Shown here: positions 1 through 64,000 of the stretch, in pieces
How the letters are laid out: each line of letters begins with the position of its first letter
How positions within the stretch are numbered: the first letter of the stretch is position 1
Assembly: GCA_028711445.1 (NCBI GenBank)
Contig: JAQTSD010000002.1
Span: forward strand, 27,044-91,043
Direction of reading: 5' to 3'
Source of the DNA: Candidatus Peribacteraceae bacterium
GTDB taxonomy: Bacteria > Patescibacteriota > Gracilibacteria > Peribacterales > Peribacteraceae
DNA: 64,000 bases
Made by a program: the position numbers and the translations under genes
Notes under the pieces: generated by a model
The model's input: the letters and a program-made list of their open reading frames with translations, nothing else
What the model was told of the DNA's origin: nothing
Database searches by the model: none

Positions 1-615
1 CAGGAGCAGATATCCCAGAAACGCGCCGACGGGCTCGGCGATACCGGCGACGAACGTGTACCAGAGCGCTGTTCTCCTGCTGCCGGTCGCCGCATAGACG
101 GGCGCGGCTACGGAAATGCCTTCCGGGATATTGTGAATGGCGATCGCGACGGCAAGGATGAAACCGATGTGGATGTCGTCCGCCACGCCGACGAGCGTGA
201 TGAGTCCTTCTGGAAGATTATGAAGCGCGATGGCGACGACGGCGATGATGCCGATCCGATACAGAGGAGAACGCTGGCAGGATCGCATTGTCTCCGGGCG
301 GCCTTCCCTGTGTGGGATATGGGGAATGAGGACGTCCAACAGCGCGACGACGGCGATTCCGACGAAGAAACCGAGGATCGCTCTCCACTCTCCTCCACTC
401 TCACCGTAGAATTCCGTGAGATGCGCTATACCCTCGGGGAGGAGTTCCATGAAGGAGATGAACACCATGACTCCGGCCGAGAATCCAAGAGCTACAGCGA
501 ATGAGCGCGGACTCCTGCTCCCGGGAGCGAAGGCGAACGCGGCTCCGAGCATCGTGCTCATGCCTGCAAGGAGAGCCAATGAGAAGGCGACGAGGAGAGT
601 CGTACTGTTCGGCAT
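1..615 (-). CDS. zupT: ZIP family zinc transporter ZupT (C-terminus lies beyond window start)
   Basis: Absent from the ORF track because it runs off the window edge. My minus-strand translation from the ATG at 615-613 gives MPNSTTLLVAFSLALLAGMSTMLGAAFAF...IALHNLPEGLITLVG...AIAIHNIPEGISVAAPVYAATGSRRTALWYTFVAGIAEPVGAFLGYLLL. It contains the two HNxPEG motifs typical of ZupT/ZIP transporters. Confidence 0.85.
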   Translation of the reverse strand, partial: MPNSTTLLVAFSLALLAGMSTMLGAAFAFAPGSRSPRSFAVALGFSAGVMVFISFMELLPEGIAHLTEFYGESGGEWRAILGFFVGIAVVALLDVLIPHIPHREGRPETMRSCQRSPLYRIGIIAVVAIALHNLPEGLITLVGVADDIHIGFILAVAIAIHNIPEGISVAAPVYAATGSRRTALWYTFVAGIAEPVGAFLGYLLL

Positions 616-739
616 GTCCGGCGCATTGTAGCACTGGGAATTCTTTCTTCGGCTCCAGTTCGCGATCTTGCAGATCTTCTTGACTCGGCATATATATGAA
701 TATATATTCATTACGTTCTATATCTTTCCAACCATTACT

Positions 740-985
740 ATGCCAGCACGCGATGGAACAGGACCCGCCGGGTGCGGTCCGATGACCGGTTGGGGTAGAG
801 GCCCTTGCTGCGGAACCGGTCGCGGTATGCAGCGCGGTTTCGGTCGCAGAGGCTTCTGTGGTTTCCTCGGTTGCCAGCGTCCCGCTCCGGCGGATGAGCG
901 AACGATGCTTGCCGAAGAGACACAGGCCGTCTCGGAGTATCTCAAAGATCTCCAGACACGCCAGAAGGAACTGAACGGAAAGTGA
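740..985 (+). CDS. DUF5320 family protein
   Basis: The internal ATG at 740 of ORF 668..985 gives MPARDGTGPAGCGPMTGWGRGPCCGTGRG... followed by a C-terminal coiled-coil. This is the typical DUF5320 N-terminus (MPxxDGTGPxGxGPMTGRG). Confidence 0.7.
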   Translation: MPARDGTGPAGCGPMTGWGRGPCCGTGRGMQRGFGRRGFCGFLGCQRPAPADERTMLAEETQAVSEYLKDLQTRQKELNGK

Positions 986-1014
986 TACACTCGCTCCTGC
1001 TTCCTCTTATTCCC

Positions 1015-1284
1015 ATGAAAGTTTTAAAATTCGGCGCCGTCTGGTGCCCCGGCTGTCTCGTGATGAAACCGCGCTGGAAGGAGATCGAAACGGAGAATTC
1101 TTGGCTGAAGAACGATTTCTATGATTTCGACCAAGACAAGGAGATGGTCTCGAAGTACGCGATTGACCGCAATCTTCCCACATTCGTTTTTCTCGATGCA
1201 AAGGGGGATGAATTTCTGCGTCTGCATGGCGAAATAGACAAGGAGAAACTTGTCTCTCTTATCAACGAAAATCGGGACAAGTGA
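1015..1284 (+). CDS. thioredoxin-fold protein
   Basis: MKVLKFGAVWCPGCLVMKP... contains the WCPGC active site. The size (89 aa) fits a thioredoxin. The ATG at 1015 lies inside ORF 982..1284. Confidence 0.8.
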   Translation: MKVLKFGAVWCPGCLVMKPRWKEIETENSWLKNDFYDFDQDKEMVSKYAIDRNLPTFVFLDAKGDEFLRLHGEIDKEKLVSLINENRDK

Positions 1285-1286
1285 TT

Positions 1287-2540
1287 ATGCGCAGAACCAT
1301 TCCATTTATCCTCGGCGTTTGTTTCCTCCTATGGCCTCTTCTGTCGCAGGCGCAGTGGCAGGTGGATCTGTACCTTTTCTGGGCCGATGGATGCCCACAC
1401 TGCGCTGCGGAAAGGGAAGCCCTACAGGAGAAGATTTCCCACACATACCCGCAGCTCAAGATTCATGAGTTCGAGGTGTACCGGCATCCTGCCAATGCAC
1501 GGTTGCTCCAGCGAGTGGGTGAAAAGCTCCACACCGATGTCAGCGGGGTGCCTTTCACGATCATCGGGGATCGCATCTTTGCGGGATTCTCCCCATCTAT
1601 CACCCTAAACCAGCTCACATCCCGCATCGAGGAATGCATAAGAGATGGATGCCCTGATTCTCTTGCGGCTCTTCTGGACCAAGACACTTCCGGAGACGAA
1701 CAAAGTTCTTCAGTGTCACAGAAATCCTCTATCGCTATTGTGAGCCCTTCCGTCAGTTCCACCGGGAATGTCATTGCACCGACTCTTCTGCCTTTTTCAC
1801 GCTTCTCCATCCCCTTTCTGGGAGAGGTAGATGCACGTTCCTTTTCGCTTCCTCTGCTTGCCGTGGTCATGGGGATACTCGACGGTTTCAACCCCTGCGC
1901 CCTTTGGACGCTTCTCTTTCTCCTCTCGCTCCTCCTCGGCATGACGAGCAGGGTGAGGATGTGGATTCTCGGATCAACATTCATCGTTGCTTCCGCTCTC
2001 GTATATTTTCTTTTCATGACGGCGTGGCTGCACCTTGTTCTCTTTCTCGGATTCATCCTCTGGGTTCGGATTGCCATCGCAGCACTGGCACTCACAGGAG
2101 GTAGTTATAGTCTCTACAAGGGATGGAAACAGGAAAGCGGCTGTATTGTAGCAGGCGATGAACGACGTGAGCGTATGTTTGAGCGGCTGAAGCATGCGGT
2201 ACAACAGCAGAGTTTCATCCTCGCGCTCTGCGGGATCATCCTCCTCGCATTCGCCGTCAACCTCGTGGAACTCATCTGCTCGGCGGGCCTTCCGGCCGTC
2301 TTCACGCAGGTGCTTGCAATTAATGCGCTTTCCGCATGGCAATCGTACGCGCTCATTGTGCTCTATATTTTCTTCTTCATGATTGATGACCTTTTCGTTT
2401 TCTTTGCCACGATGTTGATGCTTGAGATGACGGGCATCACGACAAAGTACACGTGCGCTTCTCACATCATCGGCGGCGCACTTATGATTGCCATCGGCAT
2501 TCTTCTCATTTTCAAGCCCGGATGGCTCATGTTCGGGTAA
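1287..2540 (+). CDS. membrane thiol-disulfide oxidoreductase: thioredoxin-like domain fused to a CcdA/DsbD-like membrane domain
   Basis: N-terminal signal/TM segment, then a WADGCPHC CxxC domain and a Ser-rich linker. The C-terminal polytopic domain has a DGFNPCALW motif. The start lies 2 nt after the upstream thioredoxin stop. Confidence 0.65.
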   Translation: MRRTIPFILGVCFLLWPLLSQAQWQVDLYLFWADGCPHCAAEREALQEKISHTYPQLKIHEFEVYRHPANARLLQRVGEKLHTDVSGVPFTIIGDRIFAGFSPSITLNQLTSRIEECIRDGCPDSLAALLDQDTSGDEQSSSVSQKSSIAIVSPSVSSTGNVIAPTLLPFSRFSIPFLGEVDARSFSLPLLAVVMGILDGFNPCALWTLLFLLSLLLGMTSRVRMWILGSTFIVASALVYFLFMTAWLHLVLFLGFILWVRIAIAALALTGGSYSLYKGWKQESGCIVAGDERRERMFERLKHAVQQQSFILALCGIILLAFAVNLVELICSAGLPAVFTQVLAINALSAWQSYALIVLYIFFFMIDDLFVFFATMLMLEMTGITTKYTCASHIIGGALMIAIGILLIFKPGWLMFG

Positions 2541-2549
2541 ACTGTTCGT

Positions 2550-2840
2550 ATGATTCGCCCCCTCAAGCCACGGTGTATCGGCGCGGAACCGGAAGCGTTT
2601 TACTACAAGCCGCGCGGGATCCCGCTGTGTGAATTGGAACAGGTGGTTCTCACATTGGATGAAGTGGAGGCACTGCGCCTGAAGAATCTGGAAGAAATGG
2701 ATCAGACGAAAGCAGCGAAGAAGATGGGCGTGTCGCAAAGCACATTCCAACGCATCCTTGTCTCGGCAAACAGGAAAACTGCCGATGCGCTCCTCAATGG
2801 GAAGGCGATCAAGATCGAGGGGGGTGTGATAAGAAAATAG
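2550..2840 (+). CDS. DUF134 (UPF0251) putative DNA-binding protein
   Basis: PRCIGAEPEAFYYKPRGIPL...VVLTLDEVEALRLKNLEEMDQTKAAKKMGVSQSTFQRIL matches the characteristic DUF134 pattern with a sigma-70 region-4-like HTH. Confidence 0.75.
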   Translation: MIRPLKPRCIGAEPEAFYYKPRGIPLCELEQVVLTLDEVEALRLKNLEEMDQTKAAKKMGVSQSTFQRILVSANRKTADALLNGKAIKIEGGVIRK

Positions 2841-2884
2841 CGGAATAGTCACAAGGCAATGAATTTGAGGCAAAAATCGCAGTA

Positions 2885-2913
2885 TTGCATATTTATTCAT
2901 TATTTGATATAAT
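2885..2913 (+). promoter_or_regulatory. sigma-70 type promoter (-35 TTGCAT, 17 bp spacer, TGa-TATAAT); the ATG lies 6 nt downstream, so the mRNA is probably leaderless
   Basis: TTGCAT at 2885-2890, TG at 2905-2906, TATAAT at 2908-2913, ATG at 2920. Confidence 0.5.
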
Positions 2914-2919
2914 ACCAGT

Positions 2920-3228
2920 ATGGCAAACACACAATTCTCTCTCCTCAAGATCACAGCGACCGCCGTCCTCGTGGCAGCCGTCGGTGCGATTTCCACGCTC
3001 GGCGGCGGAGCAGTTCTCGCCATGCTGAACGCATGCAGTTACGACGATGCGATGAGCATGGTTCCGCAATTCGTCATGAGCACGGAACCGCCCATTCTTC
3101 ACGCGGCTGCGGCGGAGCCTATTTGTCCTTCCCACATCGAAGGATTTCTGCTTATCGGAGTACTCCTCTTCGCTGCTGGATTCCTATTCCACGGGTTCCT
3201 GCGCTTGAGTCGCACGAAGCATCGGTAG
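2920..3228 (+). CDS. hypothetical small membrane protein
   Basis: 102-aa ORF with two hydrophobic helices (ATAVLVAAVGAISTLGGGAVLAML; GFLLIGVLLFAAGFLFHGFL) and a consensus promoter directly upstream. Confidence 0.4.
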   Translation: MANTQFSLLKITATAVLVAAVGAISTLGGGAVLAMLNACSYDDAMSMVPQFVMSTEPPILHAAAAEPICPSHIEGFLLIGVLLFAAGFLFHGFLRLSRTKHR

Positions 3229-3358
3229 CGAAGTTGGCTCCTGGAGGGCCTTTCATCAGCAATGTCCAATGATGAGACACTCCTCTGTTCTACTGTCTCC
3301 AATGTCTCATTTGGACGACCGACCGTGTGGCTTCACCATAGTAAAAGGGTACCCCCTC

Positions 3359-3384
3359 AAAAATGCCGTTGGTGCCCCAATGGC
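3359..3384 (-). terminator. possible rho-independent terminator downstream of dedA
   Basis: On the minus strand, GCCATTGG-GGCA-CCAACGGC is followed by ATTTTT. One mismatch in the stem. It sits ~80 nt after the dedA stop. Confidence 0.3.
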
Positions 3385-3460
3385 CTCGAAGTGTTGGGTT
3401 CTTGACCCCGTCGTTCTGCCAACACGTGCTTGTGCTTATAGACCTCTATGCCTCTGCCAC

Positions 3461-4108
3461 TTACTCTCCCTTCTTCTGTTTCATCCTCTCTATCGCCCAT
3501 CCGATGATCCCTGGAAGGATGGAGATGATGATAATAGCGAGGATGACGATGGAGAAGTTGTGCTGCACGAACGGCACGGTGCCGAAGAAATACCCGCCAC
3601 CGACGAAGAGCAACACCCACAGGATGCCGCCGAAAATGTTGTACGCGAGGAAGCGGCCGTACGCCATGCTGCCCATGCCGGCGACGAATGGAGCGAAGGT
3701 GCGGATGATGGGCATGAATCGGGCGATGACGATCGTCTTGCCTCCGTGGCGGGCGTAGAACTCCTTCGTGCGTACGAGGTATTGTTTATTGATGCAGCAC
3801 GCGTCCGCATTTTCTATGAAGTGCCCGAATTTGGCGCCGATCGCGAAATTCACAGAATCACCGATGATCGCTGCAGCGCTCAAGATCACGAAGAGGAGTA
3901 GGGGGTCCATGAGGCCCTTCCCCGCGAACGCTCCTGCCGCGAAAAGCAGCGAGTCGCCTGGCAAAAACGGCGTCACCACGAGACCTGTCTCACAAAGGAT
4001 AACGATAGAGAGGATGGCGTACGTGAGCGCTCCATACTGTTGGAGGATGGCTTCCAAATGCACATCCACGTGCAAGAAGAGATCGATGGCGGAGGAGAGC
4101 ATCTCCAT
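3461..4108 (-). CDS. dedA: DedA family membrane protein
   Basis: Typical SNARE-associated/DedA signature: LCETGLVVTPFLPGDSLLFAAGAFA...GDSVNFAIGAKFG...FYARHGGKTIVIARFMPIIRTFAPFVAG. Confidence 0.9.
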   Translation of the reverse strand: MEMLSSAIDLFLHVDVHLEAILQQYGALTYAILSIVILCETGLVVTPFLPGDSLLFAAGAFAGKGLMDPLLLFVILSAAAIIGDSVNFAIGAKFGHFIENADACCINKQYLVRTKEFYARHGGKTIVIARFMPIIRTFAPFVAGMGSMAYGRFLAYNIFGGILWVLLFVGGGYFFGTVPFVQHNFSIVILAIIIISILPGIIGWAIERMKQKKGE

Positions 4109-4163
4109 GGAAAGTCGTCCGCGAGCCTACACTGCTTGTGCATTATGCGAAAGCGGGTGAATG

Positions 4164-4415
4164 TCATACGTTCTTCCAGCAGCACGCTTCGCCGCACTTC
4201 TTGCAGTACTGCTCGCCGTATTCATGACGCTTCCCATTGAAGCATTGTGCATTACAGCAGTTCGAATGCACGAGTGGTCCCAAGACGAGGGGGGCGACGG
4301 CATGAGGCTTCTTTCCCTTTCGCACTTCCTTCATGTGCATATTGCAGTATGCCTTCCCGAGGGATGGTTTTCCACACCCTTCGACGGTGCACGACGAGTG
4401 TTTCGTGGCGTGCAT
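4164..4415 (-). CDS. hypothetical Cys-rich zinc-binding protein
   Basis: 83 aa with 13 Cys. The N-terminal CTVEGCGKPSLGKAYCNMH resembles the CxxxGC...GxCxxH zinc module seen in phage/HNH-associated proteins. Coding status is uncertain. Confidence 0.35.
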   Translation of the reverse strand: MHATKHSSCTVEGCGKPSLGKAYCNMHMKEVRKGKKPHAVAPLVLGPLVHSNCCNAQCFNGKRHEYGEQYCKKCGEACCWKNV

Positions 4416-4619
4416 GAGAGCAGGGGGGAGAAAGAAAAGATCATGCTACCAGTCAAAGTGATTTGAACCTACGAAAAGGTTCCCAATCTTTTTTGCCGGG
4501 AAATACGCAGATTATCCAAGGAAAGCGTTGGCGCCTGGTGAAACTGAAGAGTACGCTCCATGTGGACGGTAGAGGAATACGGCTCTGCTCTCCTCTTTAT
4601 TTCTCTCCTCCCAGTTTTC

Positions 4620-4829
4620 ATGACAAACGGCACCATCAAAACGGTAAACAAAGAAAGAGGTTTTGGTTTTATCAAGGTCGAAGGATCGGATGACGTGTTC
4701 TTCCACAGCAGCGAATGCGGTGACAAGTTCGACACGTTGGATATCGGGCAGGCTGTGCAGTTCGAGCAGAAGCCAGGTGACAAAGGCAAGGGGCCGAAGG
4801 CGGTGAATGTCGTCGCAGTCGCGGCATAA
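4620..4829 (+). CDS. cold-shock domain protein (CspA family)
   Basis: MTNGTIKTVNKERGFGFIKVEGSDDVFFHSS contains the RNP1 (GFGFI) and RNP2 (VFFH) motifs. The ATG at 4620 lies inside ORF 4560..4829. Confidence 0.9.
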   Translation: MTNGTIKTVNKERGFGFIKVEGSDDVFFHSSECGDKFDTLDIGQAVQFEQKPGDKGKGPKAVNVVAVAA

Positions 4830-4861
4830 CAGGTACAGAATTTCACTCTGTCTTTCGAAGG

Positions 4862-4881
4862 GCGCGGCTTCCATGCCGCGC
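4862..4881. terminator. GC-rich hairpin between convergent csp and rlmI-like genes
   Basis: GCGCGGC-TTCCAT-GCCGCGC, flanked by GAAG/CTTTC. It sits in the 56-bp gap between the two stop codons. Confidence 0.45.
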
Positions 4882-4885
4882 TCTT

Positions 4886-6067
4886 TCAGTCTACCCATAG
4901 AAGCAGGCTCTTCAGGTAATCCACTTCCGGGTGGAACAGATTGACGGGGTGGTCGTAGGCATGATGGTGACGTTGCAGGATGCGCACGGAGCGGCGAGCC
5001 TGACGCGCGGCGTGGAAGACGATCGTTTGGAAGAGCGACGCATCGATCTGATAGGAACATGAGCAGGTGAGCAGCAGCCCTCCGTGTGGGAGAGTTTCCA
5101 GTGCCATGCGGTTGAGATCGGTATAAGCCTTCTTTGCGGGGTCGAGATCGGAGCTGCGTTTCGCGAAGGCCGGTGGATCGAGGATGATGAAGGTGTAGGG
5201 GCGGGGGAGGGGTTTGTGCCTGAAGAAATTGAATACATCCTCGGCGAACGATCCAAATCGATCGGCAGTGAAACCGTTGATGGTGACATGCTCTGCGGCG
5301 CGGGCGAGTGCTGCGGCATCGTAGTCCACGGCATCGGCATGATGAGCGCCGCCTGCGAGCGCGCTCACGGAGAATCCGCCGACATAGCTGCAGCAGTCGA
5401 GGACCGATTGGTCTTTTGCGAGTGAGCGCACGAGAGAGCGCATCTCTCGCTGATCGAGGAAGAGGCCTGTTTTTTGGCTTCCTTCCAAGGAAATCAGGTA
5501 GTTGAGGCTGCGCTCCTTGACGGGGATCGCTCCCTGTACTTCGGCGCGCAGCCACCCCTCCATCGGTTCGAGACCCTCTTTCTTACGCGCAGGGCCGACG
5601 GATTTTTCGAAGATCGCTTTCGGCTTCACGATGTCCATGAGGAGATCTGCCGTCCATGTGCGCAGTGTGTCGAAGCCGAGTGTTGTCAGTTGTAAGACAA
5701 GGGTGTCACCGTAGCGATCCACGATGAGTCCAGGGAGAAAATCGCCCTCGGCATTCACGAGGCGATAGGCAGTCGTATCTTCCGTTGCGAAAAATTCTCG
5801 GCGAAGTGCGATGGCTCGCTCGATGGCAGATCGTACCTGAGTCAGCGGGTCACTTTTCTCGAAAGCGATCGCGCGGCCGCAAATGTAGGCCTTCGCATTC
5901 CAAGTTGCGTAGCAGAGAAAATCACCATTGCTGCTACGTACTTCCACGATGGTGCCGTCCGTCGTCGAAGGCGGTGCAGCGACTGCCGTCTGGAAAATCG
6001 CGTGGTGATGGTTACGGATGTGTACGTCTGCGCCGGCTTTGAGTTTGAGGATGGGATAAGCGACCAT
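4886..6067 (-). CDS. rlmI: class I SAM-dependent rRNA (cytosine-C5) methyltransferase, RlmI-like (PUA plus MTase)
   Basis: 393 aa. N-terminal PUA-like region, then GLFLDQREMR, VLDCCSYVGGFS (SAM motif I) and FIILDPPAFAK (motif IV). This architecture is typical of RlmI/YccW. Confidence 0.8.
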   Translation of the reverse strand: MVAYPILKLKAGADVHIRNHHHAIFQTAVAAPPSTTDGTIVEVRSSNGDFLCYATWNAKAYICGRAIAFEKSDPLTQVRSAIERAIALRREFFATEDTTAYRLVNAEGDFLPGLIVDRYGDTLVLQLTTLGFDTLRTWTADLLMDIVKPKAIFEKSVGPARKKEGLEPMEGWLRAEVQGAIPVKERSLNYLISLEGSQKTGLFLDQREMRSLVRSLAKDQSVLDCCSYVGGFSVSALAGGAHHADAVDYDAAALARAAEHVTINGFTADRFGSFAEDVFNFFRHKPLPRPYTFIILDPPAFAKRSSDLDPAKKAYTDLNRMALETLPHGGLLLTCSCSYQIDASLFQTIVFHAARQARRSVRILQRHHHAYDHPVNLFHPEVDYLKSLLLWVD

Positions 6068-6169
6068 GAATTGGAATGACAGTATCAGAGATCAGCGTTC
6101 TCCACAGCGGAAAGCCGGAGAATCGATCAGTTACTTCCAACTGCTTCAGTGTCAGCGTATCATCTCTCC

Positions 6170-6715
6170 ATGCGTTTCTTCGCATTGGAAACGGACAAGG
6201 AGAAGGTCTTCCGGAGATTCTGTTCCGAGTCGGAAGAGATCGTTCTCATGACGTACTATCATGGGCTGTCCTTCCTCTTTGCGAGTTTTCGGGACATCGT
6301 TGCTACCGTCTTTCTCTTCGGTGCTGGCATTTTCGCGTGGTGGATGCGGTGGCCCATGGAGTGGGTCCTCCTCTTTCTTGCTGTGATTTGGTTCGGGTTC
6401 GTATTTTTCAACATGATCAAGTCTTATATCGATTGGTGCTTTGACTACATTCTCGTTACGACGGACAAGATCATTCTCACAGATCAAACATCGTTCTGGA
6501 AGCAGGAGGTGAACCCGATCCATCTCGAAAATCTCGGAGCGGTATCCACGCAGACACAGTTTTGGGGCATCTTCAATTTCGGCATCGTGGTGCTCCATCT
6601 CAAGGAGGGATTGGGCGGGGATAAGATCGTGCTCAAGTACGTGCCGAATGCCACAGAAGTGGCGGCGAAAATCGCCGATGTCGTGACGCGGTATCAGAGG
6701 AAGGCTTCGCATTGA
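6170..6715 (+). CDS. hypothetical membrane protein with bacterial PH-like C-terminal domain
   Basis: Two TM helices, then DKIILTDQTSFWKQEVNPIHLENLGAVSTQ...VVLHLKEG...IVLKYVPNATEVAAKI, which looks like a bPH/YdbT-type fold. The start (6149 GTG or 6170 ATG) is uncertain. Confidence 0.5.
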   Translation: MRFFALETDKEKVFRRFCSESEEIVLMTYYHGLSFLFASFRDIVATVFLFGAGIFAWWMRWPMEWVLLFLAVIWFGFVFFNMIKSYIDWCFDYILVTTDKIILTDQTSFWKQEVNPIHLENLGAVSTQTQFWGIFNFGIVVLHLKEGLGGDKIVLKYVPNATEVAAKIADVVTRYQRKASH

Positions 6716-6723
6716 AACGTTCC

Positions 6724-6754
6724 TTCTTTCTTTGTCAGGGCGACAAAGAAAGAA
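6724..6754 (+). terminator. perfect 13-bp inverted repeat directly after the stop codon
   Basis: TTCTTTCTTTGTC-AGGGC-GACAAAGAAAGAA. There is no clear T-run, so it may be a stabiliser or protein-binding site rather than an intrinsic terminator. Confidence 0.4.
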
Positions 6755-6954
6755 GCAAAGAAAGCGCTCCGCCGCCAAAGCCCCTCCGCCCGGCCCTGCG
6801 CCTCCTCGTCGACCCCTCCAAGGATTCGGGGCCGCCTCGTCGGCAATGCTGCCTTCGGCAGCAGGGCCTTCCCCTTCACCCCCTGTGGCGGCGGAGCCCT
6901 CCCGTGTCGTACGACGGCGGCTCGCAGAGTGTCGGTAGGCATCGTTTCTTTGCA

Positions 6955-9201
6955 CTACGCAATCATGCGTTTCCTCACGCGTTTCTCGCGATGCCTGTTC
7001 GCGAAGCGATGGGCCTCGTCGCGCAGGCGCATGAGGAGGAATTTCGCCTGAGAATCTTTTGGGAAGATCACGGGCTCCGTTGATCCCGGGACGAAGACCT
7101 CCTCCTCCCTCTTTGCGAGGCCGATCACGGGGATGGCGAGCTTCGCATCCTTCAAGATTTCGAGCGCGGCAGAGAGCTGCCCCTTGCCGCCGTCGATGAC
7201 GAGGAGGTCGGGCCGCATGGAGAGCGATGGATCGGTCTTATTCTTCGATGCTTCCCACATCATGCAGATCACCTCGATATTCTTAAAAAATTTCTGAGCG
7301 CGCTTTGCCTTTTCAAGGATGGAATTTGGCGCTGTTCGGACGGTGCGGAAGCCGATGGCTGCGTAGTAGTCCTCCAGCTCAGCCTTCGTTTCCAGGTAGA
7401 CCTTTCCTGTTTTTACTCCTTTGAGGAGGTGCCGGATGATGCACTGTCCAAGATGCTTACCTCGCAAACGCTCGTCTACAAACACTGTGCCGAGTTCCAA
7501 CGCCTTCTCGGTCTTCCGAATCCTCCCGGACCCCACAATTTTTTTCTTCCGCTCCACGACGACGAATTCTTTCGGATTCACATCAGACGTATCCACCTCA
7601 TCTGCGTGTGGTGTCAGGAACTTCTCCAATGCCTTCCGATCGCTATTTTTCCCCCTTCGCACGATGATTCCCTTTTCATTCCATATCTTTTCCTCCTCCC
7701 GTACCGAATCGGCGAGATGCCGCAGTCTTCGTCCTAGCACTTCTTTGAGTGCACGATAGTCGTCGATCTCCCCCTCCTTCATCGTGCGGATCGTGAAAGA
7801 CCGGTAGAGGTCGCTCGCGGATTTTCCGTCTTTCGCGACGGCCATGCTTCCCACCGTCTCCGTGCCGGAGAGGTGCGAGATGTCGTAGCCTTCGATGCGC
7901 TTGGGTGGAATTTTCAGCGCGAGGAGTTCCGCAAGTTCTTTGAGCGCGAGAGCCGTGTTTTCGGCTTGCACTTCCCATTTCGTCTCCTGCGCGCGCATCT
8001 TCTCGAGCGCGTTTCTTTCCGCGAGGGAAAGGAGATGCGACTTCTTCCCGCGTTGTGCGATGCGCAGTTCCATGGCGGCTCCGCGCATCTTCCTGAGCCA
8101 CTCTTCAAGGAGCGCATGCTCGGGTAATTCTTCTCCGATGGCGATCACAGGCGGGATATCCGTAGTTTGCGAGTAATACTGTGTGAGGAAGTGCGCGAGC
8201 GCGTCCGCAGCCGATTCGGCAAGACCTAAGAGCGGGAAGTCTTTCTCTGAGATCACTTTGCCGCCGCGCTGAGCGAGCAAAACGATCTGGGTGCGTCCGT
8301 GGCCCGAGGCGAGCCCGATCACGTCCGCGTCCTCGCCGGATGTGTCCGAGATGAGCTGCTTCTCCTGCATGGCTTTCATGCGCGTGAGGACATCCCGGAT
8401 TTTGGCTGCCTGCTCATACTTCTTTTCGGCTGCGGCTTCTTGCATACGCTGTAGGATCAGCTCATTGAGTGCACGGTCGTCGCCCTTGAGGAAGTTGATC
8501 ACGCCGGAGATGGATTGCGCGCGGTACTCCTCCGGCGTGACGGTGCCGATGCAAGGAGCCGAGCACTGGTGAATGTGGTGGTCGAGACAGGGGGTGGGAC
8601 GGTCGCGGTGGGTAACAATAATGGGAATGAGGACTTGGGACTTGGGACTTGGAGATTTCGCTGCCCGTTGCCCATTTTTTTCTGCCGCTTCAATGCTCAT
8701 TTTGCAGTTTCTGAAGGGGAAGATTTTCCGCAGCATGGTCAGGGTTTCACGCACATCAAACGCGCTCGTGTATGGACCGAAATATTTCGCTTTGTCGTCA
8801 GCCATCCGCCGGACGATCTCCACGCTCGGGAAGGGGTCTTGGATCGCGACGCGGACGTAGACATAGTTCTTGTCGTCCTTCATGAGGACGTTATATTTGG
8901 GCTTACATTCTTTGATGAGATTCGTCTCGAGGATGAGTGCTTCGAGCTCCGTATTCGTGATCGTGCAGGAGAAATCCCGAACACGCTCCATGAGCGCGAT
9001 CTTCCACGGCCCCATGGTTTTGGCCATGGTCTTCTCCACGTAGCTCTTCAGACGGTTCCGCAGATTCTTCGCTTTCCCCACATAGAGGACATCTCCATCC
9101 TCATCCAGCCATCGGTAGACACCCGGATTGGTTGGCGCTTTCGCGATACGCTTGCGCAAGAGCGCGAGATGATCGGCCTTCTTATGGGCTTTCTTCGGCA
9201 C
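6955..9201 (-). CDS. uvrC: excinuclease ABC subunit C (UvrC) with an inserted GNAT-like domain and no C-terminal (HhH)2 domain
   Basis: GIY-YIG region (PGVYRWLDEDGDVLYVGKAKNLRNRLKSY), UVR domain (EKKYEQAAKIRD), and RNase-H-like endonuclease region (RIEGYDISHLSG...DLLVIDGGKGQL...IPVIGLAKREEEVF...RDEAHRFA). A GTG start at 9201 is inferred. The 930-aa track ORF extends upstream over the divergent GT2 gene. Confidence 0.85.
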   Translation of the reverse strand: MPKKAHKKADHLALLRKRIAKAPTNPGVYRWLDEDGDVLYVGKAKNLRNRLKSYVEKTMAKTMGPWKIALMERVRDFSCTITNTELEALILETNLIKECKPKYNVLMKDDKNYVYVRVAIQDPFPSVEIVRRMADDKAKYFGPYTSAFDVRETLTMLRKIFPFRNCKMSIEAAEKNGQRAAKSPSPKSQVLIPIIVTHRDRPTPCLDHHIHQCSAPCIGTVTPEEYRAQSISGVINFLKGDDRALNELILQRMQEAAAEKKYEQAAKIRDVLTRMKAMQEKQLISDTSGEDADVIGLASGHGRTQIVLLAQRGGKVISEKDFPLLGLAESAADALAHFLTQYYSQTTDIPPVIAIGEELPEHALLEEWLRKMRGAAMELRIAQRGKKSHLLSLAERNALEKMRAQETKWEVQAENTALALKELAELLALKIPPKRIEGYDISHLSGTETVGSMAVAKDGKSASDLYRSFTIRTMKEGEIDDYRALKEVLGRRLRHLADSVREEEKIWNEKGIIVRRGKNSDRKALEKFLTPHADEVDTSDVNPKEFVVVERKKKIVGSGRIRKTEKALELGTVFVDERLRGKHLGQCIIRHLLKGVKTGKVYLETKAELEDYYAAIGFRTVRTAPNSILEKAKRAQKFFKNIEVICMMWEASKNKTDPSLSMRPDLLVIDGGKGQLSAALEILKDAKLAIPVIGLAKREEEVFVPGSTEPVIFPKDSQAKFLLMRLRDEAHRFANRHREKRVRKRMIA

Positions 9202-9255
9202 GGGCGAAGCATAGCATTTCCGTCGCCCCCCTGTACTCTGGCATACTCTCCTCCT

Positions 9256-10071
9256 GTGGCTCCACCCCTCGTCTCCGCTCTCATCCTTAACTACCGCACG
9301 CCTGCCGATGTGGCCAAGTGTGTGCGGGCGCTCAAATCCCAAACGATTGCAGATCGTATCGAGATCATTGTTATCGACAATCATTCCGATGATGATTCCA
9401 TTGGCCGGATCCGCAACCAACTCTTGGGTGCAGATGGAGTTCACATCATTGAGACGCCGTCCAATCGCGGGTTTGCAGGCGGCAACAACTACGGAGCGCG
9501 CTACGTTACGGGCGAATATCTTCTCATCATCAACCCCGATACGGAACTGGAGCCCGGCGGCATCGAACGCATGGTTGCCATGCTTCGAGAAGATTCTACG
9601 ATCGGAATCCTGGCGCCGAAACTTCAGTTCCCAGACGGAACGATTCGCGACTCGTACCGCACGTTCCCCACGATCTTCGATGTCATCATCAAGCGGACGT
9701 TCTTCCGTCGCCTCTTCCCTCGACGCCTGAAACGTTACTTGCAACACGACACCGATCCGTGTCTTCAGCGCGACACTGATTGGGTGGTGGGCGCGTGTAT
9801 GTTCATGCGGAGAGGGTTTTATGAACAGTTACGGGGATTCGATGATCGGTTCTTCCTCTTCTTTGAAGATACGGATCTCTGCCGGCGGTGTTGGGATGCT
9901 GGTAAACGTGTCGTGTACTGCCCAGCAGTGCACGCATCCGATCGCAAGCAACGCTTGAGTGGTGGGGGGTTTCTTCCTTTGTTTACCACGAAAACCGGCC
10001 GCATCCATATGATTAGTGCGGTAAAGTATTTCTGGAAGTGGAGAGGGGCGGGGAGGGTCCAAGCGGCATAG
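9256..10071 (+). CDS. family 2 glycosyltransferase
   Basis: VSALILNYRTPADVAKCVRAL...IIVIDNHSDDDS...NRGFAGGNNYG...LLIINPDTE...FFLFFEDTDLCRR are classic GT2 (rhamnosyltransferase-like) motifs. A GTG start at 9256 is inferred. The track ORF start at 8515 is antisense to uvrC. Confidence 0.8.
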   Translation: MAPPLVSALILNYRTPADVAKCVRALKSQTIADRIEIIVIDNHSDDDSIGRIRNQLLGADGVHIIETPSNRGFAGGNNYGARYVTGEYLLIINPDTELEPGGIERMVAMLREDSTIGILAPKLQFPDGTIRDSYRTFPTIFDVIIKRTFFRRLFPRRLKRYLQHDTDPCLQRDTDWVVGACMFMRRGFYEQLRGFDDRFFLFFEDTDLCRRCWDAGKRVVYCPAVHASDRKQRLSGGGFLPLFTTKTGRIHMISAVKYFWKWRGAGRVQAA

Positions 10072-10072
10072 G

Positions 10073-10172
10073 GAAAGAAACCAAAGAGTCCAAGGAATCC
10101 AAGGAAACAAACAATTCTGTGCAATCGCCACTCGTTGGTTTCCTTGGTTTCGTCGGTTTCTTTGGACTCTTT
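10073..10172. repeat. palindromic element built from tandem 9-mers (NNNNCCAAR-G), copy A
   Basis: The left arm GAAAGAAACCAAAGAGTCCAAGGAATCCAAGGAAAC pairs with the right arm GGTTTCCTTGGTTTCGTCGGTTTCTTTGGACTCTTT. 10099-10108 pairs perfectly with 10138-10147, and 10083-10093 pairs perfectly with 10162-10172. Confidence 0.6.
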
Positions 10173-10228
10173 ATTTGACCGATTCATCCTTTTTCCCTAC
10201 CCTTCCTTGGCTTTTTTACGTTGAATTC

Positions 10229-10936
10229 ATGGAAATGGTGCCTCTGACAGTAACGGCTCGATCGAAGGAAGCTGCAGCGAAGGTGTTGCGTAAGAGCGGT
10301 AAAGTGCCATGTGTGCTCTACGGACATAATGCGAGCGGTGTCACGCTTCAGTGTAATTACAATGAGATCAAGCGGGCGTATCTCAAGGCGGGCGAGAGCA
10401 CGCTCGTAGAGCTCGATACCGGCGAGAAGAAGAAAATTCCGGCACTCTTTCATGCATTGGACGTGCATCCGGTAACCAATCGTATCATCCATGCAGATTT
10501 CTATGCTGTGGATATGACCAAGGAGATTACGGCGCACGTACCCTTGCAGATCGTCGGTGAGGCGCCTGCCGTGAAGGAATTGGGTGGTGTCATCGTCATT
10601 CCGCACGATCACGTAACAGTGGAGTGTCTTCCAGTTGCACTGCCACACCACATTCCAGTGGATATAAGTGGACTTGCGACATTCGGTGCGACGCTCACGA
10701 TCGGCGATCTTACCCTCCCGACCGGTGTGATTGTTCAGGAGGATAAGGGAACCGTTGTTGTGCTCATCCAACAGCCGCGCGAAGAGGAGGCCGTTACAAC
10801 CGCTTCTGTGGAAGGAGCTGCGGCGGAAGGAGTTGCTTCTGTGGAAGGAGCTGCGGCGGAGGGGGAAGGGAAGGATGCATCAGCGGCATCTGCCGATGCA
10901 GACAAGGATAAGAAGGACAAAGGTAGTAAGAAATGA
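10229..10936 (+). CDS. rplY: 50S ribosomal protein L25 / general stress protein Ctc
   Basis: TARSKEAAAKVLRKSGKVPCVLYGHN...STLVELD...HPVTNRIIHADFYAV...VPLQIVGEAPAVKELGGV is the typical Ctc-form L25, with an acidic/Lys-rich tail. ATG at 10229. Confidence 0.9.
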   Translation: MEMVPLTVTARSKEAAAKVLRKSGKVPCVLYGHNASGVTLQCNYNEIKRAYLKAGESTLVELDTGEKKKIPALFHALDVHPVTNRIIHADFYAVDMTKEITAHVPLQIVGEAPAVKELGGVIVIPHDHVTVECLPVALPHHIPVDISGLATFGATLTIGDLTLPTGVIVQEDKGTVVVLIQQPREEEAVTTASVEGAAAEGVASVEGAAAEGEGKDASAASADADKDKKDKGSKK

Positions 10937-10962
10937 TTGTTTTCTTCGCGTAGCTGTCACCA

Positions 10963-11988
10963 ATGAACATTCTTGCCCGCTTACTCTCCGTCCTCGTGTT
11001 CGCACTCACGTGTTTTGTTGGTGGAGCGCTCCTACTTGTCGCACTCACGGTTGCCCATCATCCGCAAGCGAAGACGCCGTCATACCGCTCCGTTCCGGCT
11101 GAGCCGGAAGCCAAGCCGGCGTTCTCTATCATCCTCTCTCGTTTGCCACTGCTGCCGTCGTTTTCGCGCGGAAAGCAACTCGTGACGGTCATGATTGAGA
11201 ATCATGAGGCGGCACGGCCGCATCAGAAGGGCTTGAGCGATGCACTCCTCATCGAGGAGTTCTTCGTGGAAGGTTATATTTCACGCTTCGCCGCACTCTA
11301 CGATGTTAAGCATCTTCCGAATATTCTCGGTCCTGTCCGGTCACTGCGGCCGTACTTCATCGACGGCATGCTTCCGTGGAGTCACATCTTTATTCACGCA
11401 GGCGGCAGTCCGGAAGCGCTCGGGCGTTTCGCGACGGATCCCACGATCACCTCCCTCAATGGACTGCATTTCTACGATCATTTCCAGCGCGACGAATCCG
11501 TGCCTGCGCCGCACAATCTCTTCCTTGCGGCTGATCGTGCTCTCGATCTCCTCTCATCCGATCTCCCTTCGATTGCGTGGCCACCTTACCCGGTTGGCAA
11601 TGCGTCGGGCGGAAACGAGGCAAGCGTGATCTCCATCAACTTCTTCAATCCGGAAAACAATGTTACCTACACCTTTGATTCGGGCCTTGGGCGATACATC
11701 CGCAAGAACGGAGACATAGTGAGCGAGGCAGAACCGTCGAATGTGCTCCTTCTGCAGATCCCGGTTCTCGGCGAGGGGGAGTCTGGCCGTCTTGATATCG
11801 ATGTTGTCGGCAAGGGCAAGGCCGTACTCTTTCGTTCCGGTGTAGCTATCGAGGGTCGATGGCGCAAGGATGCCGTCAGCAAGCCGTTCGTCTTCGAAGA
11901 TCTCTCTGGTCAGTTGCTTCCGTTCAGCCGCGGACAGACATGGATCACGGTGGTGGATTCACTCGAGGGGAGAGTGAAGTGGAAGTGA
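10963..11988 (+). CDS. DUF3048 domain-containing protein (membrane-anchored)
   Basis: N-terminal TM helix, then VMIENHEAARPHQKGLSDALLIEEFFVEGYISRFAALY...PVRSLRPYF, which is characteristic of DUF3048. Confidence 0.8.
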   Translation: MNILARLLSVLVFALTCFVGGALLLVALTVAHHPQAKTPSYRSVPAEPEAKPAFSIILSRLPLLPSFSRGKQLVTVMIENHEAARPHQKGLSDALLIEEFFVEGYISRFAALYDVKHLPNILGPVRSLRPYFIDGMLPWSHIFIHAGGSPEALGRFATDPTITSLNGLHFYDHFQRDESVPAPHNLFLAADRALDLLSSDLPSIAWPPYPVGNASGGNEASVISINFFNPENNVTYTFDSGLGRYIRKNGDIVSEAEPSNVLLLQIPVLGEGESGRLDIDVVGKGKAVLFRSGVAIEGRWRKDAVSKPFVFEDLSGQLLPFSRGQTWITVVDSLEGRVKWK

Positions 11989-11993
11989 TGATG

Positions 11994-12070
11994 AAAGAAT
12001 CCAAAGAAACCAAAGAGTCCAATGAGTCCAAGGGAATTCATCTTTGGCTTCCTTGGTTTCCTTGGACTCC
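11994..12070. repeat. palindromic element built from tandem 9-mers (NNNNCCAAR-G), copy B
   Basis: GAATCCAAAGAAACCAAAGAGTCCAATGAGTCCAAGG ... TTTGGCTTCCTTGGTTTCCTTGGACTC. 12024-12033 pairs perfectly with 12060-12069. It shares AAAGAAACCAAAGAGTCCAA with copy A and lies between convergent genes. Confidence 0.6.
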
Positions 12071-12109
12071 TCGCTGCCACGGAGCAGAGAGCCCCATCGT
12101 ACAACTGGA

Positions 12110-12463
12110 TTATTCCTGCCCCCGCTTATGGCGTGCAGAAATCATCCGTCCGCGCCGCGTTTTCAATTCCTTGTATTTTTTGAGCTGCGGTTCGAGCTTC
12201 TCCATGCATCGGTCTACCGCTTCGATAGGGTCACGTTTCCGCGATTCGGCACGTAGGATCTTCCCCGGCAACTCCACCGTGAGCGCGATCAGGATCTGGT
12301 CGCGATTCTTCTCCGTCAGCTGCATCTCCGATTCGATGCGGACGACAGAATCTTCCCGATTGAGCCTCTTGCAGTAGGTGGCGAGTCGGCCGAGCTTACG
12401 CGCAATCGTGAGGCGCTGTGTATCAGAGTAGGAGAATCCGCGTTCGAGGTGAATGATCTTCAT
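12110..12463 (-). CDS. hpf: ribosome hibernation promoting factor / RaiA family (short form)
   Basis: 117 aa. ...ILIALTVELPGKILRAESRKRDPIEAVDRCMEKLEPQLKKYKEL matches the S30AE/HPF C-terminal helix pattern (IDKLERQLRKYKEK-like). Confidence 0.8.
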   Translation of the reverse strand: MKIIHLERGFSYSDTQRLTIARKLGRLATYCKRLNREDSVVRIESEMQLTEKNRDQILIALTVELPGKILRAESRKRDPIEAVDRCMEKLEPQLKKYKELKTRRGRMISARHKRGQE

Positions 12464-12499
12464 GGGGAGGGGGGTGGGGGGGGGAGCGTGTGTGGGGCA

Positions 12500-12528
12500 A
12501 GAGTAGCACGGGTTGTCGGAGTTCGCAG
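12500..12528 (-). promoter_or_regulatory. candidate hpf promoter (-35 CTGCGA, 17 bp, TGc-TACTCT) giving a ~30-nt C-rich leader
   Basis: Read on the minus strand: CTGCGA at 12528-12523, TG at 12508-12507, TACTCT at 12505-12500. Confidence 0.4.
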
Positions 12529-12531
12529 CGA

Positions 12532-12560
12532 TTGAGAAATTCCGCAGAATTTGCTATAAT
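12532..12560 (+). promoter_or_regulatory. sigma-70 type promoter (-35 TTGAGA, 17 bp, TGc-TATAAT)
   Basis: TTGAGA at 12532-12537, TG at 12552-12553, TATAAT at 12555-12560, ATG at 12581. Confidence 0.55.
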
Positions 12561-12580
12561 ACAAACACATACACACTTCC

Positions 12581-12838
12581 ATGCCCACCGACTTAAGTCG
12601 CCTCATCAGCCTGGTGAAGGGGAGCAAGCTCCTCATGGATGACGAACGCAAAGAGTGGCTCGCCAAGATGGAAACGATGTCCGAGTCGCAGCTCAAAAAG
12701 CTGTCCGACATTCTCGAGCGTGCGGAGAAAGTGAACTGGACTCAAGAACTGCCCAAGTACGAGGCAGCCGTTCAGGCGGCGGAAACATTCGTACAATCGA
12801 CGCAAGCAACACTCTCTTCCCCTCTCACCAATGCCTGA
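12581..12838 (+). CDS. hypothetical helical protein (first gene of orphan cluster)
   Basis: 85-aa ORF behind a consensus promoter, with an 8-nt overlap with the next ORF. I recognise no family. Confidence 0.5.
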   Translation: MPTDLSRLISLVKGSKLLMDDERKEWLAKMETMSESQLKKLSDILERAEKVNWTQELPKYEAAVQAAETFVQSTQATLSSPLTNA

Positions 12839-14201
12839 GCCATTCGTTGAATCCTTTGAGGAAGGAAAGAGATCGGCGAAAGAGAGATTGGATGCTCTCA
12901 AGAAACAAATTCAGGAAACAAGAGAACTTCCTGTGACTCCCGCAGCAGCACCTGCCGCTGCGCCCGGAGTAGTACCGCCTCCGCCCACCCCTGAGACGCC
13001 CGCGCAGCAACAGGCACGATTCAATGAATTGAAACCAAGAGTGGATGCTCTGAAGGAAAGTGCGACGGGTACGATTGATGTGCTGAAGTCACGGTATTCA
13101 GATGCCAATGCCATTGCGAAACTCGACGAACTGCAGACTGCGATCTCGAATAAAATCACCACTCTCGTCGCCAAAACGACCATTGGAGAATTGGTAACCG
13201 AACTGAATGCCCTGAAGACAGAAGTGACAAATGTTGCTGCTGCGAACAAGCTTGGGAAGAAATTTGAGAACGCGAAAGATGCCATTCAAGCTGCCACTCA
13301 GGCGCCCGCAAGCAAAATCGTCAGCGATGAGATGACGCCACAGGAGATTGCACTCCGAGAGCAGGCAGATGCCGGCATGGGGTTTCTCAAAGGGACCAAG
13401 TGGCTCTTCGATCTGTGGATGAGCGCCCAGCCGATCATCAAGATGTTCCAGAAGATGAAGTGCATGGGTGACAAGGCGTGCGTGCAGCAGGTGGAGACGG
13501 AAGCTAAAGGACTCCAAGATCAGTTCGATGCGATCCACGGCACGCGCGATCTCCGTGAACGCTTCAGTAAGGCGCTCAAGGGTCGTGGTCTCACAGTGCG
13601 GCAGGGGACCAATGATGAATTGGCACTCGTGCGTTTTAAGGAACTGGAAGCCAAAAATCCGACAATGAGTCGTGAGGCGATTGTGTCCGCCGCCGCCAGC
13701 CAGTACCTAAGCAAGGTGCCGCCAGCAGCCGGGAAAAATGTGGTGACGCTCTATGGCATTCTCTTTGCGCAAGAGGCAGCCACGTCGGGTACGGAATCCC
13801 TTCAGCGGGAGGCTCCCTATGAAATCAAATTTGGAAACGGTCCGAAAGACAAGTATCAAGTGAACGCGAAAGGTGATGCACTCATCATTGGTGGTGCAGC
13901 ACACAAGCTCAAGGCAACAGGGACAGGTGTCGTTGGGAAGGATCTCAAGTTTTCACAGTTGGATATCACGAAGAAACCAGCGGTCGCTCCCGCAACCGTC
14001 GATACCTACTCTCTGACTCTTGGCATTTCCAGTCATGGCTTGCTGGGAGACAAGGTGGTGCACTCCGAGACATTCGATGGAAATGATGCCGTGAAGAAGT
14101 TCCTCGATGACGTGAAAGGAAAGAAACTCTCTTACGACGTTCAGGAGACGAAATATTTTGGGATGGCCAAGGGCGATGCATATAAGATTGAAGTGGCATA
14201 G
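12831..14201 (+). CDS. hypothetical protein (Pro-rich N-terminus, coiled-coil, C-terminal globular region)
   Basis: 456-aa ORF that is translationally coupled to the upstream ORF. I recognise no motif. Confidence 0.6.
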   Translation: MPEPFVESFEEGKRSAKERLDALKKQIQETRELPVTPAAAPAAAPGVVPPPPTPETPAQQQARFNELKPRVDALKESATGTIDVLKSRYSDANAIAKLDELQTAISNKITTLVAKTTIGELVTELNALKTEVTNVAAANKLGKKFENAKDAIQAATQAPASKIVSDEMTPQEIALREQADAGMGFLKGTKWLFDLWMSAQPIIKMFQKMKCMGDKACVQQVETEAKGLQDQFDAIHGTRDLRERFSKALKGRGLTVRQGTNDELALVRFKELEAKNPTMSREAIVSAAASQYLSKVPPAAGKNVVTLYGILFAQEAATSGTESLQREAPYEIKFGNGPKDKYQVNAKGDALIIGGAAHKLKATGTGVVGKDLKFSQLDITKKPAVAPATVDTYSLTLGISSHGLLGDKVVHSETFDGNDAVKKFLDDVKGKKLSYDVQETKYFGMAKGDAYKIEVA

Positions 14202-14228
14202 GGCGGGTTTTACGGAGAACCAATGTAC

Positions 14229-14303
14229 GTCATCCTGAGCTCGTCGAAGGATGATTTACCAAAGTTTGCGGGAGACATTATGGTTCGACGGGCTCACCAT
14301 GAC
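14229..14303. repeat. GTCATCCTGAGC...GTCGAAGG motif with imperfect inverted partner
   Basis: GTCATCCTGAGCTCGTCGAAGG (14229-14250) and TTCGACGGGCTCACCATGAC (14284-14303) form an imperfect palindrome. A related motif occurs at 48187-48209. Confidence 0.4.
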
Positions 14304-14328
14304 GTGTTTTTTGATTCCAAAAGCTTTC

Positions 14329-14357
14329 TTGGCTCGCAGCCCGATTTCTGCTATAAT
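14329..14357 (+). promoter_or_regulatory. sigma-70 type promoter (-35 TTGGCT, 17 bp, TGc-TATAAT)
   Basis: TTGGCT at 14329-14334, TG at 14349-14350, TATAAT at 14352-14357, ATG at 14384. Confidence 0.55.
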
Positions 14358-14383
14358 TTAAGGAAAATTACACACTCTTCTTT

Positions 14384-16411
14384 ATGGCTTCATCCGGTCG
14401 CGGCATCGACAACGCGCGGTTCTCGGAAGGGTTCCGCAATCCACGTCCAGAGCTCAATGAGAGTGCAGATATTCGCAGAACCACGTCAACGCGCTTAAGC
14501 GCGTTGCGCGGGGTCATCGGGGATATCGCCCGTCTCGACGATCGGGCTCTACAGACCCAGAAGGTGCATGAATTGAGTAAGGAAGAACTCAAGCAGTTGG
14601 TGAGGGATATCCGTATCAATCTGGCGAATCTTCCTGATGTCTACCATGAGACATGGATGATCGATGCGATTGGCAAGCAGGTGGAGCAGAAGTTTGAGGA
14701 GACCGATTCCGCGAAGAAGAAGGAGAAGGATGAAGTACAGGAGGATTTGCGGAAGCTCGAGGTCGAAGTGAATGCCAAGCGGGGGATCCAGCATCAAGTA
14801 TTTTTACCGAGAGAGTGGTCGTCTACTCGGAAAATAGTCGTGGGGAGTGTGGCGGCGGGTGTCGTAACGGTTGCTGCATTGTCCGCATTATGGGCGGGAT
14901 GGAAACTCCTCACTCGGGAGCCGAAGAACACCCCGAGTGGCGGTATGGGTTGGAAAGGATGGGCAGCGTTGTTCATTGGTGGCGCCGCCGCAGTAGGAGT
15001 CGTCGCGCTCTGGAGGAAATACGACAGCCTCAAAGAGTGGGTCATGAAGTATCTGGATGTCGAAATCAAAGCGAAAGTGGAATTCATCAAGGAGCTCACA
15101 GAATTACACAGCCCCGCCATCCAGCCAGAGTCTCTTCCTGCGAGGGCGGCGGAACTTACGCGCATCCTTGCACAGATCAAGCCGGAGAATCGGAAAGCAT
15201 TCTTGCTCGATGCGTCGGTCACGGGAGGAAAATTCACCGAAGGACCGCCGCCACATGCCTTCACGCGCACGATCGATGTCACAATGGGGAGCGGTCGCAA
15301 GCACAAGGTGATGATCGATGCGGCGGGGAAGGTGACGATTGAGAAGGTCGATGCGCCGAGGGCGGGACCTGAGGCGGTTCCCACCGCATCCGGATCGGCT
15401 GTCATGGCGCTATTGGATATTCATCGCGGTCTTGCGGCCGGGGAAGGTCTGCGTACAGACACCGCACGGCAGGGAGTGGTGACCCTCATGGAAAACCCAG
15501 CATTGCACGTTGCCGATATTCCGCTGAAGGATCTTCTTGATACCACATCCCCTGCGTTTGCCGGTCACCTCGGCCGCATGCCTGATGAACTGTCGAAGTC
15601 CGCCCTCCGGTTTCTTGCCAAGGTGTGTCAGAAAGACATTCGGACCAATGGTCTGCTTCAGAATAAATCCGTGAAAAGTGCCGCGGGTGTGTGGCAACCC
15701 ATTGATCTCAATGCACTCACCCTTGGTCGTTATCTGGATTATGTCGGTCCGGCGATGCGCACCATCCATCGCCATAATCAAGCATGCAAGAGACATCCAT
15801 TAGGATTTGCACCGGTTTACGATCGCCATGCTTTTCAAGAGGCTTTCAGGGAGATATCGCCGGATCATTCCATCCTGGCGGAAGACTTGCGTTCTGCGGA
15901 CGGCAGAGAGGCTCTGCGTACCCTCGATTCTCAATTGGAGCCGCATAGGGATGCATTCATCAATCTTCTTTCAACGATCGGGGCCAACCCAATGTCTATG
16001 TACAACGATGCGATGATTGCATCGGTTCCGGAACCGCAGCGTGCAATCTTTCGTCGAGCGCTCACGGCCCTGAAAGGGAAATTTAATCCGCCGCCCCGTT
16101 GGCTGACGAGGTATGGGCCAGCTTTTCCTACTGTTGTGAATGCCAATGGAAAACTCACGGAGGCATTGCAGTCGCTCTCTATCAGAGATGCTATGCAACT
16201 GTGGTTCATGCGTCAGCAGGCCTACATCCAGATGCCTCCTCCGGATGATTTCGATGATGCATCGGTTCCTGCAAATCATCAAGCGCTCGGACGACTCCAA
16301 TTGTGGCTGAAGGTTGTGGAATTGATTGCACGCGTTGATCCTGTGGTGGCTCAGAATTACTACAAAGCTGTTATCAATCGGGAACCTTCTGTGGGATCTG
16401 CCGGGCCTTAA
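14384..16411 (+). CDS. hypothetical membrane protein with a bilobed (two-helix hairpin) hydrophobic segment
   Basis: 675 aa. Coiled-coil N-terminus, then KIVVGSVAAGVVTVAALSALWAGWKLL, a short loop, and GWKGWAALFIGGAAAVGVVALW, followed by a ~460-aa soluble region. I recognise no family. Confidence 0.65.
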   Translation: MASSGRGIDNARFSEGFRNPRPELNESADIRRTTSTRLSALRGVIGDIARLDDRALQTQKVHELSKEELKQLVRDIRINLANLPDVYHETWMIDAIGKQVEQKFEETDSAKKKEKDEVQEDLRKLEVEVNAKRGIQHQVFLPREWSSTRKIVVGSVAAGVVTVAALSALWAGWKLLTREPKNTPSGGMGWKGWAALFIGGAAAVGVVALWRKYDSLKEWVMKYLDVEIKAKVEFIKELTELHSPAIQPESLPARAAELTRILAQIKPENRKAFLLDASVTGGKFTEGPPPHAFTRTIDVTMGSGRKHKVMIDAAGKVTIEKVDAPRAGPEAVPTASGSAVMALLDIHRGLAAGEGLRTDTARQGVVTLMENPALHVADIPLKDLLDTTSPAFAGHLGRMPDELSKSALRFLAKVCQKDIRTNGLLQNKSVKSAAGVWQPIDLNALTLGRYLDYVGPAMRTIHRHNQACKRHPLGFAPVYDRHAFQEAFREISPDHSILAEDLRSADGREALRTLDSQLEPHRDAFINLLSTIGANPMSMYNDAMIASVPEPQRAIFRRALTALKGKFNPPPRWLTRYGPAFPTVVNANGKLTEALQSLSIRDAMQLWFMRQQAYIQMPPPDDFDDASVPANHQALGRLQLWLKVVELIARVDPVVAQNYYKAVINREPSVGSAGP

Positions 16412-16432
16412 TCATCCAATTTATTTTTCACT

Positions 16433-19400
16433 ATGTCAGAACAAATTCCCTCCCAACAGCCTTCCTACACAGCTCTCGAGCAGATGGCCTCTGTGGCAAT
16501 GGATGAAGCATTGGGCAAGATGTCCATTCAGCAGTTGCAAGCATTGGTTGTGGAAATGAAAGACAGCCCGCGAGTAGCGCAGTCGGTGTTTTCGGCTGTG
16601 AATCGCCGCCTCAGTGCCTTTGAAGAGGTTCAGCGGGGCAAACGAGAGCGAAACGAGACATTGGAACAGGCGCGGCAGCAACTCGAAGATCTCTCCGGAA
16701 AGGTGCATGTTCCGTCAGATGTCCCGACTTCGCCGTCTCCCGGATCGAGTAAGCCAGTCGAGCAACGTACAACGCCAGTTGCTCCTACTGAGACAGTGGC
16801 AGTGGCACCGTCTACTCCTGCACCGACTTCACCAGTGAGTCCGGAATTGCCTCCATCGGCAGTTCCCGCTGTCACTGACACGCCGACGGGACAAGCGGAA
16901 GATCTGCTGCAGGGTCCCGAACGAATCTCACCGGTTGCTCTGGAGATGGCTCGAGATGAAGTGATGGCATCTTTCATAACAGGTTTGCTTCAGATGTATC
17001 CGGATCAGATGGAGAAATCTGGTATCACGGAAAAAGAAGAAGTGAAGGCAGTGACTCGCCTATTACTCTCACGCGCCGATATTCCCAACTGTCGTTTGGG
17101 TTTGCTGTGCAAGGTCCAATCTCTTGCTGACATCGATCGATTGAATATTTTCTCCGCACAGCCGAAGCCGATAGAGGCCGACAAAAAAGCAGCATGGTTC
17201 CTTGCCATGGTGAGTCAGCATCACGAAGCCTTTCTCCGGAAGAAGTTCACCGGTTCCAATGGTCGAAAGCGTTTTGAAGATCTGACAGTCAATGAGTTAA
17301 CGCAATACCTGTGGTATCCTCTCAGGGGTGCCGGGAAACTCATCAAAGGTGTCAAAGACGGTACTCTGGAAGGTGCCGGCATCGAGCAGGTGGCTGAGGC
17401 CATTCTCCCCTCGGCCAAAGAGTCGTTTGAACAGGCTCGGAGCAACATTTCATTGCAGAAGCGGATGTTAGAGTTGAATGCAGATCTACAAGGAAGAGAG
17501 AAGGATTTCCTGACATTCTGCGAGCATTATCGGACGATGACATTGCACGGTCTTACGGCAGATTCTCTCCAGAAAGCTCGCAAATTTTTCCGTTTGGATG
17601 ACATTCCCATATTCATCTCCGCTTTGCACACCCTCTCAGTCAGAATCAAAGATAAGAACAGCCCGATGCGGCAGTATCTGCGCAGGTTCGCCCACGGACG
17701 AAAGCAATTTGAAGAGGTATTGGATGGAAGCTTGGACAAAAGCATCACCATTGGCGATGCCATGGAGATCTATGCCTTGCTGAATAATCTCCGGGAGGAT
17801 GAGTCGGGGGGCTACCCGAAGAGTCTTAAGGACAGTGCCGATGGTACTGCCACGTTCTTCTTGCAGATAAAAATTGCACGCATGATCGGTGCTGCCAATG
17901 ATTGGCAGGGCAATCGCATCAAATATTTTCTATTCAATAACTGCGCGCAGGGCATCGTTTCCGGCGCAGCAAACATTGATCTTCCGGACGGAGCCATTCA
18001 GTATGTTCGTCAGGCGCTCAGTCCTGTTGCGAAAGGGGTATTCAAGCGTTCTGTGGGATGGTTGTGGGATTGGGCTTCGGAAGGTGTGCAAGAAGGTGCA
18101 GCTGTCGCTCTGGAGGCAACTCCTTTGGAGCTGACAGTTGTGGGAGGAGGCACTGCTATGACAGGTGTTGCTGCGTGGAAATTATATCGATATAGATACG
18201 ATTGGCGTTTTCTGCGGGATGTTGCCACTGCGGCGGCTGCACCGGATGCATTCATTCGTCGGCTTGTGCGAGCAGGCCTTTCTCCTGAGTATGCGAGAAG
18301 TATTGTCGGCACGGTGTGGGGATCCGGTGGGGTGTATAATAAACAGTATTATCCTCGCTCATTGAGCGAGCGTGTATCACAACCGGTTGGCCGCGTCACG
18401 ACAAGAGGGAAGGCAGTTCGGCAGATAGAGTATCTCTTGCGAGACAGTGGAAGTGGCATGACCAAGGATCAACTGTGGAAGATCGCGCAACAAATTGATC
18501 CCGTATCGTCTTCCTTGGCGAATCTCCTGCCACAGAAAGTTCGCGCGGCTCGGGAGCTTGGGCAGCGTTGTCAACAGATTGAGAGTATGCCGCGACGTAA
18601 TCCAAAGGAAATAGAGGCATTTCGTAAGGCGAGGAAAGAGTTCGAACAGTCGGCTCGCGCCTTTCAACGTGGCTTCAATGAATATTGCAAGATGGCTCAC
18701 CTGCCCGAAGCCAGGCGCGAAGCGGCGGTGGCAGCCATCGGTCGGCCCTTAATGGATCAAGAGTGGACACAGCTTCAAGAGGCGCATGCGGCCAAGGGTC
18801 TCCAAGAAAAATATCGCATTCTTGTTGGGGATATCGCTGACCTCAAACCGGCAGAGGTGAAGCGCCGCGTCGAATTTGCGGATCGCATGATCCGCACTGG
18901 GTTGGCAGGGGAGTTCGATGAAGCTGCCGATGCAGGTCGTATTCTATGGGAAGCCAGTGCAGAAGGGGCAAACGTTGTGCAAAGCGCGAAGCCACGTTCC
19001 ATTGGTGGTGAAGGAGCCAGTGCCTTGGATGATCAGCCCGAGAGTGTGAAGCAGGCGGCGACGAAGCAGGCTGTTGCGGCAGAGGGTGAGCCGGGTGTCG
19101 CAGCTCGTGCTGCAGACAGCGGTGTGGAAGCGACCGGCGGCGCCACGCGTTCCGCGCGGCAGGCGGAGCAGCAGTGGGCGAAGCTGCTCAATGAACAGCA
19201 GTGGGCGAAGGTCCTCAAGAACTTCAAGAACGTGCGCGTGGAGGATGTCGATGCTCTCCTCAAGCTTGCGCAGGAGACGGGAGCCATTGATCTGGATGCC
19301 AAGACACTCGCTCTCATCCGCCAGAGCGGCAAGGCCAAGGAGATCATCGCCGGTGCCGTGCAGACGACGGACGTGTCGGAGGTGGGACGTGCGCTCAAAG

Positions 19401-20956
19401 CGGCGAAGCTTGCTGCCAGCCTTCGTATTGCGGGCAATGTTGCCGGCTTCGCGGGGGATGCTTTTGGTCTGTATATGGCATACTGCGATTGGCAGGAGAA
19501 TGGAAAGAAAATCGCGGCCACGAGCAACCCGGCTCTCAAAGGTCTCTACTCCCGGATGAAGATCGTCTACGCGACGGAGGGAACATCGAGCGCAGTGGGG
19601 ATCGCCGTCGGGTCTGTGGTCATCGTCAAAGCTTTCGTTGCGGGAGAGGGCGCGCTTGCTGCGTTCGGGGCATCCGGCGGACTCGTCATGCTGCCCATCG
19701 CCGCGGCAACCATTTCCGGCAAGCTCATTGCCTCGCAGATGTACGCCGTCGCCGAGACGTGGCAGCAAGACGAGCGGGATTGGTTCAAGAAGCATGAAGG
19801 AGATCTTCTCAATCAGTTGCGCGCTCTCGGTCCCGGTCAGCAGAGCTACTGGCAGGGGAGCGGTCGGACATCCCTTGCCGGACAGGCGGCTCGCAAGATC
19901 AAGAGTTGGGTGACGCTCAATGGCGATGAGTACCGGCAGTGGCAAGATGAGATCTTCTCTCAGACCGAATCCGCGAATGCAGGTGCGCGCTTCCAGATCA
20001 CGAGAGCACTCCTTCGGCGCATGACGGCCCTGCCGCGTGAGCCGGGTGAGACCGATCAGCAGTATACCAAGCGCTTCGACGAGCACGTCATGGAGCAAGC
20101 CAAATTCATCGGCTTCGTCTCCGAAGGGGGCTTCTCTGCGCAGATGATGCCGATCTACGAGCAGGCGCAGACATTCGCTGAGGTGCAACTGCTTTCGAAG
20201 AAGCTTCGTGAGCAGGGGGCGACGCGAATGATCCGTGTGCAGAAGAGAGATGCGGAGACCGGGAAAGAATCTACGGTGGAGTTCGATCTCGCGAAGTTCG
20301 ATCAGCTGCTCAAGGAGACGGCCACCGAGCGTGGAACATCAATCTCTCAACGTGGCAAAGATGGCGTGAGTGCCTTGGAGGTGCTCATGGCGTTTGAGCG
20401 TGGGGAGAAGGAACAGGATCTTATACAGGTGGGTGTTATGAAGGAGCTCTCCAGAGGATCGGAGAATAGTGAACACATGACGAATACCACCATGCAGCAT
20501 CTTCTCTTGCAGGAGTTGCGCCATAGCCTTGCGCTATTTGAGAGCAGGCTCTTAAGTACGAATATGGTTGGATGGGAGTGGACTGGTGGCGAGGGGAAGA
20601 CCCGGGACAATGTCCGCGTCATCGTGCAGTATCACGTTCGCAGGCTCCTACGGCAGGAGGCAGACAGGCTCTGTGCTCTCTCCTCTCAATCCGTTGAGGA
20701 ATTCGATGCATCCGTACAGCAGATCAAGGCGTACCTCGAGCAGGATGGCTCCAAGTTCGAGGCGGAGTTTGCCAGTCAGCAGAACAAGGATATCTACCAG
20801 CGGGAAGCGTCTGAGCTGCGTGCTCAATTTGCGGAAGAAGGCCAGACCACGCAGCAACTGCTCTCCACACCGTGGCTTGCACAGCATCTTTACGTGATTC
20901 CTCCGAAGGGGTCTGTAGAGCGGGGGGTTGGAAGGATCGAAGAGCCCTCGCAGTGA
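16433..20956 (+). CDS. very large hypothetical protein (1507 aa) with P/S/T-rich linker and central hydrophobic segments
   Basis: Uninterrupted 4.5-kb ORF starting 21 nt after the previous stop. It has a Pro/Thr/Ser-rich stretch (nt ~16700-16890), hydrophobic blocks (AGNVAGFAGDAFGLYMAY; AVGIAVGSVVIVKAFVAGEGALAAFGASGGLVMLPIAAATISG) and no recognisable catalytic motif. Confidence 0.7.
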   Translation: MSEQIPSQQPSYTALEQMASVAMDEALGKMSIQQLQALVVEMKDSPRVAQSVFSAVNRRLSAFEEVQRGKRERNETLEQARQQLEDLSGKVHVPSDVPTSPSPGSSKPVEQRTTPVAPTETVAVAPSTPAPTSPVSPELPPSAVPAVTDTPTGQAEDLLQGPERISPVALEMARDEVMASFITGLLQMYPDQMEKSGITEKEEVKAVTRLLLSRADIPNCRLGLLCKVQSLADIDRLNIFSAQPKPIEADKKAAWFLAMVSQHHEAFLRKKFTGSNGRKRFEDLTVNELTQYLWYPLRGAGKLIKGVKDGTLEGAGIEQVAEAILPSAKESFEQARSNISLQKRMLELNADLQGREKDFLTFCEHYRTMTLHGLTADSLQKARKFFRLDDIPIFISALHTLSVRIKDKNSPMRQYLRRFAHGRKQFEEVLDGSLDKSITIGDAMEIYALLNNLREDESGGYPKSLKDSADGTATFFLQIKIARMIGAANDWQGNRIKYFLFNNCAQGIVSGAANIDLPDGAIQYVRQALSPVAKGVFKRSVGWLWDWASEGVQEGAAVALEATPLELTVVGGGTAMTGVAAWKLYRYRYDWRFLRDVATAAAAPDAFIRRLVRAGLSPEYARSIVGTVWGSGGVYNKQYYPRSLSERVSQPVGRVTTRGKAVRQIEYLLRDSGSGMTKDQLWKIAQQIDPVSSSLANLLPQKVRAARELGQRCQQIESMPRRNPKEIEAFRKARKEFEQSARAFQRGFNEYCKMAHLPEARREAAVAAIGRPLMDQEWTQLQEAHAAKGLQEKYRILVGDIADLKPAEVKRRVEFADRMIRTGLAGEFDEAADAGRILWEASAEGANVVQSAKPRSIGGEGASALDDQPESVKQAATKQAVAAEGEPGVAARAADSGVEATGGATRSARQAEQQWAKLLNEQQWAKVLKNFKNVRVEDVDALLKLAQETGAIDLDAKTLALIRQSGKAKEIIAGAVQTTDVSEVGRALKAAKLAASLRIAGNVAGFAGDAFGLYMAYCDWQENGKKIAATSNPALKGLYSRMKIVYATEGTSSAVGIAVGSVVIVKAFVAGEGALAAFGASGGLVMLPIAAATISGKLIASQMYAVAETWQQDERDWFKKHEGDLLNQLRALGPGQQSYWQGSGRTSLAGQAARKIKSWVTLNGDEYRQWQDEIFSQTESANAGARFQITRALLRRMTALPREPGETDQQYTKRFDEHVMEQAKFIGFVSEGGFSAQMMPIYEQAQTFAEVQLLSKKLREQGATRMIRVQKRDAETGKESTVEFDLAKFDQLLKETATERGTSISQRGKDGVSALEVLMAFERGEKEQDLIQVGVMKELSRGSENSEHMTNTTMQHLLLQELRHSLALFESRLLSTNMVGWEWTGGEGKTRDNVRVIVQYHVRRLLRQEADRLCALSSQSVEEFDASVQQIKAYLEQDGSKFEAEFASQQNKDIYQREASELRAQFAEEGQTTQQLLSTPWLAQHLYVIPPKGSVERGVGRIEEPSQ

Positions 20957-20975
20957 AGTGAGGTAAGATAGCCCG

Positions 20976-21764
20976 GTGCCCCTCTCCTACTCCCAGCTCG
21001 CTATGTACCGTCGCTGCCCGAGGCAGTACGAGTTTGCGGTCAGAAAGAAGTTGCCGTGGGGAATCAGTCCCGCAGAGAGCTTCGGGGCGAGCGTGCACAA
21101 TGCGCTCAAGAAGTGGGGGGAATTGGAGCGAGCTTCAAGCGGAAAGCTCCAAGCTTCAAGCGGTCAACAGGAATTATTCGCTGCTGAGAAGAAGGGTGAG
21201 GAGATAGAGCTCACGGAGGAAACGCTGCTCAAGATCTGGAGCGGGTGCTTCTCGCCCGAGGCATTCGCTACCCGTCTCGAGGCGGACTTTGCACGGGCCC
21301 GCGGGGAGACGCTCCTGCAGCAGTTCTACGCGTGGTGGGCGCGCGAACGGCGCCGCGTCGTTGCAGTCGAGAAATCTTTCTCCATCGCTCTCGACGGCTT
21401 CAAGCTCACAGGCCGGTTGGATCGCGTCGAGCAGATCGATGGGGGAGTTGCCATCATCGATTTCAAGACGGGGGAGCTCAAGGAGCAGGATGCGGTGGAT
21501 AGCGACCTGCAGCTCTCCGTGTACGCACTTGCGGCGAAAGAACTCTTCGATACGCCGTGCCACGGCCTGACGCTGCTCTTCCTCAATGAGGACGAAGTGA
21601 TCGAACGCACGACACAGCGTAGCGAAGGACAGCTCAAGGATGCCGTGCGGCAGATGCATGCACTTGCTGAGCGGATCGAATCCGCGGATTTCCACCCCAC
21701 GCCGGGGAAGGCTGTCTGCCGGTACTGTCCCTATAGAGGAGTGTGTGATATGGCGGCGGTGTGA
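20976..21764 (+). CDS. PD-(D/E)XK nuclease, Cas4/AddB-like with 4-Cys cluster
   Basis: N-terminal YRRCPRQYEF, the core GRLDRVEQIDGGVAIIDFKTGE, and C-terminal CRYCPYRGVC give the Cys-x(n)-CxxCx5C pattern of Cas4/AddB iron-sulfur nucleases. GTG start. Confidence 0.75.
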   Translation: MPLSYSQLAMYRRCPRQYEFAVRKKLPWGISPAESFGASVHNALKKWGELERASSGKLQASSGQQELFAAEKKGEEIELTEETLLKIWSGCFSPEAFATRLEADFARARGETLLQQFYAWWARERRRVVAVEKSFSIALDGFKLTGRLDRVEQIDGGVAIIDFKTGELKEQDAVDSDLQLSVYALAAKELFDTPCHGLTLLFLNEDEVIERTTQRSEGQLKDAVRQMHALAERIESADFHPTPGKAVCRYCPYRGVCDMAAV

Positions 21765-21850
21765 GGGGGGCAGAGGAGATATAGCTAACGGATAGAAGGG
21801 ACGACTGGTACCATTGTGCTGCGCACAAGACGAAATGCTACTTTCACGTC

Positions 21851-22939
21851 ATGCAGAAACCCTCCTACACCACGATCGTCGTCAAAATCGGCACGAACGC
21901 GCTTCTGACACCTCAGAACACGTTGGACAAAGGTGCGATCGCCCGATTGATGCGGCAGATTGCCTCGTTCAAGAAAAACAAGGTGAAGGTCACTATCGTT
22001 TCCTCGGGAGCCATGGCGTGCGGCAGGAGTCGCTTGGGTCGCCGGAAGTCGGCTGTGGAATCGGTGGGGGAACGCCAACTACTCGCTGCCGTTGGACAGG
22101 TGGAGCTCATGCTCAACTACCGGGCGGCGGCGCAGCAGCACCAATTGATCGTCGCGCAGGTTCTCGCCACCAAGGAGGATTTCCGCACCAGGGATCATTA
22201 TGCCAATATGCGGTACTGTTTCGACGCTCTCCTTCGGGAAGGGGTAATTCCCATCGTGAATGAGAATGATGTGGTGGCTGTGGAGGAACTCATGTTCACT
22301 GACAATGACCAACTCGCAGGGCTCGTGGCATCGATGATCGGCGCCGATGCATTGATTATCCTTTCAAATATCGACGGCGTCTTCGATCGCCCGATCGGAG
22401 AGAAGGGGGCCGAGCTCATCAAGACTTTCCATCCTGCTAAGGATATGAATCGCATCCGGATCGGTCACAAATCCTCCTTTGGGCGTGGAGGGATGCAGGC
22501 GAAGCTCGAGACGGCCAAGCTCCTCTCTGCACAGGGGATCACAACGCACATCGCCAATGCCGGCGCTGCAGATGTCCTCCTGCGCATCCAACGGGGAGAG
22601 GCTGTGGGGACTACGATCCTTCCAACACATTCTCATTTGTCGCGTACACGGCGCTGGCTCGCCAGCTCTGCCGATCATCGATGCGGGAGCGTAGCCGTCG
22701 ACCCCGGCGCAGGGAAAGCGCTAAGCGCGGATCAGCCGGCTAATCTGCTCCCTGTGGGGATCCGGTCTCTCGAAGGGGCATTCCAGAAAGGCGACATCGT
22801 GTCCGTTCTCGATGAAAAGGGGACGATGATCGGGATTGGTATGGCTGCTTACAACCATTCCATCCTTGCGAAGTGCATGGGGAAACGCGGGCACCCCCCC
22901 TTCATTCGAGCCGATTACTTCTTCCCATTCCTCTCATGA
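21851..22939 (+). CDS. proB: glutamate 5-kinase (with PUA domain)
   Basis: IVVKIGTNALL...VTIVSSGAMACG...QLLAAVGQ...IPIVNENDVV...FTDNDQLAG...FGRGGMQAKL, plus a C-terminal PUA domain (GDIVSVLDEKG). A TGc-TACTTT box ends 6 nt before the ATG. Confidence 0.92.
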   Translation: MQKPSYTTIVVKIGTNALLTPQNTLDKGAIARLMRQIASFKKNKVKVTIVSSGAMACGRSRLGRRKSAVESVGERQLLAAVGQVELMLNYRAAAQQHQLIVAQVLATKEDFRTRDHYANMRYCFDALLREGVIPIVNENDVVAVEELMFTDNDQLAGLVASMIGADALIILSNIDGVFDRPIGEKGAELIKTFHPAKDMNRIRIGHKSSFGRGGMQAKLETAKLLSAQGITTHIANAGAADVLLRIQRGEAVGTTILPTHSHLSRTRRWLASSADHRCGSVAVDPGAGKALSADQPANLLPVGIRSLEGAFQKGDIVSVLDEKGTMIGIGMAAYNHSILAKCMGKRGHPPFIRADYFFPFLS

Positions 22940-23736
22940 TTCCCACGGCCATCATCGGTGCGGGCAATATGGGCTCTGCCTTATATAAAGGTCTTGCTTC
23001 CCAAGGAAAAACCGACCGGATCTGGTTATGCGATCAGCACGCGGAGAAGCTTACGATTGCTTCCATGGATCGCAGGATCAATCATCCGGCAGATGCCGGG
23101 AAAGTCGCGGAATGCATCCTGCTGGCGGTCAAGCCTCAGTCCTTCTCTACTCTGATGACGACTGTCGGCAATGCCTGGGCCGGCACATTGGTGATTTCCA
23201 TCATGGCAGGTGTCACGATGAAAACGGTGGTAGATGCCACAGGTGCCTCCGCTGTTGTGCGTGCTATGCCCAATCTCGGAGCGCGTGTCGGGCGCAGTAT
23301 CACGGGGTGGCATCCGTCGCCCGCAGTCACCCCCGTTCAGATGGAACATGTCGAAGAACTGTTCTCCTCCATCGGTATGACAGTGCGGCTCGCGGAGGAA
23401 TCGCAGATGGATGGATTCACGGCGGTAGCCGGCTCGGGACCTGCCTATGTCTTTCTTCTCGCCGAATTACTCGAGAACGCCGCGCGGGAGCTTGGGGTCG
23501 ATGAGGCGACGAGCGCGCGGATTGCGCGGGATCTCCTTGGAGCAGGGAGTCTCTTGCTCGACGGGAAGGAGCGCAGCGCTCTCGAGTGGCAGGAAGCGGT
23601 TGCATCCAAAGGCGGCACCACCGAAGCGGCGTTACACGTGATGCAGGAAAAAGGTTTGCCTGCGATCTTCCACGATGCAATTGCTGCAGCCGCGGAGCGC
23701 TCCCGTTCCCTTTCTCGTGATGACAAGTCTCACTGA
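22936..23736 (+). CDS. proC: pyrroline-5-carboxylate reductase
   Basis: IIGAGNMGSALYKGL...LLAVKPQ...RAMPNLGARVG...VAGSGPAYVFLLAELL...SKGGTTEAAL. ATGA overlap with the proB stop. Confidence 0.9.
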   Translation: MIPTAIIGAGNMGSALYKGLASQGKTDRIWLCDQHAEKLTIASMDRRINHPADAGKVAECILLAVKPQSFSTLMTTVGNAWAGTLVISIMAGVTMKTVVDATGASAVVRAMPNLGARVGRSITGWHPSPAVTPVQMEHVEELFSSIGMTVRLAEESQMDGFTAVAGSGPAYVFLLAELLENAARELGVDEATSARIARDLLGAGSLLLDGKERSALEWQEAVASKGGTTEAALHVMQEKGLPAIFHDAIAAAAERSRSLSRDDKSH

Positions 23737-24970
23737 ATATCTACAGGCAACCAAGCAGGCCAGCAGGGTCCTCGCGGAAGTTTCCGAGGAGCAGATTGAG
23801 CTGCTTCTGCGCCAGTCGGCGGATGCACTCGAGCGCGACGCGGAAGTAATTTTGGCAGCCAACAAGCTGGATCTCGCCCGCATGGCTCCGGAAGATCCCA
23901 CGTTTGATCGACTCCTTCTCAATCGCGAGCGTATCCATGCCATTGCCAATGATGTCCGCGCGGTTGCCGGCCTTCCCTCGCCTGTCGGGAAAATACTCGA
24001 AGAGCGTACGAGGCCGAACGGCCTGAAGATTTCGAAGGTTGCCACCCCCATCGGAGTGATCGGCATCATCTACGAAGCGCGGCCGAACGTGACGATTGAT
24101 TCATTCTCGTTGTGCTTCAAGTCGCGCAATGCCTGCGTTCTAAAAGGAGGAAGCGATGCCTCATTCTCCAATGAAGCCCTCGCCGACTGCATTCATCGGG
24201 TACTCCGTGAGGCATCCATTCCCCAGGAGACGCTCCTTCTATTCCCTTCCAACCGCACTGCCGTAGGCGAAATGCTCCATGCCCGGGGATTCATCGACGT
24301 GGTTATTCCCCGGGGCAGTCAGAAACTCATCGACTTCGTGCGCGAAGAGGCGACGATCCCCGTCATCGAGACTGGGGCGGGCAGCGTGCACATTTATGTC
24401 GACAAATCGGCGGATGTCTCTATCGCGGCTTCCGTCATCTTCAACGCCAAAACGCGTCGTCCCAGCGTCTGCAACACCGTCGATACTGTTCTCATCCACG
24501 AGAGTCGTCTCGGCGATCTGCCGCAGATCGGCGAGCCACTCGCAGCGGCGCGTGTCCGTATCTTTGCGGACCAGTCCGCTTTCGATCACTTGCGCGGGTC
24601 CTACGATTCCTCATTACTGGAGTCGGCGAAAGAGGAGCATTTCGGAACGGAATTTCTCTCGTTGAAGCTTTCGATTGCAACCGTACAGAGCATCGATGAG
24701 GCGCTCGTGCACATTCAGCGGCATTCCTCCGGCCATAGCGAGTCCATCATTGCGAAGGATCAGGAGGCGATCGAGCGTTTCCTCCGCGAAGTCGACGCCG
24801 CCGCCGTGTATGCGAATGTTTCCACCGCGTTCACCGACGGAGCGCAGTTCGGCCTCGGCGCCGAGATCGGCATCTCGACGCAGAAGCTTCACGCGCGCGG
24901 TCCCATGGGCCTCGAGGCGCTCACGAGTTACAAATGGATCGTAAGGGGGAATGGACAAGTGAGACCGTAG
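23720..24970 (+). CDS. proA: glutamate-5-semialdehyde dehydrogenase (gamma-glutamyl phosphate reductase)
   Basis: PIGVIGIIYEARPNVTIDSFSLCFKSRNACVLKGGSDA...VIPRGSQKLI...CNTVDTVLIH...HSESII...VYANVSTAFTDG. Overlaps the proC 3' end. Confidence 0.92.
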   Translation: MTSLTEYLQATKQASRVLAEVSEEQIELLLRQSADALERDAEVILAANKLDLARMAPEDPTFDRLLLNRERIHAIANDVRAVAGLPSPVGKILEERTRPNGLKISKVATPIGVIGIIYEARPNVTIDSFSLCFKSRNACVLKGGSDASFSNEALADCIHRVLREASIPQETLLLFPSNRTAVGEMLHARGFIDVVIPRGSQKLIDFVREEATIPVIETGAGSVHIYVDKSADVSIAASVIFNAKTRRPSVCNTVDTVLIHESRLGDLPQIGEPLAAARVRIFADQSAFDHLRGSYDSSLLESAKEEHFGTEFLSLKLSIATVQSIDEALVHIQRHSSGHSESIIAKDQEAIERFLREVDAAAVYANVSTAFTDGAQFGLGAEIGISTQKLHARGPMGLEALTSYKWIVRGNGQVRP

Positions 24971-25032
24971 AGTTCTTCGATTGTCTCCTTCTCCGTCCAA
25001 GCTTAAGATAACTTTGTTTTCTTTCCTTCGTT

Positions 25033-26463
25033 ATGCCCCGACTTGCCGATCCAAAGAAAGACTTCTCGCAGTGGTACCTCGATGTCATCGAGCAGGCGGA
25101 TCTTGCAGAGAATGCCGATGTGCGCGGTTGCATCATTTTCAAGCCCTACGGCTATGCCATTTGGGAAGCGATGCAACGGGACATCGATCGTCGTATCAAG
25201 GAGCTTGGAGTGTCGAATGCCTATTTCCCGCTTTTCATTCCCGAGTCACTCCTTATGAAGGAGGCAAATCATGTCGAGGGATTCGCTCCGCAGTGCGCGG
25301 TGGTGACGCATGGGGGTGGGAAGGAACTTACCGAAAAACTCTACGTACGTCCCACGAGTGAGACGATCATCTATTCGGCGTATGCCCGTTGGGTTCACTC
25401 GCATCGGGATCTTCCCATCAAGCTGAATCAATGGGCGAACATCGTGCGCTGGGAGATGCGTACGCGGCCGTTTTTGCGAACGCTCGAGTTCCTGTGGCAG
25501 GAGGGACACACCTGTCACGCGACCAAGGAGGAGGCGGATACAATGACCGAAGCAGCGTTGCAGATGTATACGGCGTTCGATCGCGAGATGCTTGCGCTCC
25601 CGGTATTAACCGGTCGCAAGCCGGAACACGAGAAGTTTGCCGGTGCCCTGTATACCATGACGACGGAAGCGCTTGCCCGCGACGGGAAGGCGATCCAGGC
25701 AGGGACGTCGCACAATCTCGGTCAAGGATTTTCGGAAGCGTACAACGTTTCTTTCCTCGATGCGGCTGGGAAGTCGCAGCGCCCCTGGATGACGAGTTGG
25801 GGAGTTTCCACCAGGCTCATTGGCACACTTATCGTGGTGCACGGAGATGAGAAGGGTCTGCGTATTCCGCCCTCTCTTGCTCCAACGCAAATCGTATTCG
25901 TCCCGATCTATAAGTCGGATGAGGAGCGTGCTGCCGTGCTCGAAATGTGCCACAAAATCAAGAAACAATTATCTGACTTCCGTGTGTTCGTCGACGATCG
26001 AACCGAGAAATCTCCGGGTTTCAAGTTCAACGAGTGGGAAGTGAAGGGGGTTCCCGTACGTCTCGAAATCGGCCCGAAGGATCTGAAGGATGGTCAGGTG
26101 ACGGTTGTGCGACGGGACACATCCGTCAAAGAGACCTTGCCGCTCGCACAGTGCACTCCTGCTATCTTTGAAAAATTGCTCCAGTCAATTCAGACCGGCT
26201 TGTTTACACAAGCGCAACGTTTCCTTGATGACCACACGTTTGAAGCGAAGTCGTATGAGGCGCTCAGGGAACATATCGATGGCGATGGCGGATTCGTATG
26301 GGCGCCATGGGATGGTGAACTGGCCACGGCCGAAAAGATCCAAAGCGAGGTCAAGGCGTCGATTCGTCTGCTCGATCTCAATCCAAAGAAAGTCAAAGGA
26401 CGCAAAGATATCCTTTCCGGTGTCCCAGCCCAGAGCATGGCTCTCTATGCGAAGGCTTATTGA
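25033..26463 (+). CDS. proS: proline--tRNA ligase (archaeal/eukaryote-like short form)
   Basis: DFSQWYLDVIEQADLAE...RGCIIFKPYGYAIWE...FPLFIPE...RPTSETIIY...WANIVRWEMRTRPFLRTLEFLWQEGHT...GTSHNLGQ...WGVSTRLIG. 476 aa with no editing insertion. Confidence 0.93.
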   Translation: MPRLADPKKDFSQWYLDVIEQADLAENADVRGCIIFKPYGYAIWEAMQRDIDRRIKELGVSNAYFPLFIPESLLMKEANHVEGFAPQCAVVTHGGGKELTEKLYVRPTSETIIYSAYARWVHSHRDLPIKLNQWANIVRWEMRTRPFLRTLEFLWQEGHTCHATKEEADTMTEAALQMYTAFDREMLALPVLTGRKPEHEKFAGALYTMTTEALARDGKAIQAGTSHNLGQGFSEAYNVSFLDAAGKSQRPWMTSWGVSTRLIGTLIVVHGDEKGLRIPPSLAPTQIVFVPIYKSDEERAAVLEMCHKIKKQLSDFRVFVDDRTEKSPGFKFNEWEVKGVPVRLEIGPKDLKDGQVTVVRRDTSVKETLPLAQCTPAIFEKLLQSIQTGLFTQAQRFLDDHTFEAKSYEALREHIDGDGGFVWAPWDGELATAEKIQSEVKASIRLLDLNPKKVKGRKDILSGVPAQSMALYAKAY

Positions 26464-26532
26464 GTTTTTGAAGCTCAGGAGTTTCGTTTGTCCAATGTTT
26501 GCGGTATACTGGCGTCCGCTTCCCCACTGATC

Positions 26533-26988
26533 ATGAAAAAATTCTCCCTCCTCTTAGGAGCCCTCGGCGGTGCGATGGCCGGGTACCTTTTCAGCAACAA
26601 GAAACTCCGTGACGAGCTGGCAAATGCCACAGATGCGGAGATGGCGGCGAAGACGCTCGGCAAACATCTTCAGCGCGACGGTCGGACGCTGGCAAATCAG
26701 GTGCAGAAGTTCGTCGAGAGTGATGAGGTGCAGACGCACTGGAAAACGATGAAGGGTTTTGCCTTGAGGAAGGTCCGGCAGGCGAAGAAAGAGGTGCAGC
26801 ATTATTTCGGAGAAGAGGCAGATGCGGTTTGCAGGACGGCAGGAGATGCTATGGCACGTGCGAAGGGTATGGCAACAAAAGGAGAGAAGGGGATGAAACG
26901 CGCCGCCCAGAAAGTTGGAAGGAAAGCGGCAAAGGCTGCGAAGAAGGTTGTGCGTGGCGTGCAGGCGAATATCCGAAAGCTTACATAA
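26533..26988 (+). CDS. YtxH-like domain protein
   Basis: MKKFSLLLGALGGAMAGYLFSNKKLRDEL, followed by Lys/Ala-rich helices. The ATG at 26533 lies inside ORF 26488..26988. Confidence 0.6.
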   Translation: MKKFSLLLGALGGAMAGYLFSNKKLRDELANATDAEMAAKTLGKHLQRDGRTLANQVQKFVESDEVQTHWKTMKGFALRKVRQAKKEVQHYFGEEADAVCRTAGDAMARAKGMATKGEKGMKRAAQKVGRKAAKAAKKVVRGVQANIRKLT

Positions 26989-27149
26989 TTTTTGCCTACG
27001 GAAGCCATAGTTCAAGCAGCCCTCTTTTTAAGGCAGCTTGTTGCCAACATCATCAAATGATGTCATCATCTTTTTTTGACAAACGTTTGCGCTTTCCCCC
27101 CCTCCTCTTTACCCTATCTGCGTATTTGTTATCTCTTTCCTTATCTTCT

Positions 27150-27611
27150 ATGAAGAAAATCTTCCTCTCATCCATGTCTGTTGCGTTGGCTATGGCACTT
27201 ATCGCTCCGGCGTTCGCAGCGACGACGGATGTCACCAATGTCTCCGGTGCTCGGCAATACTTCTTCACCCAAAGGCCTTCGCGCCGTGCGGTACGCGATG
27301 CGAATTTGACGCGCAATGTGCTGAAGGAGGCCAAAGAGAAGAAGCCCGCTGCCGCGAGTGCGGGGCAGAATGCACTGGCCAAGCTCCAGCGCGCTCGCAC
27401 TGTTCGCGTCAAGAATAACGTTGCGAAGCCCGGGACCGGTACCTATAGGATTCTGAACAGGGTTGTTCCGATGACGCGCGTGATGCCCCGGGAGTCCGCA
27501 TTGCCAGCAACAATTGTTCAGACAGGCTTCTCCGTTGACCACCCGTCCGTGCGTGACGTACAACGTGCGGCTGCACAACAGGCAGCGACGATGTTGAAGT
27601 TTGTGAAGTGA
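27150..27611 (+). CDS. hypothetical secreted protein
   Basis: MKKIFLSSMSVALAMALIAPAFAATT is a clear signal peptide (AFA-A cleavage site). The upstream part of track ORF 26829..27611 overlaps the ytxH-like gene and is rejected. Confidence 0.5.
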   Translation: MKKIFLSSMSVALAMALIAPAFAATTDVTNVSGARQYFFTQRPSRRAVRDANLTRNVLKEAKEKKPAAASAGQNALAKLQRARTVRVKNNVAKPGTGTYRILNRVVPMTRVMPRESALPATIVQTGFSVDHPSVRDVQRAAAQQAATMLKFVK

Positions 27612-27681
27612 TCGAAAAAGCAAAGTATCTTCCTTCGTACTTTGTACGTCGGAAGACAGAGAGAAATTACATTGATTAAAG

Positions 27682-27714
27682 AATCAGAGGAACAAAGGTT
27701 CCTCTGATTTTTTT
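27682..27714 (+). terminator. rho-independent terminator
   Basis: Perfect 12-bp stem AATCAGAGGAAC-AAAG-GTTCCTCTGATT, followed by a T-run. Confidence 0.8.
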
Positions 27715-27818
27715 CCTCCTCCGATCATTCGCTACTTGTCCATAGCGCAGTGAAAAGGAAATGGGAAACCGTCGAATGTTCTTCTACAATTCCTCAGATC
27801 TTCATCCCCCCATTTTTT

Positions 27819-29897
27819 ATGAGTGCACTCGCCGCTTCCATCTTTCCATTTTCGCATACGCTCTCCAATGTGCTCCTCGTTGTTCTGCTGACGGGTATCC
27901 TCGCACTCGTTTCTGCGATGAGCTTCCGGATCGCTGTGGGAATGCGAGGCGTGGGAACGCAGAAGATGCAGGATGTGGCACTGGCGGAGCGCAACAATGT
28001 GACCACTCTCCTTGGGCGCGTTCGTTGGTTCGTTATTCTCCTTTCGCTTCTATTCGTCTGTTGTCTCTATGCAATGATGGACGGTGGATGGGGTGTCGTT
28101 GCAGGCGGGGCATGGCCACTTCCCATGATTGCGGGAAGTTTCCTCTTCGGGGTGATCGTGGCACTCGTGGGAGTATCCTATGCGGCTCGCGCAGCACATA
28201 CGGCACAGATGCACACGGCACAAGCAGCGCGTGTCGGTCTCACGGAGGCTCTGCGCACGGCATTTCTTGGCGGGTCGATCACCGGATTCGTAGTTGTGGG
28301 GAGCGTTGTCGTCGGCATGGCGTTCCTCCTCCTTCTCCTCATGGAATTTCTTGGCATGCCGCTGAATGATGTCGGGGGTTCAATGGTGGCATTCGTTGCA
28401 GGTGCGTCGATTGTGACACTGGTCATCCGGCTTGCAGGCGGAGCGTTCCTCCAGGGGGCTAGTTTGGCAGGTGCAGATACAAGAGGGGCGGCGGGGGATG
28501 CCGCTCGCACATCGGTGGCGGGCGCCCTGCTCGCAGGTGACACCGTGGTTGAAGTCGTTGGCGGTGCAATGGATCTGTTGCAGAGTATGCTCTTCGTTCT
28601 CGTTACTGCTTTCCTCGTCGGATCATCCATGCCCGGAGAGAGTGTTCCGGAACAGGCGGCGGTACTGCCTTTTGCTGTCATCGGTCTAAGCATCATTTCG
28701 AGCATTTTCGGTACGTTCGTGGTGCGGACGAAACGTGGGGATCGCAATGTACAGGCCGTTCTCAAAAACAGCCTCTTCTTTGCGGCGACACTCCTGCTCA
28801 TCGGGTCATTCTTCCTCTGCCACGGTTTGCTGGCGACCGATATGTTCCTTGGGATCTATGTCGCCACCATCACAGGTCTCGTCATTGGTATTGTCTTCTC
28901 TATGGCAGCAGAGTACGCCACGTCCGAATATTTTGCTCCTGTACGTCGTCTTGCAGCCGGCTATAAAGATGGACTCGTCTCAGCTACGTTCTCGGGGGTG
29001 GCGCTCGGCACGCGTTTTGTCTGTCTGCTCACGGTACTTCTCATCATGAACGTCCTCATTGCCTTCATTGCCGGGGGATTCTTCGGTGTTACCATGAGTA
29101 TGGTAGGAATGATCTCTCTCCTTGGGGTGCAATTGGCGATTGACGCAAGCTGTTGCGCAATGAGACATGCGGGAACAATCGCAGAGTCTTCCGATCTTCC
29201 CAAACAGGTGTGTGCACGGACGAATGTCCTGCGGGGGGCGGGCGATACGCTTGCTGCGGCCGGAAGAGTTTCCATGGTGGGGATCGGCATCTTAAGCGGT
29301 GTCCTCCTGCTCATCTCCTTCAGCGGTGCCGCGAGTTTCGACGCCGCAAATGCGGCGACGACTCTTGTCGTGATCTGCCTACTTCTCGGTGCCGCAGCAT
29401 CGTTTGCCGTCCTGAGTGCGCTGTTGCGTGCAGGTCGGACGGTTGCCCGTGGGTGGCTTTCCCGGTCGCAGATGCCGCGCGCTCCCGCACAAAGCGTAGA
29501 TGATGGCATACGCGTTGTTCGGAAGGTGGCATCTGGAGCCGTCTGGAGGACAGGATTCCCTCTTTTCCTCATGGCCGTGTTCCTCCCCATCATTCTCGGC
29601 ATGTTTGCAGGGTCGCAGGCACTCGGTGCGTTCCTTTTAGGCTTCCTCATTTCCTCCGGGGGTCTCGCGTTGGCCATGATCGTGAGCGGCGGAGCGTTTC
29701 GCAATGCATTAAGACATGTCGAAGAGGGGAACGATGGAGGCGAGGGGAGCGTTGCATATCGCTCGGCACTTATTACCGATGCCCTCGGTGTATCACTGGG
29801 CACCGCCGTCGCTCCGACGCTCATCGTATTCCTCAAAACGATGTTGATCGTCTCCCTCCTCTTCCTCACCTTCTTCACCGGCGGGGGGATGCTGTAG
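27819..29897 (+). CDS. membrane-bound pyrophosphatase (H+/Na+-PPase) homologue with degenerate catalytic motifs
   Basis: Clear collinearity with M-PPases: KMQDVA..., ARVGLTEALRTAFLGGSITGFVVVG, RLAGGAFLQGASLAGADTRG, GDTVVEVVGGAMDLLQS, GGAFRNALRHVEEG...GEGS, TDALGVSLGTAVAPTL..LKTM. Most conserved Asp/Lys/Glu residues are substituted (see findings). Confidence 0.75.
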   Translation: MSALAASIFPFSHTLSNVLLVVLLTGILALVSAMSFRIAVGMRGVGTQKMQDVALAERNNVTTLLGRVRWFVILLSLLFVCCLYAMMDGGWGVVAGGAWPLPMIAGSFLFGVIVALVGVSYAARAAHTAQMHTAQAARVGLTEALRTAFLGGSITGFVVVGSVVVGMAFLLLLLMEFLGMPLNDVGGSMVAFVAGASIVTLVIRLAGGAFLQGASLAGADTRGAAGDAARTSVAGALLAGDTVVEVVGGAMDLLQSMLFVLVTAFLVGSSMPGESVPEQAAVLPFAVIGLSIISSIFGTFVVRTKRGDRNVQAVLKNSLFFAATLLLIGSFFLCHGLLATDMFLGIYVATITGLVIGIVFSMAAEYATSEYFAPVRRLAAGYKDGLVSATFSGVALGTRFVCLLTVLLIMNVLIAFIAGGFFGVTMSMVGMISLLGVQLAIDASCCAMRHAGTIAESSDLPKQVCARTNVLRGAGDTLAAAGRVSMVGIGILSGVLLLISFSGAASFDAANAATTLVVICLLLGAAASFAVLSALLRAGRTVARGWLSRSQMPRAPAQSVDDGIRVVRKVASGAVWRTGFPLFLMAVFLPIILGMFAGSQALGAFLLGFLISSGGLALAMIVSGGAFRNALRHVEEGNDGGEGSVAYRSALITDALGVSLGTAVAPTLIVFLKTMLIVSLLFLTFFTGGGML

Positions 29898-29907
29898 TAC
29901 AATCTTT

Positions 29908-31326
29908 TTACGTGATCACCTTGTAGCAGGGGTCGTACTCCCCCTCGAGTTTCATCCGTTTCTCTGCGACGAAGCGCTCCAGGAGGATGCTGACCTCTCG
30001 CATGATCTCGGCATCTCCCCGCAGTTCGTAGGGGCCGTTCTTTTGTATGCTCTTCACGCCGTCGTCTGTGACATTTCCATAGACGATAGCAGAGAAGAGG
30101 CGTCGTAGCTGCGCACAGAGTACGTAGGGTGACTGGTTGCGGTGAATTTCGAGCTTACTCACGTTTTCGTGCGTAGGATGGAACGGTTGCTGTACCTCTT
30201 CGGGCAGGTACAGACTGCGGTACCATAGCTCCTGGTCGTCGTGTGCTGCCCGGCAATTCTTCGCCCGCTCGATGGCGGCCATCATATGCTGTGCAACGCG
30301 CTCAGGATCGTTGATGATGATCTCATAAAGCGGCCCGGGAGTTGTTCGGATAGCATCTCGTCCGACTGTCTTCATGATAAAACTGTCGATTGCCTCGAAG
30401 TAGTCGCGTGACGATTCTGGTCCCGTGAGAATAACGGGGTAGACTTGATCGCGATTCTCCTCGTGCAGGAGCATCGAGAGAATCATCTGGATCTCCTCGG
30501 CGGTTCCCGGCCCGCCTGGGAAGATGATACATCCCATCGAGGCACGGATGAACGCTTCGAGGCGCTTCTCGATGTCTGGGAGGATGACGAGTGGTTTCAC
30601 GAAGAGGTTCGGCGGTTCGGAGGTGATGATGCCCGGACAGTTGAAGCCGAACATGCGGGCGTTGGTGATGCGTTCAGCTGCGTAGGCTGCCGCCGCTCCG
30701 CTGAACGATGAGCGCATTATTCCTTGGCCGCCACCAGAGATGAACTCGCAGAAGCGTTCGGCCAGTCGCGTGCATACTGTTTTTCCGTACTTGTATGTTG
30801 TATCCGAGATTGCGTGACCACCGAAGCAGGTGATGCGCGTGAGCTCGTAACGGGCGCGCTCTACGAGCTTGAGGGGATCGGCGACCGGTGGGATGCGCTG
30901 GAAGACACTTGCATGATCGAGGATGCGGAAAACTGCGTCGGTGATCTCGTGTGGACTCTGTGGTTTGCCAATCGCTCGTGCATGGAAGATGAGGTCGATG
31001 GCGGCGGAACAGAGGTGTTCGCGCATCGACTCGTGAATTCTTTGCCCATCAATGAAGGCAGTCAGCGGGCCGTTCTCGAGGATGAATTTGATGCTCCCAC
31101 GCGTCCGGGCGATGGTCACGTTGAAAGTCGGGTAGCGTTCCAGAAGCTCCGTCGTGCTGTCACTATCCGTTCCTGCGTGGAGGATTCCGAGGCAGCAACG
31201 TCGTAATGTCTCGTGGTGTCCGTTCCCCACACTTGTGAGATACTGAATATCCTCCTCAGGAAGGTAGGAGAGACGCTGGTCCAGCGCGTCCACCTCCATC
31301 TGCCGGAATGTGTGGAATTGTTCCAT
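29908..31326 (-). CDS. ppnN: nucleotide 5'-monophosphate nucleosidase PpnN-like (LOG family with flanking domains)
   Basis: 472 aa. Central LOG motifs SGGGQGIM and FPGGPGTAEEI, plus the long N- and C-terminal extensions typical of PpnN/YgdH. Confidence 0.8.
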   Translation of the reverse strand: MEQFHTFRQMEVDALDQRLSYLPEEDIQYLTSVGNGHHETLRRCCLGILHAGTDSDSTTELLERYPTFNVTIARTRGSIKFILENGPLTAFIDGQRIHESMREHLCSAAIDLIFHARAIGKPQSPHEITDAVFRILDHASVFQRIPPVADPLKLVERARYELTRITCFGGHAISDTTYKYGKTVCTRLAERFCEFISGGGQGIMRSSFSGAAAAYAAERITNARMFGFNCPGIITSEPPNLFVKPLVILPDIEKRLEAFIRASMGCIIFPGGPGTAEEIQMILSMLLHEENRDQVYPVILTGPESSRDYFEAIDSFIMKTVGRDAIRTTPGPLYEIIINDPERVAQHMMAAIERAKNCRAAHDDQELWYRSLYLPEEVQQPFHPTHENVSKLEIHRNQSPYVLCAQLRRLFSAIVYGNVTDDGVKSIQKNGPYELRGDAEIMREVSILLERFVAEKRMKLEGEYDPCYKVIT

Positions 31327-31378
31327 GGGGGGAATTCGTGGCTTTACAAGCTATATTTTTTGGTGTGAAGTGTCAATC

Positions 31379-33120
<1,742 letters not shown>

Positions 33121-33137
33121 TGCTACACTTACCTCGC

Positions 33138-34076
33138 ATGACTCTTTCTCAAACCATCCTCGGTGTCCGGTTTTCCAACCCCACCGTTCTTGCTTCGGGT
33201 ATCTGGGGGATCACGGCAGCGAGTTGGCGTGCGGCGGCGAGGGTCGGAGCAGGAGGAGTGACGACGAAATCCCTCTGGTTGAAGGAGCATCGCGGCCACG
33301 TCAGTCCGGTGATCATCGCCACGGACCATTGGACACTCAATGCCGTCGGAGTGCCGGATGCCGGCATCGAGAAGGCACGCGAGGAGATCGGGGACTACCA
33401 GAGAGATCCACCTGTTCCTCTGATTGCGAACATCATTGCCGACACGGTCGAAAATTACGGCAAGACCGCTTCGGCGATCGCGAAGCTCAAACCGGAATTT
33501 CTTGAGGTGAATATCAGCTGCCCGAATGTGGAGGATGAGTTGGGCAAGCCCTTCGCCTGTTCTGCGCACGCTGCCGCGGCTGTCACGAAAGCCGTGAAGG
33601 CTGTCAGCGGGAAGATCCCCGTCTTCATTAAGCTCTCGCCGAATGTCGACTCCATCGCCGCGATCGCACAGTCCTGCGCCGCCGCCGGCGCGGACGGCTT
33701 CACCGTCATCAATACCGTCGGGCCGGGCATGGCGATCGACTTGAAGAGCCGCATGCCCATCCTCACCAACCGTGTCGGCGGTCTCTCTGGTCCGGCCATC
33801 AAGCCGATCGCGGTCCGGTGCATTGCGGACGTCTACCGTGCGACGGACGGCGAGCTCCCGATCATCGGGACGGGAGGCGTGATGACCGGCGAAGACGCGC
33901 TGGAACTCATGCTTGCGGGTGCGAGTCTCATCGGTATCGGATCTGCCGTCGGCTATCGAGGTCACAAGGTTTTTTCACTTGTCTGTGCGGAGATGGAGAC
34001 ATGGTGTAAGCGGGAGGGGGTCAGGAAGATCGGGGAGATGGTGGGGGCATTGAAAGATGTACAACATAAGGCATGA
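33138..34076 (+). CDS. pyrD: dihydroorotate dehydrogenase B, catalytic subunit
   Basis: NPTVLASG...GGVTTKS...LNAVGVPDAG...EVNISCPN...FIKLSPN...INTVGPGMAIDL...GGLSGPAIKPIAVR...IIGTGGV. The start (33120 or 33138) is uncertain. Confidence 0.9.
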   Translation: MTLSQTILGVRFSNPTVLASGIWGITAASWRAAARVGAGGVTTKSLWLKEHRGHVSPVIIATDHWTLNAVGVPDAGIEKAREEIGDYQRDPPVPLIANIIADTVENYGKTASAIAKLKPEFLEVNISCPNVEDELGKPFACSAHAAAAVTKAVKAVSGKIPVFIKLSPNVDSIAAIAQSCAAAGADGFTVINTVGPGMAIDLKSRMPILTNRVGGLSGPAIKPIAVRCIADVYRATDGELPIIGTGGVMTGEDALELMLAGASLIGIGSAVGYRGHKVFSLVCAEMETWCKREGVRKIGEMVGALKDVQHKA

Positions 34077-34903
34077 GTACAACTATTCCATTACAGGCGC
34101 GGCTTCCGAAGACTTATAAAATCACTTCCATGAAGCGTGAGACGGAGCAGGTGACATCATGTACATTTGACGTATCGCTTGGATCGCGGCCCGGACAGTT
34201 TGTGATGCTGTGGCTTCCCGGGGTGGAGGAGATCCCCATGAGCGTGGCGAATGATGACGGAAAGCAACTCACAGTTACATTCTTCGCTGTCGGAGAGACT
34301 ACCAAGAAGCTGGCGGGGTTGAAGAAAGGTGATCTGGTCGGACTGCGCGGTCCCTTTGGGACATTCTACGAATGGAAACCTCGTCAGAAGCTCGCACTTG
34401 TCGCGGGTGGTTATGGTGCTGCTCCAATGTATTTCACGGCGAGAGAAGCGGCGAAAGATGGTTGTACACTTTTCATCTTCGTTGGTGCACGAAGTAAAGA
34501 GCATCTCCTCTACCTTTCGGCGTTTAAGAAATTGCCACGTACGACCTTGTATATTTCAACCGATGATGGCTCACAGGGGTTTAAAGGTTTCAATGTGCAA
34601 TTGCTGGAGAAGATGCTCAAAGAGGGCAAGCAAGCCCTTACAATCGACCAGATCTTCGCCTGCGGACCCGAACGGATGCTTAAGGCCGTCTCAGATCTCT
34701 CCTTCAGGAAAAAGATTCTCAGCCAACTCTCGTTGGAGCGTTACATGAAGTGCGGTTTCGGCCTGTGCGGCAACTGCGTCGTCGACCCGCTCGGTATCCG
34801 CCTCTGTATCGATGGACCAGTTGTGAAGAATGATCTTGCGCGCAAGATCACGGAATTCGGGAAGTATCATCGGGATGAACTGGGGAGAAAGAGAGTGTTG
34901 TAG
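34073..34903 (+). CDS. pyrK: dihydroorotate dehydrogenase electron transfer subunit
   Basis: FAD/NAD-binding fold (RPGQFVMLWLPG...EIPMSV; LVAGGYGAAPM). C-terminal 2Fe-2S ligands MKCGFGLCGNCVVD. ATGA overlap with pyrD. Confidence 0.9.
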   Translation: MSTTIPLQARLPKTYKITSMKRETEQVTSCTFDVSLGSRPGQFVMLWLPGVEEIPMSVANDDGKQLTVTFFAVGETTKKLAGLKKGDLVGLRGPFGTFYEWKPRQKLALVAGGYGAAPMYFTAREAAKDGCTLFIFVGARSKEHLLYLSAFKKLPRTTLYISTDDGSQGFKGFNVQLLEKMLKEGKQALTIDQIFACGPERMLKAVSDLSFRKKILSQLSLERYMKCGFGLCGNCVVDPLGIRLCIDGPVVKNDLARKITEFGKYHRDELGRKRVL

Positions 34904-34933
34904 ATCTTTCAATGGTCTCTTTCGAAAGAGGTA

Positions 34934-36073
34934 TCACGTGCGAATTTTTCGATCCAGAGCAAGAATGATCTCGATCACCTGCTCGACTCCTTTGAGATAC
35001 GTCTTCTTTTCCATCTTCTCTTCAAGCGAATGTGTAGCAAAGCCATTACTTGCGCCGAGTGTGACGGTTGGAATGCCGCGTGCAAGGGAAACATCACCGT
35101 CTGTATTGCCAATCTTGAAAAACGGTCTGATGCCGAGGGATCGTTGCACCTTCCTTGCGGTAGTGCAGAGGAGGTGATTCTTTGGCATACTTGCTGCTTT
35201 TGTCATGGAGAGCATCGTGAGTTTGAACGTCACGCCGCCTTTCTTGTGCGTGCGGAGCACTCTGTGAAAAAGTTGTACGAGAGCGTTGATATTCTTCTGC
35301 CTCTCCGCGCGGAATTCTAGAAGCATCTTCGCTTCGCCGGGAATGGCATTGATACTCTTCCCTCCCTGAATTGCTGTCACATTGTACGTCGTATCCTTCG
35401 GTCGAGTGATCTTCGACAGATCGTGGATGATGGAGGAAAGGATGACGACGGCATTCGGCTCGCCGAAGTTGCGCCAGCTGTGCGCCCCTTTCTGCTTGGC
35501 AATCACCGAGAAATCTGCGCGGTACTGTCCCACACACGCATTCGTCACACGTCCAATATCGTGGCTCTCGATATTTACCACATGAGAGATAATTTTTTCA
35601 TATTTTGTGATGATTCTCTTCATGCCCCGTTTGGCACCCAGCCCCTCTTCCCCGACCGTGAAGACAACGAGATAGTTCTGCTCGAGAGGAATCTTCACAT
35701 CTCGCACAAATTTCAGAAATGTCAGGAGTGCAGTCACTCCCGCAGCATTATCACAGATACCGTGAGCGTGCAGAAATGTCGCGTCCTCTCGTACTCTGAT
35801 GGGTGACGGAGTATCGCAAGCCGTGTCTGCATGAGCACAGAGGAGAATGAACTTCTTCTGCTTGGGATGTGTGATGAGAAAGCCGATTGCATTGCCTTCA
35901 GCGTCTCTATGTACGTTCTTTAAGCCGAAGGAAGAAAGGATCTTCATGAGGTATCGGGTCCTCCTCTCTTCATGAAAAGTGGGAGACGGTATCTGGCAGA
36001 TAGTTTTCAGAAGTCGAAAAACATCTCCCCGGGATTCCCGGAGGAATGCACGGGTGGATGGGACGATTGTCAT
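34934..36073 (-). CDS. M20 family metallopeptidase
   Basis: LCAHADTA (metal-binding His/Asp), ICDNAAGV, VFTVGEEGLGAKRG (catalytic Glu-Glu), and a C-terminal GNTDG...GIPTVTLG. Confidence 0.8.
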   Translation of the reverse strand: MTIVPSTRAFLRESRGDVFRLLKTICQIPSPTFHEERRTRYLMKILSSFGLKNVHRDAEGNAIGFLITHPKQKKFILLCAHADTACDTPSPIRVREDATFLHAHGICDNAAGVTALLTFLKFVRDVKIPLEQNYLVVFTVGEEGLGAKRGMKRIITKYEKIISHVVNIESHDIGRVTNACVGQYRADFSVIAKQKGAHSWRNFGEPNAVVILSSIIHDLSKITRPKDTTYNVTAIQGGKSINAIPGEAKMLLEFRAERQKNINALVQLFHRVLRTHKKGGVTFKLTMLSMTKAASMPKNHLLCTTARKVQRSLGIRPFFKIGNTDGDVSLARGIPTVTLGASNGFATHSLEEKMEKKTYLKGVEQVIEIILALDRKIRT

Positions 36074-36253
36074 CGGTGAAACTCTATGCGATGAGAAGAG
36101 AGATGGTCAAGGTAAGAACTGATCAAAGACGAAGTTCTCAGAAAGAAACCAGTGTTTTTTCGAGACAAATTAGGTTTGACATTCGGCATTGGTGGTATCA
36201 AGATGCCTCTTTCCCGGCGCACCACCATTATTATGTTATCTTTCCGAAGAAAG

Positions 36254-37132
36254 ATGGCTGGGCTAACGATTTCCGATCTCCTCAAGCGGAAAGGTCCTGT
36301 CGAGGTGATCGGTTGCCACAGCCCTCTTTCGGGGAAGATTGCCGAGTCTGTCGGGTTTCAGGCACTCTGGCTCAGTAGCCTGGAACTCTCCGCTCTCAAC
36401 GGGGTTCCGGATGCGAATTTTCTCACCATGTCCGAAAATTTGGATATGGTGCGCAACGTTTGCCAAGCAGTATCCATCCCTGTCATTGCGGATTGCGACA
36501 GCGGCTACGGGAACGAGTTGAATGTCTATCGTATGGTACAGCTCTACGAACAGGCGGGTGTGAGTGGGATATGTCTTGAAGATAACGTGTATCCCAAAAA
36601 ATGCAGCTTCTACGAAACGAGTGCGGATGAAGTAGTCACTCCTGAAGAGCATGCCAGACGTATCGCTGCGGCAGTGCAAGCTCGTCACAATGGCCTCTTC
36701 ATCATTGCAAGAACCGAGGCGTTCATTCGTAACCTTGGTCTCAAGGAGGCATTGCATCGCGCATCCGTGTATGAGAAGGCGGGGGCCGACGCAATCTTGG
36801 TACACTCCAAGAAGAAAACAGACGAAGATCTCGTTGAGTTCGTAAAGGCTTGGAATGGCAAGGTTCCTCTTGTTTGCGTGCCGACGACCTATAATCAGTA
36901 TTCCTCCTCCGAGCTCTTCGAGCGCGGCTACAAGATCATCATTTTCGCCAATCATGGTCTCCGCGCCAGCATTAATGCGATGAAAGAGGCATTTGCGCTT
37001 ATAAAGGAGAAGCATCGTACCAAAGATCTCGACGATCAGATCGCATCACTACAAGATGTCTTCGAACTCACAGATGTCGACGCAATGCAGCAACTCATTG
37101 CATCTTTCAACCGCTCTCATGACGTACGCTGA
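36254..37132 (+). CDS. PEP mutase / isocitrate lyase superfamily enzyme, PEP-mutase-like with non-canonical active-site motif
   Basis: Collinear with PEP mutase as I recall it: GFQALWLSSLELSA..GVPDAN, DCDSGYGN, ILVHSKKKTDEDLVEFVKAW, FANHGLRAS. The signature reads EDNVYPKKCS instead of EDKxxxxxNS. Confidence 0.75.
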   Translation: MAGLTISDLLKRKGPVEVIGCHSPLSGKIAESVGFQALWLSSLELSALNGVPDANFLTMSENLDMVRNVCQAVSIPVIADCDSGYGNELNVYRMVQLYEQAGVSGICLEDNVYPKKCSFYETSADEVVTPEEHARRIAAAVQARHNGLFIIARTEAFIRNLGLKEALHRASVYEKAGADAILVHSKKKTDEDLVEFVKAWNGKVPLVCVPTTYNQYSSSELFERGYKIIIFANHGLRASINAMKEAFALIKEKHRTKDLDDQIASLQDVFELTDVDAMQQLIASFNRSHDVR

Positions 37133-37508
37133 ATGTAAATCTCAGGGTTTTGATTTTATCGTCGGCGTTCCCTGTTCATCGCTCAAGCAGTTCATCGAGG
37201 ATCTGCAGAGAGACGAACCCGGGCGATACATCCCTGTTCAACGTGAAGACACGGCGGTCGCTCTCGCAGTCGGCGCTTTCTTTGCTGGCAAGAAACCCCT
37301 CGTATTCCTCCAAAACAGCGGTCTCGGACATATCGTGAACATCGTTTCCTCCCTTTTGATTCCCTACGAGATTCCCATCCACTTTCTCGTCACCATGCGC
37401 GAGATGCCTTTCGAACATACGCACATGTACAAGATCACGAAGCCACTTCTCTCCCTTCTTGGCATTGAATCTCGCACGTTTCTCTTCGATGCCAGCTCCC
37501 ATGTTTGA
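37119..37508 (+). CDS. TPP-dependent 2-oxoacid (phosphonopyruvate/sulfopyruvate-type) decarboxylase, alpha subunit
   Basis: FDFIVGVPCSSLKQFI...PVQREDTAVALAVGAFFAGKKPLVFLQNSGLG is a ComD/Ppd N-terminal (PYR) domain pattern. Overlaps the stop of the mutase-like gene. Confidence 0.75.
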   Translation: MTYAECKSQGFDFIVGVPCSSLKQFIEDLQRDEPGRYIPVQREDTAVALAVGAFFAGKKPLVFLQNSGLGHIVNIVSSLLIPYEIPIHFLVTMREMPFEHTHMYKITKPLLSLLGIESRTFLFDASSHV

Positions 37509-37974
37509 AATGACGCGATTGCAGGCAGTTCGTTCGGTGCTCGATACACTGACTGATGAGCTGCTTATTGTCACAACCGGCTTTCTCTCACGCGATGTCT
37601 TTCATCTGCGGGATCGCAAAGAAAATTTTTACATGTGCGGTTCCATGGGGAATGCGTATCCCATCGGTATGGGGATTGCACTGGGCAGTCCGGAGCGGAC
37701 CATTACAGTCCTTTCCGGCGATGGAGCGGCACTCATGAGTCTTGGAAGTTTGGTGCTCGGAAACAGTCTCAAGTTGCCAAATCTGTGGCATATCATCATT
37801 GATAACAAGAAGTATGCTTCGACGGGGGGACAGCCGACGTGCAGTGATGGCATCGACTTTACACAGTTCCACAATACGCGGGTCATTCATGTGGATCATG
37901 ATGAGCCTGCATCCCCCCGCATCACACTTGATCCTGTCGAGATTGCTCGCCGGTTCCGTTTCTGCATCCGATGA
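37501..37974 (+). CDS. TPP-dependent 2-oxoacid decarboxylase, beta subunit
   Basis: GSMGNAYPIGMGIAL...VLSGDGAALMSLGSLV...IIIDNKKYASTGGQ is the TPP-binding GDG-x(24-27)-N motif (ComE/Ppd C-terminal half). ATGTTTGA overlap with the alpha subunit. Confidence 0.8.
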   Translation: MFEMTRLQAVRSVLDTLTDELLIVTTGFLSRDVFHLRDRKENFYMCGSMGNAYPIGMGIALGSPERTITVLSGDGAALMSLGSLVLGNSLKLPNLWHIIIDNKKYASTGGQPTCSDGIDFTQFHNTRVIHVDHDEPASPRITLDPVEIARRFRFCIR

Positions 37975-39392
37975 CCAGGGGAACACTCATCAGTGGCAAG
38001 TGGACGGTCTCGTTGCGGGCACGCGAAGTCATGAACCCGTTTTCGGGGGAGAAAGTGGGGGAAGTACCCTTACTTGAGCGAGAGCAAGTCATCCATGCCA
38101 TCGAAGATGCGGCTACATTCCACTCGTCGCTTACTCCATATGAGCGCTTCGTGATTCTGCGGAATGCGGCGAATATGGTTATGGAGAGAAAAGATGAAAT
38201 CGCGTGCCTCATTTCTTCGGAATCAGGACTGGCGTTGAAAGATACACGACATGAGGTGGAGAGAACGCATAATGTATTACTTCTGAGTGCCGAAGAAGCC
38301 AAGCGACAGCGGGGAAGTGTGTATCAATCGGATGTTGTTCCCCAGACGACCGGACGGGTGGCATTCACCATCCGGGAACCTGCGGGTCTGATTCTTGCAA
38401 TCACGCCGTTCAATCATCCCATGAATCAAGTGGCACATAAGATCGGGCCGGCGATTGCAATGAACAATACTGTTCTATTGAAGCCGTCGCTGAAGACGCC
38501 ACTCTCTGCCATCCGTCTTACAGAGATTCTCCTCGAAGCGGGTCTTCCACCGCGTATGCTGTCTGTTCTGACGCTCGACGTGATGGAACATGCACGCTTT
38601 CTTCTCTCACATCCTGCGATCGACATGGTGTGTTTTACCGGTAGTACGGAAAGCGGAGAGAAAGTACTCAAGGAAACCGGTGTGAAGAAAACTCTTATGG
38701 AACTGGGAGGTAATGACGTATGTATTCTCTGTGAAGATGCAGATGTTTCATCTCTCATCGATATGATCCTCATTGGTGGTCTGGGCAATTCCGGTCAACG
38801 GTGTACGTCGATCAAGAGACTGCTCTGCCACCGTTCCATCGCCGATGTTGTTGCGACTTCTTTGGGAGAAGCCGTCTCCCGTTTATGTGCCGGCGATCCC
38901 TTGCGGGAGGACACGGACATCGGGACGGTGATCGACGAAGAGGCGGCGATGACGATTGAACGCCGCATCCAGCAAGCATGCGCCATGGGGGCGAAGCTCC
39001 TCATAGGAGGGAGAAGAAAAGGTGCGCTCATCGAACCGACTCTGGTGGATTACATTCGGCCCGATATGGAATTGGTGCAGAAGGAGACGTTTGGGCCCGT
39101 TATCCCTCTCATCCGTTTCGATTCCGATGACGAGGCAATCAGGATGTGCAACGACACTCCTTTCGGATTGCAATCGGGCGTATGTACGAATGATCTTCGC
39201 AGAGCGATGCGTTATGTGCAGGGCATCCGCGCCGGCGCGGTCCATGTCAATCAGGCCCCGGGCTATCGTGTCGAATCCTGGCCGTTTGGCGGGATCAAGA
39301 AGAGCGGGTTTGGAAAAGAAGGTGTCGAACGAGCGTGTCTTGAAATGAGTACGGAGAAGCTTATATCCCTTCCTTTTCCTCCTTTTGCATGA
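37971..39392 (+). CDS. NAD(P)-dependent aldehyde dehydrogenase
   Basis: ITPFNHP, FTGSTESG, and MELGGND (catalytic Glu). GNSGQRCTS contains the catalytic Cys. EETFGPV. ATGA overlap with the upstream gene. Confidence 0.9.
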   Translation: MTRGTLISGKWTVSLRAREVMNPFSGEKVGEVPLLEREQVIHAIEDAATFHSSLTPYERFVILRNAANMVMERKDEIACLISSESGLALKDTRHEVERTHNVLLLSAEEAKRQRGSVYQSDVVPQTTGRVAFTIREPAGLILAITPFNHPMNQVAHKIGPAIAMNNTVLLKPSLKTPLSAIRLTEILLEAGLPPRMLSVLTLDVMEHARFLLSHPAIDMVCFTGSTESGEKVLKETGVKKTLMELGGNDVCILCEDADVSSLIDMILIGGLGNSGQRCTSIKRLLCHRSIADVVATSLGEAVSRLCAGDPLREDTDIGTVIDEEAAMTIERRIQQACAMGAKLLIGGRRKGALIEPTLVDYIRPDMELVQKETFGPVIPLIRFDSDDEAIRMCNDTPFGLQSGVCTNDLRRAMRYVQGIRAGAVHVNQAPGYRVESWPFGGIKKSGFGKEGVERACLEMSTEKLISLPFPPFA

Positions 39393-40714
39393 AGACCGTT
39401 CAGGAAATCATTAGGGCTGGGCGAGATGTGGAGGACCGCCTCGGTTGCGCACTCTTTCCAGATCTGCGTCTCGAGGATCTCGGTTGCCTTTCCATCGAGG
39501 ATTTACGACGTTGCTACCACAGAGAGATCGAGAGCATCATTACTCTTCACGGTTTGCTTCAATCGGGGATGGCACCGGCAGATCTTTCTTCCGTTGTGCA
39601 AACGATCAGCATCCACGGGAGGGAGCGCCCCGGAAGCCGGAGGGAAATCCTGGGTTTTCCCGTGAAAGCGATTGGTTCGAACATTCGCAGACAGGATATC
39701 GATTGGAATCAATTCACTTGTGAGCAATCCGGCGTGTGCCGCGAAGGGGATATCGTTATCGCCCGCGCTCTCTCGAGCAGGGGATCGATCAATCAACTGG
39801 AAGATCAAGCCGGCCGTGAAGTGCGGATCTTCGAAGGAGATCACTTCATGACGGTAATGGGGAATCGCCACTCCGGGACATCCGAGTATGGAGAACTGAC
39901 GGATGGGCAAATGGAGTTGCAGCCAGATACCGAAGTGGATCTTCTCTGCCATGGAGGTATTCTTGGTCATGGCATATGTATTCCGCGCAGCAGAGCAGTG
40001 CAGACCTTCTTCAAGGTGCACGTGGCTGCAATTCTCAGAAATGGCGGCCGCAATCTCAATCTTCTGGATCTGTATCCGGCGTGGGATAAGGAGATGCTGC
40101 CGTCCGCACCTATCATCTTCAACTGCGGCACATCGGCTGAGATCGGAAAGACGACATCTTCCTCCTCGATTATCCGAGCGCTGAAAAGAATGGGGAAGCG
40201 TGTCGGAGCGGCGAAGCTGGCCGGGACCGGCCGATATCGCGATTTACTTTCGATGCGCGATGCCGGTGCCGACTTGTACTTCGACTTCCCGGATGTGGGA
40301 TTGCCGTCAACATACACAAGTCCGTCCCGGTCATACCCGGCTGCTGTTACGCTTCTCAATAAGTTGAATCGTGGGAAGGTCGACGTGGTCGTTGCCGAAA
40401 TGGGGGGCGATATCATCGAGGCAAACATTCCTTCCGTTCTTCAGTCTCCGGAAATGATGCGTTATGCGAATGGCATCGTGCATTCATCCGCCGATATTCT
40501 TGGCATTCTCGGCTCATTGCAGCGGTATCGCGACTTTGGGGTGCAAGTGCCTGTCATGCTCACACTTCCGAAAGACCGCAACGATGCAGGAACGCGGGAG
40601 CGGCTTCAACAAGAGCATCTTTCGGCCTTCGATGTCATGAATATGCGGGAGTGCGATCAGGTGGTGGGAGCCCTCCTTCGCTGCCGCGAGGGGGAATCGA
40701 TATTTCCTGTATAA
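39389..40714 (+). CDS. hypothetical protein with C-terminal P-loop-like domain (GTSAEIGKTT)
   Basis: 441 aa. Walker-A-like NCGTSAEIGKTTSS, followed by VVVAEMGGD. This resembles the dethiobiotin-synthase/DUF1611-type nucleotide-binding fold. Family not recognised with certainty. Confidence 0.55.
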   Translation: MKTVQEIIRAGRDVEDRLGCALFPDLRLEDLGCLSIEDLRRCYHREIESIITLHGLLQSGMAPADLSSVVQTISIHGRERPGSRREILGFPVKAIGSNIRRQDIDWNQFTCEQSGVCREGDIVIARALSSRGSINQLEDQAGREVRIFEGDHFMTVMGNRHSGTSEYGELTDGQMELQPDTEVDLLCHGGILGHGICIPRSRAVQTFFKVHVAAILRNGGRNLNLLDLYPAWDKEMLPSAPIIFNCGTSAEIGKTTSSSSIIRALKRMGKRVGAAKLAGTGRYRDLLSMRDAGADLYFDFPDVGLPSTYTSPSRSYPAAVTLLNKLNRGKVDVVVAEMGGDIIEANIPSVLQSPEMMRYANGIVHSSADILGILGSLQRYRDFGVQVPVMLTLPKDRNDAGTRERLQQEHLSAFDVMNMRECDQVVGALLRCREGESIFPV

Positions 40715-40745
40715 TGCCGTACTTCTTCTTTCCCACTTTTGCACC

Positions 40746-41768
40746 ATGGAATTGAGAGGTTCTGACATTCTCACAATGGATCAGTTCGATCGGGAAGATC
40801 TCCGTCGTATTTTCGATACGGCTGCAGAGATGGAGGTGTATGCATCGAGACAAAAAATGACACGCGTTCTCGAGGGGGCAGTCTTGGCGAATCTGTTCTT
40901 CAGTTCGAGCACGCGTTCGCGCATCAGTTTTGGCTCAGCATTCAATCGTCTCGGTGGAGCAGTACGCGATACGACGAGCATTGACGAGTCGTCCATTGCC
41001 AAAGGGGAATCTCTCGAAGCGACTGCCCGTGTAGTCAGTGGTTACTCTGATGCGATTGTTCTGCGTTACCCGGAGGAAGATGCAGCCAAAATGGTTGCCG
41101 ATGCATCACCGCTGCCCGTGATCAACGGAGGAGACGGATCCAACGAGCACCCCACACAAGGGCTCCTCGATATCTTCACTATCCTGAAGGAGCGCAAGAT
41201 GTCTCTTGACGATCTTGACGGTCTCGTCGTTGCCGTTGGAGGAGATCTGAAGTACGGGCGTGCTGCCCACTCGATTGTCAAAGGACTCTCCATTTTTCGT
41301 AACATTTGCTACAAACTCATTGCCACGGATGAACTGCAAATGCCTGACAAGATTGTGGAACTCCTTCGCAACAGGGGGCATCAGGTCTTGCAGACCAGCG
41401 ATCTTTCTGAGGGGATCAAAGATGTGGACATCGTTTACATGACACGCAATCAAGAGGACAGGATGCCTCGTGAACTCGCTACGCACTTGCGCGGGAAGAT
41501 CTTCCTCGATCGTCGCACTTATGAGCGCTACGCCCGTCCCGATACCACGATCATGCACCCCCTCCCGATTGACATTCGGCCGGGTGCACAGGAAATCAAG
41601 CCTGATCTCTACGATCACCCGAACTTCGCGGTCTATCGTCAAACGGATAACGGTATGCCGGTGCGGATGTCGATTTATGTACATCTCCTCGGGGTCGTTG
41701 ACAGAGTACATGACACGGTCAGAGATGCGTTTTGGTTCCGACCGGATCGTACGGATTCCCATAGATGA
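40746..41768 (+). CDS. pyrB: aspartate carbamoyltransferase catalytic chain family protein
   Basis: LANLFFSSSTRSRISF (STRTR variant), AIVLRYP, NGGDGSNEHPTQ, GDLKYGRAAHS, YMTRNQEDR, HPLP...YRQTDNGMPVRMSI. Confidence 0.8.
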   Translation: MELRGSDILTMDQFDREDLRRIFDTAAEMEVYASRQKMTRVLEGAVLANLFFSSSTRSRISFGSAFNRLGGAVRDTTSIDESSIAKGESLEATARVVSGYSDAIVLRYPEEDAAKMVADASPLPVINGGDGSNEHPTQGLLDIFTILKERKMSLDDLDGLVVAVGGDLKYGRAAHSIVKGLSIFRNICYKLIATDELQMPDKIVELLRNRGHQVLQTSDLSEGIKDVDIVYMTRNQEDRMPRELATHLRGKIFLDRRTYERYARPDTTIMHPLPIDIRPGAQEIKPDLYDHPNFAVYRQTDNGMPVRMSIYVHLLGVVDRVHDTVRDAFWFRPDRTDSHR

Positions 41769-42232
41769 TTATGCATTTTGATGTTCCCGGTGTCGGCCCA
41801 ATAGATATTGATACGATTCTTCTCGATCTGAATGGGACGCTTCGTGATAAAAAAAAGTTTTTGGTGCCGGGTGTGAACACGCGCATAGCAAGGTTGCGGG
41901 AACTGGTACGTCTCATCCTTCTCTCAGGCGATACGCGGGGGGATGCAGCCGTTCTGGCAGAAGAACTTGGCATCGAATTTATCCGTACTCCGACGGCAGC
42001 AGATAAAGGTGCGATTGTTGATCGGCTTGGGGCAGAACATTGTGCCGGGATTGGGAACGGTCTCATCGATCTTACTATGGTTGAAAGGGCTCGTATTGGT
42101 ATTGCCGTTCTCCAAGGCGAGGGGGCTCACATGAAAACATTGCATGCTGCCGATATCGTCGTGACCAGTGTGAACGACGCACTCGATTTTTTTCTCGATG
42201 AGAAGAGCTTGATCGCCACTTTACGGGCATAG
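41765..42232 (+). CDS. HAD-superfamily hydrolase, soluble P-type-ATPase-like (COG4087-type)
   Basis: ILLDLNGTL (DxxGT variant), LLSGDTRG, AGIGNGLID...GIAVL. 155 aa. ATGA overlap with the ATCase stop. Confidence 0.7.
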   Translation: MIMHFDVPGVGPIDIDTILLDLNGTLRDKKKFLVPGVNTRIARLRELVRLILLSGDTRGDAAVLAEELGIEFIRTPTAADKGAIVDRLGAEHCAGIGNGLIDLTMVERARIGIAVLQGEGAHMKTLHAADIVVTSVNDALDFFLDEKSLIATLRA

Positions 42233-42281
42233 GGGCATTTGCATGCAGGAAAACGATGCAATATGAGTTGGCACTCTTCTC

Positions 42282-42310
42282 TTGCGAGTGCTAAATCGGT
42301 GTGCTAGACT
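42282..42310 (+). promoter_or_regulatory. mini-gene promoter, copy 1 (-35 TTGCGA, 17 bp, -10 TAGACT)
   Basis: TTGCGA at 42282-42287 and TAGACT at 42305-42310. Copy 2 has identical hexamers and identical spacing. Confidence 0.6.
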
Positions 42311-42342
42311 GCGGATCCTTCATTTCTTTCCCCCTCTTTCCC

Positions 42343-42393
42343 ATGACCGGTGGCGGTAAAGGCGGGTGTGGCGGCTGCTGTGGCTGCTGCTAA
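42343..42393 (+). CDS. 16-aa Gly/Cys-only peptide MTGGGKGGCGGCCGCC (mini-gene copy 1)
   Basis: My own translation; the ORF is below the track cutoff. ATG, reading frame, stop and the C-terminal CCGCC are conserved in the second copy at 46204..46260. It has its own promoter and terminator. Confidence 0.55.
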   Translation: MTGGGKGGCGGCCGCC

Positions 42394-42430
42394 CCCCTTC
42401 GGGGCGAGTGTCGCCCACATGAAATCCTCA

Positions 42431-42451
42431 GGCGGCCGCAAGCCGCCTTTT
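42431..42451 (+). terminator. rho-independent terminator of mini-gene copy 1
   Basis: GGCGGC-CGCAA-GCCGCC followed by TTTT. Confidence 0.75.
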
Positions 42452-42602
42452 CATGTATTCGATGTTTTTGAATTTCACCATCAATTGCATAATATTCCAT
42501 TCGGAAGTGGGAGGATTCTCTTCCTATGCGTTTAACCTTCATTGAAATTCCAGTCGGAGAATCCTTGCGATTCTTCGGTGTCTGCTATGCTGCAGGTGCG
42601 TT

Positions 42603-44933
42603 ATGAATTCTCCCCCGTCTCCTTCCGATGCAGTATCCGGCACCACTGCAGAGCACGTTTATGCCACAGCACGGAAACTTCTCGGGGAGGATCGTTTATT
42701 CGTGATCGTTTCCAATCGCGAACCCTACGAACATGTATCCAAAGGGGGACGCACTGTCGCCCAGCGCACCGTGGGAGGTGTAGTGAGCGCTTTGGATCCG
42801 CTCATGGAACGTTTGGGTGGAACATGGATTGCCTGGGGGAGCGGCGCAGCTGATCGCAGTATGGTCGATACCACGGACGGCGTGTTGCTTCCTCCGGGGA
42901 AGGAGACATATAGGCTCCGGCGGATATGGATGAGCGAAGAGGAAGTGGAACACTTCTATCGCGGTCACGTAAATCAGACATTGTGGCCTCTGTGTCACTC
43001 CGAAACAGAGAAAGTGCGCTTCCGCCGGCAAGAATGGGATGTATATCAGACCATCAATCGCCGGTTCGCAGAGGCTGCTGCGGAAGAATTGAAAGAGAAG
43101 AAAGGTGTAGTTTGGTTTCATGATTACCAGTTTGCCACTGCACCGGGAATGCTGCGGGATCTCCTCCCGGAAGTTACTATTCTTCAGTTCTGGCACATTC
43201 CCTGGCCTCCGTGGGAGATCTTCCGACGCCACCCGCAGCGTCGAGCTCTTCTCGAGGGGCTCCTCGGTTGCGATCTCATCGGTATGCATATCGATCAGTA
43301 TTGTGACAACTTCCTGCAGTGTGTCGAACGCGAATTACATTTGCCCGTAGATTGGGAGAAGGGGCATGTCCTCGTCGGGAACCGGATGGTGCGGATTCGG
43401 GCGCTGCCGATCAGTATCGACGCGCAGCATTGGGCGGATCTCGCCGCATCGGTTCCTGTGCAGCGCGCACTGGAAAAATATCGTACTCTCTATGCGCCTG
43501 CGGGTCGGGCAATTGGTATCGGCGTGGAACGAGCCGACTACACGAAGGGGATTCTATTGCGTTTGCATGCGCTTGAGTTGCTCTTCGAACAATACCCGCA
43601 GTGGCGGGGGACCTTCACCTTTCTGCAGGTCACTCCATCCTCTCGCAGTGCCATCCGCGCCTATGCGCTCTTTCAGCAGGAGATGATCCGTGTTGTCCGC
43701 GCGATCAACGCGCGCTATCAGACGGACACGTGGAAACCTATCGTGCACATTCGCACTGCCATTCCGGAGAAAGACCTCGCCGCTCTGTACCGTCTCGCGT
43801 CGATTGGCGTCGTGAGCGTACGGCAGGACGGCATGAATCTCGTTGCCAAGGAGTTCGTCGCTTGCCGTACCCACGAGGATGGCGCCCTCGTCTTGAGCGA
43901 ATTTGCGGGGGTCTCGGAGGAGCTTCATGAGGCCATTGCTATCAATCCGTATGATGTAGAAGGATTTGCGTATGCGCTGCATCAGGGTCTCAGTATGCCT
44001 GTTGCGGAACAACATACCCACATGCAGCGTCTACGCGAGCATCTCTTCAGTCATACCATCTACGATTGGGTGCAGGATCTCCTCGAAGAAGTCGCGGCAG
44101 TACAACAGGCGCAGGAAGGAGCCGGTTCCGCAGAGCCGCTGCTTGATCATCTCGATGATCTGCAGGAACGTATGGCGAAGCATCGGCATTTCGAGCTTTT
44201 CTGTGATTATGATGGTGTGCTGACATCCATTGCTCCACGTCCTCGTGAAGCGCGCTTAAATGAGCGCGTGCGTGATCTCCTCTGCAAGTTACGTGACAGC
44301 GCGTCCGTGCATGTGAGCATCATCAGCGGACGCATGCTTACGGATATAGTGGAACTGGTGTCCATTGAGCGTCTCACTTATGCGGGTAATCACGGACTGG
44401 AAATCAGCGGACCGCGCGTGAAGAGGATTCATCCGGATGTCGAACGTGTACACGGTGTACTCAAAACCCTCTATGACACATTACGTTCGACGATGCGCCC
44501 TTTCCCCGGTGTCCTTGTCGAGGACAAGGAGCTGGGTATCGCAGTGCACTTTCGTCTCGTGCCGACCGAACAAAGGCAGGACGTCGCAAATGTGTTCTAT
44601 GCGCAGGTGCAGCAAGCAGTCGACGAGGGATTACTGCGTGTGACGACAGGAAAGTTCGTCCTCGAGGTTCGGCCGAATGTCGCATGGGATAAGGGAACTG
44701 CTGCACTATGGCTCCTTGAGCAGCTTCATGGAAGCGACTGGCGTGGTCGCGTGCTGCCGTTCTATCTCGGGGATGATGAGACGGATGAAGATGCGTTCCT
44801 CGCGTTGCTTGGCAGCGGGGTGACGATTCGAGTGGGGGATCGGCGCACAGAGCCCACGGCTGCGCAGTATGTTGTGAGGGATACGGGAGACGTAACGGTG
44901 TTTCTCGAGTGGTTGGCGCAAACGGTACGGTAG
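42603..44933 (+). CDS. otsAB: bifunctional trehalose-6-phosphate synthase / trehalose-phosphatase (OtsA-OtsB fusion)
   Basis: GT20 region (VSNREPY...GGVVSAL...WFHDYQF...WHIPWP...GVERADYTKGI...RQDGMNLVAKEF) and a C-terminal HAD phosphatase (LFCDYDGVL...YLGDDETDEDAF). A TGc-TATGCT box is upstream. Confidence 0.88.
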   Translation: MNSPPSPSDAVSGTTAEHVYATARKLLGEDRLFVIVSNREPYEHVSKGGRTVAQRTVGGVVSALDPLMERLGGTWIAWGSGAADRSMVDTTDGVLLPPGKETYRLRRIWMSEEEVEHFYRGHVNQTLWPLCHSETEKVRFRRQEWDVYQTINRRFAEAAAEELKEKKGVVWFHDYQFATAPGMLRDLLPEVTILQFWHIPWPPWEIFRRHPQRRALLEGLLGCDLIGMHIDQYCDNFLQCVERELHLPVDWEKGHVLVGNRMVRIRALPISIDAQHWADLAASVPVQRALEKYRTLYAPAGRAIGIGVERADYTKGILLRLHALELLFEQYPQWRGTFTFLQVTPSSRSAIRAYALFQQEMIRVVRAINARYQTDTWKPIVHIRTAIPEKDLAALYRLASIGVVSVRQDGMNLVAKEFVACRTHEDGALVLSEFAGVSEELHEAIAINPYDVEGFAYALHQGLSMPVAEQHTHMQRLREHLFSHTIYDWVQDLLEEVAAVQQAQEGAGSAEPLLDHLDDLQERMAKHRHFELFCDYDGVLTSIAPRPREARLNERVRDLLCKLRDSASVHVSIISGRMLTDIVELVSIERLTYAGNHGLEISGPRVKRIHPDVERVHGVLKTLYDTLRSTMRPFPGVLVEDKELGIAVHFRLVPTEQRQDVANVFYAQVQQAVDEGLLRVTTGKFVLEVRPNVAWDKGTAALWLLEQLHGSDWRGRVLPFYLGDDETDEDAFLALLGSGVTIRVGDRRTEPTAAQYVVRDTGDVTVFLEWLAQTVR

Positions 44934-45117
44934 AGGGTCGCTTGCTCCTTGGGTATCAATAAACAACAATCGTTCCCTGTACGAGTTTGAAGAAGGGGAA
45001 TCAGTACGTCAGGGATCTTCTCTTCCTCGTCGCCATTCTCTCGGCGGTGAAGTTGATTCTGGGGGTGGTGTGAGACGAGAGAATTGAGCAAGAGAAAAAG
45101 CAAATGGCACAGGCGTG

Positions 45118-45669
45118 TTACAAAATATATGGAATAAACATTCTCACCTTCTTCTTGTATGCGGCATATGACTCCGGAAATATCGTAGCCAGCAAGGTCT
45201 CTTCCTTCCGTGCACGCAAGTACAGACCAATGAGGAGGGCGAAGAACAGGAGAAAACCCTCCAGATGGCGGTACCATAGGATGGTTCCAAATGTCAGACA
45301 GGAGAATCCCGTGTAAATGGGATGGCGAACGAAGCGGTACGGACCGGACCGGACAAGCTCGTGACGCTCTTTGAGCGTGAGATCCGCGCTCCAGTTGCGA
45401 CCGAGACTTGTTCGCGCCCAAATTTCAATACCCGTACCAAGAATGACAAATACCAAAGCCACGTCATCAAGTACAAACGAATCTGTCCATAGCAACAACC
45501 CCGTATATCCGAGACGGGCGAGAATAGTGTACGCGATGATGAGAAGATAAAGAAAAATTCTCTGCCATTTCCAGCTTTGTCTTACGAGAGTCCTCTTCGC
45601 TGAGAATGCGGCGAAGGAGGCGTCCAAGAACGGATGCACACTCAAAGTCTTCGTCGGTGCGCGGAGCAA
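45118..45669 (-). CDS. isoprenylcysteine carboxyl methyltransferase (ICMT/PEMT) family membrane protein
   Basis: LVRSGPYRFVRHPIYTGF...RKEETLLATIFPESYAAYKKKV is the characteristic ICMT-family C-terminal motif. The first ~26 codons are antisense to the pyrK fragment, so the true start is uncertain. Confidence 0.75.
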   Translation of the reverse strand: MLRAPTKTLSVHPFLDASFAAFSAKRTLVRQSWKWQRIFLYLLIIAYTILARLGYTGLLLWTDSFVLDDVALVFVILGTGIEIWARTSLGRNWSADLTLKERHELVRSGPYRFVRHPIYTGFSCLTFGTILWYRHLEGFLLFFALLIGLYLRARKEETLLATIFPESYAAYKKKVRMFIPYIL

Positions 45670-46072
45670 AGATCACCTCCTCTACCTCCCGGCATTCAAA
45701 AAATTACCGCGCACGACCCTGCACGTCTCGACCGATGACGGGTCGCAGGGATTCAAGGGTTTCAATGTGCAGCTGTTGGAGCGGTCACTCAAGGAGAAGA
45801 AATCGGCATTCGTCGATCAGATCTTCGCCTGCGGGCCGGAGCGGATGCTGAAAGCGGTCTCCGATCTCTCCTTCGAGATGAAGATCCCCAGCCAACTCTC
45901 TCTGGAACGGTACATGAAGTGCGGTTTCGGCCTGTGCGGCAACTGCGTGGTCGATCCGCTGGGTATCCGCCTCTGCACCGATGGGCCGGTGGTGCGTAAT
46001 GACATCGCGCGAAAGATCACGGAATTCGGGAAGTATTGTCGGGACGATCTTGGCCGAAAGCATTCATTTTAG
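45590..46072 (+). pseudogene. pyrK: 5'-truncated, diverged second copy of the pyrK 3' half
   Basis: My in-frame translation is ...LFAENAAKEASKNGCTLKVFVGARSKDHLLYLPAFKKLPRTTLHVSTDDGSQGFKGFNVQLLE...QIFACGPERMLKAVSDLSF...LSLERYMKCGFGLCGNCVVDPLGIRLC...ITEFGKY...*. It aligns with residues ~125-276 of the intact PyrK (34073..34903). No N-terminal FAD domain and no start context. Confidence 0.8.
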
Positions 46073-46128
46073 GGTTAGGATTAGGGGGATGCTTTCGTCT
46101 TATCCTAACCCTAACACCTAACCCTAAA
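46069..46128. repeat. hairpin made of TTAGGG/CCCTAA-like units
   Basis: TTAGGGTTAGGATTAGGGGG...ATCCTAACCCTAACACCTAACCCTAAA. GGGTTAGGAT (46072-46081) pairs perfectly with ATCCTAACCC (46102-46111). Confidence 0.4.
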
Positions 46129-46142
46129 CTGGCACTCCCCCC

Positions 46143-46171
46143 TTGCGAGTGCCAATTTCCCATGCTAGACT
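46143..46171 (+). promoter_or_regulatory. mini-gene promoter, copy 2 (-35 TTGCGA, 17 bp, -10 TAGACT)
   Basis: TTGCGA at 46143-46148 and TAGACT at 46166-46171. Confidence 0.6.
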
Positions 46172-46203
46172 CAAGGTCCTTCATTTCTTTCCCCGTTTCC
46201 CCT

Positions 46204-46260
46204 ATGACCGGTGGCGATAAAGGCGGCGGGTGTGGCGGCGGCTGCTGTGGCTGCTGCTAA
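46204..46260 (+). CDS. 18-aa Gly/Cys-only peptide MTGGDKGGGCGGGCCGCC (mini-gene copy 2)
   Basis: It differs from copy 1 by one substitution (GGT to GAT) and two 3-nt (GGC) insertions. The frame, the stop and the C-terminal CCGCC are preserved. Confidence 0.55.
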   Translation: MTGGDKGGGCGGGCCGCC

Positions 46261-46295
46261 ACCCCTCGAGCGGCTCTCGCTCGCATGATCTCGAA

Positions 46296-46316
46296 GGCGG
46301 CCCGTGGCCGCCTTTT
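46296..46316 (+). terminator. rho-independent terminator of mini-gene copy 2
   Basis: GGCGGCC-CGT-GGCCGCC followed by TTTT. Confidence 0.75.
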
Positions 46317-46383
46317 CATGACGGTTTCTTGTCCCTCCTCTTGCGCCACTGTTCCCGAAGAAGTTCTGAGGGGGGGCTATTGT

Positions 46384-46411
46384 TTGACATGTAAATAGAA
46401 CATGATTTAAT
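46384..46411 (+). promoter_or_regulatory. sigma-70 type promoter (-35 TTGACA, 16 bp, TGa-TTTAAT); ATG 8 nt downstream
   Basis: TTGACA at 46384-46389, TG at 46403-46404, TTTAAT at 46406-46411, ATG at 46420. Confidence 0.5.
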
Positions 46412-46419
46412 GCTCCGCT

Positions 46420-48108
46420 ATGGCGAAGCGGACTCCTGACCATGAACCGGGCCAACCCAAGAAGAAGAAATTTGGACCTCATCTGCGTTTGGAGGCTCTC
46501 CTTGCGAAGGAGTGCACTATCGAAACGAGCAGGCTTTCTGAGTGCAATCAGCTCGATATTTGGAGACACCAGAGAGAACGACTGATTTGTGACTTGGCAT
46601 TCATTGGTCTCGATCAGGGCGACCATTCCGAAATAACAGTTGCCGATCTTCATGATCGCGAAGAACTCATTGAGGCTCTTCTGGATCTTGTCCATAGAAA
46701 CCGTTTCAACCCCGATGAAAGCAATGATGTGTTGGGGATGGATCGCCATGCAATCGAGTGTGAGTGCGGTATCAAGTTCGGGAAAAGGTTCTGGTCAATG
46801 CGAGAGCCATTCATCGAGAACTGGCAAGGACGGTACCGTCCTGATGCGGCGCGGCGCGAACTATTGAAACGCGTGATCGAGGAGGAGAAGCAAACGGAAG
46901 AGAAAGATCAATGGCCGCTGGAAGACCGTGTATGGGACTGGGCACAGTGGTACTTCCGCGGTGGATGCCCGCGAGAGGTGGAAGTTCCGGAGGATCAAGA
47001 TCCCGAAGAAGTTCTTCGCATACTTGATCGGGATTGTGCATTCATCGAGCAGCTCTCTTTATCAGAGTCTGATTGCGGAGAGGCGATTCGATCATTGATA
47101 ATTCAATTTCTCAGTGGCGAATACCCGATTGTCACCAGCGAAGAGGATCCTGTATCTGAGGAGGCCATGCTCGGAGTCGCCGAAAGGATTGCACGGGCTC
47201 CGGATGCAGCTTTCCTTGGCGAAGGTCTTCGTGGTATTGCAGTTTCAAATGTGATGAAGCGGTATCGGGAGTATCTTGCACAGGGTCTCAGTTTCGAAGC
47301 GGAAGAGGCGAAAAGAGGAGAGGAGCAGCAGGCAGAGGATCGCATGCTTCTTCTCAGTCGCGAACGAGCGCAGAGAGAATATGATGTCGAATCTGCTTTT
47401 CTACAGAGTTTGAATCTTCCCGATTATGAGGCGCAGCAATGGCCGGAATTACTTCGGTGTGCTCTTTTACGTGGTGCAATACATATCGATCCAGCCTACC
47501 GTGAACGCGTTCATGGCCATGTGCGATGTTTCATCGGGAGAATGCCATGGCCCAAAGAGGAGCTCCCGGGAGCCGATCCATGGGGTCCATTAGGGCAAAT
47601 GCTGGCGAGCTATTGGCATGGTCATTACTACCCCGACAACTTACGGTGGAGGATTCTCCAGGAAGAATGTGCGAAGCTTCCACCGGGTTTTTCTGAAAGA
47701 AGGGGCGGGCTCTCGTCCATTGTTTCTACCTATCTATTACATGTCATGTTTATGGAAGGGTGTGCGAACGATGGTGCCAAGGTTGGTGCTTCTCAGGATC
47801 CGGAGATGCTCGAAATGGCCTATGCAAATGATATGCAACTCATTCGCAATCTCGGACTTCCGGATGACCTCTTCCGGGAAGCGGAATGGGGATATAACGA
47901 ATGGCTGCTTGGGGGGAATTTTATGCTCGCCGCCGATCGCGAATTGCCGGAGGATAGGGATAAACTTGCGAGACGACTGGCTGCTCGTCTGGAGGAGAGT
48001 GGAGGAGATCCTGCACAAGTCAGTTCATACTTCGTGAGCCAGATCCTTCAGGAGTTTTGTGAACATTGGCTCGCAGTTTCCAAGCGTCCAGCGCCTAGGA
48101 AGGAATGA
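46420..48108 (+). CDS. hypothetical acidic protein (562 aa)
   Basis: Long uninterrupted ORF behind a near-consensus promoter. It is rich in Glu/Asp/Trp/Cys, has no TM segment, and I recognise no family. Confidence 0.6.
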   Translation: MAKRTPDHEPGQPKKKKFGPHLRLEALLAKECTIETSRLSECNQLDIWRHQRERLICDLAFIGLDQGDHSEITVADLHDREELIEALLDLVHRNRFNPDESNDVLGMDRHAIECECGIKFGKRFWSMREPFIENWQGRYRPDAARRELLKRVIEEEKQTEEKDQWPLEDRVWDWAQWYFRGGCPREVEVPEDQDPEEVLRILDRDCAFIEQLSLSESDCGEAIRSLIIQFLSGEYPIVTSEEDPVSEEAMLGVAERIARAPDAAFLGEGLRGIAVSNVMKRYREYLAQGLSFEAEEAKRGEEQQAEDRMLLLSRERAQREYDVESAFLQSLNLPDYEAQQWPELLRCALLRGAIHIDPAYRERVHGHVRCFIGRMPWPKEELPGADPWGPLGQMLASYWHGHYYPDNLRWRILQEECAKLPPGFSERRGGLSSIVSTYLLHVMFMEGCANDGAKVGASQDPEMLEMAYANDMQLIRNLGLPDDLFREAEWGYNEWLLGGNFMLAADRELPEDRDKLARRLAARLEESGGDPAQVSSYFVSQILQEFCEHWLAVSKRPAPRKE

Positions 48109-48235
48109 CCAAGGCAATAATTCGTAGAGGCAATAAGCTCTGCCACTAGTGGTTCGCGACGGAATTTCCTCTATACTATGCGATGTGTCATCCTGAGCCT
48201 GTCGAAGGGTCGACACACCGTTGTTCTTTGAGCTA

Positions 48236-48310
48236 GGCCCTATCGTCTAATGGTTAGGACATCAGGTTTTCAGCCTGAGAATCGGGGTTCGATTCCCCGT
48301 GGGGCTGCCA
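48236..48310 (+). tRNA. tRNA-Glu (anticodon UUC)
   Basis: Manual cloverleaf fold. Acceptor stem GGCCCTA/TGGGGCT (two G-T wobbles), D arm GTCT/GGAC, and anticodon stem TCAGG/CCTGA with loop TTTTCAG (anticodon TTC). T arm CGGGG-TTCGATT-CCCCG, with an encoded CCA. Confidence 0.9.
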
Positions 48311-48460
48311 TTCTGCGTCGCAAGCTATGCAGAATGGCAGGGGGGTGGTCTGCGAAGCTCTCTGCTTTGCGTAGCTTCGCAGCGCAAAGCGCGGAGTATG
48401 ACCTTGGAGTTGCTGGAATAAATATTCCGGTTGATCAGCTATAACGCTATAGTCTGAAGC

Positions 48461-51400
48461 ATGTCTAGTGATTTGATGGAAGATCCCATTCTAAACTCGC
48501 CCTACAATGAGCCGAGCAGACATTTTGGTGCTGACGAGAGAGGTCTGACGCAAGAAGTAGTAGAGAGTCGCCGTCCAAGTAGTTTCTACATTCCAGTCCC
48601 GAAAGCAAAGACGAAGCAGAAGCAACTCGACTTACATCTTGCCGAGGGTGCCTTCGGGAGTGAGTTGCAAAAAGAGAATGAATTTATTAACAAGGTCAGA
48701 GCGAAGATAAAGGAGTGGCGAGCGATCGGTTACTCAGGAATCACCAAGGCCTCGCGCGATCTGCTTATGTATTGGAAAGATGAATCGAGAGATAACAAAT
48801 TATTCTATTGCCAAATCGAAGCATTAGAAACATTGATGTACATCAATGAAGTCGCGGAGAAGTCTGGGGACAGTTGGATTATCAATGAACTCAAGAAAGC
48901 AAATGCAGACGCCAATCCTGGTCTGTATCGATTGGCTTTCAAAATGGCTACAGGATCGGGCAAGACTGTTGTCATGGCAATGATCATTGCCTATCACACA
49001 CTGAATAAAATCCGCTATCCGCAGGACACGCGTTTCACAGATGCATTCGTCATTGTGACGCCGGGCATCACGATTCGTGATCGTCTCAATGTTCTTCATC
49101 CAAATGATCCACAGAACTACTACCGCTTACGCAACATTGTTTCCTATCAAGACCTAGAACTCTTACAACAGGCCACGGTTCACATAACAAATTTCCATCA
49201 GCTAGAACAACGACAGAACCAACGTTTTCAGGTGGGAGGTGTATTGAAAGCCGCCAAGCTGCTTAAGGAGGAGGCAATGAAAGAAACCCCCAGTGCGATG
49301 GTGAATCGTGCATTTAAGAGTGTTCTCTCCAAATCGCGTGTGCTCGTGATAAACGATGAGGCTCATCACTGTTACCGCGAGAAACCCAGTGAACAGAAAC
49401 TCTCAGGTGAAGAGCGGAAGGAGGCTGATGAGAATAACAAGGCAGCGCGGGTCTGGATCAGTGGATTGGAAGCACTAGCGCAAAAGATCAATATCAATGC
49501 GGTTATTGATCTCTCTGCCACACCGTACTTCCTCAGTGGTTCTGGTTACGCCGAGGGCACATTATTTCCATGGACTACGTTCGATTTCTCCCTGTTGGAT
49601 GCTCTTGAATGTGGAGTTGTGAAGATCCCACGCCTTCCCATCGAATCAGACACCATCTCGATTGATGATGAGCCAGAATTTCGTAATCTGTGGCTCCACG
49701 TTCGCGATAATTTGCCAAAAAAAGGATTGAAAACTGGAAACTACGATCTCTCTGTACTTATCCTTCCAACGAAGCTACAAGAGGCATTGGAGTCCCTCTA
49801 TGGAAACTATGAGAAGTATCATCGGGAGTATGAGAAACAGAAAAAAGGAAATCCTGCGGTGATGCCACCGGTGATGATTGTCGTATGTAATAACACGACA
49901 GTCTCAGAGCTTCTGTACCGCTGGATTGCAGGATATGAGAGGGAGACTGCAAGTGGTCAGATTAAGATTGAGAAAGGTAATCTCGAAATATTCCGAAACG
50001 AAGATGGCGTTCGTTTCTTTGATCGGCCTAGCACCCTCCTCATAGATAGTGCCCAGATTGAGAGTGGAGAGAAGATTAGTGATGAATTCAAAAAGATCTT
50101 CACCAAAGAGATCGCTGATTTCCATAAGGAATACCACAAACGTTTTCCGGGTCGTGAAGATCCAACCGATGAAGAGCTCTTGCGTGAGGTGATGAATACC
50201 GTAGGTAAACCGGGGAAGCTTGGAGAAAACATCAAGTGTGTTGTTTCAGTATCCATGCTTACCGAGGGATGGGATGTGAATACTGTCACTCACGTTCTCG
50301 GCGTTCGCGCATTCTCAACACAGCTCCTTTGTGAACAGGTCGTGGGCCGCGCTTTGAGACGAGTGGATTACAGCGTTGATGACTCAACAGGGCTTCTTTC
50401 TCCTGAGTACGCAGAGGTATATGGGGTGCCATTTAGCTTCCTGAAAGCAACGGGGCCCACGCCACCACAGCCGCCGAAGGTAATCCACAGAGTACGTTCT
50501 CTTCCTGAGCGAGAGGATCAGTACCAAATTACCTTTCCACGTGTTGAAGGGTATCGATATGAACTTAACGAAACCAAGCTCTCTGCTCACTTCACCGAGG
50601 AATCAAAAACCATTATTGAGAATGAACCTACTGAAGTGACCTTAGGTGGTCTCATTGGCAAAGAGGAAAAAGAGATGCTCGAAAAAATTAAAGAGCGCCG
50701 TGAGGGAGAGGTCATCATTCGATTGGTACAGAGTCTGCTAAAACGTTATTACACAGATGCAGATGGCAGTGAAAAGTATTGGCTGACACCAAAATTGATG
50801 AAGATTACTGAGGAATATGTGAAGCACCATGTCATCCTGAAAGACCGCATGGTAATTGGTTATCTCTCCGTCGGAGCGTATTTCTCTGGTGCACTCACAA
50901 AGATTCAACAGGCTATTGTGACGGATAATTTAGAGAGCCAAAAAGACAGGAAGGTACTGCCGATTCTGGCCCCTTACGACACTCTTGGATCAACGCGTTA
51001 TGTAGATTATCTGACAACGAAAGAGGTTCGCGAAACGGTGAAGAGTCACATCAATTATGTGGTCGCTGATACGCAAGAGTGGGAGCAGGGGGTTGCGAAG
51101 AAGCTGGAACAGATGCCAGAGGTTCTAGCCTATGTAAAAAACCAGAATTTGGGCTTCACCATTCCCTATGAACATCAGGGCGCAGCTCATCAATATATTC
51201 CCGACTTCATAGCTGTCCTGAAATTGCCTGATGGAAGTAAGTTGAATTTGCTCATCGAAGTAACAGGGAAAAAAGACGACAAGAAGGCGACGAAGATCAA
51301 GACGGCCCGTGAGCTTTGGGTACCTGCGGTCAATAACAATGGGAAATTTGGAGTTTGGGCAGTGATTGAAATCCAAGACATCCATGAGACACAGAATCTC

Positions 51401-51463
51401 ATTCGTGCCGGTATGGCGAGAGGGTTTGACCATATCGTTCCCGATAGTTTGTTTACCAAATAA
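48461..51463 (+). CDS. res: type III restriction enzyme, Res subunit (SF2 helicase plus PD-ExK nuclease)
   Basis: Walker A MATGSGKTVVMA, DEAH box INDEAHHCY, motif VI QVVGRALRR, and a C-terminal nuclease core YIPDFIAV...LLIEVTGKK. Confidence 0.88.
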   Translation: MSSDLMEDPILNSPYNEPSRHFGADERGLTQEVVESRRPSSFYIPVPKAKTKQKQLDLHLAEGAFGSELQKENEFINKVRAKIKEWRAIGYSGITKASRDLLMYWKDESRDNKLFYCQIEALETLMYINEVAEKSGDSWIINELKKANADANPGLYRLAFKMATGSGKTVVMAMIIAYHTLNKIRYPQDTRFTDAFVIVTPGITIRDRLNVLHPNDPQNYYRLRNIVSYQDLELLQQATVHITNFHQLEQRQNQRFQVGGVLKAAKLLKEEAMKETPSAMVNRAFKSVLSKSRVLVINDEAHHCYREKPSEQKLSGEERKEADENNKAARVWISGLEALAQKININAVIDLSATPYFLSGSGYAEGTLFPWTTFDFSLLDALECGVVKIPRLPIESDTISIDDEPEFRNLWLHVRDNLPKKGLKTGNYDLSVLILPTKLQEALESLYGNYEKYHREYEKQKKGNPAVMPPVMIVVCNNTTVSELLYRWIAGYERETASGQIKIEKGNLEIFRNEDGVRFFDRPSTLLIDSAQIESGEKISDEFKKIFTKEIADFHKEYHKRFPGREDPTDEELLREVMNTVGKPGKLGENIKCVVSVSMLTEGWDVNTVTHVLGVRAFSTQLLCEQVVGRALRRVDYSVDDSTGLLSPEYAEVYGVPFSFLKATGPTPPQPPKVIHRVRSLPEREDQYQITFPRVEGYRYELNETKLSAHFTEESKTIIENEPTEVTLGGLIGKEEKEMLEKIKERREGEVIIRLVQSLLKRYYTDADGSEKYWLTPKLMKITEEYVKHHVILKDRMVIGYLSVGAYFSGALTKIQQAIVTDNLESQKDRKVLPILAPYDTLGSTRYVDYLTTKEVRETVKSHINYVVADTQEWEQGVAKKLEQMPEVLAYVKNQNLGFTIPYEHQGAAHQYIPDFIAVLKLPDGSKLNLLIEVTGKKDDKKATKIKTARELWVPAVNNNGKFGVWAVIEIQDIHETQNLIRAGMARGFDHIVPDSLFTK

Positions 51464-53946
51464 TGCTTATGCCAAAAAAGAAGCAATCACAGTCTACAAC
51501 TGCAGCTCCGGTAGCCTCGTACAAGCACGATGCTAAGCGGGTGCATATTCCGACACAGGAAGAATCCGTAAAGCTCTCAGCGCGTGAGAAGCAGCCAGTG
51601 AAGAAGAGGTACGACTACGATCCCTCGCTCGATCCACAGCTCATTTGGGCAGGGAAAAAGGAGCAGGGCAGCGAGTTGGCAGTATCGACAGTCCCCATCT
51701 ATGTACAAGAGAAAATTGCACCAGAAGCGATTATTGCACGTCTCAAGGCTGGTACGAGCGAAAATGCACAGATGCTCCTTTTTGGCGAAACTGCAGAGAC
51801 GCAGGTGAGCAAGGCAGTGGAATTCTATAAACATGAGGACAACTGGCAAAACCGAATGATTCTAGGAGATTCACTGCTTGTAATGAACTCCCTTCTTGAG
51901 AAAGAGGGTATGCGAGGCAGAGTCCAGACTGTCTACATAGACCCACCATACGGAATCAAATTCGGAAGTAATTGGCAGGTCTCAACTCGCAAGAGAGATG
52001 TGAAGGATAACAAATTGGATAATTTTGTGCGGCAGCCGGAGCAAGTAAAGGCGTTTCGTGATACATGGGAATTAGGTATTCATTCCTACCTCTCCTATCT
52101 ACGAGATCGCTTACTCACAGCTCGTGAACTACTAACGGATAGTGGTTCGTGTTTTGTTCAGATTAACGATGAAAATGTACATCTTGTGCGCTGTATCCTT
52201 GATGAGGTATTTGGAAGTGATAATTTCTTAAGCATTATTCATTTCAACACTACAGGAGGCTTTGCTACCAATACTCTAAGTCGAATCGGAGACTATATCC
52301 TTTGGTATGGGAAAGATGCTTCCAAAGTAAAATATCGGCCGTTATTCCTAGAAAAAATTGCTATCGAAACAGGAGATAGCCAATATCGATTCTTAGAGCT
52401 TTCTGATGGGACACGACGACCAATGACGCCAGACGAACGTAACGGAATTGAAACTTTGCCCAAAGGATCGAAAATATACCGCTATGGAGATATGTGTGGT
52501 CAAGGAGCAGCAAAAGAACCCACTCCTGTAACTTTTCGGGGAAAGATATTTTTTCCAACAGCAAACAGTCATTGGAAAGCCAATTACCCCAAAGGGGTGG
52601 AGAAGTTGATTAAAGCAAATCGGGTTGAGGCATCAGGGAATACATTGAGTTACGTCCGTTATGTTGAAGATTTTCCCGTGACACCGTATAGCAATATTTG
52701 GATGGATACAGGGACTTCTGGTTTCGCTAGTTCGAAAATATATGTCGTTCAAACAAATGTTGATGTCATTCAGCGATGTGTCTTACTTTCCACCGATCCT
52801 GGCGATATCGTTCTTGATCCAACCTGTGGTTCTGGCACCACCGCGTTCGTAGCTGAACAATGGGGAAGGCGTTGGATTACCATTGATACCTCGCGCGTTG
52901 CTTTGGCTTTGGCTAGAACACGCTTAATGACTTCTAAATTTCCATTCTACAAGCTAAAGGATGAACACTATGTAAGTGCAGGTTTTGAATATAAGACTGT
53001 TCCGCACGTGACACTGAAATCTATTGCCAATGATGAAGAGCCAGAAAAGGAAGTGCTCTTCGATCAGCCCATTGAAATAAAGGAAATTATCCGTGTTACA
53101 GGGCCATTCACTGTTGAATCACTTTCCCCACACCGCGTCTCAGATGCACAAGAGATGCTTTCAAGTGAACGATTTGTTGAGACAGTTATTTCGAACCTTC
53201 TTCAGGCAGGAGTGCAGACTGGCCAGAAGGGGGCAAGAGTGGAGTTCGTGAATCTGGATATTCTTCCTAGCGGGCCAGAAGTGCAGGCTGTTGGGGAATA
53301 TAAGACTGCTGATGGGCTCAAGAAAGTTGCTGTTTCGATCGGCCCAGAGTTTGGCAGCGTCGATGATGATTTCATTCGTGATGCGGCGAAGGTGGCAAAG
53401 AAGTTTTCAGATCTACTTATTGTCGCTGGAACATCATTCGAGGCATCAGCCTTTTCTGAGCCTTCTCAGATCGAAGGTCTGCAGGTCATGAAAGTGAAGA
53501 TCAATCCGGATCTTTCGATGGGAGATCTGCTGAAAAAGACAGGATCAGGGAATCTATTCTTGGTCTTTGGTGAGCCAGAGGTGAAGGTAAAAGAAGTTAA
53601 AGATGGGATGGTAGTGGAGATCCTTGGTGTGGATGTGTATGACCCGGTGAAGAGCGAAATACGTTCCAGTGGCTCAGGAGATCCGGAACACGACATTGCC
53701 GCTTGGTTCATAGATACGAATTACAACGGAGACGCATTCTTCGTCCATCATGCGTACTTCCTTGGTGCCGATAAGCCATACGAGAAATTGAAGAAGGCAC
53801 TCAAGGCAGAAATTGATGAGAGTGCCTGGGAAGAACTCTATTCCACTGTCTCACGTCCGTTCCCCAAGCCGAAAACAGGGAAAATTGCGATCAAGGTTAT
53901 TAATCACTATGGAGACGAAGTCATGAGAGTATTTCAGGTAGATTAG
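51463..53946 (+). CDS. mod: type III (beta-class) DNA methyltransferase, Mod subunit, N6-adenine/N4-cytosine type
   Basis: Motif IV VYIDPPYGIKF precedes motif I VLDPTCGSGTTAFVAEQWGRRWITID. The ATG overlaps the res TAA by 1 nt. Confidence 0.9.
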   Translation: MLMPKKKQSQSTTAAPVASYKHDAKRVHIPTQEESVKLSAREKQPVKKRYDYDPSLDPQLIWAGKKEQGSELAVSTVPIYVQEKIAPEAIIARLKAGTSENAQMLLFGETAETQVSKAVEFYKHEDNWQNRMILGDSLLVMNSLLEKEGMRGRVQTVYIDPPYGIKFGSNWQVSTRKRDVKDNKLDNFVRQPEQVKAFRDTWELGIHSYLSYLRDRLLTARELLTDSGSCFVQINDENVHLVRCILDEVFGSDNFLSIIHFNTTGGFATNTLSRIGDYILWYGKDASKVKYRPLFLEKIAIETGDSQYRFLELSDGTRRPMTPDERNGIETLPKGSKIYRYGDMCGQGAAKEPTPVTFRGKIFFPTANSHWKANYPKGVEKLIKANRVEASGNTLSYVRYVEDFPVTPYSNIWMDTGTSGFASSKIYVVQTNVDVIQRCVLLSTDPGDIVLDPTCGSGTTAFVAEQWGRRWITIDTSRVALALARTRLMTSKFPFYKLKDEHYVSAGFEYKTVPHVTLKSIANDEEPEKEVLFDQPIEIKEIIRVTGPFTVESLSPHRVSDAQEMLSSERFVETVISNLLQAGVQTGQKGARVEFVNLDILPSGPEVQAVGEYKTADGLKKVAVSIGPEFGSVDDDFIRDAAKVAKKFSDLLIVAGTSFEASAFSEPSQIEGLQVMKVKINPDLSMGDLLKKTGSGNLFLVFGEPEVKVKEVKDGMVVEILGVDVYDPVKSEIRSSGSGDPEHDIAAWFIDTNYNGDAFFVHHAYFLGADKPYEKLKKALKAEIDESAWEELYSTVSRPFPKPKTGKIAIKVINHYGDEVMRVFQVD

Positions 53947-53982
53947 TACCCAACTTCTTTATCATATTATGAAACCAAAAAT

Positions 53983-54540
53983 ATGAAAGCTAATCCCTCC
54001 GAGCAGCCATCCATTCATCTCTGTAAACAATGTGGCAGAATTCCTAAAACAAATGAGGATCCCACATTTGTTAACTATAGCTGGAAAGTCTGGGATAAGT
54101 CTCGGGATCGAGGAAGAATCTGCGAATGCGAACACTGTGAACAGCGATTCTTGGAATACGATATTTCAGCAGACTTCTACGGTCCAAAGGCATTTGAAGT
54201 GAGCATAGAAGGTACTGATTGGATTCCCATTACAAAGCAGGAAGTGGATATCCTCAGATCGAACGATGCGGGATGGTGGTACATTAAAAAACTCGTAACT
54301 ACCAGAAGTCATCTCTATAGAGAAAATGGTCGGTATTTTTGGCACAAACTAAAAAAACAAACAAAAGCGAAGGATTTAGCTGATAGCATGCTACGTGCTC
54401 TGAAAGAAGTTAACGAACGATCTATGCGAAAGGGTGGGGGTTGGGTACCACAGTGGGATGAAATGAACGGGAATGAACGTAGGGAATATCTGAAGTTTCT
54501 TGAAGAAAAAACTCGTCATTCCTCAGACAGAGAAGAATGA
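53983..54540 (+). CDS. hypothetical Zn-ribbon protein
   Basis: 185 aa. CKQCG...CECEHC provides four Cys ligands. Basic C-terminal half. Lies in the low-GC island. Confidence 0.5.
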   Translation: MKANPSEQPSIHLCKQCGRIPKTNEDPTFVNYSWKVWDKSRDRGRICECEHCEQRFLEYDISADFYGPKAFEVSIEGTDWIPITKQEVDILRSNDAGWWYIKKLVTTRSHLYRENGRYFWHKLKKQTKAKDLADSMLRALKEVNERSMRKGGGWVPQWDEMNGNERREYLKFLEEKTRHSSDREE

Positions 54541-57018
54541 TTTTTTAACTAGATTCATATTATATCCGCCGCAGTCACATTTAATGCTCGTTGGCATTCC
54601 CTCCTTGTCATTTATCACTTTCAAGAGAGAGCCACATTTAGGATTACTGCATCGGAAAATATCGAATAACTCCTTGTATGCTTCAATGACAGGTTCGAAG
54701 TCTTGTTTCTCAAGTTGGTGCCATTCGTTGAAATGCACGACTGAATTCACAGCCCAACCCTCGCTTCTCGTTCGTTGCATTATTTCCTTTACCACACTTT
54801 CCCATTCTTTGATTTTATCTACTGCATCCTGTTTGTTCCATGAATTTGCTGACTCCTTTGCTTTTGCAAGAATAGAAAGATACGAGCTTATACTGGCTGG
54901 AAGGAAATCGCCGAGATCCCATCTACTGTTCATGTGGTAGGTAACTTTTGCCTGAAGCGCATCACAGACCTCCCTAAAGAATTCTTCTGCTCCACGGCGC
55001 AGTTTGTGTGCAGCGCTTGGTATGTCGTTTTTCTGCAAGTCGGAAGTAATGCGTTCCCAAAGATCAGTTTGAGTATTGACTTGCGGCCCTGAATTAACAT
55101 TCCAGTTATAGAATTCAACAAGTCTCGAAGATTTAATTACACCCTCACTTTTCAATTGATTTGCCCATGTCCTATCATGAGTGGTAATTAAAAATTGCCG
55201 ATGTGGGAATTGTTTCTTTAACAACAAACACAGCTGCTTTCTATGTTCGGAATCCACAGACATTACGACATCGTCCAGAATAATGAGATCTAGGATTCCT
55301 TTGGTCAGATAGTCGCTCAATGCAAGGAACAGACATAGTCCCATACTGTCTTGGTGCCCCTCGCTGTGTAAGGCATGCGGGGGGTGGCATCCTCTTCCGT
55401 AGAAATCGACTTCAAAATCAAGGCCAGCTCCTGATGGCTCAATAACTGCCAAGAAGTTTTCCTCGTCAGAACCGTGTAATTCTTTGTAGAGGGCAACGAA
55501 TCGATCTCGAATTGCCTCGTAGAGTGATGCAAGTACTTCATCTCTAGCCTGCTCAAAGGCACTTAAAAGCATTTCCGCCTTTGACAGTGCTGATTCAAAT
55601 TTCATTAGATCCTTCTTGGCCGTTTCATACATCTTCAAATTTTCCTCGAGTCTTATGAGAGTATCCAAAGCAGTTCGTTGAGGTGAAACTGTCTTTCGTA
55701 TTTTTGCCTCGGTCAGTACCTCAGACATCGTCTCCGCTCTGGAGCTGGGAGCAAATAATCCTGCAACATCTTCAGATGATTGTTGCGCCACCGGGTAGCC
55801 CTCGACAGCAGCATCAACTTCAAAGAGTAAAACCATTTTTTCAAGTTTTTTTAACCATTCGTCAAACGCATCCTTCGCTTTTTCCAAGTCCAATTGTTGC
55901 GCGGCAGTTCGGATGTTCTTTATGAAAGCGATTGCCTCACTGTAGTGTTTCTTCATCTTCTGAGCTTCTGAAGTAATTGTATCCACCTGGCCTGCTGCCT
56001 TTTTCGCCTCCTCGCTTCGCCTTTCGAGATGTGATTGTAGCTTTGCTGCATCCCATTGAGTATCACAGAGAGGGCATTTTCCCGAATCATCCAGAAGTTC
56101 AATTCCTCTCGATATCAGCGAGGAGTGCTTATGAGCACGAAGTAGTTCAGAGTTAGACCTAATATCGTTAAGTGCTTTTCGTAAAGCTGTTTCTGCCTTG
56201 AGGAGGCTTGCGGTATGTTCATTCCCAAGAAGTTTATTGAGACCCTCAATGTCCTTTTCTAAGAGGGCGGGGTTGGGATTCTTGGCGTTGTCTTTTTTCT
56301 CCTCTTCAACCCCTTTTAACTGCGACTTAATTTTGGTCGAATGCAGCTCAGTGATCGGCTCCCCACCAAGAATCTTACGATGACGATTAACTTCGGCAAG
56401 GATCGCTTCTTTGTCGTCTTTCTGGAGGCCGGCATTCGTTCGTATGCTGGTCAAACACTTCTCCACGGACTGCACTGCAGATTTATGAGCAGCACTTGCC
56501 TTGTTCTTTGCACTCACAATCGCTTGTCTGGCCTCTTCGATATCTGAAATGTTCAGTAGTTCTTGAATTTCCTCAGCGCGCTTTTTTGACTCCGAATGAA
56601 CGTACTTCAGTATTTCTCTACGGGTGAGCACATGCTGGCCTCTTTGTGCAAACAAAATAACCGGTTCCATTGCTCTAATCACATCTTTCGACGCAATAAG
56701 AGTGTCCGGTTCTTTCATGCATCTACTGATTTCTACTGGCTGATCAAAAGCTTCTAACTTGATCTTTGCAGTCACGACTACCTCCTCTGGGCTTTCGGCC
56801 GCATCTATATGCGGGCCATGTTTCTTGACTGAGATGCCCCGTGTACCCACTCCGCACAAGCGGGCAATTTTTCCAGTAAGAAGAAAATCGATTGCATCAA
56901 CCACGGCGCTTTTCCCAGATCCATTCGGTCCTGCAATAGCAAAGTTATCTCCTCCGACTTCAAAGGAAGCCTGACGAATGCCCCGAATATCTTTGATGTT
57001 AATACTAATAATCCTCAT
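54523..57018 (-). CDS. SMC/Rad50-like ABC ATPase with CxxC zinc hook and C-terminal Zn-ribbon domain (RloC/AAA_13-like?)
   Basis: Walker A AGPNGSGKSAVVDA. Long coiled-coil interrupted by GKCPLCDTQW (nt ~56065-56076). Signature/Walker B HSEGHQDSMGLCLFLAL...LIILDDVVMSVD and D-loop/H-loop ITTHDR. ~210-aa C-terminal extension ending CSNPKCGS...CDCGG. Confidence 0.8.
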   Translation of the reverse strand: MRIISINIKDIRGIRQASFEVGGDNFAIAGPNGSGKSAVVDAIDFLLTGKIARLCGVGTRGISVKKHGPHIDAAESPEEVVVTAKIKLEAFDQPVEISRCMKEPDTLIASKDVIRAMEPVILFAQRGQHVLTRREILKYVHSESKKRAEEIQELLNISDIEEARQAIVSAKNKASAAHKSAVQSVEKCLTSIRTNAGLQKDDKEAILAEVNRHRKILGGEPITELHSTKIKSQLKGVEEEKKDNAKNPNPALLEKDIEGLNKLLGNEHTASLLKAETALRKALNDIRSNSELLRAHKHSSLISRGIELLDDSGKCPLCDTQWDAAKLQSHLERRSEEAKKAAGQVDTITSEAQKMKKHYSEAIAFIKNIRTAAQQLDLEKAKDAFDEWLKKLEKMVLLFEVDAAVEGYPVAQQSSEDVAGLFAPSSRAETMSEVLTEAKIRKTVSPQRTALDTLIRLEENLKMYETAKKDLMKFESALSKAEMLLSAFEQARDEVLASLYEAIRDRFVALYKELHGSDEENFLAVIEPSGAGLDFEVDFYGRGCHPPHALHSEGHQDSMGLCLFLALSDYLTKGILDLIILDDVVMSVDSEHRKQLCLLLKKQFPHRQFLITTHDRTWANQLKSEGVIKSSRLVEFYNWNVNSGPQVNTQTDLWERITSDLQKNDIPSAAHKLRRGAEEFFREVCDALQAKVTYHMNSRWDLGDFLPASISSYLSILAKAKESANSWNKQDAVDKIKEWESVVKEIMQRTRSEGWAVNSVVHFNEWHQLEKQDFEPVIEAYKELFDIFRCSNPKCGSLLKVINDKEGMPTSIKCDCGGYNMNLVKKSFFSV

Positions 57019-57208
57019 TGGTTCTTAGTGAAGAAAGGATATTCACTAACTTTTCAGCATCTTTATTCTCCGAGACTAACCATGCCTTTATTTCTTCAGC
57101 GCAAGCCTTCAATTCATCCTTTGTAGTCAGTTTTACGATCAGTTTTTCGACAATCTTCTCGTAGAGAGATTTTGGTATTACCCCAGTTATCTTTGGAGCT
57201 TCTGGCAT
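57005..57208 (-). CDS. hypothetical small protein upstream of the ATPase
   Basis: 67-aa helical ORF that overlaps the ATPase start by 14 nt, consistent with translational coupling. Confidence 0.4.
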   Translation of the reverse strand: MPEAPKITGVIPKSLYEKIVEKLIVKLTTKDELKACAEEIKAWLVSENKDAEKLVNILSSLRTNEDY

Positions 57209-57488
57209 GTTGAAGATTCTGGCCCACCCTTCCCCTCTATGTAAAGAACAACATACTCCGTTATTGCATACGAATCTTCTGATCTTTTAGCTCCAACTAC
57301 TCTTCAAATTGTCGAATATTTGACGTTTTTCCTCAGTTGAGCCGTTCTTCAAAAATATTTCACATACTTCCGCTGATTAATCTTCCGCGCCTTCTGCCTG
57401 TCACTGATCCCCAGCACATCGCTTGCGAAGCATGAGAACCGCTCGAACTCGTCGTCGATATTCCTCTTCACTGCCGACAGTTGGGCCT

Positions 57489-57977
57489 TCACGGTGCCTC
57501 CGTATTCCCCGCACTAGGATTCGGATCATTCGGATCCGGACAATCCCCGTCGAGATTCGCTTGCGCATTGCACAGAGTCCCATCAACTCTCTTGCACATC
57601 GGTGTCGCCGTCCCCACGCCTTCCACCTGTCCGCCCGTAATCGCGCAGAAGATCTCTGCATCATTCTCATACCCGGTGATCTTCACTCCGCCCACGGGAC
57701 ATTGACCGCGGAAGAGCGCCCATTCCTCACACTGTCGATTGTCCTCGAAGAGACATACCCCGTACTCCCCCTTCTTGTTGTTCTTCATGATGATGGTACC
57801 GCCGTTTTTCAGACAATTCTCCGTGGCAGGATTCGCGATCGAAGCCCCCGGGGTCCCTGTTGCATCGTTCGCGGGAGGAGTCTGGCATCCGGCGAGCATC
57901 GTGAGCGTGAAGAGGCCGAGCAGTACGGGGATTTTTCTTATGGGGGAGCGGGGGAATTGCGCTTGGAGTGTAGTCAC
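57489..57977 (-). CDS. DUF333 domain lipoprotein
   Basis: Lipobox LTMLAGC. ANPATENCLKNGG...GEYGVCLFEDNRQCEEWALFRGQC matches DUF333 (putative hemolysin, COG3042) and is followed by a second Cys-rich module. GTG start. Confidence 0.7.
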   Translation of the reverse strand: MTTLQAQFPRSPIRKIPVLLGLFTLTMLAGCQTPPANDATGTPGASIANPATENCLKNGGTIIMKNNKKGEYGVCLFEDNRQCEEWALFRGQCPVGGVKITGYENDAEIFCAITGGQVEGVGTATPMCKRVDGTLCNAQANLDGDCPDPNDPNPSAGNTEAP

Positions 57978-58004
57978 TCACTCGCGGATGAATCAAACAG
58001 CCCT

Positions 58005-59171
58005 TCACGCCCTCCTCTCCTCGTGCACGAACCCCAGCATCCCCGCGGCGATCACGGTGAGGACGAGCGAGAAGATGAAGGGTGCGGCGATGCCGACGCG
58101 GTCCCAGAGGATTCCCGCGATGAGCGAGGCCGGAAGAATGCACAGGCCGATGACCATCTGGAGGCCGCCCAAGGCGCTGGCGACGAAATCCTTGGGCGCG
58201 AGCTCCGCAGCGAACGCTTTCTGTACAGGCTCCAGCGCCGCCTTGTGCAGGCCGTAGAAGACGAAGGCGATGACAACGGCGCTCATGCCATTTGCGAAAG
58301 CGAGGAGTGCGAGCGTGGCCGCCCAGAAAGTGAGGGAGAGCAGGAGGACGGGCTTGCGGCTCTTGCGGTCGGCGAGCTTGCCGAAGAAAATCGAGAAGAG
58401 CGCTGCCGTGAGCGAAAAGAGCAGGTAGAGCACGGGGATCGCCCCCACGGAGAATCCCGCTTGTTTCGCAAAGAGCATGAGGAAGGAGTAGCTGAAGTTC
58501 CCAAGAGAGAAGATCGCGCTCAAGGAGATATAGAGCTTTAGATTGCGCGTGAGATCCGTGAGGCGGATGCCCTTGAAGATCTTTCCGGGCGTAGCCGTTT
58601 CCCGGATGAAAAGGAGCACGAGCAGAACGGCGAGGACGGAGGGGATAGCGGCGATGAGGAAAAGCGTGCGGTAACCGATGTGCCCGACGAGGAGGATGGA
58701 GAGAACGATCCCTACCACTGCGCCGGCATTGTCCATCATGCGCAGGATGCCGAAATTTCTCCCGCGGTTCTCGCGGGTGGAAATATCGGAGAGGATGGCG
58801 TCACGCGGGGAGCCGCGCATCTTGCCGCTGCGGTCGAGGAGGCGGAAGGGGATCACCCATTGCCAGGTGAGGGCGATGGCATAGCCGGCGTGCGCGATAC
58901 CGCCCAGGAGATAGCCCGTCCAGACGAAGATTTTGCGCTTGCGGATGCGGTCGGAGATATATCCGGAGACGGCTTGGGAGACGGAGACGATGGCATCTCC
59001 GAGACCGTCGATCAATCCGACAACCTGCATGTTTGCGCCGAGCACGCTCGTGAGGAAGAGCGGCCAGACGGAGAAGATCATGTCGGAGCCGGCATCGTGG
59101 AGGAAAGAGGCGATCGAGAAGACGCGAACGGTCTTCCTCGTCTCACGTTGATCGATGGAGTGGGGATCCAT
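58005..59171 (-). CDS. MFS transporter
   Basis: 12 predicted TM segments. The SDRIRKRK loop between TM2 and TM3 and LADRKSRKP in the second half are the MFS signature loops. Confidence 0.85.
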   Translation of the reverse strand: MDPHSIDQRETRKTVRVFSIASFLHDAGSDMIFSVWPLFLTSVLGANMQVVGLIDGLGDAIVSVSQAVSGYISDRIRKRKIFVWTGYLLGGIAHAGYAIALTWQWVIPFRLLDRSGKMRGSPRDAILSDISTRENRGRNFGILRMMDNAGAVVGIVLSILLVGHIGYRTLFLIAAIPSVLAVLLVLLFIRETATPGKIFKGIRLTDLTRNLKLYISLSAIFSLGNFSYSFLMLFAKQAGFSVGAIPVLYLLFSLTAALFSIFFGKLADRKSRKPVLLLSLTFWAATLALLAFANGMSAVVIAFVFYGLHKAALEPVQKAFAAELAPKDFVASALGGLQMVIGLCILPASLIAGILWDRVGIAAPFIFSLVLTVIAAGMLGFVHEERRA

Positions 59172-59222
59172 GTGGGCGGAGTATACGCTATGGGCTGGAA
59201 GCCGTAAGACAGGCTATGAGTT

Positions 59223-59840
59223 TCAATCCTTCCTGAAGATGCAGCTGAAGTCGTATTCCACTGGCCACATATCTGTGATGCAGACTTTGCACCCGTGTGC
59301 GGTGAAGAGGCTGATGAGATCTTCGCGCGAGAGACGATTTACAGAATCACGACGCAATACATCGGGATTTTGGGATTGGTCCGCATTCGGGGAGGAATTA
59401 TCGATGGCGGCGAAGGCGATGAAATGTCTTGCAACGCGTGCGAACTCCGCAGCACTTCGGGAGCATTCCTCCACGGTAAGGTATTGAAAAATATCGTTGC
59501 AGAGGAGCACGTCGAAGGATGCGTCGGGAAAGGGGAGGTGGAATGACTCGCCGAAGGTCATCCACTGCTTCGAGGGCGCGTGCTCCAAACAGTAAGGTGA
59601 CACCTCTGTTCCCCATGCTTCGAAACCCAAGCGCCGAAGAACCAACATCGTCCCCCCCATACCGCAGCCTACATCGAGGAATGTCCAATCCGGTTGCGGA
59701 TGTACGTGATCGATAACCGCTTGCACGAGATCAGTCATCTCTTCTTCGAAGCGTTCAAGGTAATCGTCATAGCCATCTGTCGTGTAGTACGCGTAGTCGA
59801 ATTGACGGTAGTACGCTTCCCGGGCGGAGACGGGTTTCAT
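59223..59840 (-). CDS. class I SAM-dependent methyltransferase
   Basis: Motif I FLDVGCGMGG and post-I acidic LGFEAWGTEVS. Motif II FDVLLCNDIFQYL. 4-nt overlap with the upstream ATP-grasp gene. Confidence 0.85.
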   Translation of the reverse strand: MKPVSAREAYYRQFDYAYYTTDGYDDYLERFEEEMTDLVQAVIDHVHPQPDWTFLDVGCGMGGTMLVLRRLGFEAWGTEVSPYCLEHAPSKQWMTFGESFHLPFPDASFDVLLCNDIFQYLTVEECSRSAAEFARVARHFIAFAAIDNSSPNADQSQNPDVLRRDSVNRLSREDLISLFTAHGCKVCITDMWPVEYDFSCIFRKD

Positions 59841-62263
59841 AGCAACGTCGTCTGGAGGTGGTAGTACGGAGGACGATCCTTGTAGCGCTTGATGGCGAGC
59901 TTCATGATCTCTTCGATGAAATCGGCATAATCCATGCCGACGAGTTGGGCGCAGTCGGGAAGGTAGTCGCCAAAATTGATCGACGGATTCGGATTGAGTT
60001 CAAGCACATAGGGGTTGCCTTCTTCGTCGGTGCGGATCTCGATGCGGCCGTAATCGTGACAGTCGAGGATATTATACGTGTCCAGGGCGATCTCCGTGAT
60101 GAGCGATTCCAGCTTCTTGGGGATCTTTGCCGGCTTCTGAATGATGATGCTCTTGTAGGGTTTTTTCTCCAGCCACTTGGCATCGTAAGTGTAGATATGC
60201 CAGTAGCCTTTCGGCATGTTTTTGAAGATGGAACGTGCAAGAGGCAAGACTTTTAAATCATCCTCCTCATTGCCCAAAATGGAGACATCGTACTCGTCGC
60301 CTTCGATGTACTCTTCGACGAGTGCCGGGCTGCCGATACCGCGGATGATGTGCTCGAGCTGATCGCGGAGCTGGCGCTTGTCGGTGACGACGGATTTATT
60401 TGTGATGCCGATGGAGTTGTCGGAATTTGCCGGTTTTACGATGAGCGGGTAGCAGAGGTCTTCGCTGATGTCGTCATCCACATCGTAGGCATAGTCCCAG
60501 CGGGGAGTGGGGATGCCGTGATAGGAGAGGAGCTTCTTTACGCGGATCTTGTCTATACAGAGACTCAAAGTGAATGGGTTACTGCCTGTGTATGGGATCT
60601 GAAGAATGTCGAAAACGGAAGCGGCGTGTGGTTCTAGAAGACTTGAATCATTGATACGCTCACAAACGTTGAAGACGATATCTACGTCGGATTCTTTGAG
60701 TTGCTGGATGGCAGTCATGACATCGTTGAAGTCGAAGAATGTCACACGGTTTCCCCGTGCTTTGAGAGTCTTCTCGATTGAGTGACCGACGGCAGTGAGA
60801 TCCTGTTCCACTTCGCTATGTCCCTCATAGGTATTGCATGCGATGCCGACGTGCAGATTCTTCAGGTCTCGCTTCGAGAGCGTGCGTAGTTTTTCGATCT
60901 TCGTAAGGCTTGGGGAGATTTGTCCATTGATGAATGCCGGTGACTTGTGACGCTTACGAAGAGTTTTACCTACAGATGAGTAGCTTCGGAAAGGCGAAAC
61001 CTCGATGGTAATCTGTCGTTGCACTCGTGCCATTGCCTGTTCTGCTTCGGAGACAGTGCGTCCCGTTACGGATACCCACCCGATACTCTCGTAGCCGTCC
61101 GGTGGGACGAGGACGTTGTCGCCGACGCGCATAGCCATGAAGAGGGAGAGAAGGTTCTTCTCTTTGCGACGCACTTGTTCCACGCCGCGGATCTTCGTGA
61201 TCACACCCGAAACCTCGGGGATGAAAAAGCTGCTCACGACGTGACGCGTAGGCTCTTTGGGGATCTGCAGGACATTACGGCCGAGCGCAATGTCCACGCC
61301 AGCTTCGATGAGATCGAACTCGTAGACGTTGAGGGTGTTCTCATAGGTGTAATCACCGCCCATGCGTGAGGCAACTTCGATCACTTGAATACCATCGCGG
61401 GTTTTCTTCAGCTCGACATGTGCGAGGCTGTCGCGGACGCCGAGGACAATGAGAGCCTCCTTTGCTGCTTCTGTGAGCTCCCACTCCTCCTCATCATTGA
61501 TGCGTGACGGGATGTGGTCGCCGGTTTCCATGAAGAACGGCGGATTCATTGGTGACTTCTCGTGAATACCCACAACGTGAGGGACGCCGTGCTGAACGTA
61601 GCATTCGAGACTAAACTCATGCCCTTCGACAAATTGCTGATAGAGAAAGAGGCGCTTGTTGTAGTGATAGATAGGATCGAAAGCCGGCGTACAGTTCTTG
61701 AGGAGATAATTGTAAGCGTTTTGTGCTTCGTCCGCGTCTTCCACGAGGATGACGAACTGGCTGTCGGCACCGAAGACGGGTTTCATCACTGCCGGGAAAC
61801 CGATGGCCTGGATAGCGATGTTCAGATCAGCTTTCGTGCGAAGTAGTTGGTGAGGGATGTGTCTCAAGCCGCACTTTTTGAATTGTTCCTGCATCTTCAT
61901 CTTGTCGCGTGTGAATGTAGCTGTCTCCGAGCTGTTTCCTTGAAGCTTGAACTCTGCACAGATCTTTGCGAGCAACGGAATGTCATCTTCCCAGAAGGTA
62001 ATTGCACCATCGAAGTGTTTACCGTGGTTGGTCGCGAGGTAGGCGCGCACTGCTTCGAGCACCTCTGTGTGATTGTATGTATCTGCGATGATCCAATCAT
62101 CCACGTACGGCTGCGCCCAGTTACGTTCCTTGTGGACGGCGACAATGCGTACTTTGAGCTTGCGGAGTTTCTGGATGATGTACTTCGTGTCGTGTGTTCC
62201 AGTGTTGACGAGCAGCAGTGTTTTTTTCTCAGATGTCTCGGGCATTGTAGTGATCCTTTTCAT
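59837..62263 (-). CDS. fusion of two ATP-grasp ligase modules (L-amino-acid-ligase-like plus D-Ala-D-Ala-ligase-like)
   Basis: Module 1: FPAVMKPVFGADSQFV...QQFVEGHEFSLE...HVELKKT...VIEVASRMGG. Module 2: YPLIVKPANSDNSIGI...EEYIEGDEYDVSILG...GRIEIRTDEEGNPYVLELNPNPS. Confidence 0.8.
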   Translation of the reverse strand: MKRITTMPETSEKKTLLLVNTGTHDTKYIIQKLRKLKVRIVAVHKERNWAQPYVDDWIIADTYNHTEVLEAVRAYLATNHGKHFDGAITFWEDDIPLLAKICAEFKLQGNSSETATFTRDKMKMQEQFKKCGLRHIPHQLLRTKADLNIAIQAIGFPAVMKPVFGADSQFVILVEDADEAQNAYNYLLKNCTPAFDPIYHYNKRLFLYQQFVEGHEFSLECYVQHGVPHVVGIHEKSPMNPPFFMETGDHIPSRINDEEEWELTEAAKEALIVLGVRDSLAHVELKKTRDGIQVIEVASRMGGDYTYENTLNVYEFDLIEAGVDIALGRNVLQIPKEPTRHVVSSFFIPEVSGVITKIRGVEQVRRKEKNLLSLFMAMRVGDNVLVPPDGYESIGWVSVTGRTVSEAEQAMARVQRQITIEVSPFRSYSSVGKTLRKRHKSPAFINGQISPSLTKIEKLRTLSKRDLKNLHVGIACNTYEGHSEVEQDLTAVGHSIEKTLKARGNRVTFFDFNDVMTAIQQLKESDVDIVFNVCERINDSSLLEPHAASVFDILQIPYTGSNPFTLSLCIDKIRVKKLLSYHGIPTPRWDYAYDVDDDISEDLCYPLIVKPANSDNSIGITNKSVVTDKRQLRDQLEHIIRGIGSPALVEEYIEGDEYDVSILGNEEDDLKVLPLARSIFKNMPKGYWHIYTYDAKWLEKKPYKSIIIQKPAKIPKKLESLITEIALDTYNILDCHDYGRIEIRTDEEGNPYVLELNPNPSINFGDYLPDCAQLVGMDYADFIEEIMKLAIKRYKDRPPYYHLQTTLL

Positions 62264-62382
62264 GGTGGGGGAGAATGCAAACGTTTATTACTGTAACTAT
62301 TGTGTGCCGAATAAACAATAAAGAGCGTGCAAGAAAAAAATTTTGTGTACATGCAGCAAAATTTTTTTGCTATGGTTTCAAC

Positions 62383-63783
62383 ATGTCGCGGTTCACTTCT
62401 CGTCTCCCTCTCGGGGAGAAAAATCTTCCCGACGCACCGAAGCTCAGGCGTCTCATCGGTCCGAGTTTTATCTTACTGGGCTTGGGTCTTGGCAGTGGTG
62501 AAGTAATTCTTTGGCCGTACTTCGCCAGTAATCACGGATTAGGGATGGTGTGGGCGATCATCGTCGGTGTGACGATGCAATTCTTTATCAATATGGAAGT
62601 CGAACGCTATGCACTGATTTTCGGCGAGAGTATCTTCGTCGGATTCGCCCGCATGTTCCGTTGGCTTCCGGTGTGGTTCATTCTCTCGACGTTCTTTGGG
62701 TTCGGCTGGCCGGGTATCGGACTTGCCGGTGCGACGCTCATTGCGCAGGCGTTTGGGATAGGTGATGTTCGGCTGGTGGGGATAGTTCTCTTTCTCATCA
62801 TCGGGTGCATACTTTCATTTGGAGCGGTGCTGTATCGGACGGTGGAACGATTGCAGATGATTCTCATCGGTATCGGTGTGCCGTTCATTTTCCTCCTCAC
62901 GTTGTACTTGGTGGAGCATACGGATTTCATCGCTCTTGCGAAGGGGGCGGTGGGAGCAGGGGAGGGGTTCACCTTCCTTCCTGTTGGTGTTTCTCTTGCG
63001 ACGTTCCTCGGAGCGCTTGCGTACGCAGGGGCAGGCGGCAATCTCAATCTCGCGCAATCGTGTTATGTTCGAGACAAAGGCTACGGCATGGGTGCCTACG
63101 CACACAAGATCACGAGTCTGATCACCGGAAGGCACCGACAACAGACGTATTCGATTACTGGGAATACCTTCCCGCTCACCAAGACGAATCTCCAATCGTT
63201 TCGTCATTGGTGGCGCGCGGTAAACATGGAACACTTCCTCGTCTTTTGGGTCCTCGGGCTCTTCACAATGCTCACACTCTCTCTCCTTGCATACGCGACG
63301 ACGTATGGAATGTCCGGCAATGCGGAAGGTATCGGTTTTGTCTTGAATGAAGCGGCAGCTATCGGCGTGGCCACGATACCGTTCCTCTCTATTCTGTTTC
63401 TCTTCGTAATGGGCATCATGCTCGCTGCCACGCAGCTGACCGTTCTCGATTCCACGAGTCGCATCATGACGGAGAATATTCTGCTTCTACGACGCACACC
63501 CAGTGCCAATGTTTCGCGTACGTATTATCTTATCCTCTGGTTACAGATTCTTTTCGGCATCGCGGTCTTCTCTGCGGGCTTCGATCAGCCGCGCGACCTG
63601 ATCGTGCTCGGCGCCGTCATCAATGCCTTCACCATGTTTTCGTACACGGGCTTGCTCCTCTTTCTCAATAACCGGTTCCTTCCTGCAGCACTGCGGCCGC
63701 ACCCTGTACGTAGCCTGGTCCTTGTTGCGACCTTCCTCTTCTTCGGTGTGTTTTGTACACTGACAGTGCTGTCGTACATATAA
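62383..63783 (+). CDS. Nramp-family-like divalent metal transporter
   Basis: ~11 TM segments. LIGPSFILLGLGLGSGEVILWP...MQFFINMEVERYALIFGESI resembles distant Nramp/MntH-related proteins. A TGc-TATGGT box ends 6 nt before the ATG at 62383. Confidence 0.6.
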   Translation: MSRFTSRLPLGEKNLPDAPKLRRLIGPSFILLGLGLGSGEVILWPYFASNHGLGMVWAIIVGVTMQFFINMEVERYALIFGESIFVGFARMFRWLPVWFILSTFFGFGWPGIGLAGATLIAQAFGIGDVRLVGIVLFLIIGCILSFGAVLYRTVERLQMILIGIGVPFIFLLTLYLVEHTDFIALAKGAVGAGEGFTFLPVGVSLATFLGALAYAGAGGNLNLAQSCYVRDKGYGMGAYAHKITSLITGRHRQQTYSITGNTFPLTKTNLQSFRHWWRAVNMEHFLVFWVLGLFTMLTLSLLAYATTYGMSGNAEGIGFVLNEAAAIGVATIPFLSILFLFVMGIMLAATQLTVLDSTSRIMTENILLLRRTPSANVSRTYYLILWLQILFGIAVFSAGFDQPRDLIVLGAVINAFTMFSYTGLLLFLNNRFLPAALRPHPVRSLVLVATFLFFGVFCTLTVLSYI

Positions 63784-64000
63784 TGAGAAGGCGGGGCCTA
63801 TCATCTGTCGGATGAACAGAGAAAACGGAAAAATAAGTGTGGAAGCAGCATTGTATGGATATTTGTCATATTAATTATAAATTGCAAAATATAATCTTTT
63901 TACCTGTTTCTCTATTGTCTGTCCACTCCCGACACTTGAGGTTTTCCGGGGGCGCGCCTACCTTCACCCTCCTATTTCCACATCATCCTATGTTTCATCG

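What the first reader, a model, noticed from the sequence alone, without database searches (positions are those of the whole stretch)
12581..20956. Four-gene block of orphan proteins (85, 456, 675 and 1507 aa) with hairpin-type hydrophobic segments
8.4 kb (13% of the window) encodes four co-directional proteins with no motif I can recognise. Two near-consensus extended -10 promoters drive them (12532-12560 and 14329-14357). The 675-aa protein has a bilobed hydrophobic segment: two TM helices joined by a short loop, at nt ~14830-15020, after a coiled-coil N-terminus. This topology is reminiscent of membrane-inserted effectors such as chlamydial Inc proteins. The 1507-aa protein has a P/S/T-rich spacer and several Gly/Ala-rich hydrophobic blocks in the middle of an otherwise helical, charged sequence. 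None has a classical signal peptide. In reduced or episymbiotic lineages such giant orphans are candidates for cell-surface or host-interaction machinery.
Basis: partly seen in the sequence, partly recalled or inferred. Interest (0 to 1): 0.6.

Follow-up and report, generated by a model that had tools for sequence, protein, structure and literature searches.

The report
Split giant membrane-hairpin protein, Peribacteria-specific
The four genes are real, conserved and match nothing known, but the largest is not an orphan: it belongs to an undescribed family of giant membrane proteins found only in the ultra-small Peribacteraceae, and here its usual front membrane anchor sits on the separate 675-residue protein; what it does is still unknown.

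Summary
All four genes are intact and under purifying selection (dN/dS 0.15-0.32) in a sister species.

No Pfam, NCBIfam, PHROGs, PADLOC, PDB-sequence or Foldseek match is significant.

The 1507-aa protein is not an orphan. Its C-terminal half defines a family of 115 cluster representatives, nearly all 1000-2400 aa. A profile finds it in 48 of 101 Peribacteraceae genomes and in 1 of 178 other genomes of the class.

Most members begin with a coiled-coil head and a Gly/Ala-rich membrane hairpin. In this genus that module is on the 675-aa protein, so the pair looks like a split giant.

The best-conserved part is a second hydrophobic hairpin flanked by near-invariant polar residues.

Between the two species, the 675-aa hairpin region and part of the 456-aa protein are only about 26-40% identical, inside flanks that are 64-98% identical.

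The Inc-like effector reading has no support, because the genome has no T3SS or T4SS marker.

Best reading: an undescribed, fast-evolving envelope or membrane module of unknown function. The scan has noted similar orphan blocks in other Peribacteria genomes.

The parts
12110..12463 (-). hpf (ribosome hibernation factor). This divergent neighbour marks the upstream edge of the block. The + strand ORF 11859-12377 is its antisense shadow, not a gene.
   Evidence: Read from the sequence. The equivalent gene in the sister species carries PF02482 Ribosomal_S30AE.
12532..12560 (+). Promoter-like site 1: TTGAGA, 17-nt spacer, TG, TATAAT.
   Evidence: The -35 hexamer and the TGCTATAAT are conserved in the sister species.
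12581..12838 (+). 85-aa helical protein with no hydrophobic segment. It overlaps the next gene by 8 nt.
   Evidence: It is 82% identical in the sister species, with dN/dS 0.29. A 109-aa relative sits in the same relative position in one other genus.
12831..14201 (+). 456-aa signal-less partner protein. It has a charged helical head, a Pro-rich linker, a helical middle and a beta-rich C-terminal part. Residues 51-150 are hypervariable.
   Evidence: dN/dS is 0.15. Residues 51-150 are only 26-40% identical to the sister species, against 64-84% elsewhere. Other genera have proteins of 360-430 aa with the same layout upstream of their giants. Homology to them is only hinted at (hhalign probability 24%).
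14230..14254 (+). Copy of a dispersed hairpin repeat in the gap between genes 2 and 3.
   Evidence: Its 10-mer occurs 23 times in the 1.25 Mb genome, where about 2 are expected.
14329..14357 (+). Promoter-like site 2: TTGGCT, 17-nt spacer, TG, TATAAT.
   Evidence: It is conserved in the sister species.
14384..16411 (+). 675-aa protein. Its first third is the family's N-terminal module (helical head plus Gly/Ala-rich two-helix membrane hairpin). The remaining ~450 aa are genus-specific.
   Evidence: A profile built from the N-terminal modules of 66 giants of other genomes hits this ORF alone among 10,711 six-frame ORFs of the genome (E 3.4e-13).
14795..15313 (+). Hypervariable cassette inside the 675-aa gene (about aa 138-310). 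It covers the membrane hairpin (nt 14831-15016) and the ~100 residues after it.
   Evidence: There is no nucleotide alignment to the sister species over 14795-15293, although the flanks are 90-94% identical. Protein identity is 28-30% here and 78-98% on both sides.
16433..20956 (+). 1507-aa giant helical protein. It has a helical head, a P/S/T spacer (nt 16709-16912), a family-conserved middle region (aa ~160-590) and a family-defining C-terminal domain.
   Evidence: It is 95% identical in the sister species, with dN/dS 0.16.
19205..20932 (+). Family-defining C-terminal domain (aa ~925-1500).
   Evidence: Alignment A1. It gives 115 representatives by phmmer. In the AlphaFold2 model, aa ~1170-1490 form a helical bundle with pLDDT mostly 70-93. 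No Foldseek match was found.
19445..19783 (+). Most conserved core (aa 1005-1117). It runs G-x-AGD-x-FG-x-YMA, then T-x-N-x-ALK-x-LY, then a Gly/Ala hydrophobic hairpin (aa 1050-1101, nt 19580-19735) with an MLP motif, then E-x-W and DW.
   Evidence: Conservation was measured over 82 family members. Identity to other genera is 42-56% here, against about 20% elsewhere.
20976..21764 (+). PD-(D/E)XK nuclease, the conserved downstream neighbour. It is probably co-transcribed. Functional linkage is not shown.
   Evidence: PF12705, E 3.8e-38. It is the first or second gene downstream, on the same strand, of the giant in 8 of 28 loci examined. In two genera without a detectable giant it stands without one.

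Best explanation
The block encodes a membrane module specific to Peribacteraceae.

**The core protein.** Its core is a giant, almost all-helical protein with two hydrophobic helical hairpins. In most genera this is one polypeptide of 1100-2400 aa. It has a helical head and a Gly/Ala-rich hairpin near the N-terminus, a long helical middle, a second hydrophobic hairpin flanked by near-invariant polar residues, and a C-terminal helical bundle.

**The split in this genus.** Here the front module sits on the 675-aa protein and the rest on the 1507-aa protein. I infer that the two assemble into the equivalent of one giant. The signal-less 456-aa and 85-aa proteins would be accessory partners.

**Where the function lies.** The second hairpin and its polar flanks are the best-conserved part, so the function probably lies in or at the membrane (a conduit, a membrane-inserting element or a membrane-shaping element), not in a soluble enzyme domain.

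**Likely role.** The patchy distribution, fast divergence, tandem paralogues in some genomes and locally replaced segments fit an envelope or cell-contact role better than a housekeeping one.

**Shown versus inferred.** Shown: gene reality, selection, family membership, the split architecture, the conserved core and the absence of known relatives. Inferred: membrane insertion, complex formation, topology and role.
For: **Reality and selection.**
- The ORFs are intact in the sister species, with dN/dS 0.15-0.32.
- The same four genes are called on six independent contigs.

**Family.**
- There are 115 representatives in 1.84 billion proteins, nearly all 1000-2400 aa.
- A profile hits 48 of 101 family genomes (41 of 84 genera), with no stop codon inside any match and nearly all in open frames of 1000-2400 aa.
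- It hits 15 of 22 genomes inside the family and 1 of 178 outside it within the class.

**Split architecture.**
- Residues 160-590 of the 1507-aa protein match the region after the N-terminal hairpin in other giants.
- Residues 65-199 of the 675-aa protein match the N-terminus of giants P0098 and G012:C2.
- The N-module profile hits only the 675-aa ORF in this genome (E 3.4e-13).
- At least 60 of 100 long members have an N-terminal hydrophobic segment.

**Conserved core.** Invariant or near-invariant G, D, T, N, L, Y, P and DW residues surround the hydrophobic hairpin.

**Partners.** They have no hydrophobic segments. A similar trio of a ~400-aa protein, a ~85-aa protein and a giant occurs in other genera.

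**Variability.** Tandem giants occur in G089 and G091.

**No known relative.**
Against: - Membrane insertion rests on hydropathy only. AlphaFold2 modelled the central hydrophobic stretch with low confidence, and as strands.
- Topology is unresolved. Across 74 N-modules the loop between the two helices is strongly positive (mean 6.5 K+R against 2.2 D+E in about 25 residues), while the flanks are near neutral. By the positive-inside rule this puts the large domains outside the cell. That is hard to reconcile with the lack of signal peptides and with the signal-less partners.
- Physical interaction of the 675-aa and 1507-aa proteins is not shown. The 675-aa protein has about 450 extra residues with no counterpart in other giants, so it may be a diverged paralogue fragment rather than a clean fission product.
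- Homology of the 456-aa and 85-aa proteins to the partners in other genera is not significant.
- About half of the family genomes show no match, so the module is dispensable, or else too diverged to detect.
Confidence: 0.5

Rival explanations
1. The proteins are exported and inserted into the membrane of a partner or host cell. They would act like effectors or translocators, comparable to chlamydial Inc proteins, type III translocators or colicin-type pore formers. The hydrophobic hairpins would be the inserting elements, and the hypervariable segment would set partner specificity.
For: - The bilobed hairpins have short loops or turns.
- The strongly positive hairpin loop would end up on the far (target cytoplasmic) side if insertion were from outside.
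- Divergence is fast, presence is patchy, tandem paralogues exist, and segments are replaced like cassettes.
- About one fifth of family members (19 of 99 long ones) begin with a short E-x-R-L motif. Earlier notes of this scan report such a motif on unrelated signal-less Peribacteria proteins.
- Peribacteria are thought to be symbionts whose strain variation is concentrated in very large proteins (PMC4736985).
Against: - No export route was found. The 99.7%-complete genome has no FHIPEP (T3SS or flagellar gate), no VirB4, and only one FtsK-type ATPase with a match above the family's cut-off, so no multi-domain EssC.
- There are no signal peptides.
- The four proteins of this block lack the canonical E-x-R-L motif.
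- The giant itself is strongly conserved between the two species (95% identity, dN/dS 0.16), unlike typical arms-race effectors.
Confidence: 0.22
2. It is an internal, membrane-tethered cytoskeletal or membrane-shaping scaffold on the cytoplasmic face. It would be comparable to the giant signal-less cytadherence proteins of Mycoplasma (HMW1-3), or to the stalk-and-paddle parts of bacterial dynamin-like proteins but without a GTPase.
For: - The proteins are all-helical and charged, and lack signal peptides. The partners are soluble and signal-less.
- Pro-rich and P/S/T-rich spacers are present.
- The hairpin region of the 675-aa protein (E 1.6e-3) and one other family member (E 1.1e-5) weakly match the PADLOC model LeoBC (a dynamin-like protein, by my own knowledge).
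- The locus shares gene order with housekeeping genes.
Against: - There is no GTPase or P-loop domain in the block. No Dynamin_N match exists anywhere in the genome.
- The LeoBC matches are weak, occur in only 1 of the 35 family members scanned plus the 675-aa protein itself, and lie in low-complexity hydrophobic sequence.
- The positive loop argues against a termini-inside topology.
- A core scaffold would not be expected to be missing from half of the genera.
Confidence: 0.2
3. It is a remnant of a phage or mobile element. The giant would be a tape-measure-like protein and the small upstream proteins its chaperones.
For: The giant is a helical protein with central Gly-rich hydrophobic segments. 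In several genera a small (~85 aa) gene directly precedes it. The top structural hits in the viral library, though not significant, include tape-measure proteins.
Against: - There is no PHROGs or Pfam match.
- No Foldseek hit reaches E <= 0.001.
- There are no other phage genes nearby. The locus keeps a fixed place among housekeeping genes (L25, DUF3048, hpf, nuclease, proBCA, proS) across genera.
- GC content is like that of the surroundings.
Confidence: 0.03

Closest known systems
Chlamydial inclusion membrane (Inc) proteins
   Same: The 675-aa protein has a bilobed hydrophobic segment of two ~20-residue helices joined by a short loop, next to helical or coiled regions. It has no signal peptide.
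   Different: There is no sequence or fold similarity. The genome has no type III secretion gate. The hairpin is part of a conserved module of a giant protein that has a second, better-conserved hydrophobic core. The organism is a CPR bacterium, not an intracellular pathogen.
Bacterial dynamin-like proteins, mitofusin and atlastin (hairpin 'paddle' plus helical stalk); PADLOC model LeoBC
   Same: Both are large helical proteins anchored by a two-helix membrane hairpin. The hairpin region gives weak hits to LeoBC.
   Different: The block has no GTPase domain, and the genome has no Dynamin_N match. The similarity is weak and confined to hydrophobic sequence. The resemblance is in architecture only.
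Mycoplasma cytadherence accessory proteins (HMW1, HMW2, HMW3)
   Same: Both are giant, signal-less, helical proteins with Pro-rich spacers in a reduced-genome bacterium that lives attached to other cells. This comparison rests on my own knowledge.
   Different: No homology was detected. The Mycoplasma proteins have no conserved hydrophobic hairpin core. This is an analogy only.
Small helical partner plus large substrate gene pairs of type VII secretion (Lap/LXG)
   Same: Small helical proteins of about 85 aa are encoded directly upstream of a large signal-less protein with a helical N-terminus.
   Different: Pfam finds no WXG100 or LXG domain. The genome has only one FtsK-type ATPase match above the family's cut-off and no multi-domain EssC.
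Earlier orphan blocks noted by this scan in other Peribacteria genomes (e1-4340751, e1-2944843, e1-4354980)
   Same: Those notes also describe large signal-less orphan proteins with bilobed hairpins. One block lies next to a nuclease gene. In one, a middle segment is swapped between close strains. They also report a short N-terminal tag.
   Different: The index found no sequence look-alike. Whether those blocks are homologous to this one was not tested.

Membership tests
Undescribed Peribacteraceae giant hairpin-protein family (defined here) | A C-terminal domain with the core G-x-AGD-x-FG ... T-x-N-x-x-L-x-x-x-Y ... hydrophobic hairpin with LP ... E-x-W ... DW. | tested here: met
   Residues 925-1500 of the 1507-aa protein align with 9 genomic homologues and 82 library members. 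phmmer E-values reach 1e-147.
Undescribed Peribacteraceae giant hairpin-protein family (defined here) | An N-terminal helical head plus a Gly/Ala-rich two-helix hairpin with a Lys/Arg-rich loop, on the same polypeptide. | tested here: not met
   The 1507-aa protein lacks it. The module is on the preceding 675-aa protein (E 3.4e-13, the only hit in the genome). This makes the locus a split variant.
Chlamydial Inc-type translocated membrane effectors | A bilobed hydrophobic domain. | tested here: met
   Residues 150-172 and 191-211 of the 675-aa protein.
Chlamydial Inc-type translocated membrane effectors | A type III secretion system in the same genome. | tested here: not met
   PF00771 (FHIPEP) is absent from the 99.7%-complete genome, while the controls are positive.
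Type IV secretion transmembrane effectors | A type IV secretion ATPase (VirB4) in the genome. | tested here: not met
   PF03135 is absent.
Type VII secretion LXG/WXG substrates with small partners | A multi-domain EssC/EccC ATPase, and WXG100 or LXG domains. | tested here: not met
   Only one FtsK_SpoIIIE match passes the family's cut-off, in a 742-aa frame; a second match is below it. No Pfam hit on any of the four proteins or on 32 relatives.
Bacterial dynamin-like proteins | A dynamin-type GTPase domain. | tested here: not met
   There is no Pfam hit in the block, and PF00350 is absent from the genome. Only weak LeoBC hits on the hairpin region were seen.
Phage tail tape-measure proteins | A match to tape-measure families, and neighbouring tail genes. 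| tested here: not met
   There is no PHROGs or Pfam match and no significant BFVD fold match. The neighbours are housekeeping genes.
Any solved or curated family (Pfam, NCBIfam, PDB) | A significant sequence or fold match. | tested here: not met
   

The most novel reading that the evidence does not exclude
The split giant and its partners would form a new kind of contact device in episymbiotic CPR bacteria. The helical proteins would use their two hydrophobic hairpins, in particular the conserved polar-lined core, to insert into or bridge to a partner cell's membrane. They would be exported by a still unknown signal-peptide-independent route. The wholesale-replaced hairpin cassette of the 675-aa protein and the variable segment of the 456-aa protein would set partner specificity.
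Probability: 0.12. Interest if true: 0.85.

Novelty: categorically new. Interest (0 to 1): 0.5.

Why it matters
Peribacteraceae are uncultivated, ultra-small groundwater bacteria that are thought to depend on other cells. How they build their envelope or contact partners is unknown.

This block spends 8.4 kb of a 1.25 Mb genome (0.7%) on proteins with no known relative. The family behind it is conserved, under selection and confined to this lineage.

The report gives three concrete handles for experiments and structure prediction: the family-wide core motif, the split architecture, and the sharply bounded hypervariable segments. It also removes the Inc/T3SS analogy as a working model.

The novelty class rests on the absence of any match, not on a demonstrated new mechanism.

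Tried and rejected
**Word-indexed homology searches.** The whole 1507-aa and 675-aa proteins found only the sister species. A search restricted to the core (aa 925-1150) was needed to find relatives.

**The search for related loci.** It could not use alignments A1 or A2, because neither has a sufficiently conserved stretch. The genome-contig scan was therefore not spent.

**AlphaFold2 on aa 161-900 of the giant.** The alignment was shallow and the model unusable (pLDDT 40). I did not fold-search it.

**Accessory proteins.**
- Profile iteration to link the 456-aa protein to the ~400-aa upstream proteins of other genera gave no significant link.
- phmmer among the accessory proteins found no cross-genus links beyond a few pairs.

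**N-terminal E-x-R-L motif.** A profile of it is too short to search the genome. It gave no significant hit, and the 675-aa protein was not hit.

**Paralogy of the 675-aa and 1507-aa proteins.** BLASTP shows none.

**Rejected readings.**
- Prophage or tape-measure protein.
- Defence system: no significant PADLOC match in the block; the only hit, LeoBC on the 675-aa protein (E 1.6e-3), is weak.
- Spurious ORFs: rejected because of purifying selection and conservation.
- The + strand ORF 11859-12377 as a fifth gene: it is antisense to hpf.

Full report
**What is there.** The window comes from contig C35 of a 1.25 Mb genome that is 99.7% complete. Named relatives of the largest protein place it in Candidatus Peribacteraceae (Peregrinibacteria, CPR).

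- 12581-12838, 85 aa
- 12831-14201, 456 aa
- 14384-16411, 675 aa
- 16433-20956, 1507 aa

The block is bounded upstream by a divergent hpf gene on the minus strand (12110-12463). I read this gene, and its counterpart in the sister species carries PF02482. Downstream, 19 nt after the giant's stop, lies a PD-(D/E)XK nuclease, followed by proB-proC-proA-proS.

The two promoter-like sites are the two best in the region. They lie in the only two intergenic gaps, and both are conserved in the sister species. The total number of promoter-like sites is no more than chance gives.

Hydropathy confirms the two-helix hairpin of the 675-aa protein (aa 150-172 and 191-211). It also confirms a Gly/Ala-rich hydrophobic block at aa 1050-1101 of the giant. 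No protein has an N-terminal hydrophobic segment.

**The genes are real.** The congeneric genome G001 has the same four genes in the same order. Amino-acid identities are 82, 64-68, 76-79 and 95%, and dN/dS values are 0.29, 0.15, 0.32 and 0.16. Six independent metagenome contigs of that species carry the same four gene calls.

**Nothing known matches.**
- Pfam, NCBIfam, PHROGs and PADLOC give no significant hit for the four proteins.
- Pfam gives none for 32 relatives.
- PDB sequence searches with single proteins and with family profiles give nothing.
- An AlphaFold2 model of aa 870-1507 has mean pLDDT 67.5, mostly 70-93 for the helical bundle at aa ~1170-1490. It has no Foldseek match at E <= 0.001 in the PDB or in BFVD.

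**The giant is not an orphan.**
- Searching relatives' genomes found its C-terminal half in giant open frames (1266-2031 aa) in 8 of 24 family genomes.
- An exhaustive phmmer search found 115 representatives among 1.84 billion proteins. Nearly all are 1000-2400 aa, with the match in their C-terminal half.
- A profile of ten members hits 48 of 101 Peribacteraceae genomes (41 of 84 genera), with no stop codon inside any match and nearly all in open frames of 1000-2400 aa.
- Within the class it hits 15 of 22 family genomes and 1 of 178 genomes outside the family.
- Two genera that have the neighbouring nuclease but no detectable giant carry no giant at that locus. Presence is therefore patchy.
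- Sources that name the proteins call them hypothetical.

**Family architecture and the split.** The best-conserved part across 82 members is aa 1005-1117 of the giant. It runs as follows:
- an amphipathic helix with G-x-AGD-x-FG-x-YMA;
- a turn with T-x-N-x-ALK-x-LY;
- a ~50-residue Gly/Ala-rich hydrophobic hairpin with a tight turn and an MLP motif;
- then E-x-W and DW.

Most long members also have an N-terminal module. It consists of a helical head, often a 'REW(S/T)' lead-in, a ~19-residue Gly/Ala-rich helix, a ~25-residue Lys/Arg-rich loop and a second such helix.

The 1507-aa protein lacks this module. The 675-aa protein has it:
- BLAST and phmmer link its aa 53-218 to the N-termini of two giants.
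- A profile of 66 N-modules from other genomes hits this ORF alone among 10,711 six-frame ORFs of the genome (E 3.4e-13).
- Conversely, aa 160-590 of the 1507-aa protein match the post-hairpin region of other giants.

So in this genus the giant's parts are spread over two adjacent genes. The 675-aa protein also carries about 450 genus-specific residues, and the 1507-aa protein has its own head and P/S/T spacer. This is therefore not a simple cut. BLASTP shows no paralogy between the two proteins.

**Accessory genes and context.** Other genera often have a 360-430 aa signal-less protein upstream of the giant. It has the same layout as the 456-aa protein: a charged head, a Pro/Thr linker, a helical middle and a beta-rich tail. 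A ~83-93 aa protein is also common there. Sequence links between genera are weak or absent, so I treat these as positional analogues.

The nuclease is the first or second gene downstream, on the same strand, in 8 of 28 loci. ProRS and two small genes also recur. This looks like inherited gene order, and a functional tie is not shown.

**Variation.** Protein identity to the sister species is mosaic:

| Protein | Segment | Identity |
|---|---|---|
| 675 aa | aa 1-150 | 86-92% |
| 675 aa | aa 151-300 (hairpin and what follows) | 28-30% |
| 675 aa | aa 301-650 | 78-98% |
| 456 aa | aa 51-150 | 26-40% |
| 456 aa | elsewhere | 64-84% |

At nucleotide level these segments do not align at all, although the flanks are 79-94% identical. 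The boundaries are sharp. This looks like replacement by a distant allele or very relaxed constraint. Only two alleles were seen.

The stretch 15294-21760 (3' part of the 675-aa gene, the giant and the nuclease) is 93.5% identical. The housekeeping flanks are 85-87% identical. The giant's dS is 0.17, against 0.4-0.6 for the neighbours. This suggests recent exchange between the two species.

**Mechanism.** Shown:
- a conserved, selected, lineage-specific giant helical protein family with two hydrophobic hairpins;
- a split arrangement in this genus;
- a conserved polar-lined hydrophobic core.

Inferred: the proteins sit in a membrane, the two gene products assemble, and the function lies at the membrane core.

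Topology is unresolved. The hairpin loop is strongly positive (mean 6.5 K+R against 2.2 D+E), while the flanks are near neutral. By the positive-inside rule this would put the large domains outside the cell. Against that, there are no signal peptides, and the partners are soluble and signal-less.

The Inc-like effector idea lacks an export route. FHIPEP and VirB4 are absent, and only one FtsK-type ATPase match passes the family's cut-off. A dynamin-like reading lacks a GTPase, and only weak LeoBC hits on the hairpin region were seen. A phage origin is contradicted by the context and by the lack of any phage match.

**Literature.** The description of Ca. Peribacter riflensis reports that strain variation is concentrated in twelve proteins, seven of them very large (1219-3861 aa) and several predicted to be extracellular. 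It proposes roles in attachment (PMC4736985). It does not describe this family.

**Earlier notes of this scan.** Similar orphan blocks with bilobed hairpins were noted in other Peribacteria genomes. One lies next to a nuclease, and one has a swapped middle segment. The notes also mention a short N-terminal tag.

Following that lead, I found an E-x-R-L motif near the N-terminus of 19 of 99 long family members and of several genomic homologues. It is not canonical in the four proteins here, and a profile of it is too weak to search with. The index shows no sequence look-alike to this block.

**Verdict.** This is an undescribed, Peribacteraceae-restricted membrane-protein family in a split arrangement, with unknown function. 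It is of moderate interest. The 'new' label rests on the absence of matches, not on a demonstrated mechanism.

Noticed in passing
window 15294-21760, compared with its flanks: The 3' part of the 675-aa gene, the giant and the nuclease are 93.5% identical in DNA to the sister species. The housekeeping flanks are only 85-87% identical. The giant's dS is 0.17, against 0.4-0.6 for its neighbours. This suggests recent exchange between the two species or unusual synonymous constraint.
   Followed up: partly
window 14230-14254 (gap between the 456-aa and 675-aa genes): A 7-bp-stem hairpin belongs to a dispersed repeat. Its 10-mer occurs 23 times in the 1.25 Mb genome, where about 2 are expected. A second nearby 13-mer occurs 8 times. 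It may be related to the REP-like hairpins noted earlier in Peribacteria.
   Followed up: partly
N-termini of family members (for example L017, L019, L029, L036) and own genome C4:11141-13282, C11:15695-17344, C23:28356-30263: A short motif near the N-terminus (aromatic-x-x-K/R-E-x-R-L-hydrophobic, often followed by P-E) occurs in 19 of 99 long family members. It also occurs in a few unrelated large ORFs of this genome. The 675-aa protein has only a degenerate version (RFSEGFRNPRPE), which is nevertheless identical in the sister species.
   Followed up: partly
L036 (G089:C8) and L027/L028 (G091:C2): Some Peribacteraceae genomes carry two to four giants of this family in tandem or close together (1419/1450/1694 aa; 1601 and 2376 aa).
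   Followed up: no
window 11859-12377 (+): This 172-aa ORF appears conserved in other genera, but it is the antisense shadow of the hpf gene (12110-12463, minus strand) and overlaps the DUF3048 gene. It is not a fifth gene of the block.
   Followed up: yes
L049 and L050 (strains of the sister species): In two metagenome contigs the gene called after the giant is a 183-aa minus-strand ORF instead of the PD-(D/E)XK nuclease. This could be a gene-calling difference or a disrupted nuclease.
   Followed up: no
window 48000-56000: This region has lower GC (0.43-0.47, against about 0.54 elsewhere) and large ORFs of 1000, 827 and 831 aa. It may be another island.
   Followed up: no

What the first reader, a model, noticed from the sequence alone, without database searches (positions are those of the whole stretch)
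27819..29897. Membrane pyrophosphatase homologue with most catalytic acidic/basic residues replaced
The protein is unmistakably collinear with H+/Na+-PPases, but the signature motifs are degenerate. GGG(I/L)(F/Y)TKAADVGADLVGKVE reads AGGAFLQGASLAGADTRGAAG. DDPRNPAxIADNVGDNVGD reads GDAARTSVAGALLAGDTVVEVVGG. GADLFES reads AMDLLQS. GGAWDNAKKYIE reads GGAFRNALRHVE. GDTVGDPFKDTxGP reads TDALGVSLGTAVAP. The lost residues are the Asp, Lys and Glu that coordinate Mg-PPi and form the coupling funnel in M-PPase structures. The ORF remains intact (692 aa, ~16 TM), so it is not an obvious pseudogene. It is a candidate pseudo-enzyme, or a transporter or channel derived from an M-PPase scaffold.
Basis: partly seen in the sequence, partly recalled or inferred. 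Interest (0 to 1): 0.62.

Follow-up and report, generated by a model that had tools for sequence, protein, structure and literature searches.

The report
Catalytically dead membrane pyrophosphatase orthologue
This groundwater CPR bacterium keeps an intact copy of its lineage's original pyrophosphate-driven ion pump that has lost almost every residue needed to split pyrophosphate, and relatives show the same decay wherever a second pump of another subtype is present.

Summary
ORF 27819-29897 (+, 692 aa) matches the M-PPase family end to end (PF03030, 258 bits). Its AlphaFold model has the 16-helix pump fold (pTM 0.88; TM-score 0.85-0.91 to Thermotoga and Vigna pumps). It keeps only 3 of 20 hydrolytic-centre residues.

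The genome carries a fully canonical M-PPase elsewhere (contig C9, K+-independent signature, 20/20 residues, "type B").

The window gene is the positional orthologue of the K+-dependent-type pump ("type A"). Type A is the only M-PPase in about 80 sister genomes of the same Peribacteria-like family and lies there in the same gene order.

All five genomes with a dead A copy (8, 4, 3, 2 and 2 of 20 residues) also hold an intact type B (Fisher p about 2e-7). The tree shows at least three independent degenerations.

The gene is not a pseudogene. dN/dS is 0.16 against its sister species, both indels are in frame, and about 26 stop-creating changes would be expected under neutrality. What survives is mostly Gly/Ala/Pro packing residues.

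Best reading: a pseudoenzyme left by paralogue displacement and kept for a non-catalytic membrane role that remains unknown. I found no published description of dead M-PPases.

The parts
27819..29897 (+). Degenerate M-PPase-like gene (692 aa, 16 TM helices): the dead orthologue of the family's type A (K+-dependent-type, NF001960-like) membrane pyrophosphatase
   Evidence: PF03030 257.6 bits over the full length. 3/20 hydrolytic residues kept. AF2 pTM 0.88. Foldseek TM-score 0.85-0.91 to Tm and Vr PPases. dN/dS 0.159.
28428..28586 (+). Residues 204-256, helices 5-6: remnant of the GGG-x-TKAADVGADLVGK / DDPRNP / DNVGDNVGD / GADLFES motifs
   Evidence: Tm K199->Q, D202->gap, D206->S, K210->A, E217->G, D219->A, D228->L, N233->T, E246->Q. 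Kept: R204, D227, R230, D241, E245 (for D236), D252, S256.
29142..29267 (+). Residues 442-483, helices 11-12: remnant of the DAYGPIADNAGG...RTDxLDAxGNTTAAxGKG motifs
   Evidence: Tm D465->R449, N466->H450, D488->R472, N492->D476, K499->R483. Ala kept at the K+/Lys signature position (A479).
29682..29837 (+). Residues 622-673, helices 15-16: remnant of the GGAWDNAKK / GDTVGDPFKDT motifs, plus the gate lysine
   Evidence: Tm D660->R628, K663->L631, K664->R632, D692->V658, K695->G661, D696->T662, D703->I669. Kept: N629, E635, D654, K673.
27678..27713 (+). Strong hairpin followed by a U-run between the upstream small gene and the PPase-like gene (terminator-like)
   Evidence: 16-bp stem, dG -21.4 kcal/mol, z -4.97 against shuffles. 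The consensus terminator scan did not list it.
27150..27611 (+). Small secreted, Arg-rich protein ('SecSmall', about 153 aa, signal peptide, Y-R-I/T-L and LPxxIVxTG motifs); ancestral upstream neighbour of the type A pump
   Evidence: No Pfam hit. Aligned across 12 loci. Same position next to canonical and degenerate A copies. Also present in some genomes without any A copy.
26533..26988 (+). Small protein with one N-terminal TM helix (MKKFSLLLGALGGAMAGYLFSN...; I call it 'YtxH-like' from memory only); ancestral neighbour
   Evidence: No Pfam hit. 50-65% identical over 90 aa in all 16 genomes tested, including type-B-only genomes. Conserved position.
25033..26463 (+). Prolyl-tRNA synthetase, upstream anchor of the conserved gene order
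   Evidence: Pfam tRNA-synt_2b, HGTP_anticodon, ProRS-C_1; synteny.
29908..31326 (-). PpnN-type nucleotide 5'-monophosphate nucleosidase, downstream neighbour
   Evidence: Pfam PpnN_C, Lysine_decarbox, DUF4478. Present beside the pump gene in some but not all related loci.
31441..33120 (+). CTP synthase (pyrG), downstream anchor of the conserved gene order
   Evidence: Pfam CTP_synth_N 383 bits, GATase; synteny.

Best explanation
The gene encodes a pseudoenzyme. It is the catalytically dead positional orthologue of the K+-dependent-type membrane pyrophosphatase ('type A', NF001960-like) that is the only M-PPase in most genomes of this Peribacteria-like family.

In this genus a second M-PPase is encoded on another contig ('type B', NF001953-like, Lys at the K+ signature position, 20/20 catalytic residues). 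No family I soluble PPase is present, so type B is probably the cell's working PPi-driven pump. That step is inferred.

Shown: the old copy lost 17 of 20 Mg/PPi-binding residues, one of the two nucleophile-holding aspartates (the other is now Glu) and the gate glutamate. By everything known about M-PPase mechanism it therefore cannot bind Mg-PPi or hydrolyse it.

Shown: it keeps the 16-helix fold, an intact reading frame and purifying selection at the level of neighbouring housekeeping-adjacent genes. What is conserved across dead copies is almost only Gly/Ala/Pro helix-packing positions.

Inferred: it is retained as a folded, non-catalytic membrane protein. Among specific roles, I rank a structural or regulatory role first, possibly as a dead protomer next to the active pump. 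A PPi-independent cation leak or channel through the partly kept gate (R204, D252, S256, K673) comes second. Neither is demonstrated.
For: Homology and fold: PF03030 end to end; AF2 pLDDT 86.5, pTM 0.88; Foldseek TM-score 0.85-0.91, E 1e-28 to Tm and Vr M-PPases.

Dead site: 12 of 42 invariant polar residues kept; 3/20 hydrolytic residues kept; below all NCBIfam equivalog cut-offs.

Coexisting canonical copy: G000:C9, 841.5 bits, 20/20. No PF00719 hit in the genome.

Orthology by position: canonical type A genes in 12 sister loci lie in the same order, ProRS, small TM protein, SecSmall, pump, (PpnN), PyrG. The dead copies P0039, P0054, P0040, P0041 and P0042 share it.

Phylogeny: the degenerate sequences nest inside the type A clade (UFboot 100). 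G239 (8/20) is sister to its congener G241 (20/20) with UFboot 100 and branch lengths 0.42 against 0.06.

Association: all 5 genomes with a dead A (8/20 or fewer) hold a full-length type B, against 1 of 82 others; Fisher p 1.6e-7.

Selection: dN/dS 0.159 against the sister species, with dS 0.65. In the same genome pair type B gives 0.068, PyrG 0.045, PpnN 0.10 and SecSmall 0.159. Both indels are in frame. About 26 stop-creating substitutions are expected if neutral, so P(no stop) is about 5e-12.

What is kept: of 283 positions invariant in type A, 48 survive in at least 6 of 7 dead copies. These are 20 Gly, 9 Ala, 3 Pro, 0 of 17 Asp and 0 of 9 Asn. Catalytic residues are lost preferentially: in G239, 12/20 against 40/263 other invariants (p 2e-5); in the query, 17/20 against 143/263 (p 0.009).
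Against: No polar residue newly conserved across the dead copies points to a new active site. Only S->A and G->A switches were found.

Gate residues decay in other dead copies. That argues against a shared ion-conducting role.

Many sister genomes with type B have deleted type A cleanly, with no remnant. The protein is therefore dispensable in those backgrounds, and the dead copies could be a long-lived intermediate on the way to loss.

dN/dS is 2-5 times that of the canonical pumps.

Two intact M-PPases can coexist elsewhere (G237, two A-lineage copies; G063). Redundancy alone therefore does not force decay.

The direction of events is not resolved. Type B may have been acquired, or may be ancestral with differential loss.
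Confidence: 0.78

Rival explanations
1. Slowly decaying relic. After the second pump made it redundant, the gene is simply on its way to deletion. The residual constraint only reflects selection against a misfolding or toxic membrane protein, not a positive function.
For: About 78 sister genomes have type B only, and those examined show a clean deletion of type A. The dead copies form a graded series of 18, 14, 8, 4, 3 and 2 of 20 residues. Branches are very long. No new conserved polar site was found. dN/dS is raised 2-5 fold over the canonical pumps. The reciprocal case G173 has an intact A plus a type B fragment lacking the catalytic GGIYTKAADVGADLVG segment.
Against: dN/dS is 0.16 over dS 0.65. 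No stop appears where about 26 are expected, and both indels are in frame. Every dead copy fetched, from at least five genera and several metagenomes, is a full-length open frame despite 1-2.5 substitutions per site. Deletion is evidently easy in this family, so toxicity avoidance alone does not explain retention.
Confidence: 0.13
2. PPi-independent ion channel or secondary transporter. The hydrolytic centre was neutralised, but the inner-ring pathway and gate are reused for passive or differently gated cation movement.
For: In this genus the gate residues R204, D252, S256 and K673 survive while 17/20 upstream residues are replaced. The cavity remains polar, with charges roughly balanced rather than strongly acidic (my reading of the sequence). 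The fold is intact.
Against: The gate Glu (Tm E246) is Gln and Tm D703 is Ile. Other dead copies lose D6.50 and/or K16.50 (P0041, P0040, P0054). In canonical pumps, substrate-driven helix movements open the gate (PMC5150537 abstract), and no substitute trigger is visible here.
Confidence: 0.15
3. Dead protomer. The protein heterodimerises with the active type B pump and modulates its half-of-the-sites cycle, as prozyme-type pseudoenzymes do.
For: M-PPases are dimers with strong subunit cooperation, and only one subunit binds PPi at physiological levels (PMC9408878). Dead A copies occur only where type B is present.
Against: The query is only about 24-26% identical to type B. Retention of canonical residues is lowest (0.25) over Tm positions 520-600; I place helix 13 of the dimer interface there from memory, not from a tool result. 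Most type B genomes manage without it.
Confidence: 0.1
4. It is still a working pyrophosphatase or pump that uses a shifted or unconventional set of residues.
For: D241, E245 and D654 remain. Several Arg residues sit at former Mg-ligand positions (R449, R472, R628) and could in principle contact an anion.
Against: Three alignment methods and the structure-level match give the same register. All three PPi-contacting lysines (Tm K199, K663, K695) and most Mg ligands are gone. All mPPases absolutely require Mg2+ (PMC9408878). The substitutions differ between dead lineages.
Confidence: 0.03
5. Artefact: a chimeric bin or misassembly puts a foreign degenerate gene next to a canonical one.
For: The genome is a 45-contig MAG, and the two genes are on different contigs.
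Against: Completeness is 99.7% and contamination 0.46%. The sister-species orthologue is found on 24 independent contigs from several samples, with identical gene order. The same A-plus-B pairing is seen in five further genomes. The flanking genes are typical of the family.
Confidence: 0.01

Closest known systems
K+-dependent Na+-translocating M-PPase of Thermotoga maritima (PDB 4AV3, 5LZQ, 8B21) and NCBIfam NF001960-type bacterial pumps
   Same: Collinear over the whole length. Same 16-helix fold (TM-score 0.85-0.88). Ala at the K+ signature position. Best NCBIfam model is NF001960. Canonical members of this subtype occupy the same locus in sister genomes.
   Different: 23-24% identity. 17 of 20 hydrolytic-centre residues replaced, the gate Glu is Gln, and the score is below the family cut-off. 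PPi hydrolysis is not expected.
Vigna radiata H+-PPase (PDB 4A01, 5GPJ)
   Same: Same fold (TM-score up to 0.91). The counterparts of R242, D294 and K742 of the proton path are kept.
   Different: K250, D253, D257, D507, D691, K694, D727, K730 and D731 are all replaced.
K+-independent H+-PPases (Pyrobaculum aerophilum, PDB 8B37; NF001953-type), that is, the co-resident 'type B' gene
   Same: Same family and fold. It is the paralogue that presumably does the work in this cell.
   Different: Type B has Lys at the K+ signature and 20/20 catalytic residues. It is only about 24-26% identical to the window protein.
Membrane-embedded pseudoenzymes such as iRhoms and Derlins (dead rhomboid proteases), and prozyme-type dead paralogues (T. 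brucei AdoMetDC prozyme, PMC5201418)
   Same: An enzyme fold retained under selection after loss of catalytic residues, with a live paralogue present (analogy from general knowledge; PMC5201418 abstract).
   Different: No partner, client or regulatory activity is known here, and the fold is unrelated.
Other catalytically dead M-PPase homologues noted earlier in this scan (bacterial, Thermoplasmata and Naegleria cases) and independent degenerate lineages among metagenomic representatives
   Same: Full-length M-PPase fold with the Asp/Lys motifs stripped.
   Different: These are separate origins. Only the present case has a graded series within one family, a fixed locus and a clear link to a second paralogue.

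Membership tests
Membrane-bound pyrophosphatase (M-PPase; Pfam PF03030, EC 7.1.3.1/7.1.3.2) | Sequence homology over the whole 16-TM domain | tested here: met
   PF03030 257.6 bits, profile positions 1-645 of 645; phmmer to 4av3 E 6e-37.
Membrane-bound pyrophosphatase (M-PPase; Pfam PF03030, EC 7.1.3.1/7.1.3.2) | 16-helix fold with the inner ring of helices 5, 6, 11, 12, 15 and 16 | tested here: met
   AF2 pTM 0.88, 16 long helices; Foldseek TM-score 0.85-0.91 to 36 M-PPase chains, with the next hit at TM-score 0.17.
Membrane-bound pyrophosphatase (M-PPase; Pfam PF03030, EC 7.1.3.1/7.1.3.2) | Mg2+/PPi-binding Asp, Lys, Glu and Asn residues of the hydrolytic centre (20-residue set, Tm numbering K199...D696) | tested here: not met
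   3/20 identical (D227, D241, D654). All 20 are present in 15 type A and 8 type B pumps of the same family.
Membrane-bound pyrophosphatase (M-PPase; Pfam PF03030, EC 7.1.3.1/7.1.3.2) | Pair of aspartates holding the nucleophilic water (Tm D236 and D696) | tested here: not met
   D236->E245 (conservative) and D696->T662.
Membrane-bound pyrophosphatase (M-PPase; Pfam PF03030, EC 7.1.3.1/7.1.3.2) | Ionic gate (Tm D243, E246, S247, K707; D/N703) | tested here: inconclusive
   D252, S256 and K673 are kept; E246->Q255 and position 703->I669. The gate is partly intact in this genus and decays in other dead copies.
Membrane-bound pyrophosphatase (M-PPase; Pfam PF03030, EC 7.1.3.1/7.1.3.2) | Score above a curated NCBIfam equivalog cut-off | tested here: not met
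   Best is NF001960, 270.5 bits against a cut-off of 546. All 12 models listed are below their cut-offs.
Membrane-bound pyrophosphatase (M-PPase; Pfam PF03030, EC 7.1.3.1/7.1.3.2) | PPi hydrolysis coupled to H+/Na+ transport | not testable with these tools
   Needs expression and assay.
Pseudoenzyme (catalytically dead homologue retained by selection) | Clear descent from an active enzyme family, with active orthologues or paralogues identified | tested here: met
   It nests inside the canonical type A clade (UFboot 100) and shares its locus. An active-looking paralogue is in the same genome.
Pseudoenzyme (catalytically dead homologue retained by selection) | Loss of residues indispensable for catalysis | tested here: met
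Pseudoenzyme (catalytically dead homologue retained by selection) | Purifying selection and an intact frame (not a pseudogene) | tested here: met
   dN/dS 0.159, in-frame indels; P(no stop under neutrality) about 5e-12.
Pseudoenzyme (catalytically dead homologue retained by selection) | Evidence that the protein is made and has a non-catalytic activity | not testable with these tools
SecSmall does not co-vary with the gene.

The most novel reading that the evidence does not exclude
The M-PPase scaffold has acquired a PPi-hydrolysis-independent function in this genus. One possibility is a gated cation pathway using the surviving R204, D252, S256 and K673 gate. The other is a metal-free anion or PPi-binding sensor in which arginines now sit at three former Mg2+-ligand positions (R449, R472, R628). 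That would echo the known trick by which a Lys side chain replaces K+ in K+-independent pumps. Either would be the first non-pump activity for a fold that reviews describe as having no homologues among known ion pumps.
Probability: 0.15. Interest if true: 0.8.

Novelty: new variant of a known kind. Interest (0 to 1): 0.62.

Why it matters
M-PPases are treated as a family made up only of active PPi-driven H+/Na+ pumps, with no homologues among other ion pumps (PMC9408878). I found no paper describing a catalytically dead member.

This locus offers more than a single oddity. It provides a natural series within one bacterial family and one fixed locus, running from 20 through 18, 14, 8, 4 and 3 to 2 of 20 catalytic residues. 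The decay is tied to the presence of a second pump subtype.

- **For evolution:** it is a clean case of paralogue displacement producing a membrane pseudoenzyme, repeated at least three times.
- **For mechanism:** these proteins separate what the M-PPase fold needs (Gly/Ala/Pro packing) from what pumping needs. They are ready-made "dead" scaffolds for testing passive conductance and subunit cross-talk.
- **For annotation:** a copy with only 8/20 catalytic residues still passes the NCBIfam cut-off for "sodium-translocating pyrophosphatase". Metabolic reconstructions of CPR genomes can therefore over-count pumps.

Tried and rejected
1. **Shifted-register rescue of the catalytic residues: rejected.** phmmer, MAFFT, hmmalign and the fold match all give the same register.

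2. **Neighbours imply a new nucleotide-linked function: rejected.** The same gene order surrounds fully canonical type A pumps, so the synteny with pyrG, pyrD, PpnN and dCMP deaminase is ancestral.

3. **The two conserved upstream small proteins are obligate partners of the dead protein: not supported.** The small TM protein is present in all 16 genomes tested, including type-B-only ones. SecSmall is detectable in several genomes without any A copy. SecSmall evolves fast, so absences are uninformative.

4. **Remnants of type A in type-B-only genomes: none found.** tblastn found none between the small TM gene and pyrG in five loci.

5. **A low PF03030 score always means a dead copy: false.** G063's second copy scores 462 bits but has 19/20 residues. 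G185 scores 716 bits and has 18/20.

6. **dN/dS on the young G239-G241 pair: uninformative.** dS is saturated.

8. **Context of other degenerate lineages (P0160, P0112, P0070): nothing learned.** The contigs were too short to say whether a live copy coexists.

9. **The first literature query was too loose and returned irrelevant papers.**

10. **The consensus terminator scan missed the hairpin at 27678-27713.** Folding confirmed it.
Full report
**The object.** The window carries an open frame at 27819-29897 on the + strand (692 aa from the ATG; an in-frame GTG at 27750 would add 23 residues). It matches Pfam H_PPase over the entire profile (positions 1-645 of 645) but with only 257.6 bits. It falls far below every NCBIfam M-PPase equivalog cut-off; the best is NF001960 at 270 bits against a cut-off of 546. 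The closest solved structures by sequence are the Thermotoga maritima Na+-PPase (4av3, E 6e-37) and the Vigna radiata H+-PPase. An AlphaFold2 model built on 31 sequences has mean pLDDT 86.5 and pTM 0.88, with 16 long helices. Foldseek places it on 36 M-PPase chains with TM-scores of 0.81-0.91, and the next hit has TM-score 0.17.

**The catalytic residues.** I rebuilt the TmPPase sequence from the HMMER alignment and checked the offset to the published numbering: chain position minus 9 puts K199, D202 and D206 on the right letters. In a MAFFT alignment with six canonical enzymes, 42 polar or charged positions are invariant, and the window protein keeps 12.

- Lost: K199Q, D202 (gap), D206S, K210A, E217G, D219A, D228L, N233T, D465R, N466H, D488R, N492D, D660R, K663L, D692V, K695G and D696T.
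- Kept: R191 (R204), D218 (D227), R221 (R230), D232 (D241), D243 (D252), S247 (S256), N661 (N629), E667 (E635), D688 (D654) and K707 (K673).
- Conservative or gate changes: D236 is Glu (E245), and the gate Glu246 is Gln.

An independent hmmalign gives the same result, 3 of 20 residues of the hydrolytic-centre set. All mPPases absolutely require Mg2+, and their site holds five Mg2+ ions plus the substrate (PMC9408878). A site stripped in this way should therefore not bind or split Mg-PPi.

**It is not a pseudogene.** The closest relative (P0003, 82% identical, labelled hypothetical protein of Candidatus Peribacteria) occurs on 24 contigs from several groundwater samples, with the same neighbours. 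Against that orthologue, dN/dS is 0.159 with dS 0.65, and the only two indels are 3 and 6 bases long. In the same genome pair and locus the other values are:

| Gene | dN/dS |
|---|---|
| Degenerate PPase | 0.159 |
| SecSmall | 0.159 |
| Small TM protein | 0.125 |
| PpnN | 0.10 |
| Co-resident canonical pump (type B) | 0.068 |
| ProRS | 0.061 |
| PyrG | 0.045 |

Canonical type A pairs give 0.03-0.05, with one pair at 0.107 near saturation. If the gene drifted at the synonymous rate, about 26 stop-creating substitutions would be expected. The chance of seeing none is about 5e-12.

**A working pump coexists.** The assembly is 1.25 Mb in 45 contigs, 99.7% complete. It has a second PF03030 gene on contig C9 scoring 841.5 bits. 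That gene has 20/20 residues and Lys at the K+ signature position (GNTTK). It passes the cut-off of NF001953 (977 bits against 783). Ala versus Lys at this position separates K+-dependent from K+-independent enzymes (PMC9408878). No family I soluble PPase (PF00719) is found in the genome. I call this gene type B.

**Where the dead gene came from.** An exhaustive profile search of 1.84 billion representatives returned a set of relatives that score above canonical pumps and are themselves partly or mostly degenerate: P0039 to P0045, P0054 and P0058. These sit in the same gene order: ProRS, a small single-TM protein, a small secreted Arg-rich protein, the PPase-like gene, then CTP synthase and pyrD/pyrK, sometimes with PpnN or dCMP deaminase inserted. 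At first this looked like a link to pyrimidine metabolism.

Searching the 200 genomes of the same family changed that reading. Most genomes have a single M-PPase. It is either type A (canonical, PF03030 855-920 bits, Ala signature, NF001960 at 954 bits) or type B. The canonical type A genes lie in exactly this gene order. The window gene is therefore the positional orthologue of the family's type A pump, and the synteny is ancestral, not a clue to a new function.

**The pattern across genomes.** I obtained PF03030 scores for 87 genomes with an A-lineage gene and residue tables for a sample of them.

| Group | Genomes | A-copy residues kept (of 20) | Type B |
|---|---|---|---|
| Canonical type A | 80 (every one tabulated is 20/20) | 20 | None full-length |
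| Dead A copy | G239; G276 (= P0039); G000; G135 (= P0003); G297 (= P0054) | 8; 4; 3; 2; 2 | Full-length, 823-841 bits; the copies tabulated (G000, G135, G239) are 20/20 |
| Divergent but mostly intact | G185; G212 | 18; 14 | G185 has type B; none found in G212 (genome 80% complete) |

Dead A against presence of B gives Fisher p = 1.6e-7.

One genome shows the reverse. G173 has an intact type A plus a contig-end fragment of type B in which the segment GGIYTKAADVGADLVG is deleted in frame. In five type-B-only genomes, no remnant of type A lies between the small TM gene and pyrG. Two intact M-PPases can coexist in other combinations: G237 has two A-lineage copies, and G063 in another family has a 19/20 second copy. 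The rule is therefore specific to the A-plus-B pairing.

**Independent origins.** In an IQ-TREE analysis (LG+F+G4, 1000 ultrafast bootstraps), all degenerate sequences fall inside the family's type A clade (support 100).

- G239 (8/20) is sister to G241 (20/20) of the same genus, with support 100 and branch lengths 0.418 against 0.062.
- G185/P0044, P0127 and G212/P0058 group with G237a (support 100).
- The window gene groups with P0054, P0040, P0042, P0041 and P0039 on branches of 1-2.5 substitutions per site. Monophyly of this group is only weakly supported (62), and long-branch attraction is possible.

That makes at least three separate degenerations.

Type B copies from eight genera are 69-81% identical to one another, excluding the same-genus G000-G135 pair at 94%. 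This is about as diverged as type A. I therefore cannot say whether B was acquired several times or was ancestral and differentially lost.

**What selection still protects.** Of 283 positions invariant in 15 canonical type A proteins, 48 keep the same residue in at least six of seven dead copies. These include 20 Gly, 9 Ala, 4 Leu, 3 Pro and 3 Ser, but 0 of 17 Asp, 0 of 9 Asn, 1 of 9 Lys and 1 of 10 Glu. No polar residue is newly conserved; only one S-to-A and one G-to-A switch appear.

Catalytic residues are lost faster than other invariant positions. In the young G239 copy the figures are 12/20 against 40/263 (p = 2e-5). In the window protein they are 17/20 against 143/263 (p = 0.009). In G185, G212, P0058 and P0043 they are not lost preferentially, so those copies may still work.

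The picture is of a fold kept by packing constraints with its chemistry removed. By my count in the sequence, the former funnel went from strongly acidic to roughly charge-balanced, with Arg at three former Mg-ligand positions (R449, R472, R628). That would stabilise a metal-free cavity. This last point is inference.

**What it does now.** This is not shown. Three results are established: it cannot be a conventional PPase, it is folded like one, and it is under selection.

- My preferred reading is a non-catalytic membrane protein with a structural or regulatory role.
- A dead protomer pairing with type B is attractive because of the known subunit cooperation (PMC9408878). It is weakened by about 25% identity to type B and by poor conservation over Tm positions 520-600. 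I assign helix 13 of the dimer interface to that stretch from memory.
- A PPi-independent cation path is possible in this genus, because R204, D252, S256 and K673 survive. Against it, the gate Glu is Gln and other dead copies lose the gate.
- A long-lived relic with no positive function remains a real rival, given that many relatives simply deleted the gene.

**Transcription.** A strong hairpin with a U-run (27678-27713, -21.4 kcal/mol, z -5) separates the upstream small gene from this ORF. The gene therefore probably has its own transcription unit.

**Known or new.** Reviews of the family and of microbial PPases do not mention inactive members. The Peribacteria genome paper mentions only "an inorganic pyrophosphatase" (PMC4736985). 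Targeted searches found nothing.

Among the metagenomic representatives I saw further degenerate lineages at separate places in the tree: P0112/P0126/P0158, P0070/P0113/P0135, P0160/P0117, P0132, P0171 and P0122. Earlier notes of this scan report dead M-PPase homologues in another bacterium, a Thermoplasmata archaeon and Naegleria. Those notes are unchecked by me.

Dead M-PPases thus appear to be recurrent and undescribed. The present case stands out for its graded series in a fixed locus and its tie to a second paralogue.

**Limits.**
- All genomes are MAGs.
- Residue counts rest on alignments of very divergent sequences, although the motifs are unambiguous.
- Only a sample of the 80 canonical genomes was checked residue by residue; the rest are judged by PF03030 scores of 814 bits or more.
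- The tree has long branches.

Noticed in passing
window 26533-26988 and 27150-27611 (+): Two small genes without Pfam hits precede the pump gene across the family. One is a single-TM protein with a very conserved N-terminus (MKKxSLLLGALGGAMAGYLFSN). The other is a fast-evolving secreted Arg-rich protein with Y-R-I/T-L and LPxxIVxTG motifs. The first is present in all 16 genomes tested, usually within about 3 kb of whichever M-PPase the genome has.
   Followed up: partly
G000:C9:30447-32528 (L001) and type B genes in L035-L042: All eight type B pumps sampled have Gln where nearly all M-PPases have the Arg of helix 5 (Tm R191, Vr R242), yet keep 20/20 hydrolytic residues.
   Followed up: no
L043 (G173:C164:50-946, - strand): Reciprocal case: a genome with an intact type A pump carries a contig-end type B fragment with an in-frame deletion of the catalytic segment GGIYTKAADVGADLVG and a DD-to-DG change.
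   Followed up: partly
L024:5001-7106 (G239): A copy with only 8 of 20 catalytic residues still scores 754 bits on NF001960 (cut-off 546). It would therefore be auto-named 'sodium-translocating pyrophosphatase', which is an annotation hazard.
   Followed up: yes
L025:2005-4119 (G185, identical to P0044): This A-lineage copy keeps 18/20 residues but has Arg at both N492 and the K+ signature Ala495. It is possibly a convergent route to K+ independence in a still-active enzyme.
   Followed up: no
proteins P0112, P0126, P0158, P0070, P0113, P0135, P0160, P0117, P0132, P0171, P0122, P0127 (loci L046-L048 for three of them): Further M-PPase homologues with 2-12 of 20 catalytic residues fall at several separate places in the family tree. 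Catalytic death has therefore happened repeatedly outside this family.
   Followed up: partly
L049 (G063:C6:794-2914): A second M-PPase in another family of the class scores only 462 bits on PF03030 and is 33% identical to the main copy, yet keeps 19/20 catalytic residues. It is a very divergent but probably live paralogue.
   Followed up: partly
G011:C1:34919-36955 and G145:C3:191574-193616: The hppA genes of two genomes of the same class contain 14 and 28 in-frame TGA codons. This is consistent with TGA being read as a sense codon in those lineages.
   Followed up: no
window 48000-57000: G+C drops to 0.43-0.48, against about 0.55 in the rest of the window. This may be a foreign or otherwise distinct segment.
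   Followed up: no
window 23675-26463 versus L003:1-6681: The sister species has proB, two further ORFs and a second, divergent ProRS gene between the Aldedh (proA-like) gene and ProRS. In the window the Aldedh gene abuts the single ProRS.
   Followed up: no

Follow-up and report, generated by a model that had tools for sequence, protein, structure and literature searches.

What does an operon make if it combines the enzymes of phosphonate biosynthesis with an aspartate carbamoyltransferase (ATCase)? This question is raised by a block of genes in the window, the whole 64-kb stretch of DNA analyzed here, which comes from a genome of the Peregrinibacteria in the candidate phyla radiation (CPR). 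We put about even confidence in the reading that positions 34934–42232 form a biosynthetic cluster for a phosphonoacetate-derived small molecule, with a ligase-type P-loop step, a target-type ATCase, and N-phosphonoacetyl-L-aspartate (PALA) or a close analogue as product. The drug PALA may have a natural relative in the product of this operon.

Gene Organization and Conservation

A check of the sequence for open reading frames (ORFs) finds seven on the forward strand at the boundaries given below, each with an ATG start and without an internal stop. The junctions are, in order, overlaps of 14, 8, 4, and 4 nt, a 31-nt gap (40715–40745) between the P-loop gene and the ATCase gene, and an overlap of 4 nt. 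The original prediction of one operon is borne out by these tight, co-directional junctions and by the same gene order in four other contigs. Its count of six start/stop overlaps is corrected to five overlaps and one short gap, and the 32 nt it gave for that gap is 31 nt by coordinates. The seven ORFs were correctly called, while the divergent upstream gene of an M20-family metallopeptidase (34934–36073, reverse strand; Pfam M20_dimer, Peptidase_M20, and Peptidase_M28) had been left out of the unit. The gene order, including the M20 gene in an identical divergent position, is repeated in four Peregrinibacteria/Peribacteria contigs (L013–L016) whose counterparts share 57–85% amino-acid identity with the window proteins; consequently, the arrangement is no chance product of ORF calling. 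The M20 gene is a conserved member of the cluster unit, which in the window comprises only eight genes. Comparison with L013–L016 gives dN/dS of 0.04–0.11 across the block wherever dS can be estimated, and the whole block is under purifying selection in Peregrinibacteria. A GC-rich hairpin with a trailing T run, terminator-like in form (42430–42448, forward strand; consensus scan), lies ~200 nt past the last gene and possibly marks the operon end, such sites being no commoner in the region than in shuffled sequence.

The block is one member of a widespread, previously undescribed phosphonate cluster family. This family was counted as 31 non-redundant P-loop loci, with neighbors scored up to 7 kb from the P-loop gene, and its hosts are CPR bacteria, DPANN archaea, Pseudomonas (Proteobacteria), Firmicutes, and Actinobacteria. 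PEP mutase (PepM) and phosphonopyruvate decarboxylase (Ppd) genes are each present in 27 of the 31 loci, a gene of the ATCase/ornithine carbamoyltransferase (OTCase) family in 24, and an aldehyde dehydrogenase gene in 21, with a luciferase-like oxygenase in 3 more. Across these host groups, the genes that occur together are arranged in four or more different orders. A phage-type integrase gene is found ~1.6 kb away from the Pseudomonas cluster, which also encodes a TauE/SafE-type exporter; TauE/SafE-family exporters also occur in sister clusters.

The Predicted Route to Phosphonoacetate

The first gene of the operon (36254–37132, forward strand, with an alternative GTG start at 36152) encodes an enzyme of the PEP-mutase lineage (PF13714 at 2e-57) that is predicted to convert PEP to phosphonopyruvate. 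That it is a PepM had been proposed from the outset, and part of this proposal stands. The protein nests inside the PepM clade in the tree, not outside it, and keeps W44, S46, D58, D85, D87, E114, D115, K120, R159, and H190 (Mytilus numbering), with all metal and substrate ligands among them. Its closest structural matches are phosphonopyruvate hydrolase 2dua (236 bits) and PepM 5unc (234 bits) and 1m1b (196 bits), whereas lyases score at most 129.5 bits. In contrast, the diagnostic EDKx5NS motif fails, as the loop reads EDNVYPKKCS (EDNx5CS), and the TIGR02320 score of 273 bits is under the cut-off of 319.55. The two changes are K116N and N122C, the latter placing Cys at the position where Asn to Thr is held to tell hydrolase from mutase; the failed motif and this Cys count against the main explanation. 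The nearest relatives have EDN..NS loops (L038, L045) or are canonical EDK..NS enzymes in the same cluster context, and canonical EDKx5NS mutases are present in homologous clusters. The dN/dS of the mutase gene itself is 0.04–0.11.

The next two genes encode the subunits of a split TPP-dependent 2-oxoacid decarboxylase, which is predicted to be Ppd. The alpha (N-terminal TPP-binding) subunit (37119–37508, forward strand; PF02776), whose gene overlaps the mutase stop by the 14 nt noted above, scores 91.8 bits with TIGR03297 (Ppd) vs 88 bits with sulfopyruvate decarboxylase alpha. The beta (C-terminal TPP-binding) subunit (37501–37974, forward strand; PF02775), whose gene overlaps the alpha gene by 8 nt, scores 127.8 bits vs 125.8 bits for sulfopyruvate decarboxylase beta. 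The split enzyme is not separable from sulfopyruvate decarboxylase by score, and this tie counts against the main explanation as well.

The fourth gene (37971–39392, forward strand; PF00171 at 3e-136) encodes a PhnY-like aldehyde dehydrogenase predicted to oxidize phosphonoacetaldehyde to phosphonoacetate. Its top NCBIfam match is TIGR03250 (PhnAcAld_DH) at 514 bits, under the equivalog cut-off of 635.65, which the Pseudomonas-cluster counterpart exceeds (725.5 bits). The top PDB match is PhnY 4i3t at 391 bits, with every other chain at 310 bits or less. Among the family-model matches of the dehydrogenase, SafD ranks third. Family matches of these four genes are in line with the route to phosphonoacetate that had been proposed for them. 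The earlier suggestion that the operon could equally belong to a sulfonate pathway is disfavored by the PhnY match of the dehydrogenase and by the placement of the mutase. The other Pfam assignments also hold (PEP_mutase, TPP_enzyme_N, TPP_enzyme_C, Aldedh, OTCace_N with OTCace, and HAD hydrolase).

The P-Loop Signature Enzyme

The fifth gene (39389–40714, forward strand), described at first as a P-loop orphan, defines a rare protein family and is the signature of the cluster family. Pfam and NCBIfam give only weak CbiA/BioD P-loop matches, with the bioD model scoring 19 bits where its cut-off is 83.3. Pfam gives no DUF1611 match for the window protein, and some family members have weak PF07755 or PF01656 matches. 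In the AlphaFold2 model (pLDDT 91.4), a helical extension at the N terminus is followed by a beta-rich domain and, at the C terminus, by a SIMIBI P-loop domain. The C-terminal domain of this model is most like dethiobiotin synthetase (DTBS), with the P-loop and an equivalent of the catalytic lysine: the top Foldseek match is the DTBS structure 3of5, and hhalign with E. coli BioD (89% probability) aligns the P-loop and the K37 equivalent. Foldseek gave no structural match for the extra beta-rich domain or the Peregrinibacteria helical N-terminal extension. Conserved motifs of the family are GTSAExGKTT, KLAGTGRxRD, DFPDVGLPSTYT, AExGGDIIEANIP, and PKxRN. Fusions of PepM to the P-loop enzyme are found (P0020, P0344), and a fusion of the P-loop enzyme with methyltransferase and TauD also exists. 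The enzyme is predicted to use ATP to activate or ligate the phosphonoacetate carboxyl group.

The Embedded Transcarbamoylase

The sixth gene (40746–41768, forward strand; OTCace_N and OTCace) encodes an ATCase catalytic chain of the PRK08192 type, which scores 404 bits with PRK08192 and 274 bits with TIGR00670, over the cut-off of 236.95. It keeps S52, T53, R54, R105, H134, Q137, R167, R229, Q231, and L267, with T55 replaced by Ser. Relative to L013/L014, no gene of the block has diverged further (59% identity, vs 66–85% for the others). The Micrarchaeota locus has a bona fide OTCase in its place (TIGR00658 373, cut-off 280.85), and in the Firmicute/Actinobacterial variant a paralogue derived from OTCase shows changes at the acceptor site (HDMP, DTWIDMEN). 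These motifs suggest a biosynthetic enzyme more than a resistant target, which counts against the main explanation. As the transcarbamoylase is absent from 7 of the 31 clusters, it is dispensable for the core chemistry.

In the window, pyrG, pyrD, and pyrK sit 1.3–4.8 kb upstream of the cluster. This neighborhood recurs in none of the 31 related loci, including the four Peregrinibacteria contigs, so a conserved pyr context is not seen, and the frequency of the transcarbamoylase near the P-loop gene supports the original view that the ATCase works with the cluster and not with a pyr operon. No second OTCace gene is found in the 64-kb window, the sole part of the genome visible; the window ATCase could be the only pyrB of the genome, and this counts against the main explanation. 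Pseudomonas has a housekeeping pyrB-pyrC' pair elsewhere in the genome. A copy of this ATCase family in a housekeeping position is found in Leeia oryzae (yqgE-ruvX-pyrB).

Proposed Pathway and Alternatives

Family membership supports a route in which the PEP-mutase-lineage enzyme would form phosphonopyruvate from PEP, the split decarboxylase would pull the unfavorable mutase equilibrium by making phosphonoacetaldehyde, and the PhnY-like dehydrogenase would oxidize this to phosphonoacetate. The steps past phosphonoacetate are those that we infer. The DTBS-like enzyme would first use ATP to place a phosphate on the phosphonoacetate carboxyl, in the manner of DTBS, CobB/CobQ, and related SIMIBI amidoligases on their own substrates. 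It would then join the activated acid to an amine, in the simplest case L-aspartate, to give PALA or a close analogue. The ATCase would be the target-type enzyme of the producer, an extra or insensitive copy like argK in the phaseolotoxin cluster, with a role as a transferase that uses the activated acyl phosphate being less likely. A PALA-like product is plausible, and a resistance role of the ATCase is consistent with the data.

Aspartyl-amide or phosphorylated intermediates may be the substrates of the two remaining enzymes, which would process, mature, or detoxify them. The M20 protein has poly(aspartic acid) hydrolase 7ljh as its top PDB match (160.7 bits, runner-up 47 bits), and this only strong solved relative hydrolyzes aspartyl amide bonds; the M20 gene adjoins the P-loop gene in 10 of the 31 loci. 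The last gene of the operon (41765–42232, forward strand; PF00702 at 5.5e-8) encodes a small HAD-superfamily hydrolase, a predicted phosphatase that resembles a soluble P-type-ATPase phosphorylation domain and has weak matches to P-type ATPase segments. It is kept in L013–L016, and the related clusters L002, L007, and L010 have HAD genes of other subfamilies.

The transcarbamoylase could instead be biosynthetic, with the P-loop enzyme acting as a kinase that frees phosphonoacetyl phosphate for transfer to aspartate, ornithine, or another amine, or with true carbamoylation of a building block. Phosphonoacetyl phosphate is a carbamoyl-phosphate analogue. In many loci the P-loop gene stands next to the transcarbamoylase gene; the two are paired in nearly every deep branch of the P-loop tree, and their trees group the loci broadly alike, observations that also fit a catalytic partnership and count against the main explanation. 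In addition, the type B enzyme keeps the STRT and HPTQ carbamoyl-phosphate motifs and has a remodeled acceptor site, which indicates a new function, and the conserved residues of the P-loop family do not vary visibly with cluster type, which would follow if phosphonoacetate and ATP were always the substrates. The same constancy between ATCase- and OTCase-linked clusters argues against an amine substrate that varies with the type of transcarbamoylase. However, the type A ATCases and the Micrarchaeota OTCase (L040) exceed their equivalog cut-offs, show no CH2-PO3 pocket, and keep Q137, HPLP/HCLP, R167, R229, and Q231, which bind the carbamoyl NH2 and the Asp/Orn substrate. We know of no transcarbamoylase-fold enzyme with an acyl donor other than carbamoyl phosphate, and the clusters lacking a transcarbamoylase also argue against this reading, which we consider unlikely. 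It is decidedly improbable that the ATCase is a housekeeping pyrB co-transcribed by chance with an unrelated operon for phosphonoacetate or a surface or lipid head group. Such an origin would suit its score over the equivalog cut-off, its apparently intact catalytic residues, the upstream pyr genes, the single OTCace gene of the window, and the housekeeping copy in Leeia oryzae. It is opposed by the recurrence of a transcarbamoylase in varied gene orders and phyla, including Pseudomonas, by the lack of pyr neighbors in the related loci, and, for surface phosphonates, by the lack of their usual nucleotidyltransferase or CDP-alcohol transferase genes in the Pfam-annotated related loci and by a cluster that has no genes beyond the eight described.

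Doubts about the mutase lead to a further, rather improbable explanation, in which the Peregrinibacteria enzyme is no longer a PEP mutase and the operon handles another 2-oxoacid, for example sulfopyruvate en route to sulfoacetate. An example of such a route is a ComDE-like decarboxylase with a SafD-like dehydrogenase. K116N and N122C give a KKC loop reminiscent of isocitrate-lyase superfamily lyases, position 122 is considered decisive for the reaction outcome, and the failed motif and cut-off, the near-equal ComDE scores, the rank of SafD, and the TauE/SafE-family exporters of sister clusters point the same way. Against this stand the position of the mutase inside the PepM clade with relatives in the same cluster context, its otherwise complete catalytic residues, its preference for PepM and hydrolase structures over lyases, the clear PhnY match, and strong purifying selection over the whole unchanged gene set; furthermore, we know of no sulfonate pathway that uses a member of the PEP-mutase family. 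There is very little chance that the product is a carbamoyl-phosphate mimic, with the DTBS/CobQ-like enzyme amidating phosphonoacetate to phosphonoacetamide or a tailored derivative. Such a product would be a general transcarbamoylase inhibitor, and each cluster would encode the transcarbamoylase that its producer must protect. CobB/CobQ-type relatives, identified by fold, amidate carboxylates via acyl phosphates, the same conserved P-loop enzyme is accompanied by ATCase or OTCase depending on the lineage, and phosphonoacetamide is the classical isosteric carbamoyl-phosphate analogue in ATCase crystallography. Nevertheless, phosphonoacetamide inhibits only weakly, the clusters show neither a glutaminase nor another partner that could deliver ammonia, and the poly(aspartate)-hydrolase-like M20 protein points to an aspartyl amide.

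Comparison with Known Systems

The cluster shares a PhnY-type phosphonoacetaldehyde dehydrogenase with the PhnW-PhnY-PhnA pathway of 2-aminoethylphosphonate catabolism. In contrast to that pathway, it has no PhnW transaminase or PhnA hydrolase, and the presence of PepM and Ppd indicates a biosynthetic direction. With ComDE and SafD/SafE it has in common the split TPP decarboxylase family, a SafD-related dehydrogenase, and, in sister clusters, TauE/SafE-type exporters. It differs in having a PEP-mutase-family enzyme and PhnY as the best dehydrogenase match; the eight genes include no match to ComA, ComB, or ComC, and the annotated window ORFs include no cysteate-pathway gene.

A further comparison is with the clusters of the phosphonoacetate branch, namely that for O-phosphonoacetic acid serine of Streptomyces sp. 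NRRL F-525 and the FzmB/FzmG steps of fosfazinomycin (PMC8942020, PMC12723261). Common to both is the route through PepM, Ppd, and a PhnY-like dehydrogenase to phosphonoacetate, and the Pseudomonas relatives and the P0215 fusion have methyltransferase and TauD-type tailoring, like FzmB/FzmG. The papers on these clusters that we searched do not mention a DTBS-like P-loop enzyme, a transcarbamoylase, or an M20 protein. The hosts here are CPR bacteria, DPANN archaea, and Pseudomonas, whereas the branch clusters are in actinomycetes, and the window mutase is without EDKX5NS, the motif used to find them. The P-loop enzyme shares its fold, the P-loop GTxxExGKT, the Lys37 equivalent, and ExGG(D) with DTBS, the CobB/CobQ N-domain, and DUF1611 (PF07755), and its context is phosphonate biosynthesis in place of the biotin or cobalamin context of DTBS and CobB/CobQ.

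Phaseolotoxin (Pht/argK) of Pseudomonas savastanoi pv. phaseolicola, the product of a toxin cluster with a toxin-insensitive ornithine carbamoyltransferase, offers a parallel for the embedded enzyme. In both cases a transcarbamoylase is embedded in a small-molecule cluster, and the predicted product mimics its transition state. The embedded copy here keeps its catalytic residues. The systems differ in that most members here embed an ATCase and the toxin cluster an OTCase, and in that a C-P phosphonate would take the place of the sulfodiaminophosphinyl group. PALA and N-phosphonoacetyl-L-ornithine (PALO), bisubstrate inhibitors of ATCase and OTCase, respectively, are known only as synthetics, and the literature searched gave no link of either to a natural product or PepM. 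The cluster encodes the predicted enzymes for the phosphonoacetyl half of these molecules together with an ATP-dependent ligase-type enzyme, and it carries the target enzyme of PALA or, in the Micrarchaeota locus, that of PALO.

Organization and Conservation of the Gene Cluster

The block that runs from a divergent M20 peptidase gene (34934–36073, − strand) through a seven-ORF operon (36254–42232, + strand) is well supported as a phosphonate biosynthetic cluster of the phosphonoacetate branch, in which a transcarbamoylase recurs as the partner of a signature enzyme that is new. All seven ORFs of the operon point in one direction and start with ATG, and none contains an internal stop. They encode a PEP-mutase-like enzyme (36254–37132), the N-terminal (37119–37508, PF02776) and C-terminal (37501–37974, PF02775) halves of a TPP enzyme, an aldehyde dehydrogenase (ALDH, 37971–39392), a P-loop protein of 441 aa (39389–40714), an aspartate transcarbamoylase (ATCase, 40746–41768), and a small HAD hydrolase (41765–42232). 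The domain calls of the original prediction agree with Pfam and NCBIfam. The same prediction described six consecutive overlaps; the operon itself is confirmed, and its junctions comprise five overlaps and one gap (overlaps of 14, 8, 4, and 4 nt, a gap of 31 nt, and a final overlap of 4 nt). A terminator-like hairpin (42430–42448) lies 3′ of the operon. Rfam and tRNA scans of the cluster returned no match, and promoter and terminator scans found sites no more densely than in shuffled sequence. PADLOC gave zero matches among the cluster proteins, and a known anti-phage system is therefore not indicated.

The M20 gene separates the operon from pyrG, pyrD, and pyrK, which lie upstream on the same strand as the operon, and an otsA-otsB fusion is located downstream. 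The block M20(−), PepM, TPP-N, TPP-C, ALDH, P-loop, ATCase, HAD is kept in four other Peregrinibacteria/Peribacteria contigs (L013–L016), with protein identities to the window of 57–85% and dN/dS values of 0.04–0.11 where dS is unsaturated. Because pyrG, pyrD, pyrK, and otsAB are absent from the vicinity of the block in these contigs and from that of every other related locus, the conserved unit extends from M20 through HAD and the pyr neighbors in the window are incidental.

Several other features of the window were observed. Between the HAD gene and the hairpin, the product of a tiny ORF (42343–42393), MTGGGKGGCGGCCGCC, contains six Cys and eight Gly among its 16 residues; no counterpart was found 3′ of the HAD gene in L013–L016. 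The intact pyrK (34073–34903) is followed ~11 kb further downstream by a partial second copy (45609–46072) with 78% nucleotide identity over 456 nt; ORF 45767–46072 matches the C-terminal 100 residues of pyrK with 84% amino-acid identity, and the copy probably represents a duplicated gene that has decayed to a pseudogene. The 930-aa UvrC-like protein encoded at 6955–9747 (− strand) has an unusual architecture, wherein a GNAT acetyltransferase domain is inserted at ~722–803 between RNase H-type domain matches to PF22920 (473–585) and PF08459 (ending at 916). At 12831–20956 (+ strand), three large ORFs in a row (456, 675, and 1507 aa) lack any Pfam match with E ≤ 1e-4. Finally, the stretch at 48000–56000 has a G+C content of 0.43–0.47, compared with 0.50–0.59 elsewhere in the window, and starts right after a tRNA-Glu gene (48236–48310). 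This stretch, with its large ORFs 48461–51463, 51463–53946, and 54523–57018, may be an island integrated at tRNA-Glu.

The PEP Mutase-like Enzyme

PF13714 spans the whole mutase (2e-57, profile positions 4–238 of 240), and the enzyme departs from the diagnostic loop motif. The motif EDKX5NS is the filter by which the field selects PepM (PMC8942020), and the corresponding loop in the window mutase reads EDNVYPKKCS. Solved structures of PepMs have EDK(L/R)FPK(T/V)NS at this position, while phosphonopyruvate hydrolase (PPH) has EDKTFPKDTS, and the change of Asn122 to Thr is widely held to distinguish this hydrolase from the mutase (PMC7916636). The EDNx5C[SA] form is found in the four other Peregrinibacteria loci and in locus L020, EDNx5NS is found in the relatives at L038 and L045, and most cluster homologues have EDKx5NS. 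Using the metal, substrate, and phosphoryl ligand roles described for PEP mutase (PMC7916636), D58, D85, D87, E114, K120, R159, and H190 (Mytilus numbering) are all kept in the window mutase, and K116N and N122C are the only catalytic-site changes.

Comparisons with related enzymes also bear on the identity of this protein. The mutase scores 273.1 bits against the TIGR02320 equivalog model, below the cut-off of 319.55, and 248.3 bits against the phosphonopyruvate hydrolase model TIGR02321 (cut-off 374.4). Among PDB sequences, bit scores of 196–236 are obtained with PepM and PPH, and lyases reach at most 129.5. In a neighbor-joining tree that was midpoint-rooted and contains no lyase outgroup, the window mutase nests with PPH and canonical PepMs (5unc and the proteins of L040, L035, and L011), within an 'EDN' subclade shared with L038, L045, L020, and the other Peregrinibacteria. 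The PEP mutase proposed in the original prediction is supported by its placement among PepMs, rather than elsewhere in the ICL superfamily, and by its ligands, although it departs from the loop motif and scores below the TIGR02320 cut-off, both of which serve as tests of membership. The enzyme is treated as part of the PepM lineage and probably still makes phosphonopyruvate, and motif-based surveys would have missed clusters of the window type.

The Decarboxylase and Aldehyde Dehydrogenase

PF02776 and PF02775, the TPP-binding domains expected of a phosphonopyruvate decarboxylase (Ppd), are present on the two overlapping ORFs directly 3′ of the mutase gene. The two halves score 91.8 and 127.8 against the Ppd model TIGR03297, 88 bits against ComD, and 125.8 bits against ComE, all below cut-offs. 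Because the Ppd and ComDE models score equally, the split enzyme is assigned to Ppd by its context. For the ALDH, the best NCBIfam match is PhnY (TIGR03250, 513.9 bits, below the cut-off of 635.65), and the best PDB match is likewise PhnY (4i3t, 391 bits; next chain 310). In the Pseudomonas cluster, the orthologous ALDH scores above this equivalog cut-off (725.5 versus 635.65 bits). A ProA-like acyl-phosphate reductase was considered for the ALDH of the loci designated type C and was rejected, as these proteins match ordinary lactaldehyde, GAPN, SafD, and PhnY-type models instead.

The P-Loop Protein

The P-loop protein matches, with 100% identity, a hypothetical protein of a Candidatus Peribacteraceae MAG (Peregrinibacteria, CPR), and its homologues share the strong motifs GTSAExGKTT, KLAGTGRxRD, DFPDVGLPSTYT, AExGGDIIEANIP, and PKxRN. 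The AlphaFold2 model is confident (mean pLDDT 91.4) and consists of a helical N-terminal extension that is specific to Peregrinibacteria, a β-rich middle domain, and a C-terminal Rossmann-like P-loop domain. The best Foldseek match is dethiobiotin synthetase (DTBS, BioD; 3of5, E 2.7e-6, target-normalised TM-score 0.57), which covers the C-terminal half only; further matches of this half are to SRP/FtsY, followed by MinD/ParA/Soj-type proteins, HypB, and CobB, all of the SIMIBI class. Profile alignment to E. coli BioD with hhalign (89% probability) brings the P-loops into register and pairs the invariant K276 with Lys37 of BioD, and the invariant E337-x-G-G-D is similar by eye to the E-G-A-G-G of BioD. 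By fold, P-loop, and catalytic lysine, the protein belongs with the DTBS-like SIMIBI amidoligases, while a search of PDB sequences with the family profile gave marginal P-loop matches only.

Two existing names were tried for this protein and set aside. It is not BioD itself (19 bits against the bioD model, cut-off 83.3), and it has no PF07755 match in Pfam that would make it a DUF1611 protein; true DUF1611 proteins are distant matches with 30–39% identity that span roughly half the query. This family, counted with its DUF1611-like relatives, is rare: 1.84 billion proteins yielded 450 representatives at E ≤ 1e-30, and public labels include 'hypothetical protein', 'DUF1611 domain-containing protein', and 'molybdopterin-guanine dinucleotide biosynthesis protein'.

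DTBS, CobB/CobQ, and related SIMIBI enzymes use ATP to phosphorylate a carboxylate, carbamate, or carbonyl oxygen, followed by formation of a C–N bond. Because its relatives use such chemistry, we infer that the P-loop protein activates a carboxyl group using ATP. Phosphonoacetate would be the likely substrate, as it is the sole carboxylate made by the neighboring enzymes.

The Transcarbamoylase Partner

The window ATCase passes the TIGR00670 equivalog (274 versus 236.95), and its nearest subfamily model is PRK08192 (403.9 versus 512). Relative to an E. coli reference sequence that was checked against 1ekx, S52, T53, R54, R105, H134, Q137, R167, R229, Q231, and L267 are kept (E. coli numbering). 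There is one conservative change (T55S), and the other changes are H106Y, E233D, and R269I, which are fully shared only by the nearest relative (P0096). From these residues, the embedded enzyme is judged to be catalytically competent. Identity to the ATCases of L013 and L014 is 59% (dN ~0.32), compared with 66–85% (dN 0.10–0.26) for the operon neighbors, and this higher divergence could reflect either faster evolution or replacement of the single gene.

Relatives of the window ATCase with 50–56% identity include apparently housekeeping copies (e.g., yqgE-ruvX-pyrB in Leeia oryzae), a SAR86 protein in a non-cluster context, and the cluster-linked proteins of L042 and L045. Pseudomonas-type cluster ATCases form a clade of their own; Pseudomonas also has a housekeeping pyrB, such that the cluster ATCase there would be an additional copy. 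Among the annotated ORFs of the 64-kb window, no second OTCace-family gene was found. At locus L044, in a 7.3-Mb genome, a close relative from the T55S clade (9001–10044, 51% identity to the window ATCase) lies alone beside genes for an MFS_3 transporter and HTH regulators with no PepM gene within 9 kb, and may be a solitary copy of the resistance type.

The partner is not an ATCase at every locus. At the Micrarchaeota locus it is a bona fide ornithine transcarbamoylase (OTCase; TIGR00658 373 versus 280.85) with the motifs HCLP and DTWVSMG. The partner in Rummeliibacillus, Rathayibacter, and L011 is an OTCase-derived paralogue that keeps the carbamoyl-phosphate motifs and has an altered acceptor site (HDMP, DTWIDMEN); the Rummeliibacillus copy, the only one scored, falls slightly below the OTCase cut-offs.

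Distribution and Variation of the Cluster

Scanning a single genome for each GTDB species and looking up contigs identified 31 non-redundant loci. Their sources are Peregrinibacteria, Kaiser-, Roizman-, Davies-, Gottesman-, and Saccharibacteria; proteobacterial MAGs; two archaea (one Nanobdellati and one Micrarchaeota); and the cultivable strains Pseudomonas sp. RIT288, P. fluorescens EK007-RG4, Rummeliibacillus pycnus X33, and Rathayibacter toxicus DSM 7488. Within 7 kb of the P-loop gene, PepM and a Ppd-type TPP enzyme are each found at 27 of the 31 loci, an aspartate/ornithine transcarbamoylase family member at 24, an ALDH at 21, and a luciferase-like oxygenase that replaces the ALDH at three. 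An M20 peptidase and a TauE/SafE-type exporter occur at 10/31 loci each, and HAD hydrolases of differing subfamilies recur across the clusters. The four loci lacking a separate PepM are L042 (contig edge), L004 (PepM::P-loop fusion), L018 (short upstream sequence), and L029. Among solved structures, the M20 enzyme has a single strong relative, the poly(aspartic acid) hydrolase 7ljh (160.7 bits; next match 47), which hints that its substrate may be an aspartyl amide.

Gene order differs among lineages. In addition to the Peregrinibacteria arrangement found in the window, the order is PepM-Ppd-Ploop-TauE-ALDH-ATCase in Proteobacteria; M20-Ploop-PepM-Ppd-ALDH in several CPR lineages; TauD-Ploop-Ppd-ATCase-aminotransferase-PepM in L045 and L042; and Ppd-Ploop-Lux-OTCase-like-PepM-ATP-grasp in one Firmicute, one Actinobacterium, and the unassigned metagenomic locus L011. 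Two separate representatives (P0020 and P0344) have the P-loop domain joined to PepM in one protein. The L004–L006 fusion locus has no Ppd gene and a truncated ALDH; it was treated as possibly degenerate and set aside. The variant of Rummeliibacillus, Rathayibacter, and L011 (L011, L035, and L037) has, besides P-loop, PepM, and Ppd, ATP-grasp ligases, an SsuD-like flavin monooxygenase, and the OTCase-derived paralogue, and looks like a phosphonopeptide cluster; L011 also has MFS and FemAB-like genes and adjoins recombinase, resolvase, and relaxase genes. A phage-type integrase gene precedes the cluster of Pseudomonas sp. RIT288 (L019, 4704–16168) by ~1.6 kb, and this cluster has eight genes, which include extra ones for a TauD dioxygenase and a methyltransferase.

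Proposed Pathway and Alternative Explanations

Based on family membership of the enzymes, the cluster would convert PEP to phosphonopyruvate, phosphonoacetaldehyde, and then phosphonoacetate. The DTBS-like enzyme would next use ATP to activate the carboxyl group, and an amide would be formed, most simply with aspartate. N-phosphonoacetyl-L-aspartate (PALA) and N-phosphonoacetyl-L-ornithine (PALO) are synthetic compounds known from textbooks as bisubstrate inhibitors of ATCase and OTCase, respectively. If the main reading is right, the presence of phosphonoacetate-forming enzymes beside an ATCase or OTCase would predict transcarbamoylase inhibitors akin to PALA, a classical drug. The original prediction is supported in part, and the comparative data lend real support to its most speculative element, a functional link of the ATCase to phosphonoacetate.

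Alternatives to the early steps of this pathway are judged less likely. A sulfonate pathway would fit the equal ComDE scores of the TPP enzyme, and the PhnY-like ALDH and the PepM-clade mutase point to phosphonate chemistry. A loss of mutase function in this lineage only would be signaled by the altered loop; the enzyme is treated as a PepM-lineage mutase because it nests in the PepM clade with its other catalytic residues intact, its gene evolves under strong purifying selection, its setting within the cluster has not changed, and most homologous clusters have canonical EDKx5NS mutases. A purely housekeeping pyrB, as apparently present among relatives of the ATCase, is also less likely. The original prediction named a sole genomic ATCase in a conserved pyr context as counting against its reading; such a context is missing at all related loci, and the transcarbamoylase is instead linked to the P-loop protein and PepM at 24 of the 31 loci.

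The role of the transcarbamoylase is more closely contested. We slightly prefer an extra or insensitive target copy, because the ATCase is catalytically canonical, ATCase and OTCase alternate among lineages, seven of the 31 clusters have no transcarbamoylase, and argK of the phaseolotoxin cluster is a precedent for an embedded transcarbamoylase copy. A serious rival is that the two proteins are catalytic partners, wherein the P-loop enzyme serves as a kinase and the transcarbamoylase as an acyl transferase. This partnership is favored by the adjacency of the two genes, by the remodeled acceptor site of the OTCase-derived paralogue, and by the P-loop and transcarbamoylase trees, which cluster the loci in a largely parallel way; the intact pocket for the carbamoyl NH2 counts against it. 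It is a tentative and rather unlikely proposal that N-phosphonoacetyl amino acids of the PALA/PALO type are natural products, made in ultra-small CPR bacteria and DPANN archaea and in Pseudomonas by a dedicated DTBS-like ligase and paired with a matching transcarbamoylase. If this proposal is correct, such compounds would let episymbionts disturb the synthesis of pyrimidines or arginine by hosts or competitors. If the main reading is right, genome-reduced CPR and DPANN symbionts would retain a specialized antimetabolite pathway, and the cluster would make a strong case for target-guided genome mining; the hypothesis is directly testable, since cultivable strains carry the cluster. The main reading would also give an uncharacterized P-loop family its first functional context and define a family of phosphonate clusters that standard PepM-motif mining partly misses, as the Peregrinibacteria members read EDNx5C[SA].

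Comparison with Known Systems

Literature searches found no link between phosphonate clusters and either the P-loop family or any transcarbamoylase, and nothing relevant for DUF1611 with phosphonate. The sole 'phosphonoacetyl' match, flavophos (phosphonoacetyl-CoA), is unrelated, and PALA and PALO were found as synthetic compounds and not as natural products. A phosphonate biosynthetic cluster is a known kind of system; this one has a new enzyme family and an unusual host range. The association of a P-loop protein with a methyltransferase and a TauD dioxygenase, seen as separate genes in the RIT288 cluster and as a single protein of 939 aa in P0215, recalls the tailoring of phosphonoacetate by FzmB and FzmG in fosfazinomycin biosynthesis.
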